Below the pieces are notes generated by a model that saw nothing but the letters and a program-made list of their open reading frames with translations, had not been told where the DNA came from and ran no database searches. From assembly GCA_030704615.1 (NCBI GenBank), contig CM060732.1:54870001-54934000 (forward strand): DNA of 64,000 nucleotides, written 5' to 3'. Numbering within the stretch: the stretch's first letter is position 1; every line of letters starts with the position of its first letter. A program made the position numbers and the translations under genes. Of this stretch, positions 1-64,000 are shown piece after piece. This stretch comes from Takakia lepidozioides (taxonomy: Eukaryota; Plantae; Bryophyta).

Positions 1-95
1 TTCAAGTGGTAAGGAAAGTTGGAAAGGTCGCTTACAAATTGGACTTAGCCTTGGGAGCTTTAGAATTTATCCTGTGACACTTCTTAAACCATATG
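1..95 (+). mobile_element. Degenerate Ty3/Gypsy integrase C-terminal (GPY/F region) remnant
   Basis: Reads QVVRKVGKVAYKLDL then, with frameshifts, IYPV..LLKPY, resembling the AYxLxLP...IHPVFHVSLLKPY motif. Confidence 0.45.
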
Positions 96-770
96 TAAAT
101 CTCATGTATCCTTTCCAAACCTGTAGGCCAAGGCCTATTGGAATAATGGATGGACAACCAAGATTTGGACCTGGTATTTAGAACCACTGGTATCAAAATC
201 ATTTTGAAATACTTAACAAGTTTTACCTCAGCTGAATTGCATTTCGTGTCACCCAATTGCAAATGCAGAGCAGCCAAAGGCCAAAAATTCGCCCTCCAAG
301 TTTCAAAAATAAACCTACCTGTCGTTTCAATGTTTCCAGACAACCGGTAGCACAACCCTCCGGATCGCAAAATCTCTGGGGTTTGGGATGACGCACTGAA
401 GGATCACAAGATTGCCCATAGTCTAGGAAGGTATTGTTCCTCATTGACAAAGACACTTCATTTACAACATTTGGAATTCCATGGATAGTGGAACCACTTC
501 CAACTTTTGACCAACAGCAGGACAATCACGGATTTCTTAAAGTAGAGAGGAAGGAGAAGGCTGAACGTTAATACCTTTTCAACATTGACCCTCATGCATA
601 TCCTACTAGTGATTAACTCTTGTGCAAGTCTGTCTAATTGTCACTGGAGGCTGTGTAATGACCGCGGAAACCCCTGATAAAACGAATGTGAGATAAATGT
701 GTGAGATTTCTAATAGAAGGCCAAAACTGGGCAAGTGTGCTTGATTTCAGAGCACATGACAATTACCCAA

Positions 771-3700
771 CTATTCAACAACCGCCAATAAGTCAGCCAC
801 ACGGCAGAAGCAGATCTTGTCTGGTGTTCCCAAATCCGCCTGTATTTCAAAGACAAGAAGATGTATCATACATCAAGGAAAAGGGTGAGGGATAAAAAGA
901 GAAAAAAGAAGTTCATTTCATGTTTCTTTCACACTGTATAACAACCCCTTGCCCCAGCACAAAGTTTCAATATAGATGAATGGTTGCCTCCAGGCCTTAT
1001 GATGACTTATAGACAACCACAAGTGCTCTGATACTGAAGAGAGACAACTGCTGCACTGCCGTTAATATGCAGTCCTAAGACGAAGTTTGCCCTAGCCTTG
1101 TGGCCATAGACCCACGCCCAGTTTGGGGAACAGACAGTACCTTTGTGAGGGGCTCCAGTGGTGGCACTGCACTTAACAAAGGTACCGCAAGTGAATGTGA
1201 CTACAAAAAGGAGATTTCTTAGGAGTGTACCTCATAGGCATTAATGTCGGAGAACAGGACCTGCATTTTCAACAAAACAAGGGACACCCATAACCACAGA
1301 ATGCTTCACGTTTGACAAATAGCATCATCAGAATATGGAAAGGACCAATTATCAAGTCAGGAATGTCATACCCTGGAGGAGAGAGGAAAGTCTGGCACAA
1401 GGCTAGTGGCCTAAGTCCCTTCTCAGCTGGGATGAGGCAAGAAAGGGGGAAGAGGAACTTGGGGAACAAGGAGACCAGAATAGAGTCCATCCCTATGGCT
1501 GAAGTATGAAGAGAATGTACTCATGTAGTTCCCTGCGAACGTTGGCTTGCCATACCCTTACGGCCATCGACCCCGCAGGAAACTAACGCTCCATGAGTAT
1601 CAAGAGAGAGAGAGAGAGACTCTACATGAGTCTACTGCTGAAACTTCAGAGGTCAATGGACCTAGAGAGAACCAAGGAGAAGAGAGTCATAGCTAGATTA
1701 TTAAAAGCTAATGAGGCCAATACAGGCCACCAATCATGTGTCCTCACAGCAGAGCACAACAAAAATGTGCCTCACCACCATAACTCTTGTGCATTAGGTG
1801 TCTGGGCATTTTAATTGAGCTTGCCTCTCTGTATAAGCCCTAGCAAATTCAAGGGGAATGAGGGGGTGAGGTAATAGAGACGTGTAGAGGTGCATTTTAG
1901 TTGCTTACCTTCTGCCCCTTCTCTATGGATGCAGCATCTTTCCCCACAGACAAAACCTGCTTCAGAATCATTGTTGTTTGTTCAGGACATAGCAAGAACT
2001 CCAGCCATGAACATTAACTGTGTAGCAATCCTTTGCACATATAGGATTGTGTACTGCACAGACCCTTATATGCCTTTGACCAAAGCATCCACCTGTCAGG
2101 TTTGTTTACCAAGTGGAGGGGCAGGGAGAGAAATAGAGCTCTACTCGACACTTAGGATCTACATTGGACCCTCATGAGGTGTGAGCTCTCTCTGCTATGT
2201 AATGTGTGCAGTATGTACTGATTGGCACCAACCCACCAACACAGTAAAATACAAGAAGACGCAAGACTGTAGAAATTATACAGACTATTCAACTCAAAAC
2301 TTGTGCACATCCACATGTGCCCCCAAAGCAAACAACTTGTACAAAGAGGTGGAAAAATCCTGGTAAGGTGGTATGTCACCTCGCCAACAAGATACCGCTC
2401 AAACTTGACAGCTGACTTGGGCAGTAATACTCCTCCAGCAGATTTCTATGAGTTCACAAGACAAACATGTTTGGTGGCTGTGTGAGAAAACCATGCTTTA
2501 ACCCACAATCAAGGTGTCTCTACTCAATCATCAAGCCAAGTGCACTGTGTCTTCATACAATAGACAGATTGGCTGTGAGAAATAGCTCATGTAGGGCTCT
2601 AGTCCTGGTCGACCTCACCAAGGGCATTAGTCTAGCCTGTGAAACTTAATAGTCAGCTCTCTGCCCACGCTTGGTAAAACACTCCTGGACTTCCCCTCAA
2701 GTCTACTAAGAGCCAGAGGATGAAAGCAATAAAACTTAAGTTGATGAGCGACAAAAACCATGTGGGGATGGAAACACTGCTCTTACGGACAAGAGACACA
2801 AAGCAAAGCAAAGCAAAGCAGAAGGAAACCAGAGCACCACTCGCAAGATTTCTTTAACCAAAAGAATCCATCTTCCACTTTCCAATTTAACCCAACATGC
2901 AATTGAATTTCCATTGATACAGGACCAAGGAACACATTCATGAAATAGAAACCTACCTCGGGTAAGTCCTCAAGGCGTATCAACACTCTGTCTGCCTGGG
3001 GGACAACCTGCAGAATATTCCCTTACGAGTTCAATTAAGTATGACAGTATGAGCCTCTCAGCTCCTTGCATAATCCAATCTCTGTTGCCAGAAAAGAAGA
3101 TTGAAATCTGACAGCAACATACAGACCTTGAACAAAAACTTAAATCAACAGAATATCTACTCTGGATCAATAGCATCAACTCTTCTTCAGTCAATATAGA
3201 ATTAAACTCAACAAGCATGACATGGTAGCAGGAACTCCCTCTGCTTGTGAACATAACTGTTCAATCTTGTCTATTCAAACGACTCCATTGTATTAAAAGA
3301 AAGAGGTACTCATTGATTATCATCTATTGCATATCCTTGTGGGCCTTACCCCCTGCATACTCTCATATGTATAACCCTCTTAGAACTGGCAGTGTAGCAA
3401 AGAGAGAAGATGTACTCCTCAAATTATGATTGTCGTACGTTCTACAGACTCCATGCCTGGACAGAGGAGGGGGAGGAAGGGGCCAAGCGAATCAGAACGC
3501 AAACCCCCAAAGTCACCTGAGACTTCCTTGAGTAGTACAACATTATGAGGGAGAGAGAGAGGGAGGGTAAAAAAATTGATGGCTACTGGAGGCCCTCTGC
3601 AACTATGTCGAGAGCTATAGAAGAGCATGAAGCAAGGTTCTGGATGCTGGTTGAGGCTAAAACCAACTATTTAAAGTAAAAACAAGATGGAGAGCGAAAT

Positions 3701-4454
3701 TCGGAGACCAACCTTTGTGAGATCCACAGCAGTTGCTGAGGCACATGCAGGCGCTCTGCTGAAACGACCCATTTGCCCTGAAGGACATTTTGATCTCAGC
3801 GCCACTCCTTTACAACCTTCAGTCAAGCAGGGCATAACCCAGGTCAAGATCTCACCAGCAATGAGACTGGCACACCTGTGTCACAAGTGTATTAACTGCC
3901 TCCAATTTTCAATTTCTAGGTTGGCATATTCCAAAAATAAAGATCCCACAAGAAGAACCAACTGTTTCTGAGGTTTAAGCATAAAGAAACATACGTCTCG
4001 AATTCATCGAATTGAATTTACACAGATCCCAAAGCCGCGAATCCCAAGGCTTCCCAGTTCAGAGAGAACTTCAATGTGTACCATAGCTCTCACACACCAA
4101 CATCCTCCTATTTGCGAATTGAGTTTTTCCTACTTGATTGTATGTGCTCATAAATCCCATTGCACACAGAACGGAAACATATTACCAAATTTGCGGACAC
4201 ATAAAAGAAGGAGAAAGATACTGTATAACACTGTGCTAGAGAGCTTCGGTAACAAGCATTTCAGCTAACATGAATTAAATGACTTGTAAAGAAAGCGGAA
4301 GGAGGGACAGTACTAGACAGGGCGACTCACTGCTCTTTGATGAAAGAAGACCCCGAGAGGGCGAGAAACGACACACATTCCCCTCCTGCACTTGCGCAAG
4401 CGCCTGCACTCGCGTACCGGCCACAGCTGCCACAACTGATGTCGCCATCGCCAT
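771..4454 (-). CDS. CPN10: Chloroplast 10-kDa co-chaperonin (Cpn10), 7 exons: 4454-4418, 3816-3713, 3007-2957, 2445-2380, 1956-1909, 1260-1231, 839-771
   Basis: GT-AG spliced product MAMATSVVAAVAGCKGVALRSK...AVDLTK VVPQADRVLIRLEDLPE KSAGGVLLPKSAVKFERYLVGE VLSVGKDAASIEKGQK VLFSDINAYE ADLGTPDKICFCRVADLLAVVE* matches plant plastid Cpn10; all intron phases are consistent. The two transit-peptide exons are less certain. Confidence 0.93.
1085..1170. repeat. Dispersed intronic repeat (SINE/MITE-like), related copy at ~37945-38110
   Basis: Shared tagccttgtggccatagaccc...cagttt...tacctttgtgaggggctc in a CPN10 intron and a DAP3 intron; a related piece lies at ~1485-1580. Confidence 0.6.
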
Positions 4455-4996
4455 CACCAATCCCCCCAGCGCCTTGCAAGGAGCGAGACTCGGAAGGAGG
4501 GAATGCAAACCGTAAAGCCTAGAATGCTCCTCCAAAGAAGTCGACGTTGGTCACAAGTGGATGTTTTCAGAATATTCTATGTGGGGTTCTCTGGAGACGG
4601 GCTGGAATAGAGGGACAATTCTGATCAATCTACTGCATGCACAGATCCCTTTGAGTGGGGTTCTGGCCGCCCACAATCGGGTTGCTACTGATGATTTGTG
4701 GGGTACGATGGTGCAGGGATGTGCTTGGTGAGTGCATTGCTGCTAGGCTAGGCTCTGTGCGCTTCACAATCTTCTCGTGGTGGCGAATCGAGATGGTGGT
4801 GGTGGTCATTCTGCCGCCTGCTTGGCTCACCCATGCAGGTGCTCCAGGACGTTTACAGCTTGAATTTCATCACATTCTTTGGGTCCTGCTTCTTTGGGTC
4901 TTAATTGTTCTCGAGTTTTTATTTACTGTTGCCTCAATTTGCTTGTATCCTCTTCTGAGAAGAATTTTGGATTGCAGAGCTGGAGAACGAGAGGCC

Positions 4997-6266
4997 ATGG
5001 CAGCGCATACAGTATGTATGGCGCGCGTAGGGACTTGCTTGTCTGGCTGCTCCCGAATGGCCTTTGTCGCCTTCTTCCAGGCACGTCATCGAAGCATCTC
5101 GGAATGGCCTCGAAAGCCTCCGCCATGCTACGCTCCTTGCAAGCCTGGCCCTGTGCTGAGAGCTTCGAGAAGGTCCGGGCTTTCCACTCTATACCCTCTC
5201 AGCGTTTTCCAAACCGCAGTCAATGCATTTCAAGCGAATTGAGCGTAGTGGAGACACTGAGAGACGTTCTACAAAGGGTCCTAGTACATGTCGTGTTCTC
5301 AGTAGTGGTGTGCAATACATCATCATTGTCTAATGTCGAGTAAAGCAAGGAGGTTCAGCAGGAAGGAAAAGTAGTGGGTAGTGCATGTCTGGGTGGGCTC
5401 GGGCTACTGAGGGTACAGTTTTGGCGATGCGACACAAACTGTCATTATTTTTCGTGTTGTTTGAGTCCAGTGTCATTCTCAATGGTACGTAGACAGTTTG
5501 ATGAAGACAGGTTGGGATGGCAGGTTCGAGCTGGAGTTTGGGGTACTCTGGCTGGGAGTGCAGGGCTGCGTGTGAAGCAAGGGTACAGGATTTATGTTGC
5601 AGGGCGTCTGTCGCCAGACGCTTATGTGAACGATAACGACATTCCTCGAAAAAGTACCGAGGTTGGTGTAACTTCCTTTGTCCCTCAACCTCATCTACAT
5701 CCAAACTTCAATTTATGCTGGAGTGGGCTTAACACTTTCTAGAGGTGGAAGAATACTAGGCCCTTTCACTGTGCGTCTCTTAGCAGCCTTTGTGCAGACA
5801 CTCTCTCTTGACTTACATACAGTTCCTGTGGGACAATACTGCTGTGGGATCGTCGTTCATTTTCTTGCCCTGAATTCTTAGTGCTGTCAGAGTCACTCTA
5901 CAGTACTGAAATCGACATTCTTAGCCCGAGGTAGTTGGTCCTTGGCCAATCACAATGCCTGTAATTGTGGGATGGTTTGCAGGCCGTTGGCAGTGTAGAC
6001 ATTGGAAGTAGTTATGTGTAGGACATAAGTTGGGAGGACCTGATGGGTGGGCTAGGGTCATCTGGAAGGTGGTTGTGAGCTCACCGAGTTTTTGGAAGTC
6101 AGAGAATTTCGAGAAGGAATCCTACATCAGGTCTCCTTTGTAGAGACTGAAGCCAGCAAAGCTCATGATCTTGTAGTTTTTGCTCGCAGGTGAAGCAGAA
6201 AGTACAAAACAGATGTGGCAGGAGTTCTCAGATACGTCAGAGTGGTGGGACAACCTCTTTGATAAG
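4997..6266 (+). pseudogene. OSB: Degenerate 5' exons of an OSB (organellar ssDNA-binding) gene: transit peptide, OB-fold, first half of PDF motif
   Basis: Exon ~5524-5661 reads FELEF/WGTLAGSAGLRVKQGYRIYVAGRLSPDAY (SSB/OB-fold, one frameshift). Exon 5983-6130 has in-frame TAG and TGA. Exon 6190-6266 reads MWQEFSDTSEWWDNLFDK, an OSB PDF-motif half. Confidence 0.75.
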
Positions 6267-6547
6267 GTAGGTGTAAAGTGTTCACTAAGGAGGTTATGCG
6301 ACTGAAGCTGGTATGATGAGGTTGTGTGGCCTGGATGAGACCCCAGTCCTGTAAATCAATTTGAGTTTGCTCTCAGTGGCCAAAAAGTAGCAAAAGTGCT
6401 CCTTACTGTTGTTATCAGTAGGTTGTTTGAAAGTAGGTTATCCAAGGTCATTTGAAAGATGCTTGGAGCTCTCATAGTTGTAGCCTTGTCCATATGATAC
6501 TTTGGTTAAGCTATGGCTTCTCAGCTGTCCACTCGTGTTTGTGACAG

Positions 6548-8821
6548 CAGAGTCTAAGATCTTCAGGCTTCAAATGTTATCATACAAATGAGGTCCTTTG
6601 GATTGAGCGTTGGTCAAACCCTCCTTGGGTGAAAGCAGCACTCGCTACCATGATACAAATTCGAACACAATCTGGTAATTTAATCACCAAGAACTCCACT
6701 GGTCCTTGTGGGCATGTGAGGACACTATGCAAGGGAGGACAAGCGAGAGAGGCACTTCAGATTTTGATCAAACAAGGCATTTCAGCCGACTCCTCCACTT
6801 ACGTGTGTCTACTGCAGGAGTGCATCAAAGTTGAAGACCTTGAACTAGGAAAGCGGGTACATAACTGCATTGTTCAAAGTGAATTCCACCCAAGCATCTT
6901 TCTACTCAACAACCTTGTCCACATGTATGTCAAGTGTGGGAGCATGGCGAATGCTCGGCTAGTGTTTGACAGAATGCCTGAACGAGATGTATTTACATGG
7001 ACTACAATGATTGCTGGATATGCCAAGGGTGGGTGGGGTAGGGAGGCTTTTGAGATCTATCAGCAAATGATACAAGGAGGGGTAGCACCTGACAATGTCA
7101 CATTCATTTGTGTCCTCAAGGCGTGTGCCAGCCTACGGGCTCTGGAAAAGGGTAAGGATGTCCATGCCGACATTATGAAATCTGGAATTGCACAAGATGT
7201 CATTCTGGACACTACCCTTGTCGATATGTATGCCAAATGTGGCAGCATGAAGGATGCACGTGGAGTTTTTGACAGTATGGTTCAACGAGATGTGGTCTCA
7301 TGGAATGCGATCCTCACAGGATATGCTCAGCAAGGGTGCGGTCGGGAAGCTTTTGACATTTATGAACACATGATGGGGGAGGGAATCATGCCCAACATGG
7401 TCACGTTCATTTGCATTCTTAATGCATGTGCCAGGCTTGGAGCCCTGGAAAAGGGCAGAGAAGTGCATGCTGACATCATGAAAGCTGGAATTGGATCATA
7501 CACAAACTTGGAGAATGCCCTGGTCGACATGTATGCCAAGTGTGGGAGCATAAAGGATGCACGTCAAGTGTTTGACCATATCATTCGGCGAAATGTGGTT
7601 TCATGGAACGCAATGATCACAGGGTATGCTCAGCATGAGTGTGGTAGGGAGGCTTTGGAGATCTATGAGCATATGAGATGTGAAGGGGTGACACCTAACA
7701 TGATCTCATTCATTTCTGTTCTGAATGCATGTGCCAAAGTGGCAACGTTGGAAAAGGGCAAAGAGGTTCATGCTGACATCATCAAATCCGGGATCGTGCA
7801 AGATATAATTGTTGAGACTGCCCTTGTCGACATGTATGCCAAATGCGGGAATATGAGGGATGCACGTCAACTGTTTGACAATATGGCTCAACAAGATGTG
7901 GTTTCATGGAGTGCGATGATTGCAGGATATGCTCAGCATGGATCTAGTAGGGAGGCCTTGCGACTTTTTGGCCAAATGCAACAGGAAGGCTTCAAGCCGA
8001 ATGGTATCACCTATATGTGTGTTCTCTCTGCATGTAGCCATGTGGGTCTAGTCGATGAAGGCTGTCACTATTTTGACTCCATGAGTCGGGATTACGGCCT
8101 CAGTCCTACAGTGGAGCATTTTGGCTGCATGGTGGACCTTCTTGGCCGTGCAGGGCGATTGCATGAGGCAGAGGACTTTATTAACAACATGCCAATCGAA
8201 CCAGATGCTTTGGTGTTGAGGGCCTTGCTTGGTGCCTGCAGAGTTCATGGAAATGTTGAGGTAGCAGAACGTGCTGCAAGATGCCTTCTCAAGTGGGATC
8301 CACAGGATGCTGCAACTTATGTGCTGCTATCAAACATCTATGCTGCAGCTGGCAGATGGGAGGATACAGCAAAGATGAGAAAGATGATGCAGGACAGAGG
8401 TATCACGAAGGATCCAGGGCAGAGCTGCATTCAGGTGGATGATCAGGTGCATACATTTGTTGTAGACGACAAACTGCATCCACAAATTGAGGGAATCCAT
8501 GCCGAGCTGAAGAGATTGTCTGGGCAAATGAAGGAGGTTGGGTACGTGCCTGACACACGCTTTGTATTGCACGATGTGGAGGAGGAGCAAAGGGAGGTTT
8601 CTCTTTGCCACCATGGTGAGAAGCTTGCCATTGCGTTCGGGCTCATCAGCACAGCCCCGGGGACGCCTCTTCGTGTCATCAAGAACCTTCGGGTTTGCAA
8701 TGACTGCCACATCGCCACAAAATTCATTGCAAAGATTGTTGGGCGAGCAATTGTTGTGCGGGATGCCAACCGTTTTCACCATTTCCAAGATGGGGTTTGC
8801 TCTTGTGGGGATTACTGGTGA
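6548..8821 (+). CDS. PLS-class PPR protein with E and DYW (PG-type) deaminase domain, C-to-U organellar RNA editing factor; N-terminus is the second half of an OSB PDF motif
   Basis: Open frame from the NAGNAG acceptor (6545-6550): QSLRSSGFKCYHTNEVLWIERWSNPPWVKAAL, then L-S-P repeat triplets, E domains, PG box KDPGQSCIQV, HGEKLA, CNDCH and terminal DYW*. First in-exon ATG is at 6650. Confidence 0.95.
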   Translation, partial: QSLRSSGFKCYHTNEVLWIERWSNPPWVKAALATMIQIRTQSGNLITKNSTGPCGHVRTLCKGGQAREALQILIKQGISADSSTYVCLLQECIKVEDLELGKRVHNCIVQSEFHPSIFLLNNLVHMYVKCGSMANARLVFDRMPERDVFTWTTMIAGYAKGGWGREAFEIYQQMIQGGVAPDNVTFICVLKACASLRALEKGKDVHADIMKSGIAQDVILDTTLVDMYAKCGSMKDARGVFDSMVQRDVVSWNAILTGYAQQGCGREAFDIYEHMMGEGIMPNMVTFICILNACARLGALEKGREVHADIMKAGIGSYTNLENALVDMYAKCGSIKDARQVFDHIIRRNVVSWNAMITGYAQHECGREALEIYEHMRCEGVTPNMISFISVLNACAKVATLEKGKEVHADIIKSGIVQDIIVETALVDMYAKCGNMRDARQLFDNMAQQDVVSWSAMIAGYAQHGSSREALRLFGQMQQEGFKPNGITYMCVLSACSHVGLVDEGCHYFDSMSRDYGLSPTVEHFGCMVDLLGRAGRLHEAEDFINNMPIEPDALVLRALLGACRVHGNVEVAERAARCLLKWDPQDAATYVLLSNIYAAAGRWEDTAKMRKMMQDRGITKDPGQSCIQVDDQVHTFVVDDKLHPQIEGIHAELKRLSGQMKEVGYVPDTRFVLHDVEEEQREVSLCHHGEKLAIAFGLISTAPGTPLRVIKNLRVCNDCHIATKFIAKIVGRAIVVRDANRFHHFQDGVCSCGDYW

Positions 8822-9062
8822 AACGAGCATGCATGAAACGATGTGCAGTGCTTCAAATATGACAGCATTTTTGTAAGCATCAAATAGAGCGACTTACAAA
8901 ATTGGACTGGTTCTAAAATTGTATCCTTCATCCACTTTGTTGCACTGCACATCCAACACTTCCAGAGACAGGTAGAGAGAGAACATGGATCAGATGCCTC
9001 CATCAGTTAGTCACATGCAGTATTCAACTTGCAACGTGGTCAGGCTGCGGGAATCTGTCAAA

Positions 9063-9560
9063 TTAGACATGATTGGCAAGTCGTTCAACAGCCGGCAACC
9101 GCCTAGGAGCAAAACCTTGAGAGTTTGACAGCACTCGCCAAGCGCGATCATGGCGGCATCCCCAACCTTGGGGCAGCAATTTTGCAAGATCAGGGTTCAC
9201 AGGTATATGAACTCCAAGGTCCCCCACTTGAAGTCTTGCAAACAAGGGTTCTAGGCTAGGGCAATTGTTTGAGAGGGAGTCTAGTGACCTATCAGAGATA
9301 GGTTTGGAACGATGGAGATAAACAGCTTGCAGTCTTGGGCACCCTGTGGCCAGAGCATCAACCCCTTGATCAGACACCTTTCGACAATCAGGTAGATCCA
9401 CCCACTGAAAATTGGGAAGCCCCAAGCGCACCATCAGTAATCCTTGCATATCTTAGATTCAAGACAAAGCCTGTCTACTGTTTAGCAGTTGCGTTACAAG
9501 TTATCATGGGCCAACACGAACTCCTTATGCGAGTTTTTTTCGTTCCCCCAAGATTCATCT
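9063..9560 (-). pseudogene. Fragment of F-box/LRR (cysteine-containing LRR) gene
   Basis: LQxVDLxxCRKVSDQGVDALATGCPRLQAVYL...ISDRSLDSLSNNCPSLE LRR_CC-type repeats; truncated and frameshifted. Confidence 0.65.
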
Positions 9561-9679
9561 TTCTCTATCTCAAATTCTGGTGCAAACCTCCTTGTAGTGG
9601 AGCATGGAAACTGTACATGAAGTCAAAGTAGACAAAGTAGACAAAATTTACGGCAAAGATTTTGGACTTATTACGTTAT

Positions 9680-10700
9680 CACGATAGGGTATTACCTACC
9701 TTGTGGATAAAAAGTAAACGTAAGAGTAAATAAAGATCGTTTAATATATTTTTATCACTTCTTTTTCTTTTTCAGAAGGGTTCCAGATTTAGTTCGTCCA
9801 TCTCCGTTCCCTCCTCACGACTTGTGGCTCCTTCCTAAAGAACTTTGTTCCCAAGTTTTACCTACATTGTGGACAAAAAATAAATGTAAGAGTAAATAAA
9901 AATCGTTTATTTTTTCATCACTTCTTTTTCTATTTCTTTTTCTATTTCAGAAGGGTTTCAGATTTAGTTCGTGCAGATTTAGTTCGTCTTGTAGCCAATG
10001 TGGAAGAGAGGGAGTGAGATGCAGGAGGAGATCCGTGGACAGTCGCAGCTGCGAGAGAAGTGAAGAGGAATCGAGGCAGAGTAGAGAGGCTTGAGGTATC
10101 ACAATTTCAGCCAAGTTCTAAATTTTGGATCCCTAGCTCTATTGTGACGCCAATTCAAGTCTGCCTCCTCCCATTGAGGGAGGATGGTGTTTGACCAGCG
10201 AAAGTGCATGTTGTTGGGAAGACTGGCCGCCTTTACCCCAAGACTGCTCGAAATCTTGGAGCACCTTTCTTCCATGCTGTTCTACTTTGTCCCAACAGCC
10301 CTCAGTGTCCCCAACTTCGGTACTTGATCCCGGCCTAGACTGGACCTTCGAAGATCTGCAAATGGAGCTGGGGGAGATTGATGCACGCTACTCAGTGTCG
10401 GTGCTTGTGACATGGGGCGATCGGCCTCTTCCCTTGAGTGCTAACGGGATATCATGCCGGGAATTATCAGGCGTAGCAAATTTTGGCAGAAAAAGTGCGA
10501 TCATCAGAATGCGAGCATGAGTATTAGTTCAGACAAAGATAGTGAGGAGGAGGAAGAAAAGGTTGTGCTTTATACAACCTGCAGTGGTGGTGATTTGTAT
10601 AAGGAACCTGTCACACCTTCGGTAAAGTGTAATTCAAGAGCTCAACAAGAAGTAGAGGCAACATGGAGGCCGTTGCTCACACGCACAAATGTTGTGGAAA
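9680..10700 (+). repeat. Composite local repeat (AT-rich promoter module + GLE1 N-terminal coding fragment); left arm of an inverted repeat
   Basis: Reverse-complement match to ~17300-18700; translates SVLDPGLDWTFEDLQMELGEIDARY...DSEEEEEKVV...WRPLLTRTNVVE. Confidence 0.8.
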
Positions 10701-10755
10701 ATGCATATTTCATGCTTCTTCGATCAGACGCAGATCATATTTATCGCAGTTTCGT

Positions 10756-13700
10756 TGTCGCGGCCTTTTGCCTTGAGGGCAGGGGGGGTTGGGACACAAG
10801 AGGGGCTGCCCCTGTGGTGGGGGCAGTGGCAACAATAGGTACGGGGGCCGAAGCACCCTTGAGTGCCTAAGGTACTCAAAGAGGCGGAGGCGCTCACTAG
10901 GTGGAGCCTCGCACACCGGGTGCCACGAGGGGTGGTGGTAGCTTAGTGGGTCTTAGTGGGGGTGGCATATGACTCACCATGGGGCGGAAACTTTGTGGTG
11001 GGAGTCGTGGGGAGTCTTCGGACTCACCACGGCCCAATGGGGCTGTGTGGGTGGGCCAAGACTCACCGCGACTCATCACCGGGAGTCAAGGGTTTTCGTG
11101 GTGGTTCGCCATAAAATGACTGGGTTGTTTGTGAAACCCCCGCGGACAGTCACAGAAGTATATATAGGGAGCAGTAACCCCGAGAACGGTGCGAGCCCGT
11201 TGGTGACCAAAAACTAGTGAGTAAGCGTGCGAGCCGGAAACTGACCAAGGTGTGGGGAGCTGTTCTGGACTGTCATCGACCAAAGAGAATTTTCACTTGG
11301 CCCAAATTGAGAGAGGGTCTCGTGGAGGAGTAAAGGGGGACCGTTATGTCTCGGTGAGCAGCCGAAGCTCGGGGTTGGCCCAGCGGCCAGTTTGGGAGTT
11401 AGGCGCGCACATCACAGCGAGTGACTATGACTTGAAGGGGAGCTTACCGAAGTGAAGTGCGCGACACTTGGTATCAGAGCTTAGAGTTCAGTACGCGATT
11501 GTGCTTGAAATCGGCCTCATCACGGGGTCAGGCAAGTCAAAGCGAAAGCGGAACGGCCCGAAAGATGATCATCCTAGTGAGCCCAATGGGAGCGACGTGT
11601 CACCGAAGCGGCAATTTGAGGAGGCGATTCATGCTTTTGAAAGCAAGGCCGCGCAAGAACGAGAGGAATCTGAGGAGTCGGAGCCCGAGGACCTCCCGGA
11701 GGCTCCGCCAGACCAACAGATGTCTCCCATGCCAGCAGCCTTTTGGGAAGGGTTGTTGACGCAGTTTGGCGGGACGTTGAAAGACATGTTGAAGGCTGTT
11801 AATGCCACTTCCACTAAGGCAAAGTTTAAGGTGAAGCCTAAGGAACCCGGCACCTTCGAGGGCGTCCGAAATCGTAAGGCACTCAATACCTAACTCTTGA
11901 AGCTAGAGGAGTACTTCCGGGCGGCCAAGTTGAGTGACGAGGATTGGGTGCAAGTGGCTCCCACCTATTTGAGGGGCTATGCTCAACAATGGTGTCAAAA
12001 ACGTCTTTATGACCGAGGTCCAATCCCAAAAACCTTGAGCTGGAGTGGGTTCAAGGAGCTTACGAAAAGACTGTTTGTGCTCCTCAACGCGTCTTGGCTC
12101 GCCCGGGACAAGATGAGGAATTTGAAGCAAACGGATGATATTCGGGGATATGTTCAGGCTTTCAATGTGCTGTTACTCAAAGTCGCGGACATGGCAGAAC
12201 CAGAAATGGTCTTCAACTTTGTGGCGGGACTGGCTCCATGGGCAAGGCGGAAGTTGGAGGACAAGTCACCTAAGACTTTGAACGAGGCAATTGAAATGGC
12301 TAAATGTTTCTCGGATGTCCCTAGGGGATAATTTCCGAAACTAACGTGTCGTTGTTGGTGGACACAGAAGCATCGCACTCCTTCATGACACCGGCAACGA
12401 CACGGAAGCTGGGGCTCCCGACAAATGATGTGGGGGCCTCCATTGAAGTGTGTTCTGTCAAAGGATAACCACAATTGGCGACGAGGTTGACGTTTGATGT
12501 TCCTCTTCAGCTCGGGAGTTAGGAGAGACGTGAGAATTTCACCATTTGCGAGATCGATGGAGTGGATCTCATTTTTGGGAATGACATTTTTGAGCAAATC
12601 CGGAGCAGTCATGGATGGCCGCAAGAGAGTAGTCACGCTACCGTGTGCAAATGGTGGCGAAATTTTACGAGTGTCGCAAACGCCCAACCCCGTGGGAGTG
12701 CGAATAAACCTTATGTCAGCAAGAGAGTGGGCCGTGGAGAAGCCACACGAGCCCCAGTTTTTGCTTTACGTAAGACAAGTGGGGGGAGAAGGCGATAGGG
12801 AGCCGAGCCCAGATTGGATCAAAGAGATCTTGGAGAAATACCAGGATGTGATGCTGGAGGATTTACTAAGCGGCTTGCCACCGCGAAGAGGAGTTGACCA
12901 CAAGATAGAGGTGATATCAGGATCGGAGCCGCCTACCAAAGCGCCCTACCGGTTGAGCCACAGAAAGTTGGTCGAGTTGAAAGCCCAGCTCAAGGATCTA
13001 ATGTCAAAGGGGTCTATCCGGCCGAGTAAGTCACATTACGAAGCTCCGGTGTTATTCGCAGACAAGAAGGATGGGACGTTGCGAATGTGTGTCGATTACA
13101 GGGCTTTGAATAAGGTGACCGGTACCCTTTGCCAAGGATCGACGACCTCTTCGATCGGTTGGCAGGAGCAAAATATTTCAGCCGGATCGATTTGCACTCC
13201 GGCTACCATTAAATCCGAGTGGTGGAAGGAGATGAGGGGAAGACCGCGTGCAGGACAAGACATGGTTCATATGAGTTCTTGGTGATGCCTTTTGGGCTCA
13301 CCAACGCACCTGCGACCTTTAGCACACTAATGAACAACATTTTCCAAAAGTGGTTGGATGACTTTGTGATCGTGTACATCGACGACATCTTGGTGTACTC
13401 GAAAACAAAGGAAGAGCACATGTAGCACCTCAAAATGATGTTCCAGAAATTGCGGGAAGAGAAGCTGTATGCCAAAGCTTCAAAGTGCGAATTCGGGGTC
13501 ACAAAAGTGGAGTTCCTAGGGCATGTGATTATACAGGATGGGATCAAAATAGATGAGAGAAAGGTGAGGGCGATCTTGGACTGGGATCCTCCGACTTCGG
13601 TCCCGGGAGTGCGATCCTTCCTAGGACTTGCCTCCTATTACCGAAAATATGTGAGAAATTTTGTCAAGATCGCGGGGCCGCTGTCGGACCTTCTGTGTAA

Positions 13701-16700
13701 GTCCAAGGTATGGGTATGAAACACCTTTTGTGGCCAAGCTTTTGCTGAGTTGAAGCAGCGGATGGCGAAAGCTCCGGTCCTGAAAATCCCAGAGTTCGAC
13801 CGTCCATTTGAGATTCATACAGATGCGTCAGACTTCGCAATTGGGGGTGTACTCATGTAGGATAGACGTCCAGTGGCTCACAAAAATAAGAAACTAAATG
13901 AACTGGAGCGACGGTGGCCTACGCACAAGAAAGAAATGAATGCGGTGGTACACTGCCTTGAGCTTTGGTGCCACTATGTTGGTTCCAACCCGGTGAAGGT
14001 GTTTACGGATAATGTCACGGTGAAGTATTTTGCCACATAGCCTAAGTTGTCCCCAAAACAATTTAGGTGGCAAGACACTTTGGCGGTGTTCGACGTGGAT
14101 ATCAAGTACAAACCGGGACGGGACAATGTGGTGGCCGATGCTTTAAGTAGAAAGCAGCAGCTCATGTTGGTATACAGGGGCGAGACAGCGCTCCAAAGGA
14201 AGATCCGGAAGGCGTACCGGAAGGATGAGATGGCGAAGTCCGTGATGCGGGACTTGAGGATAGGGTTAAATCGCAGTTCCATTTGCACAATGGACTGCTT
14301 CAGTACAAGCAAAAGCATCTCTACGTGCCGAATGGAGGGATCAGAGATAGTCTCTTGAAATAATGCCATAATGGCCCGCTTGCGGGCCACGGTGGAGCTA
14401 AGCGCACCGGGACACTCTTGAATAAAGAGTATTTATGGCCCAAACTGAGGGAGGAGGCCGAGGAGTATGTCAAGACATGCACTACATGCCAACAAAATCG
14501 GAGCGAGTACAAAAAACAAGTGGGGCTGTTACAACCCTTGCCGATTCCAGAGGTGTCTTGGGAAAATGTCTCGATGGATTTCATGATTACTATACCGCTG
14601 TCAAAAGGATTCAATGCAATCATGGTGGTGGTGGATAGGTTCAGTAAAATGGGCCATTTAATTCTCACTAAAGAGACGGCAACGGCACAGGAGACGAGGC
14701 GACTTTACTTCGCCCACGTCTTCAAGCATCATGGACTCCCGAAGGATATTGTCTCGGACCGTGATCCAAAGTTTACATGTAAATTTTGGAGGGCACTTTG
14801 GAAGAAGATGGGGACGAGACTCAAGATGAGTACGGCCTTCCGACCTACGACGGACGGCCAAACGGAAAGAGTGAATTTCGTGGTGAAGCAGATCTTGCGG
14901 AATTATGTGTCGGCAGACCAATCAGACTAGGTGGAGCACTTGGATGCGGCAGAGTTCTGTTATAATAACATAAAACACTCCGCAACGGGAGTTTCCCCTT
15001 TCGTATTGGTCTATGGAAAAGCACCTTTGGTGCCGACAAGTTGGGCCGCCCAGGACGTTGGAGAATCGGCAGCAGTAGCGGTGCTCGAAGAACGCAAGCG
15101 TTTGTAGAAGCTCACAAAGTACAACATTGCCAAATCTAGAAAATGGTATAAACGGCAGGCGAATCGGAAGCGGAGGGAAGTTAAGTTTGAGGCAGGCACG
15201 GAGGTCTGGTTGAACATCAAAGAATTTTCGACTACCTCCGGAAGTGTGTCCGAAGTTCGTACCTCCGTATGCGGGGCCCTTTCGCATCCGAAAGGTTATG
15301 AATGAGGATGTGTACGAATTGGAGCTGCCGGAAAATAACAAGGTGCATCCGGTATTCCACGTCTCCCTTTTGAAGCCTTACTTCAAAGATGAAGCGCGTC
15401 CGAATCGGCATCAAGTGTTGCGTCCGCCACCTGTGTTGTTGGATCATGAAAATGAACCTGAGTACGAGGTGGAGACAGTGCTTAAGTCGAGGAGGTTCAA
15501 GAATCGAGAAATGGAGTATCTTGTGAAATGGAATGGCTATCAGCAAGTGGAGGTAACTTGGGTGTGTGGGATGAAATGCATGCTTAGTCCGGCTTAGCTA
15601 GCTCAGGAATCCGATTGCAAAAACTTGTATTGTACAAGTTTTGGTATAAATGAAATGGTTTCCAAATGTTGTGTGTCTTATTTTGTTTGGAATGGTGATA
15701 CATGGTATGGTTGGCTAGTGTGTAGAATGCATGTTAGCTTACAAAAGTGGGAGAGGTAAATTGGATTAATCGTGTATTTGCGTAGTGCCAAAATCAGGTG
15801 ACTCCCATCCAAGGAGCAAGAAAACTTGCGCCTTCTTTGGGAGTTCACGTGCTAGTTCACACCTGGCGCGTGCGCGTACTATAATTGCGCTATCGAGGGG
15901 GTTGCCTTGTAGTGCGGGCTAACGCGGAAGTTACGTGCTTCCGTTCACGTACTATAATCGTGTAGCCTCGGGACAAAGTCGTAGTGCGGCTTCGGCGTGT
16001 TCCCGTACCTCAGGCCAACATTCCAAGGCGGACCCAATTGTAGTGATTGGGGCGCATGGTTAGTTCAAGGTGAACCCTTGCTCAAGGTGATGCTAAAAGT
16101 GGCATCATGAGTGGTCGCAAGCAATGTTGTTGCAGTAAGGCGATTCGATCCTCGGGGAGGATCCTTCTTTGGCCTTGAAGTAGGCCAAGAAGAGCACTGG
16201 GTGGAGCTTGAGAGGCTCCACCCTTGGCCGGGACTTGGAGGAAGTCGGCCGAACTAGCTAGTGAAGAGTTGAGTTAAGTGGGGGTTTGGTTCTTTGCCAT
16301 GGGACGCCATGGTACGGAAACAAACTCCTTGATGTGGGACGCCACAACTTGGATGTTCGTTTCTACAAATGGACCAGTCGATGAGGACATCGACTCCCTA
16401 TTGGTAGGGGTGTGTATCGCGGCCCTTTGCCTTGAGGGCAGGGGGGGTCGAGACACAAGAGGGGCTGCCCCTGTGGTGGGGGCAGTGGCAACAAATAGGT
16501 ACGGGGGCCGAAGCATCCTTGAGTGCCCAAGGCACTCAAGGAGGCGGAGGCGCTCACTCGGTAGAGCCCCGCACACCGGGTTGCGGTGGGGGTGGTTCCA
16601 CGAGGGGTGGTGGTAGCTTAGTGGGTCTTAGTGGGGGGTGGCATAGGACTCACCATGGGGCGGAAACCTTGTGGTGGAAGTCGTGGGGAGTCTTCGGACT

Positions 16701-17140
16701 CACCACGGCCCAATGGGGCTGTATGGGTGGGCCAAGACTCACCGCGACTCATCACCGGGAGTCGAGGGTTTTCGTGGTGGTTCGCCATAAAATGACTGGG
16801 TTGTTTGTGAAACCCCCGCGGACAGTCACAGAAGTATATATAGAGAGCAGTAACCCCGAGAACGGTGCAAGCCCGTTGGTGACCAAAAACTAGTGAGTAA
16901 GCGTGCGAGCCGGAAAGCGACCAAGGTGTGGGGAGCTGTTCCGGACTGCCATCGACCAAAGGGAATTTCCACTTGCCCAAATTGGGAGAGGGTCTTGTGG
17001 AGGAATAAAGGGGGACCGTTATGTCTCGGTGAGCAACTGTAGCTCTGAGTTGGCCCGGCGGCCAGTTTGGGAGTTAGAGCGCGCATCAAAGCAAGTAACT
17101 ATGACTTGAAGGGGAGCTTACCGAAGTGAGGTGCACGACA
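10756..17140 (+). mobile_element. Ty3/Gypsy chromovirus (Tcn1-like) copy A, degenerate; LTRs 10756-11466 and 16415-17140
   Basis: LTRs TGTCGCGG...GCGACA, tRNA-iMet PBS TGGTATCAGAGC at 11469-11480, gag, protease, RT (YIDD), RNase H, integrase, chromodomain (PEYEVETVL..EYLVKWNGY), PPT-like tract 16402-16414; many stops and frameshifts. Confidence 0.95.
11469..11480 (+). promoter_or_regulatory. Primer-binding site (tRNA-iMet) of chromovirus A
   Basis: TGGTATCAGAGC starts 3 nt after the 5' LTR end. Confidence 0.9.
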
Positions 17141-17199
17141 GCCGTGCAAACACAAACTTTGTTCTCGTATTTTTTTCTACTCGTATTAATGAGGCTGCT

Positions 17200-20100
17200 T
17201 CCCGTATAACTTTTTCTTTCAAGGCCTCTTCAAATGACACCCGCATTTCATGATCCTCCTGCTACACCATCATGAGGCACTCACACTCCAGCTCCAACAA
17301 CGCAGCTTCCACAACATCTGTGCGTGTGAGCAACGGCCTCCATGTTGCCTCTACTTCTTGTTGAGCTCTTGAATTACACTTTACCGGGGGTGTGATCGGT
17401 TCCTTATACAAATCACCACCATTGCAGGTTGTATAAAGCACAACCTTTTCTTCCTCCTCCTCACTATCTTCGTCTGAACTAGTACTAATGCTCACATTCT
17501 GATGGTCGCATTTTTTCTGCCAAAATTTGCTGTGCCTGATAATTCCCGGCATGATATCACGTTAGCACTCAAGGGAAGAGGCCGATCGCCCCATGTCACA
17601 AGCACCGAGTAGCGTGCATCAATCTCCCCCAGTTCCCTTTGCAGATGTTCGAGGGTCCAGTCTAGGCCGGGATCTAACACTGAAGCTGGGGACACTGAGG
17701 GCTATTGGGACAAAATAGAACAACGCGGGATGAAAGGTGCTACAAGATTTCGAGCAGTCTTGGGGCAAAGGCGGAACGAGTCTTCCCAACAACCTGCACT
17801 TTTGTTGGCCAGACACCATCCCCCCTCAATGGGAGGAGGCAGACTTGAATTGGCGTCACAAGAGAACTAGGGATCCAAGGCTGATCGCCCCATGTCACAA
17901 GCACCAAGTAGCGGGCATCAATCTCCCCCAGCTCCCTTTGCAGATCTTCGAGGGTCCAGTCCGGGCTGGGATCTAGTACCAAAGTTAGGGACACGGAGGG
18001 CTGTTGGGACAAAGTAGAACAATGCGGGCGGAAGATCCTCTAAGATTTTGAGCAATCTTGGGGCAAAGGCGGCACCAGTCTTCTCAACAATCTACACTTC
18101 GCTGGTTAGACAACATGCATTTTCGCTGGCCAAACACCATTCCCCCTCAATGTGAAGTCCCTTGGTGAGGGGGAGGAGGCAGACTTGAATTGATATCACA
18201 AGAGAGCTAGAGATCCAAAATTTAGAGTTCGGTTGAAATTGTGATACCTCAAGCCTCTCTGCTCTGCCTCACCTCTGTCCTCGATTCCTTTTCAGTTCCC
18301 TTGCAGCTACGACTTCCCACGGATCTCTTCCTACCTCTCATTCGCTGTCTTCTATTGGCTACCAGACGAACTGAATCTGGACGAACTAAATTTGGAACAC
18401 TTCTGAATAAGAAAAAGAAATAAGAAAAAAAATGATGAAAATATTAAACGATCTTTATTTACTCTTACGTTTATTTTTATCCATAAGGTAGGTAATAACT
18501 AATAACTTAGGAACAAAGTTCTTTAGGAATGAGCCATAAATCGTGATGAGGGAATAATGATGGACGAACTAAATCTGGAACCTTCCTGAAAAAAAAAATG
18601 ATGAAAATATTAAACGATCTTTATTTACTCTTACATTTATTTTTATCCACAAAGTAGGTAAAACTTGGGGGACAAAGTTCTTTAGGAAGCAGCCACGAGT
18701 TGTGAGGAGGGAACGGAGATGGACGAACTAAATCTGGACAAATTGACGGATGAGGATAGAAAACCCTAAAACTATTGCAAGATTGCTACTATGACTTCTT
18801 CTTTCAAGGCCTCTTCAAATGACACCTGCCTTTCATGATCCTCGTCCTGCACCCTCATGAGAGTCCGCTCACGCTCCAGCTCCAACAACGCAACTTCCAC
18901 AACATCTGTGCGTGTGAGCAACGGCCTCCATGTTGTCTTTGTTTCTTGTTGAGGTCTTGAATTATATTTTTCCGGGGGTGTGATAGGTTTCTTATTCAAA
19001 TCACCACCACTGCACAAGTTGTATAAAGCACAACATTTTCTTCTTCCTTGTCACTATCTTCGTCTGAATCAGTATCAAATGCATTCTGAAGGTCGCATTT
19101 TTTCTGCCAGAATTTGCTGCGGCTGATACTTCCGGGCATGAATTACACTTTTCCGGGGGTGTGATAGGTTTCTTATTCAAATCACCACCACTGCAAGTTG
19201 TATAAAGCACAATTTTTTCTTCCTCCTCGTCACTATCTTCGTCTGAATCAGTATCAAATGCATTCTGAAGGTCGCATTTTTTCTGCCAGAATTTGCTGCG
19301 GCTGATACTTCCGGGCATGAATTACACTTTTCCGGGGGTGTGATAGGTTTCTTATTCAAATCACCACCACTGCAAGTTGTATAAAGCACAATTTTTTCTT
19401 CCTCCTCGTCACTATCTTCGTCTGAATCAGTATCAAATGCATTTTGAAGGTCGCATTTTTTCTGCCAGAATTTGCTGCGGCTGATACTTCCGGGCATGAA
19501 TTACACTTTTCCGGGGGTGTGATAGGTTTCTTATTCAAATCACCACCACTGCAAGTTGTATAAAGCACAATTTTTTCTTCCTCCTCGTCACTATCTTCGT
19601 CTGAATCAGTATCAAATGCATTTTGAAGGTCGCATTTTTTCTGCCAGAATTTGCTGCGGCTGATACTTCCGGGCATGAATTACACTTTTCCGGGGGTGTG
19701 ATAGGTTTCTTATTCAAATCACCACCACTGCAAGTTGTATAAAGCACAATTTTTTCTTCCTCCTCGTCACTATCTTCGTCTATATCAGTATCAAATGTTC
19801 GCATTTTGAAGGTCGCACTTTTCCTACCAAAATTTGCTGGGGCTGATAATTCCCAGCATGATATCCCGTTAGCATTCAAGGGGGAGAGGCCAATCGCCCC
19901 ATGTCACAACCTCCGAGTAGTGGGCATCACTCTCCCCTAGCTCTCTTTGCACATCTTCGAGGGTCCAGTCTGGGCTTGGATCTAGTACCGAAGCTAAAGA
20001 CACGGAGGGTTGTTGGGACAGGGTAGAACAGATAGACTTGAATTGGCGTCACAAGAGAGCTAGGGATCCAAAATTTAGAACTTGGTTGAAATTGTGATAT

Positions 20101-21292
20101 TTCAAGCCTATCTGCTCTGCGTTACCTTTGTCCTCGATTCCTTTTCACTTCCCTCGCAACTGGGTTGGGGGGGGGGGGAGTGACTGAGCAGCAGCACGGA
20201 TCTTCTCCTGCCTCTCACTCCTTCTCTTTCATATTGTCTACTAGACGAACTAAATCTGGATGAACCAAATCTGGAACCTTTCTGAAATATAAAAAGAAAT
20301 AGAAAAAGAAGTGATAAAAATATTAAACGATCTTTATTTATTGTTACGCTTACTTTTATCCACAATATAGATAATAACTAATAACTTGGGGATACAGTTC
20401 TTTAGGAAGTAGCCACAAGTCGTGAGAGGGAACAGAGATGGATGAACTAATCTGAACGAACTAAATCTGGACGAAGATAGACAAACTAAATCTGGAACTT
20501 TTCTGAAAAAAATAAATGATGAAAATATTAAACGATCTTTATTTATTCTTACGTTTATTTTTATCCACAAGGTAGATAAAACTTGGGGGACAAAGTTCTT
20601 TAGGAAGCAGCCACGAGTCGTGAGGAGGGAACGGAGATGGACGAACTAAATCTGGACAGATTGATGGATGAGGATAGAAAACCCTAAAACTGTTGCAAGA
20701 TTGTTGCTATGACTTCTTCCTTCAAGGCCTCTTTAGATGACACCTGCCTTTCATGATCCTCGTCCTGCACCCTCATGAGAGTCTGCTCACGCTCCAGCTC
20801 CAACAACGCAGCTTCCACAACATCTGTGCGTGTGAGCACCAGCCTCCATGTTGCTTTTGTTTTTTGTTCAGGTTTTGAATTACACTTTTTTGGGGTGTGA
20901 TAGGTTCCTTATTTAAATACCGCCATTGCACAAGTTGTATAAACCACAACCTTTTCTTCCTCCTCTTCACTATCTTCGTCTGAATCAGTATCAAATGCTC
21001 GCATTCTGAAGGTCGCACTTTTTCTGCTAGAATTTGCTGCGGCTGATAATTCTGGGCATGAATTACACTTTTCCGGGGGTGTGATAGGTTTCTTATTCAA
21101 ATCACCACCACTGCAGGTCGTATAAAGCACAACCTTTTCTTCTTTCTCATCATTATCTTCGTCTGAATCAGTATCAAATGCTCACATTTTGAATGTCGCA
21201 CTTTTCCTACCAAAATTTGCTGGCGCTGATAATTCTCGGCATGATATCCCGTTAACATTCAAGGGGGGAGGCAGATCGCCCCATATCACAGC
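17200..21292 (-). repeat. Cluster of tandem/partial duplications of the GLE1 5' fragment + AT-rich promoter module
   Basis: Repeated DPxPDWTLEDLQRELGEIDARY, ATFRMRAFDTDSDEDSEEEEE and VVEAALLELERE...VSFEEALKEEV segments interleaved with aaacgatctttatttactctta/gatggacgaactaaatctgga modules. Confidence 0.85.
18958..19860. repeat. 179-bp tandem array (~5 near-identical units)
   Basis: tgaattacacttttccgggggtgtgatagg recurs at 19139, 19318, 19497 and 19676 (period 179), with a variant at 18958; two more related units at ~20877-21240. Confidence 0.92.
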
Positions 21293-21651
21293 CAATATTG
21301 GCCGGGTCTCATGTTTTGGATTTTTTTCCGGGTCCGGGTATGACATTTTCATCGAGGGTGGAGCATAGCCAGGTATGCATAATGCAAAGATTTGAGAATT
21401 CCCTTGGGTACAAGTTATCAAACAAGAGCCATTTCATGATTTGTGCCGGTTATCAATATCCCGGTTAATTGAGCTGTCGTGCGCATACATATCGCTACAC
21501 AACTACATCGCTGTCCAAAACCACACAACACATGTGCACACCACACACTAGTATACCACTAGTCCACCACTAGTCCAACCACTAGGCTACACCTAGTCAG
21601 TCACTAGGCTGCCACTATGCTGCCCACTATGGCAGTCACTAGTCCACACAA

Positions 21652-22167
21652 TGATAAAGAAGAAGAATACAAGCACAAGCTCATGCGAGCTCACAAGGCT
21701 GAAGCATAAACTCATGCATATATAACCTCATCACTCAAATACAAGTCAAGCCAAGTGCACCCCACGCCATGGGGAATCCACACTACGGCGCCATAGCTAG
21801 GCGCGGTGAGGCTCAACTCGAGAAAGATGAGCCTTCCGCGCTTGCCGTGAAGATAACCACTCCAGGGCCTAAATCTGCCTTGACCCCTGGATTGACACTT
21901 GGGCCAATCCCAAATGTCAATATGTAAAGCTAGCTATTTCCTAGCTAGTTTCACACTAGTGGTAAAATAACTTGACAGCTGTCGTGCGCATACATATCGC
22001 TACACAACTATATCGCTGTCCAAAACCACACAACACATGTGCACACCACACACTAGTATACCACTAGTCCACCACTAGTCCAACCACTAGTCCAACCACT
22101 AGGCTACAACTAGTCAGTCACTAGGCTGCCACTATGCTGCCCACTATGGCAGTCACTAGTCCATACA
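21652..22167 (-). repeat. Complete 3' LTR (A-GC-B, 516 bp) of the DNMT-Gypsy
   Basis: Starts TGTATGG right after PPT-like CTAGGGGGGCGAT (22168-22180) and ends TTTATCA; A is duplicated at 21475-21650 and B at 32729-33056. Confidence 0.85.
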
Positions 22168-22427
22168 ATCGCCCCCCTAGCTGGTGCTTAGGTCCCTCTA
22201 AGTCCAGGTAGCCACAAGATGTGATAGTGACCATAGCCTCACTAAGTCCTCCACCACTATCCCTACTACACTCAAACTCGATAGATCAAGAGGTCGGGTG
22301 CAAGAGTTGCCCCATCGTTAGTCACCGTCTTGCAACCTGTGAACTTGAGCTTGGGATCTCATGTATTGACTCCTATGAGCTTGGCCTCCCATGTCTTGTT
22401 AGCTGCCTCCAGTCATGTCCACTGTCA

Positions 22428-23680
22428 CTATCCCAAGCAGTGTGGGCACAACCAATCTCCGTCAGGAACCTTCCCAAGAGGTGGTGTCAAGCATCCCATA
22501 TGCCAACCCCTTGAGCATCGATCACACACCAGCATGGTGGCTGCCCCTTTGGCAGACCCACAGAGCATGCACCTCAAACCTGCAAGTACCACTGCCAAGT
22601 TTGGGTCAACTCTGACATCGACATTAGGAAGGTGACATGACGCACAATTATGCACATGGTCCTTCCAAGTCATGCCATCCCGACCCTCCAAGATCAGGAC
22701 CCCTGAGGGCAACACCTCTCGAACCCTCAGAATAACACGCCCTGCAGTAACATCCAGAGTCGTAGGAGCAGTCTGCTGCAAATAAACATAGTCACCAGGG
22801 CTAAACCTCCGAACCCCAGGACGATATCCTCCACCACGTATAGTGGCATACCTCAACGTATCACGGTGTTGTGCAATGGCAAGGTTCTCAAAAGCCATGG
22901 GCATGACTTTCTTGAACAACTCTGCACGCTGATCACATGCACGTACCCACACGTCCGGATCGTCAAGGTTAAGGACTTGAGCAGTGTCCCTACGAATGGC
23001 TGCAGGCAAATCCGGCTCTCGGCCAAAGAGAAGGAAATATGGTGAGAAGGAGGCAAGTGATGCTTGTTTGCTGAACCTGTAGCCCATGGCTAACCAAGGA
23101 ACCTGAAGATCCCTATCTCCTAGGTGTTTCTTCTGCAAGCCATACTTGCGCAAACCCCTCTTCACCGTCTGAACAACTCTCTCTGCTAAGCCATCGGCCT
23201 CAGGATGATCCCGAGAAGTGGTGCGGTGGTCTATCAAGGCTTTATCACACAAAGCCTGAAACTCCCCCAAGAACTCTCTTGGTCCGTGAGTACCTCAGCT
23301 AGAGCACCAAATCGGCTAAGCACACGATCCAAGAATGCATACGCAGCCCCCTCACTAGCCTTGTCAGGCAATGGAACCAACTCAATCCACTTGGAGAAGT
23401 GCTCCACCATCACCAACACATATCTGTGGTGGCGCATAGTCAGTGGCAACGGTCCTGCGAAGTCAAGACTCCACCTGTAGCCCAATCCCATGATTGGTAA
23501 AGGATGCAACTGTGGTGTAGGGGCGTTGAATGAAGCACGCACCCTGTCACACACCATGCACCTAGCCACGAACTATTGCACCTCTGTATGCATACCACGC
23601 CACCAATACTGCCCCTGCAGTAAACTGTGAGTGCGTCGCACTCCAAAATGCCCCAACTCCTCATGGGCATGCCGCACTAA
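22428..23680 (-). CDS. Integrase (HHCC + DDE core) with C-terminal PHD finger (~22428-22570); frameshifted
   Basis: HEELGH...CMVC, WSLDFAGP, VLTDQ, HPEADGLAERVVQTVK, then CMLC-x11-CDRC-x4-H-x2-C-LTPPLGKVPDGDWLCPHC (C4HC3). Confidence 0.92.
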
Positions 23681-25399
23681 CCGTGCACGCTGTGTGGGGT
23701 GAGGCACAATCCTCACCCGACCATCCTCCCACACTCGAAGTAGGTGTATCCCCTCCCACTTGAACCTCTTGGCTCGTTGCAGGATCCGATCCCTCTCCCT
23801 GGCAGTCACAATGGCTGCCGTGTCTCCCGTGCGGAGGTAGTCCAACACAGCCGAATCCTCATGTATATCTCTGGCACCACCTAGCTCATCACTAGCCTCA
23901 GGGTCCTCAGACACTCCATCTACAGTCATCCCTGTTGTAGGTCCAATCTGACCTCCTAATGCCAAGATACACAAAAATGCAGATGCGTGCCATCCCGGCA
24001 CCATCTCCTCGTCCGTCTCACCATGCCACCGAGCTCCAGTGTCATCCTGCTGGCTCATGCATGGATTGCGACTCAATCCATCCGCATCCCGATTGACCAA
24101 ACCCGGTCGATGCACAACCTGAAAGTCATACTCCTGGAGTATAAGTGCCCACCGTGCAAGCTTCCCCGTAAGCTTGTCTGACTCCATCAACCACTTGAGT
24201 GGCTGGTGATCCGTGACAAGGGTGAAAAGATTGCCGTATAGATAGCACCTGAAGTGTGCCACGGCCCACACTGCAGCTAAGCACTCTCCCTCATATGAGC
24301 TGTACTTAGCCTCTGCAGCGTTGTTCGAGCGGCTAGCGTAAGCCACTACGAACTCTCTTCCCTCATCATCCACCTGTGTGAGCACCGCTCCAAGCCCCAG
24401 CATGCTCCAATCCGTATGCAGCTGAAAGGGACGCCCCCTGATAGGTCGTCTCAAGATAGGCGCCGAGGTCAACCTCGCCTTGAGCTCTTGAAAAGCTCGT
24501 TCCTGCTCATCTTCCCACTGCCACTCCTGGTCCACCTTGGTCAGCTTGGTTAGAGCCTTTGCAATGGTACTAAATCCCTTGACAAACCGTCTATAATAGT
24601 TTGCCAACCCCATGAAAGCTCGAACTCGGCTCACATCCGTGGGGCGTGGAATTTGTGCAATGGCCTCTACCTTAGTCTGCTGTACCCCCAATCCTCCAGG
24701 ATATATCATGTGACCCAGATACTCAATCTGGTTGTGGAAAAACTTGCACTTCCCCGGATGCAACTTCAATCCGTGCGCTCTCAAGCGCTCCAATACCACC
24801 TGAAGGTGTCTCTCATGCTCCTCCATCGTAACACTAAAGATGATGATGTCATCTATGTAGCACCGAGCAAAGTCCACCCCTGCTAGAATCCTATCCATGA
24901 CTCTCTGAAACTCTGCAGGAGCATTCTTAAGCCCAAATGGTAAGAACCGCCACTGATATAGGCAATCCTTGCCGTGCTCATTGATCCCCCAGAATGTCGT
25001 CTTCTGCTTGTCCGCCTCCTTGATTGGCAACTGGTGATATCCGGATCGTAAATCCAAAGTGCTAAAGGCCTTAGCATGCCCGATGGCATCAAAGATCTCC
25101 TCTGGTGTTGGCATGGCATACTTATCGGACTTGGTCTGACGATTTACAGGCCGGTAATCACCGCACATACGTCTCTCCGTCCAATTGCCATAGACATCCT
25201 TCTTGGCTGGCATCACTGTGGCTGAAGCATACTCTCCACCAGAGAGCTCCACCAAACCTGCCTCCCAGAGATCTTGAGTCCTCATCTGAATCAAAGACCT
25301 CTCCATGTCACTGTATCTATAGGGTCTCCGAAAGATTGGCGTGTCAGTGGCCAACTCAATACGGATCTCTTGACCCTTCAGTGCTCCCAAGTCCTTCAA
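23573..25399 (-). CDS. Reverse transcriptase + RNase H of the DNMT-Gypsy
   Basis: [65 protein letters not shown]. Confidence 0.97.
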   Translation of the reverse strand: MKDLGALKGQEIRIELATDTPIFRRPYRYSDMERSLIQMRTQDLWEAGLVELSGGEYASATVMPAKKDVYGNWTERRMCGDYRPVNRQTKSDKYAMPTPEEIFDAIGHAKAFSTLDLRSGYHQLPIKEADKQKTTFWGINEHGKDCLYQWRFLPFGLKNAPAEFQRVMDRILAGVDFARCYIDDIIIFSVTMEEHERHLQVVLERLRAHGLKLHPGKCKFFHNQIEYLGHMIYPGGLGVQQTKVEAIAQIPRPTDVSRVRAFMGLANYYRRFVKGFSTIAKALTKLTKVDQEWQWEDEQERAFQELKARLTSAPILRRPIRGRPFQLHTDWSMLGLGAVLTQVDDEGREFVVAYASRSNNAAEAKYSSYEGECLAAVWAVAHFRCYLYGNLFTLVTDHQPLKWLMESDKLTGKLARWALILQEYDFQVVHRPGLVNRDADGLSRNPCMSQQDDTGARWHGETDEEMVPGWHASAFLCILALGGQIGPTTGMTVDGVSEDPEASDELGGARDIHEDSAVLDYLRTGDTAAIVTARERDRILQRAKRFKWEGIHLLRVWEDGRVRIVPHPTQRARLVRHAHEELGHFGVRRTHSLLQGQYWWRGMHTEVQ

Positions 25400-25839
25400 A
25401 CTGAAGGCAAAGCAATTCCTGTAAGCCCTCAGGAACCGCCGTATACGTTGTCTCTCTCCTCCGGTGACAATGGGTCCAATGTCAGGCTCCCAATTGTCCT
25501 CCGTAACTGCAACCTTAAGTCCAGTGGGCTTAGAGGTAGAGGACGCGTCCAGTGGTTGCTATGTTGCAACCTCTTGAGCAGTACTCCCTCCCTGCTCAGT
25601 CAATGACAAGGCCTCATCCTGCCCCATCATCTCATCCTTGAGGACCTCCTCAACCCGAGAAGAATCCCCAACCTCATCCATCACAGCCGCCTTGGCTGCC
25701 AACTCCCTCTGAACCTCGAGCACCTCCCACGTGTGCCATGGATGCATGCACCCCGTGGTCCTCACATGCTCGCCCCACTCACTGCCTGTACCGTCTCGGT
25801 AGGCAGAGAGACCATCGAGGGAAGTGTACTCCGCACTCT

Positions 25840-26800
25840 GCGTTGCTCAGCCAGAGCCAAGCTGATAATCCAGGTCAAGCAATTGAGATCCATTGCTTGC
25901 CCCAACACTTGACGACGTGATGCCTCAGAAAGAGACGACACCGCCGTGGTACCAGTGGTAAAACCCATTGCCCGCTCACGCTCGTCAGCATTAGGCTCCA
26001 CTAACTGCTGCAACTGAGCATCCCACAGGAGGCCAGGTCCACTATCCCGGAAAGCATGCGATCCTGGGAAGCTGAGCAGTGTAGGTAATGCTGCTCGTGG
26101 TTGACCCACCTTGTTGACCACTGCCAAAGGCGAACGGTCATCGTGTCTCACACGCTGAGACTGCCTCCCTGTGTCCAGAATGTTATCCACTGTGAGATGT
26201 GCTGGCCGCTGCACCCCATCAAATGCACGCTTGAGCAGTGCGGGTGGCATCAAGTTAGTCCACCATAGCCGTGGACGATGAGCCCGTGACCCCACTGTAG
26301 CTGCATCTAGCAACACTGCTGACCCAAGCCACGACCGGACTTGATGCACACTGGCCATCACCCTGGCCCGAGAATCGCCCATCAGTGGCACATTCTCCAA
26401 GATGTATGCTGGAGATACAGCTTGATGAAGCTGCAAGTGGCGCAAAACCCGCACCATCTCCCAAAACAGACCCGACCTCGAGTCTCGCAATCCATTGCCA
26501 TGCCCGGCTGATGAATGCCCTTGGCAGGGCCAACCTGCCACTACCAGATCAATGGAGCCAACCCGCTCCAAATCCTGCGCCCCCAGCAACGAAATGTCTG
26601 CTGGCAAGGCCTGCTGATATCCACGAATTGAGACATTGCTGACCAACTGACAACATGGCGAAGTGAAACGCGTCGTGCAGTCTCATCCCTCTCCACATAC
26701 AGGTAACGCCGAACTCGTACACCTGCCTGTAACACAGCAGCCAATCCGGTGCTGATCCCGCCAAACAAGTCCAGAAGACAAATGCCTTCATCCGGATACT
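25840..26800 (-). CDS. C5-cytosine DNA methyltransferase domain, DNMT3-like, within the retrotransposon polyprotein (one frameshift ~26645)
   Basis: Motif I LLDLFGGISTG, II YVERD, III DI, IV DLVVAGWPCQ, SGLFWE, VI ILENV, VIII AHRPRLWWTNL, IX ERERAMGF, X RRQVLGQAM. Confidence 0.93.
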
Positions 26801-27199
26801 GCCACACAATAGGTGTGGTGTCCAATGGAGACAATTGAGGTGGTCCTGGTGCAATCCCCACACTCTCCTCCTCTCCTGACGGTACAAAAGCCTCCCCCAG
26901 GCTTGTTGCACCCGTCGATCAGCATCCCGCTGCAAATCCTTGCTCGTGCCCCACAATGGAGTCTGAGCAACCATGGTAGGCAACTCCGCCATACCATACA
27001 TGTCATCTGCTCTCCCGGAGGTGGTACATCCTCTGAATGAGCATTGCCCTCAAGCAACTCTCTAGGCCAACTCACTGCCGCTGTGAATGCTGCTAGTGTC
27101 GGCATCTTGCCTCGCTGGGCAACCGCAACTCTTCCTATGAACGTCACAGGAGCTGCACACGCCGCCCTCCCCTGACTGCCATGCAGGCCTATAGAAAGC

Positions 27200-27570
27200 T
27201 GACTCCTCCCAAAAATCCAGGGTGAAGCCCATGGGGTACAACACTGCCCCACCAACCAGGACATCGTATGAGACCGCGTCTGTCACAATGGCCTTGGCTC
27301 GCATCACTGAGCCATCTGTAGGGTGATCCGGCCGTAGTCTGATAGCCAACTCACGCGTGTCATGCCCCGAGCCTGCTCCGATCCTCCCAGAGACGTCTGT
27401 ATCTGGAAAGGACAAGACTCCATATCCGCCTCGTGAGGCCCAAGCCTGCAATAGCAGCTCTGCCCAGCATCAATGGCTGAGCTCCCGAGTCCAACAAGAC
27501 CCGCAGTGGCCGGTACCTCTTGCCTGCCGGTCCACTCAAACAGAAAATGTCATCCTGGTTGTCTAACATG
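27200..27570 (-). CDS. Retropepsin aspartic protease (frameshifted)
   Basis: RVLLDSGAQPLML ... SYDVLVGGAVL. Confidence 0.85.
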
Positions 27571-28129
27571 ACAACTCCAGGTGTCACCATGGCGCGCTCA
27601 ATGGCTGGCCTAGCTGGCAGCTCCATCAACCTGGCAGCTGCAGCTTGCCATGGCGCCGCCGTGGCAATCTTGACCCTCAAATCCGAGGATCCCTCCGGCA
27701 CTACACCTCTCACTATCTCCGCAGAAGATGAAGTAACCTCCCCACTCTCACAGAGTGTAGCTGCCAGCCTGAACACCTCAGCTGGTTTTACCCCGGCGTC
27801 GCAATCATGGTAGCCGAGAACAATGGAGCCTGGCACACAGATGTGGCCGCTCCTAGCAGCACACTAGCTGCCGTAGCCTTGGCAACACTAGGTAGTGGTG
27901 CTACCCGTGTAGCTCTCCCCAATGGCATAGTAACCTCCGCCTCGGTAACCGTCGGGCGAGAACTAGGTGCCATGGATGGCGTCGACACTGTCTCCGCCAA
28001 TGTGAATGACTGAGGAAGCCTAGCCTGACGGCTTGCCTCCCCACGCTGTGGATCCAACTCCACCTCTGCACCTCGTGGCTCAGGAACTCGTGCTGCTCCT
28101 CGAGTCACGGCTGCAGCAGACTCCACCTG

Positions 28130-29570
28130 CACTAGTGGTAGTGCTGCTCCACACATGAATCCCATGCCTCCCATATCTCCTCTCTCAGGAGCAGGAGGTG
28201 GACCATCCGCCTTAGAGCCGGTACCACCTGAGCTGTAGCCATGGCAGCGAGCCTCTGCTCTAGCTGCTGAAGCCGGTTGGCCATGCCTTGGTCAACACCC
28301 TGACCTCCGCGTCCTTGGCCACGTTGAGCTTGCCCTTGGCCTTGTGGCTGGCCACCTCGTCCTCTCTGGGCTGCTCCACCTCGCCCCCGGCCACCATTGT
28401 TCCCTTGGAACTGTCCTGGGCGCAACTCAGGATGCAAACCATAACACTGGGCCTCTCCATGCCCGTGCTTGCCACAATGCCCAACTGCAACTGTGCCGAC
28501 CCTTTGCCTCCCTCTGGCAATCCTTCTTGACATGGGGTCCTCCACATGTCCAGTACACCACATCCGCCCGTTGTTGGCCAGCAAATGAAGGGAGAGACCC
28601 TGCATCTGAGGTCCTCTCTGCCCTTCCCTGAGCTTCACCTGAGCCCCTTGTTGCCTTGAGCACGTTGAGGTAGTGGTTGGCTAGGAGCACCACTACCCCG
28701 TGGTGTCTCCTTAGCAAATCCCACCATGACCACTCGTTCCTCCACCATGTTGAGCTCTATCCGCTCTGCCAGCAAAAACACATTTGCTAAGGTGGGTTGG
28801 GCCGCTTGTAGGAGAGTTGCATCCCGCACCCTTCTCCTCAGCTCCTTGTCCAATATCCCATACCAGAATTGGACTGCCTGAGCTTCCGTAACCCTTGGTT
28901 ACATTTATCAAGCGCCTCATGCGAGTGAAAGCCTCCCTCAAGCTCTCGGTCGGCTTCCGTTGGAACTCTTGCAAGCTCCGCAACTTCTCTGTCCTCACCC
29001 CTTGGTAGTTCCCTCTCAACTCTTCGAAGAACTCCACAACAGGGTTGAAGGCAGGCACGGGTGCTAGTGCTGGGCGCGGTAGTGGCTTGGGTGGACGTCG
29101 TAGCTACTGTACCACCAGTCCCCTAGTTCCACTGCTACTTGCTGAAGTGCCGGTGGTGCAGCGGCAGGTGTAGCCACTGCCCTCGTGGCTCTAGTGCCCC
29201 TAGTGATGGAGACATAGTCGGGTGACCAGTACATCCTCCACTCCTCGATCTCAACCTCATGCCCCCGCCTGAACTCATGGTAATCATCCATAGGCGGCCC
29301 CTCAAGGTGCTGAAACAGCCCTTTCCATGCCATGAACGGCGTAAATAGTTGTGGATTGCGCATTTGCTGCAAATCACACCAACTATCAAACTCTTGGATA
29401 AAATCATCCAACTCGATGGTGCCCACCGCCCCAGAGTACCTTCGTGGCCCTTGGTAGCTCCATACATCTCCTCCATTGTGTCCCACAACAATGGCAAAGA
29501 AACAACTTGCACCGCCGGTATGAGTCCTCCTGATTCACAATCCGAATCAGAACCTTCCGTGGAAGACACA
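28130..29570 (-). CDS. Gag (capsid + zinc knuckles), several frameshifts
   Basis: LDDFIQEFDSWC, KLRSLQEFQRKPTESLREAFTRMRRL, WTCGGPHVKKDC, HCGKHGHGEAQC, RGG-rich tract. Confidence 0.8.
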
Positions 29571-30419
29571 GGAGGTGAAGGTGGCCTAAACGCACACCTC
29601 GTCTCGTGTACCCACTAGTATCGCTAGTGCTCGAACCGGCACTGTCCCCAGCAACTAGTGGCACCTCCGTGTTGACACTCAACCGGTCATCATGAACATG
29701 TCCCTAACCCCCTCTCCACAAGGTAACCGGGTAGAGAACCTGTTGCGGCTTATGGTTTGGAATACTAAGTTCCTAACATAGCCTACACTGTACCTGCATC
29801 CACCGCAAGCACTCCTATGGTTGGCTGGTCATCACCTCCAACCTCACCACAGGAGAAACAATGATGGTCTGGCTGGTCATCACCCCAGCCTCACCATCGA
29901 CAGCATGCTCTAGGACTGGCCGGTGATCAAATCCGGACCAATCACCTATAAAAACAAGCGCCCACACAAAACTAGCATGGCGCACAGTCAAGCATGCAGG
30001 TATGGAGGGGATCCAAACACAAGAAATCAGAACGACAACTCCCCCACACCAAAAACAACTCCACGGTGTTGCTCCTGCAAGGACACCCCAGCCCAAACCC
30101 GGACTGACTCTTGCCTCCACCTACGGAAAGGTCTTGGCCTAATGAGAGGGTGGAAACTACGAGGAAGAGAAGCTAAAGCAATGCCTAACCCCAGCATGCC
30201 CTCATCCCAACACTCTTCCTCTCCTCTCTCCCTCACTTGCATGACCATGGGAATATCATGAAGATACTCCTCAAACCGCCCTCCACGAGCTTCAAAATTC
30301 GGCCTTACAGACCACATGCCAGTCCTTAGGCAGTCCACCAGTGCCTCCCGAGTCAGCACAGGCCGTCCACAGGTCAACACGGGCCACCACAGACCAGCAT
30401 AGGCCCACACAGCTCACTG

Positions 30420-31190
30420 GTCACAGCCGTCACAGTCCCACAGGCCACTGGGCACAGCCTGTCACAGCCCCTCCTAGCCCGTCACAGCCCCAAAGGCCTC
30501 ACGCACGGCCTGTCACAGCCCCTCACAGCCCATCACAGCCCAAAGGCCATGGGCAGCCGGCACAGCCCCGCACAGCCCGTCACAGCCCCACAGGCCATGG
30601 CACAGTCGTCACAGCCCCCCACAGCCCGTCACAGCCCCACAGGCCACTGGCACAGCCCCTCACAGCCCCTCACAGCCCCACAGGCCTCAGGCACGGCCTG
30701 ACACAGCCCCTCACAGCCATCACAGCCCCAAAGGCCTCAGGCAACGGCCTGTCACAGCCCCTCACAGCCCGTCACAGCCCCAAAGGCCTCAGGACGGCCT
30801 GTCACAGCCCTCACAGCCGTCACAGCCCCCCAAAGGCCATGGGCACAGCCTGTCACAGCCCTCACAGCCCGTCACAGCCCCATAGGCCACTGGGCACAGC
30901 CTGTCACAGCCCCGCAGAGCCCGTCACAGCCCCACGGCCACTAGGCACAGCCTGTCAACAGCCCGTCACAGCCCCACAGGCCTCTGGGCACAGCCTGTCA
31001 CAGCCCCGCACAGCCCATCACAGCTCGCCACAGCCTGTCACAGCCCGTCACAGCCCGTCACAGCCCCACAGGCCACATGGCACAGCCCGTCACAGCCTCA
31101 CAGCCACTGGGCACAGCCTGTCACAGCCCCTCACAGCCCCAAAGGCCACGGGCACAGTCTGTCACAGCCCCTCATAGCCCGTCACAGCCC
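30420..31190. repeat. Degenerate minisatellite of (GT/CT)CACAGCC(C) units in the retroelement 5' leader
   Basis: Dozens of cacagcc units spaced ~11-12 bp apart, interspersed with aggcc. Confidence 0.9.
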
Positions 31191-32712
31191 CATCCATGGC
31201 CGCTCTGGCAGTTTAGCCATTTCTCCAAGGGGTTTAGCCACGCCAAGCTAGGGTTTGTGTCTCTTGGACTCTAGGCTTCTTTCCACCGAGCTATGGCAGC
31301 TGTGAGGAAATCAGCAAGGTATTCTTGCTCTTTCGGCTCCCACACACCACCATAGTAGCCCTAAGCCATGAGGTGGTTGCCACAAACCAAGCCTTCTTTC
31401 TCACTTAGCCTCCCCAAACACGCCACTAAACTCAATGGCAAACAACCAAGCCCTGCTGGTTCCCAGCCCTTGTGAGCACTCATTCAAGCACTCTCCTTGG
31501 CCATAGCATCTGTCTTAGAGCCTATTCCAGCCCCCTACACCTGCTGCTTCAAGAGTTGCGCTCCCTTCAAGCTTGAAGTTGAAACCCCAACTCACATAGG
31601 CCCTACAAGTGCTTTTCTTTCACTCCAAGTGGAAACCAGCCCTAGACCTTCCGTTCTAGCTCTCTAAAGCTTGAAAATAAGAGCGTCAATGGGCTGAAGG
31701 CATGCTCCACACATGCCCCACTCTCACCATAAGAGAATCAGCTCCTTTGCTTCATTTCTTGCACCCACAAACCTGAAAATACAAGCTTCAGCAGGCTGAA
31801 AGCATGCTCCACATGCCCTACAGGGAAACCAGCCCCTTCCTTTTTTTCTTGCACTCACACACCTGAAAGTGCAAGCCTTCACCAGGCTGATAGCATGCTC
31901 CACACATGCATTGCCCTCACATAAGGGAAGTCAGCCCTTCCCTCTTCCTTGCTTGCCCTCCAAGCTTGAAGATGGAAGCTTCAATGAGCTGAATACATGC
32001 TCCACACATGCAACCTTTTCACACAAGAGATATCAGCCCCCTATCTTGGCTCCTTGGCTCCTTGATGCTCTCTAAGACAAGACTAAGCACTCCACAGCCT
32101 TTGCCAAGCTCTTGAAACCCTAAGGCTTACATTTCCAGCCACAAGACACTTCTCTTGTGGTGCAAGAGCTCTTCTTCCAAGCTCTGAAACCCTAGGTGCA
32201 CATTCCATGGCTTTGCCGCACCTCTTAGCTCTTGTTCCAGCCCTGCTCTTGCCATGACAAGAGCCCTCTCAATGCTGAAGCTCGAGATTGAAACCCAATC
32301 TCACCATACTCCACAAAGTGCACTGATTTGCCCCAAAGCCAAAATCAGCCCTTTCGTTTGGTCTTGCAATCCTTCACACAATGAAAGCTCGCATTCCCAA
32401 GTCCAGTTCTCAGCTTTGCCCCCAAAGCCACTATAACCTGCTCTTGACTAGTCCTCTTCCCAATCGTGCTTGCTCATGCATGTACACAATCTGAAACCAT
32501 CAAGGTGCTCTGGAATTACCTGCAGCATGGTGCTTTCATCTCTGAAGCTGAAGATCGAATGCCAAGGTCTACCACCTCGTAACCCACATCGCCTCCGCTT
32601 CTAACAACCAAGAGCTCCACGGTGCTCCTTTCATAACAACTTGGTTTCTCTTATTCTCAAGCAAAAACCACAAGTGCTACAACTAACTCGTATCTGGCAC
32701 TCACAGATACGA

Positions 32713-32729
32713 GCTCATCTTTCTCAAGT
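32713..32729 (-). promoter_or_regulatory. Self-priming-type primer-binding site, complementary to LTR sequence 32894-32910
   Basis: Sense ACTTGAGAAAGATGAGC pairs with LTR sense GCTCATCTTTCTCGAGT (16 Watson-Crick pairs + 1 G-U); no TGG tRNA PBS. Confidence 0.75.
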
Positions 32730-33645
32730 GATAAAGAAGAAGAATACAAGCACAAGCTCATGCGAGCTCACAAAGCTGAAGCATAAACTCATGCATATAT
32801 AACCTCATCACTCAAATACAAGTCAAGCCAAGTGCACCCCACGCCATGGGGGAATCCACACTACGGCGCCATAGCTAGGCGCGGTGAGGCTCAACTCGAG
32901 AAAGATGAGCCTTCCGCGCTTGCCGTGAAGATAACCACTCCAGGGCCTAAATCTGCCTTGACCCCTGGATTGACACTTGGGCCAATCCCAAATGTCAATA
33001 TGTAAAAGCTAGCTATTTCCTAGCTAGTTTCACACTAGTGGTAAAATAACTTGACAGAGCTCATGGACTGCAGGGTACCACATCTCGGTTCTCAATAGTT
33101 TTTTGAAGCCTTTGAAATACTATTGCTACGTTTCATTGAATATAAAAATTGGAAAAATGCCGGCATACTTATGGGGATGATTATCCTAACATGTACCTCC
33201 TTATGATCTACTACGGGATATGTACCAATAGTTCAAAGGTCAAGGAAATAGGGACGGTGGGAGCAACCAATATGGAGATGGGAATAGGTGCAGTAGAGCA
33301 GCGGATGGAGACTTGTATCCACTTCAAGTGTGAGACTTTGAACATATTAATATTTTAACTAGAATATATTAGAATATATTTTACCTACCTATACCTACAC
33401 CTAGATTGGATCATAGCTGGACCCTGGGACCTTAAAATTCTACAGGTCCGGGTTTGTGCCCACATCAGCCCCGCCGGTTCTAGCTGAGCTCGGGTATGCA
33501 ACTCATGTGGGCCCCCGCCGGGTCCAGCTCAATCCGGGTACCACCTGTATTCTAGTGTCGGCCGGTCCATATACTTTGATACCCTGAAAAAGAACCGGCA
33601 GGGTACATAGGTCCAGACTGGTACCCGCCCAACACTGGTCATAGC

Positions 33646-35190
33646 CACCAAGTAGCGGGCATCAATCTCCCCCAGCTCCCTTTGCAGATCTTCGAGGGCC
33701 CAGTCTGGGCTGGGATCTAGTATCGAAGCTGGGGACACGGAGGGCTGTTGGGACAAAGTAGAACAGCGCGGGCGGAAGGTGCTCCAAGATTTCGAGCAGC
33801 CCTGGGGCAAAGACGGCACCAGTCTACCCAACAACCTGCACTTTCGCTGGCCAAACACCATTCCCTCTCAATGGGAAGTCCCCTGGTGAGGGGGAGGAGG
33901 CAGACTTGAATTGACGTCATAAGAGAGCTAGGGATTTTAGAACTCGGTTGAAATGGTGATACCTCAAGCCTATCTTCTCTGCCTCACCTTTGTCTTCGAT
34001 TCATTTTCACTTCCCTCGCAACTAGGAGTGCCCACAGATCTCCTCCGGCCTCTCACTCCCACTCTGCCCACCACATACTTAAGGGAGTGAACGGAGATGG
34101 ACGAACAAAATAGTGGAACCCTTCTGAAATAGAAAAAGAAGTGATGAAAATATTAAACGATCTTTATTTACTCTTACGTCTATTTTTATCCACAAGGTAG
34201 GTAATAACTTGGGGATAAAGATAAAGATAAAGTTTCTTTAACGCCGCTGAATTTACAAAGCCTACTGCTCAACACACAGACCATCAAGGGCCCAATGGAC
34301 GGTTTGAAGGAACATGTTGAAGGATTGAACCCAAGATCACCTAGATTGTAGAGGCAAGGCACAAACACCCAACCACTGGGCTACTTGCTCAAGGACAAGT
34401 TCTTTAGGAAGGAGCCACAAGTGGTGAGGAGGGAGCGGAGATGGACGAACTAAATCTGGAACCCTTCTGAAAAAGAAAAAGAAAATGATGAAAATATTAA
34501 ACGATCTTTATTGGCTCTGTCCCGCAAGGGATCTCATTGTGGAGACTTCTTGCCTAGGCGGAGCTAGGCAGAGAAGGGAGACCTAGGCTTATCCATTAAG
34601 CCTAGTGTATGGAGGGTTGATGGGACTCGCAAGGGATTGAGGCATTGTGGAGACATCTTGCTTAAGGGGAGAAATAGACTTATCTATCAAGCCTAGTCTA
34701 TAGGGCCCACCCCCGATAAAGGCGAGGTGGCTCTTAATTACGCTCGCTTTGGCCGGAGTCTTCTCTCTCTAAGCCTAGTCTAGAGAGGGTTGATGGGCAT
34801 GATTCATGAAGCCCTAGAAAACAACCCCCAAATCACCGAAGGACACATCCTCTTGTGGCAGAGCCATTTGTTTACTCTTATGTTTACTTTTATCCACAAG
34901 GTAGGTAAAACTTGGGGATAAGATAAGATAAAGATTCTTTAACGTCCAGCGAATTTACAGAGCCTACAGCTCAACACACAGGCCATCGAGGGCCCAATGG
35001 ACGGTCTGAAGGCACATGTTGAAGGATTGAACCCAGGATCACCTAGGTTATGCACAGGCAAGGCACAAACACCCAACAAAGTTCTTTAGGAAGGAGCCAT
35101 CGTGAGGAGAGAACGGAGATGGACGAACAAAATGTGGACAAACCGACGGAAGGGGATGGAAAACCCTAAAACTGTTGCAAGGCTGCTGCA
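33646..35190 (-). repeat. Continuation of the GLE1-fragment/promoter-module repeats up to the DAP3 promoter
   Basis: ILDPSPDWALEDLQRELGEIDARY frame and the same AT-rich modules; ~160-bp duplication 34215-34375 / 34915-35075; telo-box AAACCCTA at 35161. Confidence 0.75.
34513..34865. mobile_element. MITE, PIF/Harbinger (Tourist)-like
   Basis: TIRs GGCTCTGTCCCGCAAGGGAT / ATCCTCTTGTGGCAGAGCC, 3-bp ATT on both sides; interrupts the atctttatttactc module. Confidence 0.6.
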
Positions 35191-35571
35191 AAACTCTCTC
35201 CTCCTGCTTGAGGTTCGATGAGGGGAGATTTGAGGACTGGGTGTTGGAGACAGGTTGGAGGTGAGAAAGAAGTTTTCGGTCACAGCAACCTTGCAGAGTG
35301 TAGCGATGGTGATTTTAACTGGAGGAATGCAACACATTTGCTCTTTCTCATCCCCTGCGTATTCAACTGCACTCTTACGGAAGTGACAGAAAGACAAACA
35401 AGAAATCTCACCATTTTGTTTTGAAATTTGAAGCTAGGTTGCCAGAGATTGCGATCTTTTGGGACTTGAGGAAAATGTGTTGCGACAGAGACGGGGACAC
35501 TTACAGCGAAGCGCAGTTTCCAACCTAGCATGATCCTCGTATTCCTCTAGCCCTTTTGGAAAGAGGGGGAT

Positions 35572-38500
35572 ATGGCCGCACTCGCGAGGCAAAGCTCTCG
35601 AGCGTCTTCTCGCCTGGGCACACTGAGCTACATTTTCAACACTTCAGGTTTGACAAGTGGTGAATTCCCTGCCCTCGCCCCTGGATTTCAGAATGCTGCG
35701 AGCCGGCCGGCTTGTACTGGATCTATCTATCAAATTTCGGGTCGCACTTACGTTTCAAGCTACTTAGAATCCGGGGTAGGGAGGTTTAGGGGTTCTAGAG
35801 ACCCTCTTTGTTTAGAAGTTGGCGGCAGGGGCTACGGTGGAGGAGCATCCTGTGGGGCATTGTCGGGTACCGCAACAAGGGTTCCTCCGGTGGCCCCATT
35901 TTCCTTATACTCTTCTCTCTTGGCCACCAGGGTATGGTCCGCCATGGCTCACCTGGAGGAAAGCGTTATACCAGCTGGAGAGGACGAGGCGGTGTCGAAA
36001 ATCGAGAATGGGGACAATGGGCAAGAGGAAGAGGATAGATTGCAAACGAGCGAGAGTGAGGAGGGAGAGAGTCCCTCGATTTTCACGCGGGTGCAAAACC
36101 TTGTAGATGTTACTGTTGATGACATCGGAAAGTATCTCACCCTCAGGTCAGGTTTCTTGGGCCTCTTTCCGGGATCTCGTCAATTCATTGAGACCCATGT
36201 AGGAACACGTAGTCCATGGGATATGAAGTTCCATCAGAGAAAAAATCTACTGATTTGTTCAACACGATCTTAACTACTATACGGAGACTAGATATCTGCA
36301 AAAGTCTTCCAGAAGTTGGGTCATGTCAACCTGGTGAGGAGATAGCCATGACCGCCATCACAGACATAGAGGAAGCACAGCTTTAGTCTGCAGACTGGCA
36401 AGACAGTAAAAATCTTTCACACCAAAAGGCACATGTTCTTCTCCACAGCTCTTGGACGTGAAATTCTACAAGCTAGTGTAGGATGTCGATGCCATAGCCT
36501 TCTAATTGTAATGGAGGTGCCACTCGATTGTCCTTGAGTTCTGTTGCAATTCGGGCTGAGTTTTTGTAGGTGGGTGGCTTAGCACCATCATGGGGGACTA
36601 TGTATCACAAGGAAATGGTCTAGCCAATATCCACAGTGGAGGTTCAACAAGGAGATCTGGTTGTGAGAAGGAATGTGTGACACCTTTGGGAGGGATTTTT
36701 GGTAGGGGTCTGAGATAGAAGGTAGGGCAGCAGTTGACAATGTTAGACTTGCTCCTGTTTGTGTTTGAACTCAGTGAAGAAGACCAGTCCAAGTATTTTG
36801 GTGAAGGTTTACCAGGAGGCCTGGTCAAAGAATTTGAGGTCACCAAGCAGAGTTCTCTATTAATCCGGCCTCGGGTGCTGCAATTATGTGATCAATTACA
36901 CCGATGTGTGATGAATACTTCAGCGTTCAATATTCCTGTGGAAGAAATGACTGGTAAGTTTCCTTGAAGATTATAGTAGCCTCCTCTTCCATGACATTGG
37001 CACCTCTGTTACTGTGGTAGGACAAGAGAGAAGAGAACGAGGATCTTTAATTTTGCTGAAGGCTCATTCCAGACCTGCACTCACAAATCAAGTTGGTCCC
37101 AGCCTTGAATTTTCCTCTGGGAAGCTTGTCAGTAAAGCATAACACTGATTGGAGAGAGAAATACCTAGCATGTCAAAGCTAGACCTCAACCTTGATCTCC
37201 ATAGCTCCCTTTTTTTCCTCACCATAGAGGGGTTCAAACCTGGGGTTCCACAGGGATCAATAACCTGTTGGGTTGTTGGTTGGCTTTGAGGGACACAGGG
37301 GAGGCCATTTCACCATCTTAGTTTGCTGGGGTTGCCACTAAGAAGTTAAAGCTTTGAGCTCTTGCAGGCTATAGATGACTAAGTCTGTACATATTTTTTA
37401 ATATACACAATCACTGAAATGCTTTGATTGATGGTGGAAAGCTGTAAGAGCATGTGGTAACACAGAAAGGAGTTGCCTAGTACTGATACTACAGCATGCA
37501 TTTTCTACCACTGCTTTTGCTTCCGAGGACATGAAACTGGCAAGGAAACCTCTTTTCTGTGACCTACCTATGAAGTGTGCATCTGATGGCCACTTGGACC
37601 ACCCTACCTTTATTGATGTCATCCCTGTTGTAGGTCATACTAACAAAGAGAAGAGTGGTAAGGGAGGGCCTTTCAGCATTTTGAGCCCATAGTCCAGGGG
37701 GAGGGGTTAGTGGTTGCCCAATAGCAATCATCCATTTCCAAAGAGGATGCTCATATGTCAAGGAAATAGATAGTTTAGCACAGCACTTCATGTGGTAAGG
37801 CTATACTATCCTAGGAGCTTGGAAGCATAAAAAGCTACATAGCAAAAAGGAAGCCATACTGAAGTGAGCACCCATTCCCTATACTGCAGAGGGAATGGCA
37901 GTTTCTCAGCTCAAAACCAGGATTATGACTCCGCCAGATACAAGGAAAGAATGTACTCATAAGACATTGTTTACTGTAGCCTTGTGGCGTGGACCCACAC
38001 CCAGTTTGAGCGGTACCTTGTTTGCCATAGCCTTGTGGCCATAGACCCCGCGGCCAGTTTGATAGGGAATAGGCACTACCTTTGTGAGGGGCTCACTCCA
38101 GTAGTATGACATAAACAATTAGTTCGGGTTTTCCAGATATCCTCTAGAAAGCCCTTGACACAAGCATCAATCTGCTGTGTGTGAGCAGTTCAAAAGTTAG
38201 ACCCCAACAGGGCCAGGGCTTTAGGTTCAGCCTACAATCTCAGAGTGAGAGGGAGAGGAGAGAGAGACAATCTTATGGAAGATTTGCGCTATCCTATGTG
38301 CAGCTGCAAAGCCACGGAAGCACTACCTCCTTGACGGGCCAGCGGGTAGTGGGAAGAGTGTGGCGCTGGCGATGCTTGTTTACTGGGCGCGCTCCAAAGG
38401 GTGGCTAGTTTTCTATATTCCCAGTGGGAAGGATTGGACACATGGGAGCTTCTATTACAGAAATGAGGAAAAGGATCTCTGGGATACGCCTACAACTGCA

Positions 38501-40380
38501 CAGACAGCTCTGGAGGTGGGCAGATTTTGTAGTCCGGTCACCTGTGTGCAATAGAGGTCTTTGTGAAGCTCATATGTTGAGGAGACAGCACTTGCAATAA
38601 TAGGTAGCTGATACGTGGATTCAAACTGGGCATCCATGCAGCTCTGTATTATGACCTGACACCAAATTTATTCATGGTTATGCGCTTTGTGTTAGGATAT
38701 CAAAAGCATAGAGTAAACCTGAAAGCATGTTGGTGTGATCTTATGATGTTCTAGGGCTTCCTCAAGAGTCATTCCAGACTGCTTGACACTCTACCATGCC
38801 GCATTTTGGATCCAATACCTCTTGGAGAAGGAGCCGGTGTGGGTCGCGCACGGGGTCCTCAACAAATCACGTTGCCTGGGGGTGCTACACTGAAGCACTT
38901 GGTTGAGAAGGGATTGTCTATGTCGCATGCAGGGGTGGGAGCAGTCGTCAGGTTGAGGCAAGAGCTTTCACTGGTGACGGAGGTCCCTGTTCTTGTTGCA
39001 ATTGACGATGTGAGTTGAAATTTTATCTTCTTCGGTAAATGGAGTGGCTATCTCTTAAGATAAGAACAGCAAACAAATATTGTGGGTCATATCATATCAG
39101 TGACCATTTATCATGGGTGTACCTTATGATGAGAAATGGTGTTTATTTTGGCTGAAGGTGTAATCACACAACCAAGCAGTGGTTGGGTAGCATGTCCTGT
39201 GGCTCCAAAATTACAGTCCCGCAGGTGTGAGCTGGAATATGTGTGGGGGTGGGTATGGCATGTGAACGGGTTGGAGTAATATTTGCTTCTGAAGCAAATC
39301 ATTGCTAATTGCCTGGTTGGTATATCTCCTTCATTATATTCTCCGTCAGTCAGGCTCTCACATGAAAGAGATTGCCTTGAGATCACAGCTCAATAATGAC
39401 TACTTGTGAGAGGTGGTGATCTGATATCTATGAATGGGGGTTTGGAGGCAGTACAACAGCTGGTTCGTATTCAGTGAGTATGGAAGGCGAGTACGCAGAC
39501 CAATCCACGCCCAAAAGCTCACCATGGTGAGTGTCTCATATCACGTTATGTACGTTTTAGGCTGTTATGGCTCGGCATTGGTTGCAGCTGCTATCAGAGG
39601 TTTGACATCTAACTTGCTCGATTTTCTTGGTTTCTTTGTTTATTGCCCCTTTGGTTTCCTACACTCCTTGATTGGCTTGTACTCACAGGTAAATGCATTC
39701 GGATCGATGGAAGGATCGGATGTGATGATGGTAGCAGCCTTCTCGCAGTCTATAGCAATTGGCAAGCTTCCAGTGCAATTGCCAGGTGTTCCAAAAGGTG
39801 TTCGGTTTGATTTTCCACGGTACAGTCCTTTTGAGGCAAACACAGCCCTTCAGTACTATCACAGGTAAGGATACCCTCTCACTTGCCCCCCTTTCTTTCC
39901 CCATCTTGGTGGCCTTTGAATATTGGACATGGTCTATGGCCACAAGATTATGCTGAGTATCTTCTTCCGCTCCCTCTGATTGTGGTGGGGTGTGTGGCCG
40001 GCCACACAGGGCTGTGGAAGCAGACTATTAGCAATGCACCTTCTTCCATGTCCCTCTCACATATTCAGATAGAACTTACCTGGCCCACCTTGAAGTTTAG
40101 AGGCAAATTGCCTCTACACAAGTTCCAATGGGTTTGTCTTTTGCTTTCATGTCTTAACGTTGCATACTCCTAGTCTCTATAAGGTAGAGACACTCTACTT
40201 GCAATGATGTGATCAGAAAAAACAAGCACACCTGAGTTAATCCTCTTCTGATGCTACATGGATTTGAGTGGCAGGTGCGAGGTGCCATCAAAGGAGCCAG
40301 AGGAAGAGGATGTGATTAGGCTTTACTACCTTACTAATGGAAATGGGGTCGAACTTCGGAAGCTTGCTCGCTTTTTATGA
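35572..40380 (+). CDS. DAP3: Mitochondrial small ribosomal subunit protein mS29 / DAP3; exons 35572-36146, 36775-36953, 38304-38515, 38755-39009, 39452-39526, 39689-39864, 40275-40380
   Basis: P-loop LLDGPAGSGKSVALAMLVYWARSKGWLVFYIPSGKDWTHG, DPIPLGEGAGVG, PVLVAIDD YNSWF, YYLTNGNG; GT-AG introns with consistent phases; N-terminal presequence. Confidence 0.92.
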
Positions 40381-42074
40381 TCAGTCATCTTGTTGTCCAT
40401 GTGGGCTGCAATCCGAAAAGAGGGCCTTGGGTTTAAGTACAGAGCTAGCTAGTAGCCAGGACTTTCAATGATCACTGCATTAATGGCACAGATGAAAAGG
40501 TACGTTCACTCATTGATGGGCTTTTTGACTACTTCCGCCGATAGGATGGCTTTGGTATGTAGACTTGGCAAACTGCAGTTGTGCAATCCAACAGATGGAG
40601 GGATCTTCCAGTTGAGTCCTGGTGTACTTGTGTTCATGCATGGGTTTTTCTAAAGCAGTTTTGTGAGATAGTATCTCAATGAATGTTAGTTGTCTGCAAT
40701 CTTCGTTTGTCGACACTCCCCTCACAGCTGTTAACGTTACTATTTTCAATTGAATGGATTGCGTTCATGCTTGCAAGGATGCTGTGTAATCAGCACTAGC
40801 CAGTTGCTTTAAAAAGTACATTATGGTCTCCTAACTTAGAGGTGGTCAGTCCTGATCTGTGTGATCTTTGTATGGTAGTGAATCTAATGAGCCATTCAGT
40901 GGAACTCTCTGATTTCTCAGGGGATTTTTGGTTGACAGATACAGGTCTCCCTCTCCTAAACCTTCTGACTTCAAATTTGTCAAAAAGAGTGGGGGTTTAT
41001 AGGGTCAGCGGGTTCATCTTCGGCTTGGAAGCTTTGGCAGCCCAGCAGAGAGTGATTGTAAATGTAGTGATGGTACCAATGACTTGTTTATGTTCTGTTG
41101 CTAAGGAAATGCGTGTTATGTTCTATTCATGTTTCTGAAGCATGTATAGCATGATGCTGAAAGAACTAGCAAGATTTCCTGAATAGCTTTCGCATGATGA
41201 ATTATGATGAATTTTTTTTCTTTTGAACTGATCATCATTGCCAGAGATGTAGAGAAGAGGCTGTCAAGTGTTTCACACAGCTTGATATTAGGATTAGCTA
41301 AATTGATCAGTTAACAAGTAGAAGAAAAGGTCATTATATGCATGCATGCACTGGTCTGCTGCATATCCCTTTCCCTTTGTGAATAGAGGGATAATTTCGG
41401 ATTAGAAGTTCTGGAGTAGTTGAGCAGGTTGACACACAGTTTTCTCAGATTTTTCTGGGTTCAAGTGGAGAGGTTTTGGGTAAGAATTTGACCTTTTAAT
41501 ATTGTTTCTCACCTGACCACTTCGTGTTCTTTTTGTTTTAAAGGAAAGGGGACTTATTCACAAATTCAAGAAGGTAAGAAACAATTCTTGGCCCCGCCGA
41601 GACCGCTCCACTGCCTGTTGCAGCCTTGTCCGGTAGAGGAAGGGGAATAAACCCATAGCTCCGGAATCAGGCTTCACAGTCCAGATCCATGACTTGTGGA
41701 TCATGGCACTCCTTGGATCCCATGCAGATACCAAGGGAGAGGAGGTCCAACATTTCCTTTAGTTCCTGCTCCCAGACGCCGGAGATTGTGAGCTTGGCTA
41801 ATCCGCACCAACCTTGTAGATGTATTTAAATGGTTGTGTGTCAACTCCTACAGAGGCTCCTTGTGACCGCCCCAAGGTGTGTGAAATCCAAAGACTTTTG
41901 ATTTAATCCCTTAACTCCAAACATTAAAAACCAAAACTTATATAGCAAAACTCTAGGAAAACCTCACCTCCAAATGATGACATTTTTGCATATCTTGCCT
42001 GCAATTTTGTGGGCAGAAACAGCCCTGCCAGCTTCTTATATGTTGTGAGCATCTATGTTGTGAGCATCTGGCAC

Positions 42075-42855
42075 ACTAAAATCGTTTCCGACGCACAAAT
42101 CAAACAAACACTCAAGTTTAGATTCGCCCAGTATATGGGGCATTAGCGCAAGTATACTTGGCGAAGTGACTCTTTTCTCTCTCTTGTGAGCATCTAAGAG
42201 ATGGCTTAGTGGTCAGATCACAAAGGCGCCTTACAAGTGGTCATAGGTTCAAAGCCCTGGAGGTGTATGTTGTTTGTCACCCATTATAGCTAACCCAGCC
42301 ATAAAAAGGAGTACTCAAGTCACCCCGGGGGACTTTCAATGAGTCCTTGGGGCAACCATTTTGTCTTGGTTATGGCCCTTAGAAGGTGTCCATCAGTGTT
42401 GGGCAAGATTACAATTTTTCAGTACGAGCCCCCGCCTAGTTTTGAAATATTTCGCTTTCCAATACCAGCCAATTCATGGTATTAGAATTACTGATGCAGG
42501 GGAAATTTCCCTGCCTTTTGAAGAAAACAAAGACCCCAATAAAAATCCTCATTTCCTACCAAAATATTCAAATTTTTATTGACCATCCTAAACGTGCCCA
42601 CAAAGCCATCTTCAACCCTGCTCTCAACACTCCCATTGACTGTCTACGACACCGACTTGGCCACCTGTTAACCAAACTTGATTATATCAAAAATTAAATG
42701 TGGGCTCAAGCCTCGGCATATACGATAGTCAATATATATTTTCAATCGTGATGTGTTTGCTTCCTGGCTCTGCGGGGTTTTATTTTTTCCCCCAATGTAA
42801 TAAAATTCCTGAGGGCCTTTGTCCCCTCTTTAACTATATATATATATATATACAA
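42075..42855 (+). mobile_element. Degenerate remnant related to the LINE at 47543-49760
   Basis: 42090-42140 reads DAQIKQTLKFRFAQYMG versus DAQIKQTLKFRYGQYVG in the ORF at 47919-49415; ends in (TA)n at ~42835-42852. Confidence 0.55.
42198..42370 (+). mobile_element. tRNA-derived SINE-like sequence
   Basis: Pol III A box TGGCTTAGTGG (42202-42212) and B box GGTTCAAAGCC (42246-42256); no intact cloverleaf. Confidence 0.45.
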
Positions 42856-43269
42856 TAGCATTTCGTAGGGTCAGCGAAGTATAGGAACCACAAGTACATA
42901 CGTATGTGCACATATATTTGAGTTTATGGAATCTCATTGGCGAAAAGGAAAAAAAAAATAGAACTAAAACCAAAACAAATAGTTCCGCTAGCAAAAAAAA
43001 GCTAAAAGTTTCTTCTGGCAAGATTATTTCCAATTTTTCCTTAAGGATATTATCTCATGCAAGGAAGGCCATGTAACCCCCCCCCCCCAATTCATTTGGC
43101 CAGTTTGGGAAGGTCAGGCAACCTGACACTCTGTGGGATCAGTGGGGTGGCGAGAGGCTTGGAGAGGAGGGAAATGGCTGGACAGGGTAGAGGCAACCTG
43201 TGCAGGGTGCAGAACCTGTGCGCCTAGGTTAGCGTAGAAGTAGGAGGGTCGAGAATTCTTAGAGATTTC

Positions 43270-44444
43270 ACGGAGGGAGTTGTAAGAGTGGGATCGACAG
43301 CTGCGCAGTCGGTGGCCGGCGGAGTTCAGTCCTCCACCATGCAGCTGTTCACTCTAGATGTATGTCAAATCCAAGCAGTCGTCTTTGTTTGAGAGCCGGA
43401 GGTTGCAATTGAAATTTGGGATCTACCTCTGCTCTATCACATTTCAACTATATGTCTTGAGCTATCACTTTTACCATGCTTCAGGATCTTGAGGTAGATT
43501 ATAGGTCTTACATGATACGATCCCGCGGCATTAAAATGTTTGATCTAAAATCTCGCAATTGATAACATCACTCTATCGATCGAGAGACAAATTTAACATG
43601 TCAGCTGGTTTCGCTCAAGAGAGAACTGGCATCTAGCAGCTGGATCTTGTCAACTGCAGTACCACCTCCTGAGGGAACTCCATTTATGACCTGCACACAC
43701 CGTGGGTTCTCATTGAGACGTCACCTCAAAAAAACAAACAACAATGGCTGGAACTTGATACCAACCCACATTCCAATTGCCAATGGTCAACGTTGCGCTA
43801 CTCAACAGACAAGAGCCTTCACTGGCTGCCACTGATACCACAGTACTGATCAAGAAGGGACCACGCCCGTTTTCCCAACGGCTAGACCTAGAGTTTCCAA
43901 CCCTCGTTGAAAGTTATTGGGGACCAGTGCCACTTTGCAGTCTACCTGGGATATCGGAAGTTTTTGTAGCCTCAAACGTCATTGGCTGCAACACCTGCAA
44001 TGACAGGTGAAACCGATGCTTTTCCAACTTCTCTACTTGAATATCCGACAATGTCAGTCCTCCTGCAGCATCTAGCCGCAAAACACCTCTCGCTCATTCT
44101 GCCGACTCTTACAGTGTGTGGAAAGAGCCAAACACCAGGAACACCAGATGCGCGAGTAACTGGAGACAAGGAGACATAGGGAGACACAAGGAGACATAGC
44201 AGGTCAGTTCAGCGAATTCTGCACCTGCAGCGCTAGCACCGGTGGGCTGCTAAGCAACTCTTTAGTGGTTGGCGACGTCCGGCTGGGCAGCAGAGTGGTA
44301 GCTAGTGGTGGTGTATGTTGGAGGCCTCATTGAGAAAGTACCCAATATTTTCCTGAGATCCAGCGCCGTCCACCGTAGTGCTAATCCCTCCGTGACTTGC
44401 GCAGCACTGGCTCAGGACTTTTCTGCCTGCTTGAAGATACTCAT
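43270..44444 (-). pseudogene. Pseudogenised tandem duplicate of the NRP1-like gene
   Basis: MSIFKQAEKS* early stop; exon-2 homolog (VINGVPSGGGTAVDKIQLL) with donor GT>AT; exon 3 mostly deleted; introns align with 45680-46450. Confidence 0.8.
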
Positions 44445-45440
44445 TTTGATAGCTAGAGAGAGAGAGCTCTAGAGAGAGAGAGAGAAAAGACCAAGCGGGA
44501 CTGTTGCAGCTCATGAATTCAAGGAGACGAGCACCAGCACATGGGCAGAAGGCTGAAATAGTGATATTTTGCGAGGACTGCAACGGAATGGGTCCCCCTT
44601 TAAATTAGAACTTCTGCACCTTGGCAGAAAGCGCAGGATCCAGTGGGAGCATCAGATCCTTACCTGCAGTACTGAAGCCCGTCCGAATGATTGGTTTCAT
44701 TCTGTACATATTATATTTATGTAGTGTCTTATCGATCTTTTCATGTGAAGTATACTTTACTTTTTCCCAGTCCGTATGAAAATTACCCACCACCATTTTG
44801 TAGCTCAGTGCCCTCAAGGTGCTCAAGGCGAGGTTACTATGATAGAGGTTATTTCTCCTCTCACTACAATTGGGGTAAGGGCTTCAAGATTTGTGAGGAG
44901 TCTCTCCTTATGGGCTACCATTTTAGATTGTGTGCAACTGAAGTGCCTGGGAAGTTGAATGCTCTAACACCAATGTAAGCTTCCTCACCGACTCCAAATT
45001 AGTGTGAACAGCCATGTAAAAAGGTCACATCCCATGAAGCGCTTCATTTATGTAAAAACACATAGCTTCGAACAAGAAAAATCATCTCGATTCCAAATAT
45101 GCCAAAGTCTGATGATGAGGATTTAGACTTTAGACATGGCCACACTGGACAACTACTCCAGAGGGAGCCATTCTAAGTCACTGCATCGCACATCATATAA
45201 TACCTAGACATTTGAACATCCAGTGCAAGCTTTGTCTACAATCCTCCAAACCACATTGATGCAGAATATCACCACACACTCTTTGAGCTGATTGACCAGA
45301 AAAGAGAGTCCAGTTGCAGTTCTTGCTCAGTTACTTCACATATATGTTACAGTTTGCACATATATATCAGTTCGAATGCCTCCAAATGAGGGTAACTTGA
45401 GCTCAAAACTCTTGGAAGTGCTTGAAAGGGTTCCTAGTTA

Positions 45441-46703
45441 TTACACGGAGGGAGTTGTAGTAGAGGGATCAACAGCTGCCCCGGCGGTGGCCGCGGGAGT
45501 TTCCTGGGGGGTGGGTGCTGCAGCTGTGTCCTGAGCAGACACGGGCGCTGGAGCTGTGGGTTTGTTCGGCTGGCCATACTCATTGAGGTAACCTTCTGCT
45601 TTCTGGATATAATCACCATACTGGCCCTTGTCCAGACCGCCAAAAGAAGACAGACCCTGCAGCAAGTTCTCCGCTGCACCTGCACGTCAAAACCAAGCAA
45701 TTGTCTTAGTTTAAGAGCCTGAGGTGTGCAAAATTGAAATGTCGGGTCTATCACATTTCAACTGTATGGCTTTGACGTATCACATTCGACTCCCATTCTT
45801 CAAGATCTTGAGGTACATAAAAGGTCTTAGATGATACGATCCCGGGCATAAATATGTTTGCTCTAAAATCTCGCAATCACATCACTCCCTGGAGAGAGAA
45901 ATTTCACCTGCCGCCTGCGTCTTGTCAACTGCAGATCCACCTCCTGAGAGAGCCCCATATAAGACCTGCACATGCCGTGTATTCACATTGAGACGTCACC
46001 CCAAAGAAACCGACAACAAAAATGGGTGTCAAAACTTGACACCAACCCAAATTCCCATTGCCGTGGACAACGTTGCGCTACTCAACAGACAAGGGCCTTC
46101 CTGGGTCACACACGGAGCACTTCGCTGCCACTGACACCACACACTAATCAGGAGAGGCCACGCCCGCTTTCCCAACCTAGAGTAACTTCCAACCCTTGTT
46201 GGAATCTATTTGGGACCACCACTTTGGAGTATACCTGGGAAATCGGGAGTTTTGGTAGACAGAATGACCGTGACTGACTGATGCATTTCCAACTTCTCTA
46301 CTTTAAAATGAGAGGAATGTCACTCCTCCTGCAGTATGAAGCCGCAAAACACCTCTAGACCGGTCATTCAGCCCACTGTCACAGTATGTGGAAAGAGCCA
46401 AACATCAGGAACGCAAGATTAAGCAGCATAGTTACTCATCAACAGCTCGCTAACCTGTGTATCGCCTAGCAGCTCTGTAGTGGTTGGCGGCGTGTTGGTG
46501 GGGGCAACGCCCGACTGTGGGTTCGCTGCGGCAGCAGGATTGGCAGTCGTCGTAGTGGTAGCGGTGGTGTGTGATGTAAATATGGTGTTGGCCTCATTCA
46601 GAAGGTTCCCAAAATTTCCCTGACCTCCAGCACCGTCCGCCGATCCTCCCTGTCCTACACCAGCACTGGCTGCGAACTCTTGCGCTTGCTTGAAGAAATT
46701 CAT
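45441..46703 (-). CDS. Nodulin-related protein 1 (NRP1)-like; exons 46703-46455, 45965-45908, 45679-45441
   Basis: PTTTELLGDTQ VLYGALSGGGSAVDKTQAA GAAENLLQGLSSFGGLDKGQYGDYIQKAEGYLNEY resembles the NRP1 core (ELMxSAK..DKAKVAGAxADIL..GKLD..GQYxEKAExYL); phases consistent. Confidence 0.75.
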
Positions 46704-47311
46704 TTTGACAGCGAGTCACAGAGAAAGGGAGAAATTTGCGAGTACAGTAAGATAAGACCCTTGCAGCACAGGAAATCGAGGAGACGAACACCACCAAACG
46801 AGCAGAAGACCGAAATTGTACTATTGTGCTAAGATCGCAGCGGAGTGGGTCCCTTTAAAGGACTCAGCGCAGGATTTCAGGGTGGGGATCAAAAAGGTTC
46901 CGGAAAGGGACCATCCACCCGCAGCAATGAAGACGACCCCATCCTTTCTGTCACGAGTCAGACGCTGATCAGATCGATTACCAGTGCGGATGCTAAACAC
47001 CACACTAATCGCCACTAAATGTCAAGTATGTAATTCGAAGTTCACTGATCTTTCGATCTCTCCCTGTACTCTACACTGCACGCTCACATCATCGTGAGTG
47101 ACACTGCAGCTAAACTTGCGGGCAGCGATGCAACTTGGCACGTGCGAGGTTGCATTATTGGTTGACGCGGTCCACCGACCACGCTGCCAGTGGATGAATG
47201 TGGGGGGAATGGATGAATTATGTGTGGATCCGATGTTGGGAACGGTCACTCGGTCCACCGACCAACTGCCGCCCGCTGCCCGCTGCCCGGATGGAAGAAT
47301 AAAGGCGTTCT

Positions 47312-47380
47312 GTCGGTGGTTCAATTGGATGGTGCTCTGTTTGCCACCCAGGTGATTCGGGGTTCGAATCCTGCTGCCTT
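47312..47380 (+). other. tRNA-like pseudogene / SINE head
   Basis: A-box-like TGGTTCAATTGG and B box GGTTCGAATCC with GCC between them; stems poorly paired. Confidence 0.4.
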
Positions 47381-47542
47381 GTTGGTGTGGTGATCTTAGC
47401 ATTCGATGCTCTTCAATTAGACATGGTGGCATTGTTGCCTCTGCTAGGCCTCTTGCGATTGCGCCAAGTGCTGATGTTTTGAGTCCCGTGGTTCATCTAA
47501 CTTCTCGGAACAATAGTGATAATAATTTCGACGGCCCTGACT

Positions 47543-49760
47543 ATATATATATATGACGCCAACCTAAATAAGAACCTCTTCCCCTTGCGGGTACTGCCCC
47601 TTTCAGAGGTGGGCTCTATCCGAACCGTAACCTGTCACACAATGGCTAGCTGGCCACTTTCAATCTTACGTTTATTGAGGATTAGGGATGTGAGTGATGA
47701 AATAGCCGTGAAATGCAACGCTCGTAGTAGAGGTGTAGTATTTGGGTGGTAGGTTAAGATTATCTTTCAAACCTTGGATATTATGGGTATGAGCACCGCC
47801 CATGACACCCGCAGTGATGACGGTCAGAGGTGCCGTGTTCCAGCCTCTCTGACGGAGGGCATGTATGATTGGGTCATATTTTTCATGTTTGTACATAATT
47901 GATTGATCTAGATTTCGATCATGGCAGAATGCAAATTCCAAAAAATGTATTTTGAGAGATGGAAGCGGTTCTGTCGGTGGCAATGCCTGTATAGGAAGTC
48001 CCTGGACTAGCAAAATATCTGGGCATAGTCTTGCTAGACAAAGGCACGGGTGTCATTGGGAGCATATACACGGTAGCAGCCATGGGGGTATGGTGTGGTC
48101 CGGTGGGCGACCTTGGAATGTGCCTGCATTGATGAGGATAAACCATATGGATTTCCGATGTGTGGAGTTGTCTAACCCCTTGGTTATGTCTGGTTACCCG
48201 CAACCCATGTATTATGGGGTGGTTGCACTGGAGAAGTAAGTGTGGCCATGTATCTATTTGGGGATTTTGGGATGAACATAACACGCAGTGTTTATTGGGG
48301 TATAATAATGGCCACAACAAGTTCCGTCGTTGATTGCCCACGTATTGACCATACCGAAATTTCAAAGTTTGTTTGATTTGTGCATCGGTAACCCTGGGGG
48401 ATGTCCAAAAATGATTGGACATACTATGTAGCAGGTGTGGGGACGAGACCCACTTAGATATATACGAATTTCTGTAGGTGCGGGATTCTTGTATGAGTAG
48501 TTTGGTCTCGCCTTGAATGTGTGTGTGCAGATTCCGTATAGGTGCTATGGTCGGGAATCTAGCCCTTGTTGATATGAGCCAAAACGGGTATGTGTGCGAC
48601 CGGTGGATAGGGCTGGTCGAGGGGTTGATGATTGGCTGAATAGCACCAAGTTGGGCAAGATGGTCTGCTATGTCATTACCTATTATGTCTATGTGAGATC
48701 GAACTTTGTGTATATGGATTTGTAGCGGTAAAGATGATACAACATCGACGATTCCTTTTATAAGTGTAATATCAGGATGGTGAATTTGTGATGATGGCAT
48801 GCAAATTTGGTTGGTGAGAAGGTATAGGGAGACCAAGCTGTCTGTAAATAAATAGTATGTTGAAGTAGGTTGGTAGGGGAGAGACTTGAGAGCATCATGT
48901 ATAGCCATAAGTTCCGCTCGTAGGATATTCTGGCGACCAGGGAGACGGCTATATATTTTGGTATTGGTGCCAACCAAATATATACCATAACCCGCTTGGG
49001 CATCTTTTAAGGAGCCATCAGTATATATGCATTTATGTGGTTGGAATTTTAAGGTTGTGGGTTCCGTGAAATCTGGGAATGGTATAGCAAAGGTTTTTGG
49101 TCTCGCTGCCCAAAGAGGCCTAGGGGTCACATGTCTCCATGGTTTGTCCGGATTGATTCGGGGATATTTGATGGGAATTTGGGTAGGCGGGTGAACCGTG
49201 GCTGTGTGACCAAATAAATGTTTTAGAATCCGGTCCAGTTGATGGTAGAAAGTTATAGGTATTTGTGGGTCTTGTGAGTGGTGTACACATACCAATTTAG
49301 TTAATAACGGTACTGGATATTTCATGTAATTGCGCCACGGCGATGGGGGTTGATAAATGATTGAGCGAGTCTTAAATGTAGCTAACGTGAATACTCCAAG
49401 GGGGTCGGTTAACATTGGGTGTTTAGAGTTGGTATGGTTAGTATTAGGAATAAATAAGATGGTGAATGATTCTGGTGATATATGTGCAGCAATGCGCGCC
49501 CAATGAAGCGCTTCACTGGCAGAGGCGGCATTAGGGGGGTGTGCAAACCCTCGCCCTTGCCATTGGTGGGACCTTGGAGCCCCAGGGATCCAAAGTGCTG
49601 ATCAATGTTGTGTAAGCTCGAGTAAGTAGATAAACCCAATGGGCATATGAGAGGGTTAGAGTAGTATGAGTGAGTGAGTTGCAGCTCCGTGGTGAGGAAG
49701 TCTAGAAGGAGTGTGGGGAGGAGAGAAATTTGTGGGTGTTTGAAAAAAGTGGCGGGTTAA
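47543..49760 (-). mobile_element. 3' part of a non-LTR retrotransposon (RNase H - zinc finger - restriction-like endonuclease; Dualen/RandI-like)
   Basis: IYTDGS...RAELMAI...FTDS...HKVRSH..GNDIADHLA (RNase H), CVLC...HLLLQC, then PDILLV...HFLEFAFC...KHEKY...ITAGVMG (REL-like); (TA)n tail; no RT seen. Confidence 0.75.
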
Positions 49761-49861
49761 CTATCAACCGTCGCTAAATGGCACAAAACTTTTTATTCCC
49801 CGTAAAAACCGTTGTGATCCCTCGGCTATGGAAATTCAAATCCATTGGAAGTGACCGTATA

Positions 49862-52800
49862 TGTCGCGCACCTCACTTCGGTAAGCTCCCCCCTCAAGTC
49901 ATAGTTACTCGCTTGATGCGCGCGCCTAACTCCCAACCTGGCCGCCGGGCCATCTTGGAGCTCCGGCTGCTCACCGGGGCATAACGGTCCCCCTTTGATC
50001 TCCCAAAGAACCCTCCAACGATTTGGAACTAGCGGAATTCCCTTTGGTAGTTGGCAGTCCGGAACAGCTCCCCACTCTTTGGTCGCTTTCCGGCTCGCTC
50101 GCTTACTCATTAGTTTTTGGTCACCAACGGGCTTACACCATTCTCGGGGTTACTACTCCCTATATATACTTCTGTAGCTGTCTGCGGGGGTTTCACAAAC
50201 AACCATGCCATTTTATGGCGAACCACCACGAACACCCTCGACTCCCGGTGATGAGTCGCGGTGAGTCTTGGCCCACCCACCACGGCCCCTATGGACCGTG
50301 ATGAGTCCCAAGACTCCCCACGACTCCCACCACGAGGTCTCCGCCCTAGGGTGAGTCCTATGTCACCCCCACTAAGTCCCGCTAAGCTACCACCACCCCT
50401 TGTGGAGCCACCCCCACCGCAACCCGGTGTGCGGGGCTCCACCTAGTGAGCGCCTCCGCCTCCTTGAGTGCTTTGGACACTCAAGGGTGCTTCAGCCCCC
50501 CATACCTATCGCTGTCACTACCCCCACCACAGGGGCAACCCCTCTTGTGTCCCGATCCCCCTGCCCTCAAGGCAAAGGGCCGCGACACACACCCCTACCA
50601 ACAGGGAGTCGATGTCATCATCGGCTTGTCCATTTTGTGGAAACGAACATCCAAGTTGTGGCGTCCCACATCAAGGAGTTTGTTTCCGTACCATGGCGTC
50701 CCATGGCAAAGAACCAAACCCCACACTTGACTCTACTCTCCACTAGCTAGTTCGGCCGACTTTCTCCAAGTCCCGGCCAAGGGTGGAGCCTCTCAAGCTC
50801 CTCCCAATGCACTCTTCTTGGCCTACTTCAAGGCCAAGGAACGATCCTCCCCGAGGATCGAATCGCCTTACTGCAACAACATTGCTTGCGACCGCTCATG
50901 ATGCCGTTTTTGGCATCACCTTGAGCAAGGGTTCACCTCGAACCCTCTTTGACTAGGAAGATAACCTTGAACCAACCGCGCGCCCCAATCACTACAATTG
51001 GGTCCGCCTTGGAATGCTGGCCTGAGGTACGGGAACACGCCAAAGCCGCACTACGACTTCGTCCCGAGGCTACACGATTATAGTACGTGAACGAAAGCAC
51101 GTAGCTTCCGCGTTAGCCCGCACTACAAAGCAACCCCCTCGGTAGCGCAGTTATAGTATGCGCACGCGCCAGGTGCGCACTAGCACGTGAACTCCTAAAG
51201 AAGGCGCAAGTTTCCTTGCCCCTTGGATGGGAGTCACCCGATTTCGGCACTACGCAAACACACGATTAACCCAATTTACCTCTCCCACTTTTGTAAGCTA
51301 GCATGCATTCTACACACTAGCCAACCACACCATGCATCACCATTCCAAACAAAATAGGAAGCACAACATTTGGAACCCATTTCCTTTATAACAAATTTAT
51401 GTACAATACAAGTTTTTGCAATCGGATTCCTAAACTAGCTAAGCCGGGCTAAGCATGCATTTCCTCCCCCACGCTCCAAGGTTGATGTCCCCATCAACGC
51501 TTCTTCCGCTTTTGAGGTCGCCCTTCAAAAACTGCAACCGCCTCGGATGCGTTTCTCATTTCTGAGGCACGCACCCAAGATGCCTCCACATGATGATAGC
51601 CCTTCCATTTGACGAGATACTCCGTTTCTCGGTTCTTGAACCTCCTCGACTTAAGTACTGCCTCCACCTCGTACTCAGGTTCATTTTCATGGTCCAACAG
51701 CACAGGTGGCGGATGCAACATTTGATGCCGATTCGGACGAGCTTCATCTTTGAAGTAAGGCTTCAAAAGGGAGACGTGGAATACTGGATGCACCTTGCTC
51801 TTTGCCGGCAGCTCCAATTCATACACATCCTCATTCATAACCTTCCGGATGCGAAAGGGTCCCGCATACGGAGGTACGAACTTTGGACTCACTTCCGGAG
51901 GTAGTCGGAAATTCTTGATGTTCAACCAGACCTCCGTGCCTGCCTCAAACTTCACTTCCCTCCGCTTCCGATTCGCCTACCTTTCATACCGTTTCCTAGC
52001 TTTGGCAATGTTGTACTTTGCGAGCTTCAACAAACACTCGCGTTCTTCCAGTACCGCCGCTACTGCCGGTTCCGCTGGGCGGCCCAACTTGTCGGCACCA
52101 GAGGTGCTTTTCCATAGACCAATACGAAAGGGGAAACTCCTGTTGCGGAGTGTTCTGTGTTATTATAACATAACTTTGTCGCGTCTAAGTGTTCCACCCA
52201 GTCTGTTTGGTCTGCCGACACGTAATTCCGCAAGATCTGCTTCACTACGGAATTCACTCTTTCCGTTTGGCCGTCGGTCGTAGGTCGGAAGGCGGTGCTC
52301 ATCTTCAGCCTCGTCCCCATCTTCTTCCAAAGTGCCCTCCAAAATTTACTTGTAAACTTTGGATCGCGGTCCGAGACAATATCCTTCGGGACTCCATGAT
52401 GCTTTAAGACGTGGGCGAAGTAAAGTCACCCTGTTTCCTGTGCCGTTGCCGTCTCCTTGGTGGGGATGAAATGGCCCATTTTACTGAACCTATCCACCAC
52501 CACCATGATTGTATCGAATCCTTTTGACAGCGGCATAGCAGTCATGAAATCCATCGAGACGCTTTCCCAAGTCCCCTCTGGAATCGGCAAGGGTTGTAAC
52601 AGCCCCGCTTGCTTTTTGTACTTGCTCTGGTTTTGTTGGAACTGCGATTTAACCCCCATCCTCAAGTCCTGCATCACGGACTTCGCCAGCTCATCCTTCC
52701 GGCAAGCCTTCCGGATCTTCCTTTGGAGCGCCGTCTCGCCCCTGTACACCAACACGAGCTGTTGCTTTCTACTTAAAGCATCGGCCACCACGTTGTCCCA

Positions 52801-55800
52801 TCCCGGTTTGTACTGGATATCCACGTTGAAAAGTATCTTGCCACCTAAGTTGTTTTGGGGACAACTTGGGCTGCGTGGCAAAATACTTCACCGTGACATT
52901 GTCCGTGAACACCTTCACTGGGTTGGAACCAACATAGTGGCGCCAAAGCTCAAGACAGTGCACCACCGCCTTCATCTCTTTCTCATTCAGTTTCTTACTT
53001 TCGTAAGCCACTGGACGTCCATCTTGCATCAGTACACCCCAATCGCGAAGTCCGACGCATCTGTATGAATCTCGAACGGACGATCGAACTCCGGGATTTT
53101 CAAGACTGGAGCTTCCGCCATCCGCTGCTTCAATTCAGCAAAAGCTTGGCCACAAAAGGTGTTCCATGCCCAGACTTTGGATTTACACAGAAGGTCTGAT
53201 AGCGGCCCCGCGATCTTGGCGAAATTTCTCACATACTTCCGGTAATAGGAGGTGAGTCCTAGGAAGGATCGCACTCCCGGGACCGAAGTCGGAGGCTCCC
53301 AGTCCAAGATTGCCCTCACCTTTTTGTCATCCATTCTGATCCCATCCCGTGTAATCACATGCCCCAGGAACTCCACTTTTGTGACCCCGAATTTGCACTT
53401 TGAAGCTTTGGCATACAGCTTCCTTTCCCGCAATTTCTGGAACACCCTTTTGAGGTGCTCCAGGTGCTTCTCCTTTGTTTTCGAATACACCAAGACGTCG
53501 TCGATGTACACGATCACAAAGTCATCCAACCACTCCTGGAAAAGGCTGTTCATCAGCGTGCTAAAGGTCGCGGGAGCGTTGGTGAGTCCAAAAGGCATCA
53601 CCAAGAACTCATATGAACCATACCTTGTCCTGCACGCGGTCTTCTCCTCATCTCCTTCCGCCACTTGAATTTGATGATAGCCGGAGCGCAGATCGATCCG
53701 GCTGAAATACTTTGCTCCTGCCAACCGATCGAAAAGGTCGTCGATCCTTGGCAAATGGTACCGGTTTTTTATAGTCACCTTATTCAAAGCCCTGTAATCA
53801 ACACACATCCGCAGCGTCCCATCCTTCTTGTCTGCGAATAGCACCGAGGCTCCGTAAGGTGACTTACTCGGCCGGATGTACCCCTTTGACATTAGATCTT
53901 TGAGTTGAGTCTTCAGCTCGACCAACTCTCTGTGGTTCAACCGGTAGGGCGCCCTGGCAGGCGGTTCCGATCCCGGTATCACCTCAATCTTGTGGTCAAC
54001 TCCTCTTCGCGGTGGCAAGCCGCTTGGTAAATCCTCCGGCATCACATCCTGGTATTTCTCCAAAATCCCCTTGATCCAATCTGGGCTCGGCTCCCCATCG
54101 CCTTCTCCCTTCACTTCTCTAATATAGAGCAAAAATTGGGGCTCGTGTGCCTCCTCCACGGCCCACTCCCTTGCTGACAGGAGGTTTATTCGCCCTCCCA
54201 CGGGTTTGGGCGTTTCTGACACTCGTAAGACCTCGCCACCATTCCCACATGGCAGCGTGACTACTCTCTTGCGGCCATCTATGACCGCTCCAGATTTGCT
54301 CAAAAAGGTCATCCCCAAAATGAGATCCACTCCATCGATCTCGCAGATGGTGAAGTTCTCACGTCCCTCCCAACTCCCCAGTTGAAGGGGAACATCAAAC
54401 GCCAACCTTGTCGCCAATTGTGGTTCTCCTTTGGCAGAACGCACCTCAATAGAGGCCCCCACGTCACTTGTCGAGAGTCCCAGCTCTTGTGCCATTGCCG
54501 GTGTCATGAAGGAGTGTGACGCTCCTGTGTCCACCAACAACAACACGTTAGTTCCGGATATTATCCCATCCACGAACAATAACTGACTCCCTTTACGTAA
54601 GGCGCCAGTTTCCTGATACAACTCACAAGAAAATTTGCCTACCTTGCAAGTCCTGGCGACCACCACTTCCACCAAGTGACTGATGGTATCTTCCAACAGC
54701 TCTGTGGTCGCCCGAGTCATGTTCAATTCGTGCACTTCTTGGCCATGTGCCCGGGCTCCCCGCAATTGAAACACACTCCATCAAAGGTCGCCTTCTGTCC
54801 GCCATAGGCCGCTCCACCCGCTTTTCCTTCTGAAGCACCGGGTGCCGCCTTGACTTGTGAAGGCCCTCCCTTCGATTTCCACGTGCCATTGTCGCCGCAT
54901 GGCCTATCCCACTTCTTTTCCGGTCGGAAGGAGTCACCTTCCCGCCGGGTCTTCTTGTGGTTCAGCTCCGTACGGCCTTGTCTTTCACCCTTAGGGACAT
55001 CCGAGAAACATTCACCCTCTCAATTGCCTCGTTCAAAGTCTTAGGTGGTTTCTCCTCCAACTTCCGCCTAGCCCATGGGGCCAGTCCCGCCACAAAGTTG
55101 AAGACCATTTCTGGTTCCGCCATGTCCGCGACTTCGAGCAACAGCACATTGAAAGCCTGGACATATCCCCGAATGTCATCTGTTTGCCTCAAATTCCTCA
55201 TCTTGTCCCGGGCGAGCCAGGACGCGTTGAGGGGCACAAACTGCCTCTTCATCAATTCCTTGAACCCACTCCAGTTCAAGGTTTCCGGGCTTGGACCTCA
55301 GTCGTGAAGCGTTTCTGCCACCATTGTTGAGCATAGCCCCTCAAATAGGTGGGAGCCACTTCCACCCGATCCTCGTCACTCAACTTGGCCACCCGGAAGT
55401 ACTGCTCTAGCTCCAAGAGCCAGGTGTTGAGTGCCTTCCGATTTTGGACGCCCTCAAAGGTGCCGGGTTCCTTAGGCTTCACCTTAAACTTTGCCTTAGT
55501 GGAAGTGGCATTAGCCGCCTTCAACACGTCTTTCAACGTCCCGCCAAATTGCGCCAACAACCCTTCCCAAAAGGCTGCCGGCATGGGAGGCATCTGTTGG
55601 TGGGTCGGAGCTCTCAGGGATTCCTCAGGCTCCGACTCCTCAGATTCCTCCCGCTCTTGAGCGGCCTCGTTTTCAGAAACATGCATCGCTTCCTCAAACG
55701 GCCGCCTCGGTGACATGTCGCCCCCATCAGGCTCACCAGGATCATCATCTTTTGGGCCGTTCCGCTTTCGCTTTGGCTTGCCCGACCCCATGATGAGGCC

Positions 55801-56973
55801 AATCCCAAGGACGATCGCGTATTGAACTCTAAGCTCTGATACCAAGTGTCGCACACCTCACTTCGGTAAGCTCCCCCCTCAAGTCATAGTTACTCGCTTG
55901 ATGCGCGCGCCTAACTCCCAACCTGGCCGCCGGGCCAACTTGGAGCTCCGGCTGCTCACCAGGGCATAACGGTCCCCCTTTGATCTCCCAAAGAACCCTC
56001 CAACGATTTGGAACTAGCGGAATTCCCTCGTAAACTCTTCAGTCAGGGGGCTATGAAGGGCTAGTGCTAGCCCAAGACTGATCGTTGCTACATGAGCTTA
56101 TGACAGAGAACCCCCAAAAAGTGTGATTACTCATAGGGGTTAGGTTGCAAACAAGCATTCTGATTGGTTCAACTAAGAGATGTGATGATTTTGGGCTTCT
56201 CCTTATTGTAGTAAAAATGCAAGGATCTGCCGCACTTGGTACCAAATTGTATCTAATCAGAAAATTGTCAAACTTCGCATTCCAAACTCGTGAAGCCTGC
56301 TTCAGTCCATACATACATTTTTTCAAACTGCATACCAGGTGCTCTGATGTGTCTAGTCCTTTGCGGCTCACATGACTACGAGGGAAATCATTTGGTTACG
56401 GAGACTTATGGGATCCATTCATCCAGAGAAGACACCCATCCACTTCACTGGCAGTCCGGAACAACTCCCCACTCTTTGGTCGCTTTCTTGCTCGCTCGCT
56501 TACTCACTAGTTTTTGGTCACCAACGGGCTTGCACCGTTCTCGGGGTTACTACTCCCTATATATACTTCTGTAGCTGTCTGCGGGGGTTTCAAACAACCA
56601 TGCCATTTTATGGCGAACCACCACGAACACCCTCGACTCCCGGTGATGAGTCGCGGTGAGTCTTGGCCCACCCACCACGGCCCCTATGGACCGTGATGAG
56701 TCCCAAGACTTCGCACGACTCCCACCACAAGGTCTCCGCCCCAAGGTGAGTCCTATGCCACCCCCACTAAGTCCCGCTAAGCTACCACCACCCCCTTGCC
56801 CACCGCAACCCGGTGTGCGGGGCTCCACCTAGTGAGCGCCTCCGCCTCCTTGAGTTCTTTGGGCACTCAAGGGTGTTTCAGCCCCCCATACCTATCGCTG
56901 TCACTGCCCCCACCACAGGGGCAGCCCCTCTTGTGTCCCGATCCCCCTGCCCTCAAGGCAAAGGGCCGCGACA
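49862..56973 (-). mobile_element. Ty3/Gypsy chromovirus copy B (same family as A); LTRs 49862-50587 and 55847-56973
   Basis: 5-bp TSD GTATA on both sides, PBS TGGTATCAGAGC (55833-55844), gag with zinc knuckle, DTG protease, RT YIDD, RNase H, integrase, chromodomain (51494-51690). Confidence 0.97.
56029..56448. mobile_element. Ty1/Copia-derived filler inserted in the 5' LTR of chromovirus B
   Basis: Minus strand LKKCMYGLKQASRVWNAKFDNFL..ADPCIF (Copia RT) and plus strand TTREIIWLRRLMGSI (Copia RNase H); replaces ~8 bp present in the 3' LTR. Confidence 0.85.
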
Positions 56974-57479
56974 GTATAATAGAAGGAGCCAAGCTAACTT
57001 GGTATGGTGATCTGAAGAAAAATCCACCAAAGAAGTTCAGATATTGTGAGCGTGGGACTGACTAGGGTAAAAGTTATTGTTTGGGAGTGGTTTCGGACAC
57101 CCAGTCATTGGAAAAAGACACGATTCCTTCTAGTGCTACCTGCCTTTGCTTTCAAAAGGCTCTAAATCTAATCTTTAGCTCTGACTTCCTTTTCTCCAAG
57201 TTCTCTTAGTTGCTTCCTCCACCTCTCTTTTAGTCACCCCCCCCCCCCCCCCCCCTCCTCCGGCTTTGTCCTATGGTACCTGTGGTTTCAGTAGCTCGTT
57301 TGCTAGTATAATAGGGGAGTTTTCCTGCAGTCAGCCTTCACGGCCTTGGACAGTGGTTATTTCTTCCACTCTTATGGCCTTGATTTTAATTAATTTGATT
57401 AAAAGGGCCTCCGTCCCCTTTCTTTAAAAAAATAAATGCATGGAATTCATGCAAGCCCTGCCGTATAGTAATTATGAAT

Positions 57480-60352
57480 AGGTAGTAAGTCTGGAAGATC
57501 GCATAATTAGTCTATGAATAAATATCAAGGTAATAGGATTTGAGCCCTGGTCTGATTACCAGCTGACCGAGCTGTGGGGGTGAAGATCACCTGACGATTC
57601 TCAACATTCAAACAGGTTAGATCAAAAGTAAGAGTGCATGGAACAAACAATGAAACATAAATGGAGCTAGTTAAGTGAGGAGTAGATCCAGCTAGAAGCA
57701 TGCTGGGGGAGCAAGACATACTGCCTGCCAGGAAGAATATTAGAGATAAGGTAAGGGCCATTTTACGTTTGGCCTTAGATATCTGCTTACCAGGCTCAAA
57801 CAGACCGGCATACCTTGAATGACTTAGAATACACAACACGTTTGTTGTAATTCTTGGCCTGAGCAACTTGGGCAAACACAATGTTAGATTTTGTTGTTTC
57901 ACGCAAACTACGTCATCTAGCATCCATGGAAAGCAAAAAAACTTCCCAATTCTCAGGCTTAGTTGCGGATACCTGCAGCCAGGAGATATGCAAAAGAGTT
58001 CTACATTTCCTACCATACAAAAGTTCAAAAGGTGAGATTTTGGTACTGATATGGATAGAAGTCCTATAGGCAAAGAGCAGAATAGGCACGGCAATATCCC
58101 ATTCATCAATGAGTGTTCCATTCTTCTCGAGCATCTAGCATATAGTTTTGTTAAATCGTTCTGTCAAACCATTGCATTGGGGATTGTAGGGAGCAGTAAC
58201 GGCATGCTTAGTATTGAGATTAAACAAGACAATCTCCATAAGTTGGTTGCAGAACTCCGTACTTTGATCCGTGAGGATTTCAAGAGGGCAACCATGACAA
58301 AGTATCACCTTATTAAAGAAGAACTGCACCACCTCATCACTATCCTTAGCAACCAGAGGTCAGAGCTCAACCCATTTCGTCAGGTAGTCTGTAGCAACCA
58401 CAAGGTATGCATGGCCCTTGGACGTGGATTTAAGGGGTCCGACTAGATCTAAGCCAACCCTGGCAAATGGTTCAGTCACCGGGATTGGCTGCAAAGGTAA
58501 GGGAGCTTCGGTCCTAGGTAGGATGGTTTTAGCATGACAGGGCACACATCTTGCAATGAAAGCTGAGACATCTTTAACTAAGTCTTTCCAGTGATACTGC
58601 TCATGTAATCTCTTGACAATTTTAGCAACCCCCAAATGGCCAGCATAAGTAGAAGCATGGTACAATTCAAGTAAAGCAGGGACAGCGGACCTAGAAGGGA
58701 CTTCCACAGTAGAGGTACCTTCCAAAGCAGTGACTCTGAACAATCTCCCTTCATTTTCGCGGTGGCTAGGTAAGTAATAGTTGACTTGCCTCATGAGCAG
58801 CTTGGATATGTCACTAAGGTGGGTGCCGGTTTTTCACCTATGGAGAAGAGCATCGTATAATGGATCATCCATGCCTACATCACTCATGGCCACACAATAG
58901 CAGGTTGGTGCAAGCGAGAAGAAAGTGGCAGCCCCCGTCCTCTTCCTTTCGTGACCCTGACTTCATTTTCAGTTGGCTGCCTATGAGGAGGCAAGCAGGC
59001 TGTAGGGTGCAGCTCAGTCCCTCGGTCGGGATACAAACCAAGGCAGACGCAAGACAAGATGAACAGTTCTAAGGTAAGGGAAAGTACTAGACCATTCTGC
59101 AGGATGTCAGACTAGAATTCATGCCAATACCAAAGGAAATTCAACCAACATCAAACTGAAGTAGATCCCAAGTGTCAAGCAGATCTGGAGGAACATAAGG
59201 ATAGTCTAGACTCCAGCAAATGACACAAGACAAAGGGATCCGAAACAGGCACAACAGGTGGTGTAGAGCGTGCAGCATGAGGGACTAGGTTATTTAAGGT
59301 AGTGTAAGGTTCAGGGATTTTGGGTTCGCCTCGAGTCAAAGCATCTGCATTAATAGTTATCCTTCCCATGCTTGTAGGAGATGGTGAAGTCATAGCCTTG
59401 CAGTATTAGAGCCCACTGAGCTAATCTGCCAGTGAGTTCATGAGGAGTTAGCAAGTCTTTCAAAGGTAAATGATCAGTTTCAATGGTAAAATGACAACCA
59501 TGTAAATACTACCGAAAATATTTGACTCCAAAGATAACTGCAAGGCCTTCCTTGTCAGTGATAGAGTAATTACGTTCATGTTTATCAAGGTTGCAAGATA
59601 AATGGCAAGGTAAAATCAGGATGAGCAAGCACAAGAGCAAAGGTTAGTGCAATTTTGAGCTTCTCAAAGGCGGATGTTTCAGCAAACCCCACACAAAACG
59701 AGCATCCTTGGATAACAAGCGAGTGAGTGGAACAGCTAGTTTGGCAAATCGAAAAATGAAGCGGCGATATTAAGAACCCAAGCCCAAGAAGGCTTTAATA
59801 CATGTTTTATCTCTAGAGGTTGGATAGTTCCACACAGCCTGGATCTTAGTTGGGTCAGGACTGATGCCAGCAGCAGAAAGCAAACAGCCCAAGAAATGGA
59901 GCTGCTCCATACAAAAATCAAACTTCTTGGCTTTAACTTTAAGGCCGGCTGCACGAAGTCTGCACACAACCCGTTGTAAGTCCAGTAGATGAGCATCAAA
60001 CGTTGTAGAATAAATGTTGACGTCATCAATGTAAACTAAAGCACACTCCCAACGAAGGTTTCCTAAAACAATGTCCATAAGGCGCTGAAATGTAGCAGTG
60101 GCATTGTTTCAAATTGGAAGAGGCCCATCCTACAGGTGAAGGCAGTTTTCTCCTTAGCATCAGCAGTTAAATGAACTTGCCAAAAGCCAGAGGCTAAATC
60201 TAATAAAGAGAAGATAGTGGCCCCATTAAGTTGATCTAGCGTTTCATTAATGTGTGGCAAAGGGTAGACATTTTTCTTTGTGATGGCATTTAAACACCGA
60301 AAGTCAACGCAAAAACGGGTTGAGCCATCCTTCTTACCCACTAAGACAATGG
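57480..60352 (-). mobile_element. Old degenerate Ty3/Gypsy pol remnant (RT, RNase H, integrase)
   Basis: [66 protein letters not shown]; many disablements. Confidence 0.9.
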
Positions 60353-61215
60353 TGTCGAATGGCTTTTACTCAACCATCCCTTCGCTATCCGAGGTGGAAA
60401 CTCCAAGATAGAAGAGTTGGATATCTCTAAGCACTCAGCCCGCTCAGTACTATCAGTCATGACCTGCAGTTAGTGAATCATGGTTGTGCTTCCCATTTGT
60501 ATTCCTTCTTGCCTTCATGTTATCAATTTACCTTATCTGATATTGAAGCATCAGATTGCTTCAGTATCTACTTAGTTCCAGTTAATCATGCATTCATTTC
60601 ACAGCTTCACTCATGTCTCTCTACACAGTGAGATTGTATCGAATAAGTATCAGATTATGATTTATCAGGTATCAGGCCAATGCCATGGTGACTCTAATCC
60701 GCCCTACAGTATCACTACAGCTCTGCATATAATAAGCATCTACTGTTCATCTTTCCTCCTTCTCTGTGCTCTCGTTCTTGCTCTCCGCCTGATCTCCTCT
60801 TCCCATGACCCAGAAGCGCTCCCTGTGAAGTGATCCTCTTTCCGTTGCCGCTCTCCTTATCTGCCCGCAAGCTGTTCTAACCACCACCTACTAACTAGTC
60901 ATCCCTGAAGTAACATGTTCCCCTGCAGATGTCGTTCCCTCACAGTCGTTCCCTGTCAATGATAACTGTTCCCCAAGTACTGTGACAGGCTGTGTCAAGC
61001 TGTGCCGAGCTCTGACTGGCTGTGTAAGGCTGTGTCGGGCTGTGACTGGCTGTGTCAGGCTGTGACTGGTTGTGTTTGGCTGTGTCGGGCTGTATAACCC
61101 CCCTTAAGCCTGCTGCTGCCACCCCTAAGGCTCCTGCTGGTCTCAGTCTGCGCAAAAATTAAGGGTACCCCACAGAACCCGTAAAAGCGTCTAAGTCCCA
61201 AGCAGCCCTCTAACA
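60353..61215 (-). mobile_element. 3' LTR (~860 bp) of another LTR element nested in the RT of the old Gypsy
   Basis: Minus-sense TGTTAG...TCGACA, preceded by PPT AGAGGGGGAGGGGTAAA (61216-61232); host RT frame stops at ~60352. Confidence 0.7.
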
Positions 61216-61433
61216 TTTACCCCTCCCCCTCTCAAAAAGCCGTGTCCTCACGGTTTTACTGTTTGGATTAGCAAACCTTTGTGAGCGAGCACCCTTCTAA
61301 CGGTGAGAGTCTCGTGAAGGACTCCGTGTGCGAGCCCAAGTCCTGTCACTGGTAGACAGAGATGATTGAGCACTACCAAGAAATGTCTGACCCTCCGTTG
61401 GCTGATAACGAGGTAACCTCTCAGGCATAGGAG

Positions 61434-61933
61434 NNNNNNNNNNNNNNNNNNNNNNNNNNNNNNNNNNNNNNNNNNNNNNNNNNNNNNNNNNNNNNNNNNN
61501 NNNNNNNNNNNNNNNNNNNNNNNNNNNNNNNNNNNNNNNNNNNNNNNNNNNNNNNNNNNNNNNNNNNNNNNNNNNNNNNNNNNNNNNNNNNNNNNNNNNN
61601 NNNNNNNNNNNNNNNNNNNNNNNNNNNNNNNNNNNNNNNNNNNNNNNNNNNNNNNNNNNNNNNNNNNNNNNNNNNNNNNNNNNNNNNNNNNNNNNNNNNN
61701 NNNNNNNNNNNNNNNNNNNNNNNNNNNNNNNNNNNNNNNNNNNNNNNNNNNNNNNNNNNNNNNNNNNNNNNNNNNNNNNNNNNNNNNNNNNNNNNNNNNN
61801 NNNNNNNNNNNNNNNNNNNNNNNNNNNNNNNNNNNNNNNNNNNNNNNNNNNNNNNNNNNNNNNNNNNNNNNNNNNNNNNNNNNNNNNNNNNNNNNNNNNN
61901 NNNNNNNNNNNNNNNNNNNNNNNNNNNNNNNNN
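61434..61933. other. Assembly gap (500 N)
   Basis: Run of N. Confidence 1.
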
Positions 61934-64000
61934 TATTTTTGAGGAGGATGGTTTGCGATCCCAAACGTGACAACTTCATTCACCAGGCCACTATGAGTTT
62001 CAACGAGGTCGATACTCTTTTGCAGCGGGATACAACACATGGGTAGCATGAACTATGTAATGTGGTATGTGGATGACCATGATTTGAAATGTGTAATTCA
62101 CATCAATTCGTCGGCTGTGCAATGATATGGCCTCCAACTATACGGAGTGAGGTCTGAGTGACAACTTTTAGGTAGTGCACATTTGTCATTGCACCGTTCG
62201 AAGTCTACATGTCTTGCTGTCGCTATGCACTACAATCATCTTTTGAAGATGATCATAACTCTCATTGTTATTTGAGGAGGGAGGAAGTCTTCTCGTGGCA
62301 GCCTTTATGGCGCACACTTTGTGAGGATATTTTGTCGTCTTCGTAATTGTAAAAGTGAAACAAACATTTGTAATTGCACAATGTTGGATGCTGCAATTGT
62401 AGGCCTCAACGCTCGTCTTGATTCTATTTAGGCAAGATTCCCTGCATTAATTCCACGGTCATAGGACCATCCACGGTTATAGGCGGCGCATGTTAATGCT
62501 GACGTGGCAGTTGACGGACAGTGCCACGTCATCATTTACCGCCACATCAGCATGCTGACATGACGCTCACGCCACGTCAGCATGTGTGCAGGCTCACGCC
62601 ACGTCAGCTGGCGTGAGCGTACGCTCGCGCGCTCACGTGCAACGCTCACGCCATTGCGTCGTTGGTGTTGTAGGAAGGAAGCTGCCATGCGCTCAAAGTC
62701 CTCCTCAGTCAATCCGAACAAGTGCTTTCTTCGCACCCCAAAGGTTGGATGTGCCATAGGCATATGTCTGAGGTCTTCAGGCCGTGGGTCATCCATGAGA
62801 ATCAGCTGCACAAGTAGAGGCGGCATATTTTGGACGATTGTGGCTTCAATGGCAACAACAGAGGCGGCTTCTAGAACATGGTTGGCTTCCTCAATAGAAA
62901 ACTCCATGGAATAATGAAAGGGTACAAATGACCACCGGCGGTCCGCAACAATCCGGTGGAGCTCATTATGCCAATCCAAATGGGGATTAATTTCTCTCAC
63001 CCTAAGCCGGGGAAGTGTGAGGTCTTCAGCTCCGGGTCGAATTACCGGTGATGGCGATCGCCAAACTGCAAAAAGCGTCGTGCTATGTGAGAGAAAGACA
63101 GTCTGCTGGTCAGTCTGCTGGTCCGCAGTCTATTGGATGACAGGACTTCCCATTGGCATGGGCTGCATGATGGGCTCCTGGAGAGGAGTCTGCAGGATGA
63201 TAGGCTGCTCGTTGGGAGTATGCTCCGTTGGAGTCTGCTGGATGACAAGCTGCTAAACGGGAGTTTGCTGGATGACGGCCTGCTGAATGGGAGTCTGCTG
63301 GATGGCAGACTCGGCTGTCCCAGACGCATTCCCCCCCGATACGTCTTGAATATGTAATGCCGCTATAGCAGCAGTTGACCCAGGATACTTCAATAATATG
63401 TACTCTCGCACGCGGTCCACTTCCGCACGCACTGCAGTCGCTTGTAAAGGAGCATCATTGTTAGGTATCCGCTAAGCCTGAATGGCCCTATGAATAGAAA
63501 CACGTTCATCCTGGTACACGGCAGAGAACTTGGACGTCAGGAACATGGACGTGGACTCTATATTCACCTCATGCAGCGGACTGGACTCACAGACCAGCAG
63601 ACTGACAGACGTAACGTGCGTACGTAGGGTGGAGGCAACTAGTAGACTGTACCAGTGGACTGGACCAGCGAACTGACAAACGGACTCAGTAAGTAATGCA
63701 GCGATATAAAACAGACTAACTGACGAGCGGAGTGAGCCAGCGGACTGAGGAGAGAACGCAGCGGACTGACCAGACTGAATAGGCAATGTGACCCCGATGA
63801 TGGACTCAAACAGCACAGAGAACATACTGGGCGGTCAGACTGACCATTACCTCCTCTACTTCATCATCATCTTCTTCATCTTCAAAGCTGTTCAACCAGT
63901 TCTGTTCCGCCTATCGGATGAATGTGCGTAGCAGGCCTGACTGGGCAACTTTGTAGAAATAACGGAAGAAGTCTGGATCCCCAATTGGTGGGCACACTGG

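Follow-up and report, generated by a model that had tools for sequence, protein, structure and literature searches.

A spliced OSB–PPR-DYW chimera in Takakia lepidozioides, likely a decaying copy of a PDF-PPR family

In the window, by which we mean the whole stretch of 64,000 nucleotides that was analysed, we found a locus that is a spliced chimera: its 5' exons come from a gene for an organellar ssDNA-binding (OSB) protein, and its last exon is a PPR-DYW frame. Our preferred reading, to which we give a probability of about 0.58, is that the locus is a decaying copy of an organellar editing-factor family, in which the PDF motif of OSB proteins is predicted to serve as a sequence-independent single-strand clamp placed before the RNA-reading repeats.

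Architecture and splicing of the locus

The open frame 6545-8821 comprises 758 codons from stop to stop, and the exon 6190-6266 ahead of it is likewise as the preliminary description of this DNA had given it. The GT..AG joint 6266|6551, which carries this exon into the PPR-DYW frame, is present in one X1 contig (38 letters on the short side) and in one X2 contig (77 letters on the short side). X1 and X2 are two runs of two studies on the same organism whose RNA status is a guess, and the splice is real. Of the tandem acceptor pair 6548/6551, both proposed earlier, the contigs use 6551 and not 6548.

Further upstream, X2 record 9 (978 nt) aligns in the blocks 4645-4833, 4973-5170 and 5522-5659, followed by 77 unlisted letters and the block 6549-6924, and a five-exon GT-AG model from 4645 to 6924 is exactly 978 nt, equal to this record. 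The preliminary description had named a transcript link to the upstream exons as the deciding point, and a single contig indeed joins five exons from 4645 to the PPR-DYW frame, including one from 4645 (or earlier) to 4838 that was absent from that description. The X1 and X2 contigs jump the GT-AG introns, with zero depth in the intron bins 5270-5439 and 5695-6119. In X3 and X4, which come from other organisms, 0 contigs lay over 4250-6790, which is not proof of absence. The features of the locus are as follows.

4450..4644, no strand: intergenic region between the chimeric gene and a divergent chaperonin-10-like gene
4645..4838, + strand: exon 1, from X2 record 9, with a GT donor at 4839; its 5' end is the contig limit
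4978..5172, + strand: exon 2, from the contig and the GT-AG model, ending in phase 2
5524..5661, + strand: exon 3, second half of the OSB OB-fold, starting in phase 2 and ending in phase 0
5983..6130, + strand: possible dead skipped exon of 148 nt, which contains stops and would connect phase 0 with phase 1
6190..6266, + strand: exon 4, coding for the PDF motif's N-terminal half, starting in phase 1 and containing ATG 6213
6551..6652, + strand: beginning of exon 5, coding for the C-terminal half of the PDF motif, where Ser-Gly-Phe replaces Pro-Asp-Phe; contains ATG 6650
6653..6790, + strand: linker and first partial repeat, by eye like the linker of Diphasiastrum PDF-PPR proteins
6791..8206, + strand: PPR array of 14 PLS-type motifs, intronless
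8207..8413, + strand: E1 and E2 motifs (Pfam), with Leu for the usually conserved E1 Trp
8414..8821, + strand: DYW deaminase domain (Pfam, E 3e-42), with DYW as its C-terminal end

Exon 1 is probably mostly 5' leader; it holds upstream ATGs at 4691, 4708, 4719, 4793 and 4833, and in a paralog contig sequence resembling exon 1 runs on into sequence resembling exon 4, the indels being 2, 3 and 5 nt long. The intergenic region is likely a shared promoter, with an X2 contig (4329-4512) on its neighbour side and record 9 beginning at 4645. The divergent neighbour was called chaperonin-10-like from a match of E 0.015 over 23 aa. The candidate exon 5983-6130 was placed by phase fit alone, and contig depth over it is zero.

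Descent of the 5' exons from an OSB gene

Judged from sequence, exons 3-5 derive from an OSB gene. A Pfam SSB match in 5344-5742 (E 8e-5) fell short of the 26-bit cut-off at 23 bits, while Atlas called the OB stretch SSB (0.90) and the OB profile gave 28.3 bits on exon 3 with the break bridged with X. This exon, 5524-5661, has lost 1 nt from its T run (5537-5539) and measures 138 nt, versus 139 nt with the same boundaries in four of the seven genomic OSB loci (L039, L045, L080 and L049; of the other three, one was misparsed, one has 124 nt and one is without a donor call). The OSB intron positions are kept at exon 3, which starts in phase 2 five residues before Trp and ends in phase 0, and OSB PDF exons begin in phase 1 too in L039 and L049. 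Exon 3 is spliced in both X1 and X2; the OB-fold here is the second half alone, carries a frameshift and does not share the reading frame of exon 4.

The damage to the upstream OB exons described earlier stands for the frameshift in exon 3 but not for the others, which did not rise above shuffles. In frameshift-aware alignment, 6-39 of 60 shuffles reached the score of the supposed remnant at 5173-5523 and 3-22 of 30 that of the one at 5983-6130, so neither was significant, and statistical support among the supposed OB exons is limited to 5524-5661. A word-based search with 5344-5742 found no match. Among 194 targets, no PDF-PPR protein outside the window had an OB-fold, and OB+PDF+PPR occurred in 0 of the 150 best PDF-profile matches. 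The intact SSB+PDF+PPR+DYW ancestor envisaged in the preliminary description was therefore not recovered in those 150, and such a founder is something we infer. Because only this locus shows an OB remnant, it is here that the PDF module can be tied to an OSB gene.

The splice does restore a degenerate PDF motif, as had been suggested: the joined motif scored 55.7 bits on the PDF profile, against a best of 8.0 among 964 scored shuffles (of 1000), and the same kind of profile recovers a protein named OSB3-like (P0162). Together with the OB exon at OSB intron phases, this match upholds the homology to OSB genes. The Pro-Asp-Phe signature, lost in the window, is intact in paralog contigs. The window PDF shares 49-52% identity with the PPR-adjacent PDF of Diphasiastrum fusions versus 26-44% with OSB PDFs, and in a weak PDF tree of 64 columns it groups with the Diphasiastrum fusions (86/83). 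An intron splits the window PDF, and no such intron was seen in flowering-plant-type genomic OSB loci.

The PDF alone was predicted to fold as helix, hairpin and helix at pLDDT 85; Foldseek gave no match at E 0.001 and the best Z was 2.8, from which neither novelty nor kinship follows. Residues 1-102 of P0057 lie at pLDDT < 50 in its full-length model, which does not define how the PDF is placed on the PPR part. Atlas made no assignment on the PDF, and a word-based search with the 62 N-terminal residues of the long frame found no match. Since the PDF motif has no Pfam model and no solved-structure match, PPR surveys by such profiles would miss it.

OSB proteins (Arabidopsis OSB1-4 and relatives) consist of an OB-fold and 1-4 PDF motifs. 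The window gene resembles them in its PDF motif, in the second OB-fold half and in the phases of the introns that flank the OB exon and precede the PDF exon; unlike them, it has a broken, partial OB-fold, a PDF split by an intron, and a PPR-DYW part following the PDF where an OSB protein ends. The locus thereby contributes a direct OSB link, an OB exon at ancestral intron positions.

The same exons could instead have been acquired by a secondary swap, in which recombination or conversion took place between an ordinary PDF-PPR-DYW gene of the family and a duplicate OSB gene in their shared PDF exons, the OB exon arriving later and never being functional in the fusion. A window PDF of the PPR-fusion type rather than the moss OSB type would suit such a swap, as would the coverage of exon 3 by this gene's contigs alone and the movement of the PDF module among PPR backbones. 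However, no X1 or X2 contig matched exon 3 at 80% or more as a close OSB parent, contig absence being weak evidence, and the exon 1-like and exon 2-like sequence found in some paralog contigs fits descent from one OSB-like layout. We consider the swap unlikely.

The PPR-DYW part and the decay of this copy

In the long frame, which is without an intron, Pfam recognised PPR, E, E+ and DYW. The array reads L1-S1, three P1-L1-S1 triplets and P2-L2-S2, with regular lengths and canonical code residues, and alignment to 9kfx, 7o4e and 7w86 indicated that the DYW zinc ligands and catalytic Glu are retained. The PPR-DYW part had been called intact, which holds for the open frame but not for three conserved positions: HSE is HGE in DYW (Ser in 38 of 43 homologues, Gly in 1), the PG box has Cys in place of a Trp that 41 of 54 homologues keep (Cys in 0), and the E1 Trp is Leu (Trp in 55 of 57 homologues). 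With its PLS triplets, P2-L2-S2, E1, E2 and a DYW with HxE and CxxC zinc ligands, the gene is like the PLS-class PPR-DYW C-to-U editors (OTP86, moss PPR56, PPR 45 and the synthetic 9kfx). Unlike these, it has an N-terminal PDF, OSB-derived exons, HGE and an altered PG box, and its observed isoform lacks an in-frame transit peptide. Downstream of the stop, a 10-base window containing 8 A is first reached at 9709, ~890 nt on; contigs reach 9486 or beyond, so the 3' end of the gene is not fixed.

Read from ATG 4997, exon 2 encodes a basic, Ser/Ala-rich stretch with 6 R/K and 1 D/E in its first 40 aa, and by this composition the transit-peptide-like stretch is likely the old OSB targeting peptide. 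The idea that the PPR-DYW part took over this peptide fails for the observed isoform, in which the ATG 4997 peptide is out of frame. There, 13 ATGs precede the first in-frame ATG (6213), and a start at 6213 (acidic) or 6650 would yield at best a 774-aa or 723-aa protein with no obvious transit peptide, judged by composition and no targeting predictor. The full fusion cannot be made from the observed mRNA; skipping isoforms, unseen in the contigs, would be in frame, a transcript lacking exon 4 giving 869 aa from ATG 4833 and one lacking exons 2-3 giving 831 aa from ATG 4691.

Because 13 ATGs come ahead of the first in-frame one and no obvious transit peptide is present, the copy is likely decaying, and its upstream ATGs, lost PDF signature and three unusual substitutions in E1 and DYW are signs of decay. 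It is likely a family member that contributes little, given the missing transit peptide and the broken PDF signature. It may still be functional, since its motifs are regular and its code canonical, the effect of OTP86 S893A is only minor according to the accessible part of PMC13324415, and in-frame skipping isoforms are possible.

The PDF-PPR family and the predicted role of its PDF

As far as sequence comparison can tell, a multi-copy PDF-PPR family is present in this organism and in mosses, liverworts, lycophytes and ferns. It is apparently undescribed in the literature: literature searches turned up no paper on the fusion, judged largely by title, and the accessible main text of PMC13386178 contains no OSB, SSB or PDF, although the family could be mentioned in that paper's supplementary domain tables or in subscription papers. 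Among the contigs of this organism, 57 of X2 and 17 of X1 have loose ends with an intact PDF core at one place, and up to 72 share the same variant, these being counts of contigs and not of genes. Paralog contigs show joints that connect the PDF with the beginning of the PPR part, dozens of them with the same junction at 80-90% identity.

Elsewhere, a PDF is present in 27 of 120 PPR matches among those listed (22 Diphasiastrum, 1 Calypogeia, 1 Ceratodon, 2 belonging to clusters that include Sphagnum and 1 weak unnamed match), a sample biased because the query contained half the PDF motif. PDF and PPR share one frame in 6 of 80 metagenome loci and occur together in 6 of the best 150 PDF-profile representatives, Adiantum included, 5 of these 6 without DYW. 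Up to three PDFs stand in tandem, as in OSBs. A single clade of PDF-bearing PPR backbones was rejected (p-AU 2e-49; 4 changes, 3 of them forced), and by phylogeny the PDF sits on at least three PPR backbones. A 42-row tree was built after removal of a 9-row clade (read as truncated proteins in a 122-row quick tree), a single long branch, three Diphasiastrum rows lacking a PDF and the majority of redundant rows; in it the window PPR part lies outside the Diphasiastrum PDF-PPR group and is unplaced.

These copies bear on the preliminary proposal of one recent PPR-DYW retrocopy in the last exon of an OSB duplicate, of which the OSB-derived, decaying 5' part is retained and the single landing here gives way to a multi-copy family. 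The intronless PPR-DYW downstream of OSB exons, the OB remnant found at this locus alone among the 194 targets, and the retroposition that drove PPR expansion in early land plants, as stated in the accessible part of PMC13386178, would all fit a retrocopy. However, it is opposed by the dozens of paralog contigs with the same junction, the same architecture in four other lineages, the lack of an A-rich tract in the 880 nt after the stop, and the lack of any close OSB parent among the contigs. A one-off retrocopy is thus largely refuted and exceedingly improbable; as the founding event of the family it could have occurred.

The PPR copies might also have taken OSB 5' ends for their promoter and transit peptide only, the PDF being a passenger without a role. 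The signature is lost in this copy, close relatives lack the motif and several database models begin downstream of the PDF, all of which would be expected of a passenger. Against this, dN/dS in the motif is 0.19 (54 PDF codons from 8 loci, of a subtype other than the window's and with non-independent pairs), and by this measure the PDF of one subtype is under purifying selection. Trp, Pro, Asp and Phe are also near-invariant across moss, liverwort, lycophyte and fern fusions, and the PDF was retained though the OB-fold was lost. A mere passenger is very improbable.

Under our preferred reading of a clamp-bearing editing-factor family, we infer that expansion of the family in this lineage was preceded by the joining of an OSB gene with a PPR-DYW frame. 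Loss or skipping of the OB-fold, which in AtOSB1 does not bind DNA, would have followed, this copy still splicing one OB exon. Intact members would carry a transit peptide and then 1-3 PDF motifs, which would grip a single strand 5' of the PPR array's target site and raise occupancy or keep the RNA open, and the DYW, own or borrowed, would deaminate C to U. Such a sequence-independent clamp on RNA is the likely, predicted role of the PDF in intact members.

The only ligand measured for PDF motifs is ssDNA, and the PDF could rather tether the editing factor to nucleoid ssDNA, in a transcription bubble or R-loop, where nascent RNA is edited or processed; in the extreme, the DYW would act on ssDNA itself. 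The tandem PDFs, up to three as in OSBs, accord with a tether. It is quite unlikely, however, as many PDF-PPRs lack DYW (the 5 of 6 above), the PPR 45 relatives in Funaria and Physcomitrium lack a PDF, and PPR arrays read RNA. A broader proposal is that seed-free plants repeatedly armed PPR editing factors with the OSB ssDNA-binding module, that this locus is a relic of a full-length OB+PDF+PPR+DYW gene selected until recently, and that the family docks editing on nucleoid ssDNA at transcription bubbles; as a whole we find it doubtful.

As in PPR fusions with RRM or MORF (accessible part of PMC13386178), an accessory nucleic-acid-binding or helper domain is set on PPR or DYW parts; unlike in those fusions, the module here was drawn from the DNA-maintenance machinery and is a motif that binds ssDNA. 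PDF-PPR fusions connect organellar DNA maintenance with RNA editing, and they suggest a route by which seed-free plants rich in editing sites manage without MORF helpers, which the same partial source gives as restricted to seed plants. PPR-DYW editing can be reconstituted in E. coli (accessible part of PMC10482289), and the putative clamp of 55 residues could serve designer PPR editors. Ceratodon P0053 and Funaria PPR 45 share the N-terminus and 69% of the PPR-DYW part, P0053 having an extra PDF-containing insert of ~130 aa; Ceratodon versus Funaria/Physcomitrium PPR 45 forms a natural pair with and without the PDF. Two further proteins, P0180 and P0184, are OSBs with long tails in single-member clusters and may be merged gene models.

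The spliced transcript and its OSB-derived exons

The chimeric gene is real. The open frame at 6545-8821 gave Pfam matches to PPR, E, E+ and DYW, and the frame upstream of it gave a weak match (E 8e-5) to SSB, the Pfam entry for the OB-fold. The region is covered by contigs from two sets, X1 and X2, which derive from two runs in two studies of one organism. We took both sets as RNA by guess; yet they skip the introns and leave most intron bins without depth. Record 9 of X2 spans 4645 to 6924 in pieces at 4645-4833, 4973-5170, 5522-5659 and 6549-6924, plus 77 unlisted letters, which links the upstream exons to the PPR-DYW frame as the preliminary description had proposed. The same exon path is found in X1, split over records 1 and 2.

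Exons of the chimeric gene, all resolved to GT-AG ends.
4645-4838, + strand, exon 1
4978-5172, + strand, exon 2
5524-5661, + strand, exon 3, the OB-fold exon
6190-6266, + strand, exon 4, first part of the PDF motif
6551 onward, + strand, exon 5, rest of the PDF motif, then PPR-DYW

Summed up to 6924, this model measures 978 nt, the length of X2 record 9; introns 1-3 are based on the listed contig pieces together with this length arithmetic. The last joint, from exon 4 to 6551, had been predicted from the sequence alone and is listed directly in both X1 and X2.

Homology to OSB (organellar ssDNA-binding protein) was likewise borne out. Using a profile built from 11 PDF motifs, the OSB module with a Pro-Asp-Phe signature, we obtained 55.7 bits for the joined exons 4 and 5, far above the 8.0 bits reached by shuffles. 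A wider PDF profile retrieved 1390 representatives; 78 of the best 150, in which architecture was checked, carry OB plus PDF, and one bears the name OSB3-like. In metagenome OSB loci, the OB exon runs from a phase 2 start, five residues ahead of the conserved Trp, to a phase 0 end, and measures 139 nt in four of seven genomic OSB loci, two of those being near-identical. Exon 3 has the same ends but measures 138 nt, indicating a 1-nt deletion at 5537-5539 and agreeing with the frameshift claimed for the OB-fold. Over 30 residues, exon 3 is 30-50% identical to seven land-plant-type OSBs (L001-L004, L006, L036, L053), which are 37-83% identical among themselves, so selection on it probably ceased only fairly recently. 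Other candidate OB remnants did not score above shuffles.

Coding capacity and state of this copy

On the five-exon mRNA, the ATG at 4997 opens a transit-peptide-like frame of 75 aa that ends in exon 3, and the ATG at 4833 or 5014 opens the OB frame, which closes where exon 5 begins. The earliest ATG to share the PPR-DYW frame, at 6213, is preceded by 13 others and gives 774 aa with an acidic N-terminus; the ATG at 6650 gives 723 aa. Skipping exon 4 or exons 2-3 is predicted to restore a long frame, and neither isoform appears in the contigs of this copy in X1 and X2. By the PPR code, the P and S motifs would recognise U, G, G, Y, Y, Y, G and A, the L positions being left open. The DYW domain retains its zinc ligands and catalytic Glu. 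The decay described for the 5' part stands (1-nt deletion, stops, lost PDF signature); the PPR-DYW is an open frame as described, but not fully intact, since three conserved positions are altered. The Ser of HSE is reported to be of little importance in OTP86 (PMC13324415). This copy is likely decaying but may still work.

Relatives and history of the PDF module

At 80% likeness, X2 has 338 contigs on 4250-6790 and X1 has 103; 244 and 84 of these, respectively, were less than 90% alike. The PDF core is intact in their loose ends, and several contigs run from the PDF into the PPR start; exon 3 is covered only by this gene's own contigs in both sets. At the 40 of 77 variant places listed, 11 variants fall in the part of exon 5 that encodes the PDF; five are synonymous and none changes a Trp or Pro. 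Both runs have a deeper contig (27 and 132) that matches 6225-6266 and 6584-6638 and carries two tandem PDF motifs; it may come from the regular OSB of this organism or from a PPR with two PDFs.

One to three PDF motifs precede the repeats in 27 of the 120 PPR homologues listed (437 found), a share inflated because the query included half the motif; two rows are isoforms of one gene. Named sources of such PDF-PPR proteins are Diphasiastrum, Calypogeia, Ceratodon, Sphagnum and Adiantum. This spread and the PDF-to-PPR joints in paralog contigs point to a family rather than to the one-off event at this locus first envisaged. PDF and PPR share a single uninterrupted frame in 6 of 80 metagenome loci, and the PDF codons of eight PDF+PPR loci gave dN 0.16 and dS 0.83. 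None of the best 150 of the 1390 representatives combines OB, PDF and PPR. Pfam SSB matched none of seven PDF-PPR fusions examined, and an OB profile run on 194 targets matched in the window only. Five database proteins (P0155-P0159) have about 7-13 tandem PDF motifs, the OB-fold missing in four. Two Sphagnum-type gene calls start where the window's intron 4 lies, which suggests that they share this intron with the window gene.

On a tree of 42 rows (P2-E2 region), the PDF label needs four changes, three of them forced, and a single clade of all PDF-bearing rows is rejected. A Sphagnum-type group contains one Diphasiastrum protein, a Diphasiastrum expansion is present, Ceratodon P0053 falls among PDF-less relatives, and the window protein is unplaced. 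P0053 has its N-terminus and 69% of the PPR-DYW in common with Funaria PPR 45, and only P0053 has the PDF insert. On a PDF tree, PPR-adjacent Diphasiastrum PDFs are nearest to the window PDF, with weak support. From the tree changes, this pair and the PDF affinity, we conclude that the PDF behaves as a cassette, several times gained, swapped or lost, alternatives that change counts cannot separate. The window protein belongs to a seed-free-plant-like PPR family.

PPR arrays bind RNA with the N-terminus toward the 5' side, so the PDF would contact the strand 5' of the recognised site. In a structure model of the full-length P0057, residues 1-102 have pLDDT under 50. We favour the view that it would act as a sequence-independent clamp for single-stranded RNA; the main rival predicts that it tethers the editing factor to the nucleoid. 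The new findings are a spliced transcript, an OB exon whose intron positions match those of OSB genes, the spread of the PDF across several PPR backbones, and the pair of PPR 45 relatives with and without PDF. No published description of a PDF-PPR fusion was found in the literature searched, and the main text of a 2026 survey, which covered editing factors of 364 genomes, mentions none of OSB, SSB and PDF (PMC13386178).

Neighbourhood in the window

A chaperonin-10-like gene (~2400-4512, - strand) and the chimeric gene are arranged head to head, contig ends lying ~130 nt apart; X1 also has a deeper contig at 4424-4504, diverged in sequence, that points to a second chaperonin-10-like copy. In the 3' region at 9090, both runs show a 10-nt insertion relative to the window, plus a few single-base differences, and therefore represent other alleles or individuals. 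A run of N (assembly gap) begins at about 61433, and long frames called at 61248-62052 are artefacts.

In a degenerate Gypsy-like retroelement (~22400-28700, - strand), a C-5 cytosine methylase (25765-26682, E 3e-13) is flanked by a protease-like stretch on one side and RT-RNase H-integrase on the other, and a PHD finger lies at the element's end; retrotransposons with a methylase are described for Symbiodinium and Klebsormidium (PMC5890265). A chromodomain-bearing LTR retrotransposon is present twice, at 10758-17140 and at 49862-56973; the copies lie in opposite orientation and are about 89-92% alike. The 560-codon frame at 47919-49601 (- strand; RNase H, E 1e-12) probably marks the end of a non-LTR element. 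The repeats at 17200-21300 and 30420-31190 comprise an array of ~180-nt units that resemble sequence near 9700-10700 and, apart from it, an array with a short period.
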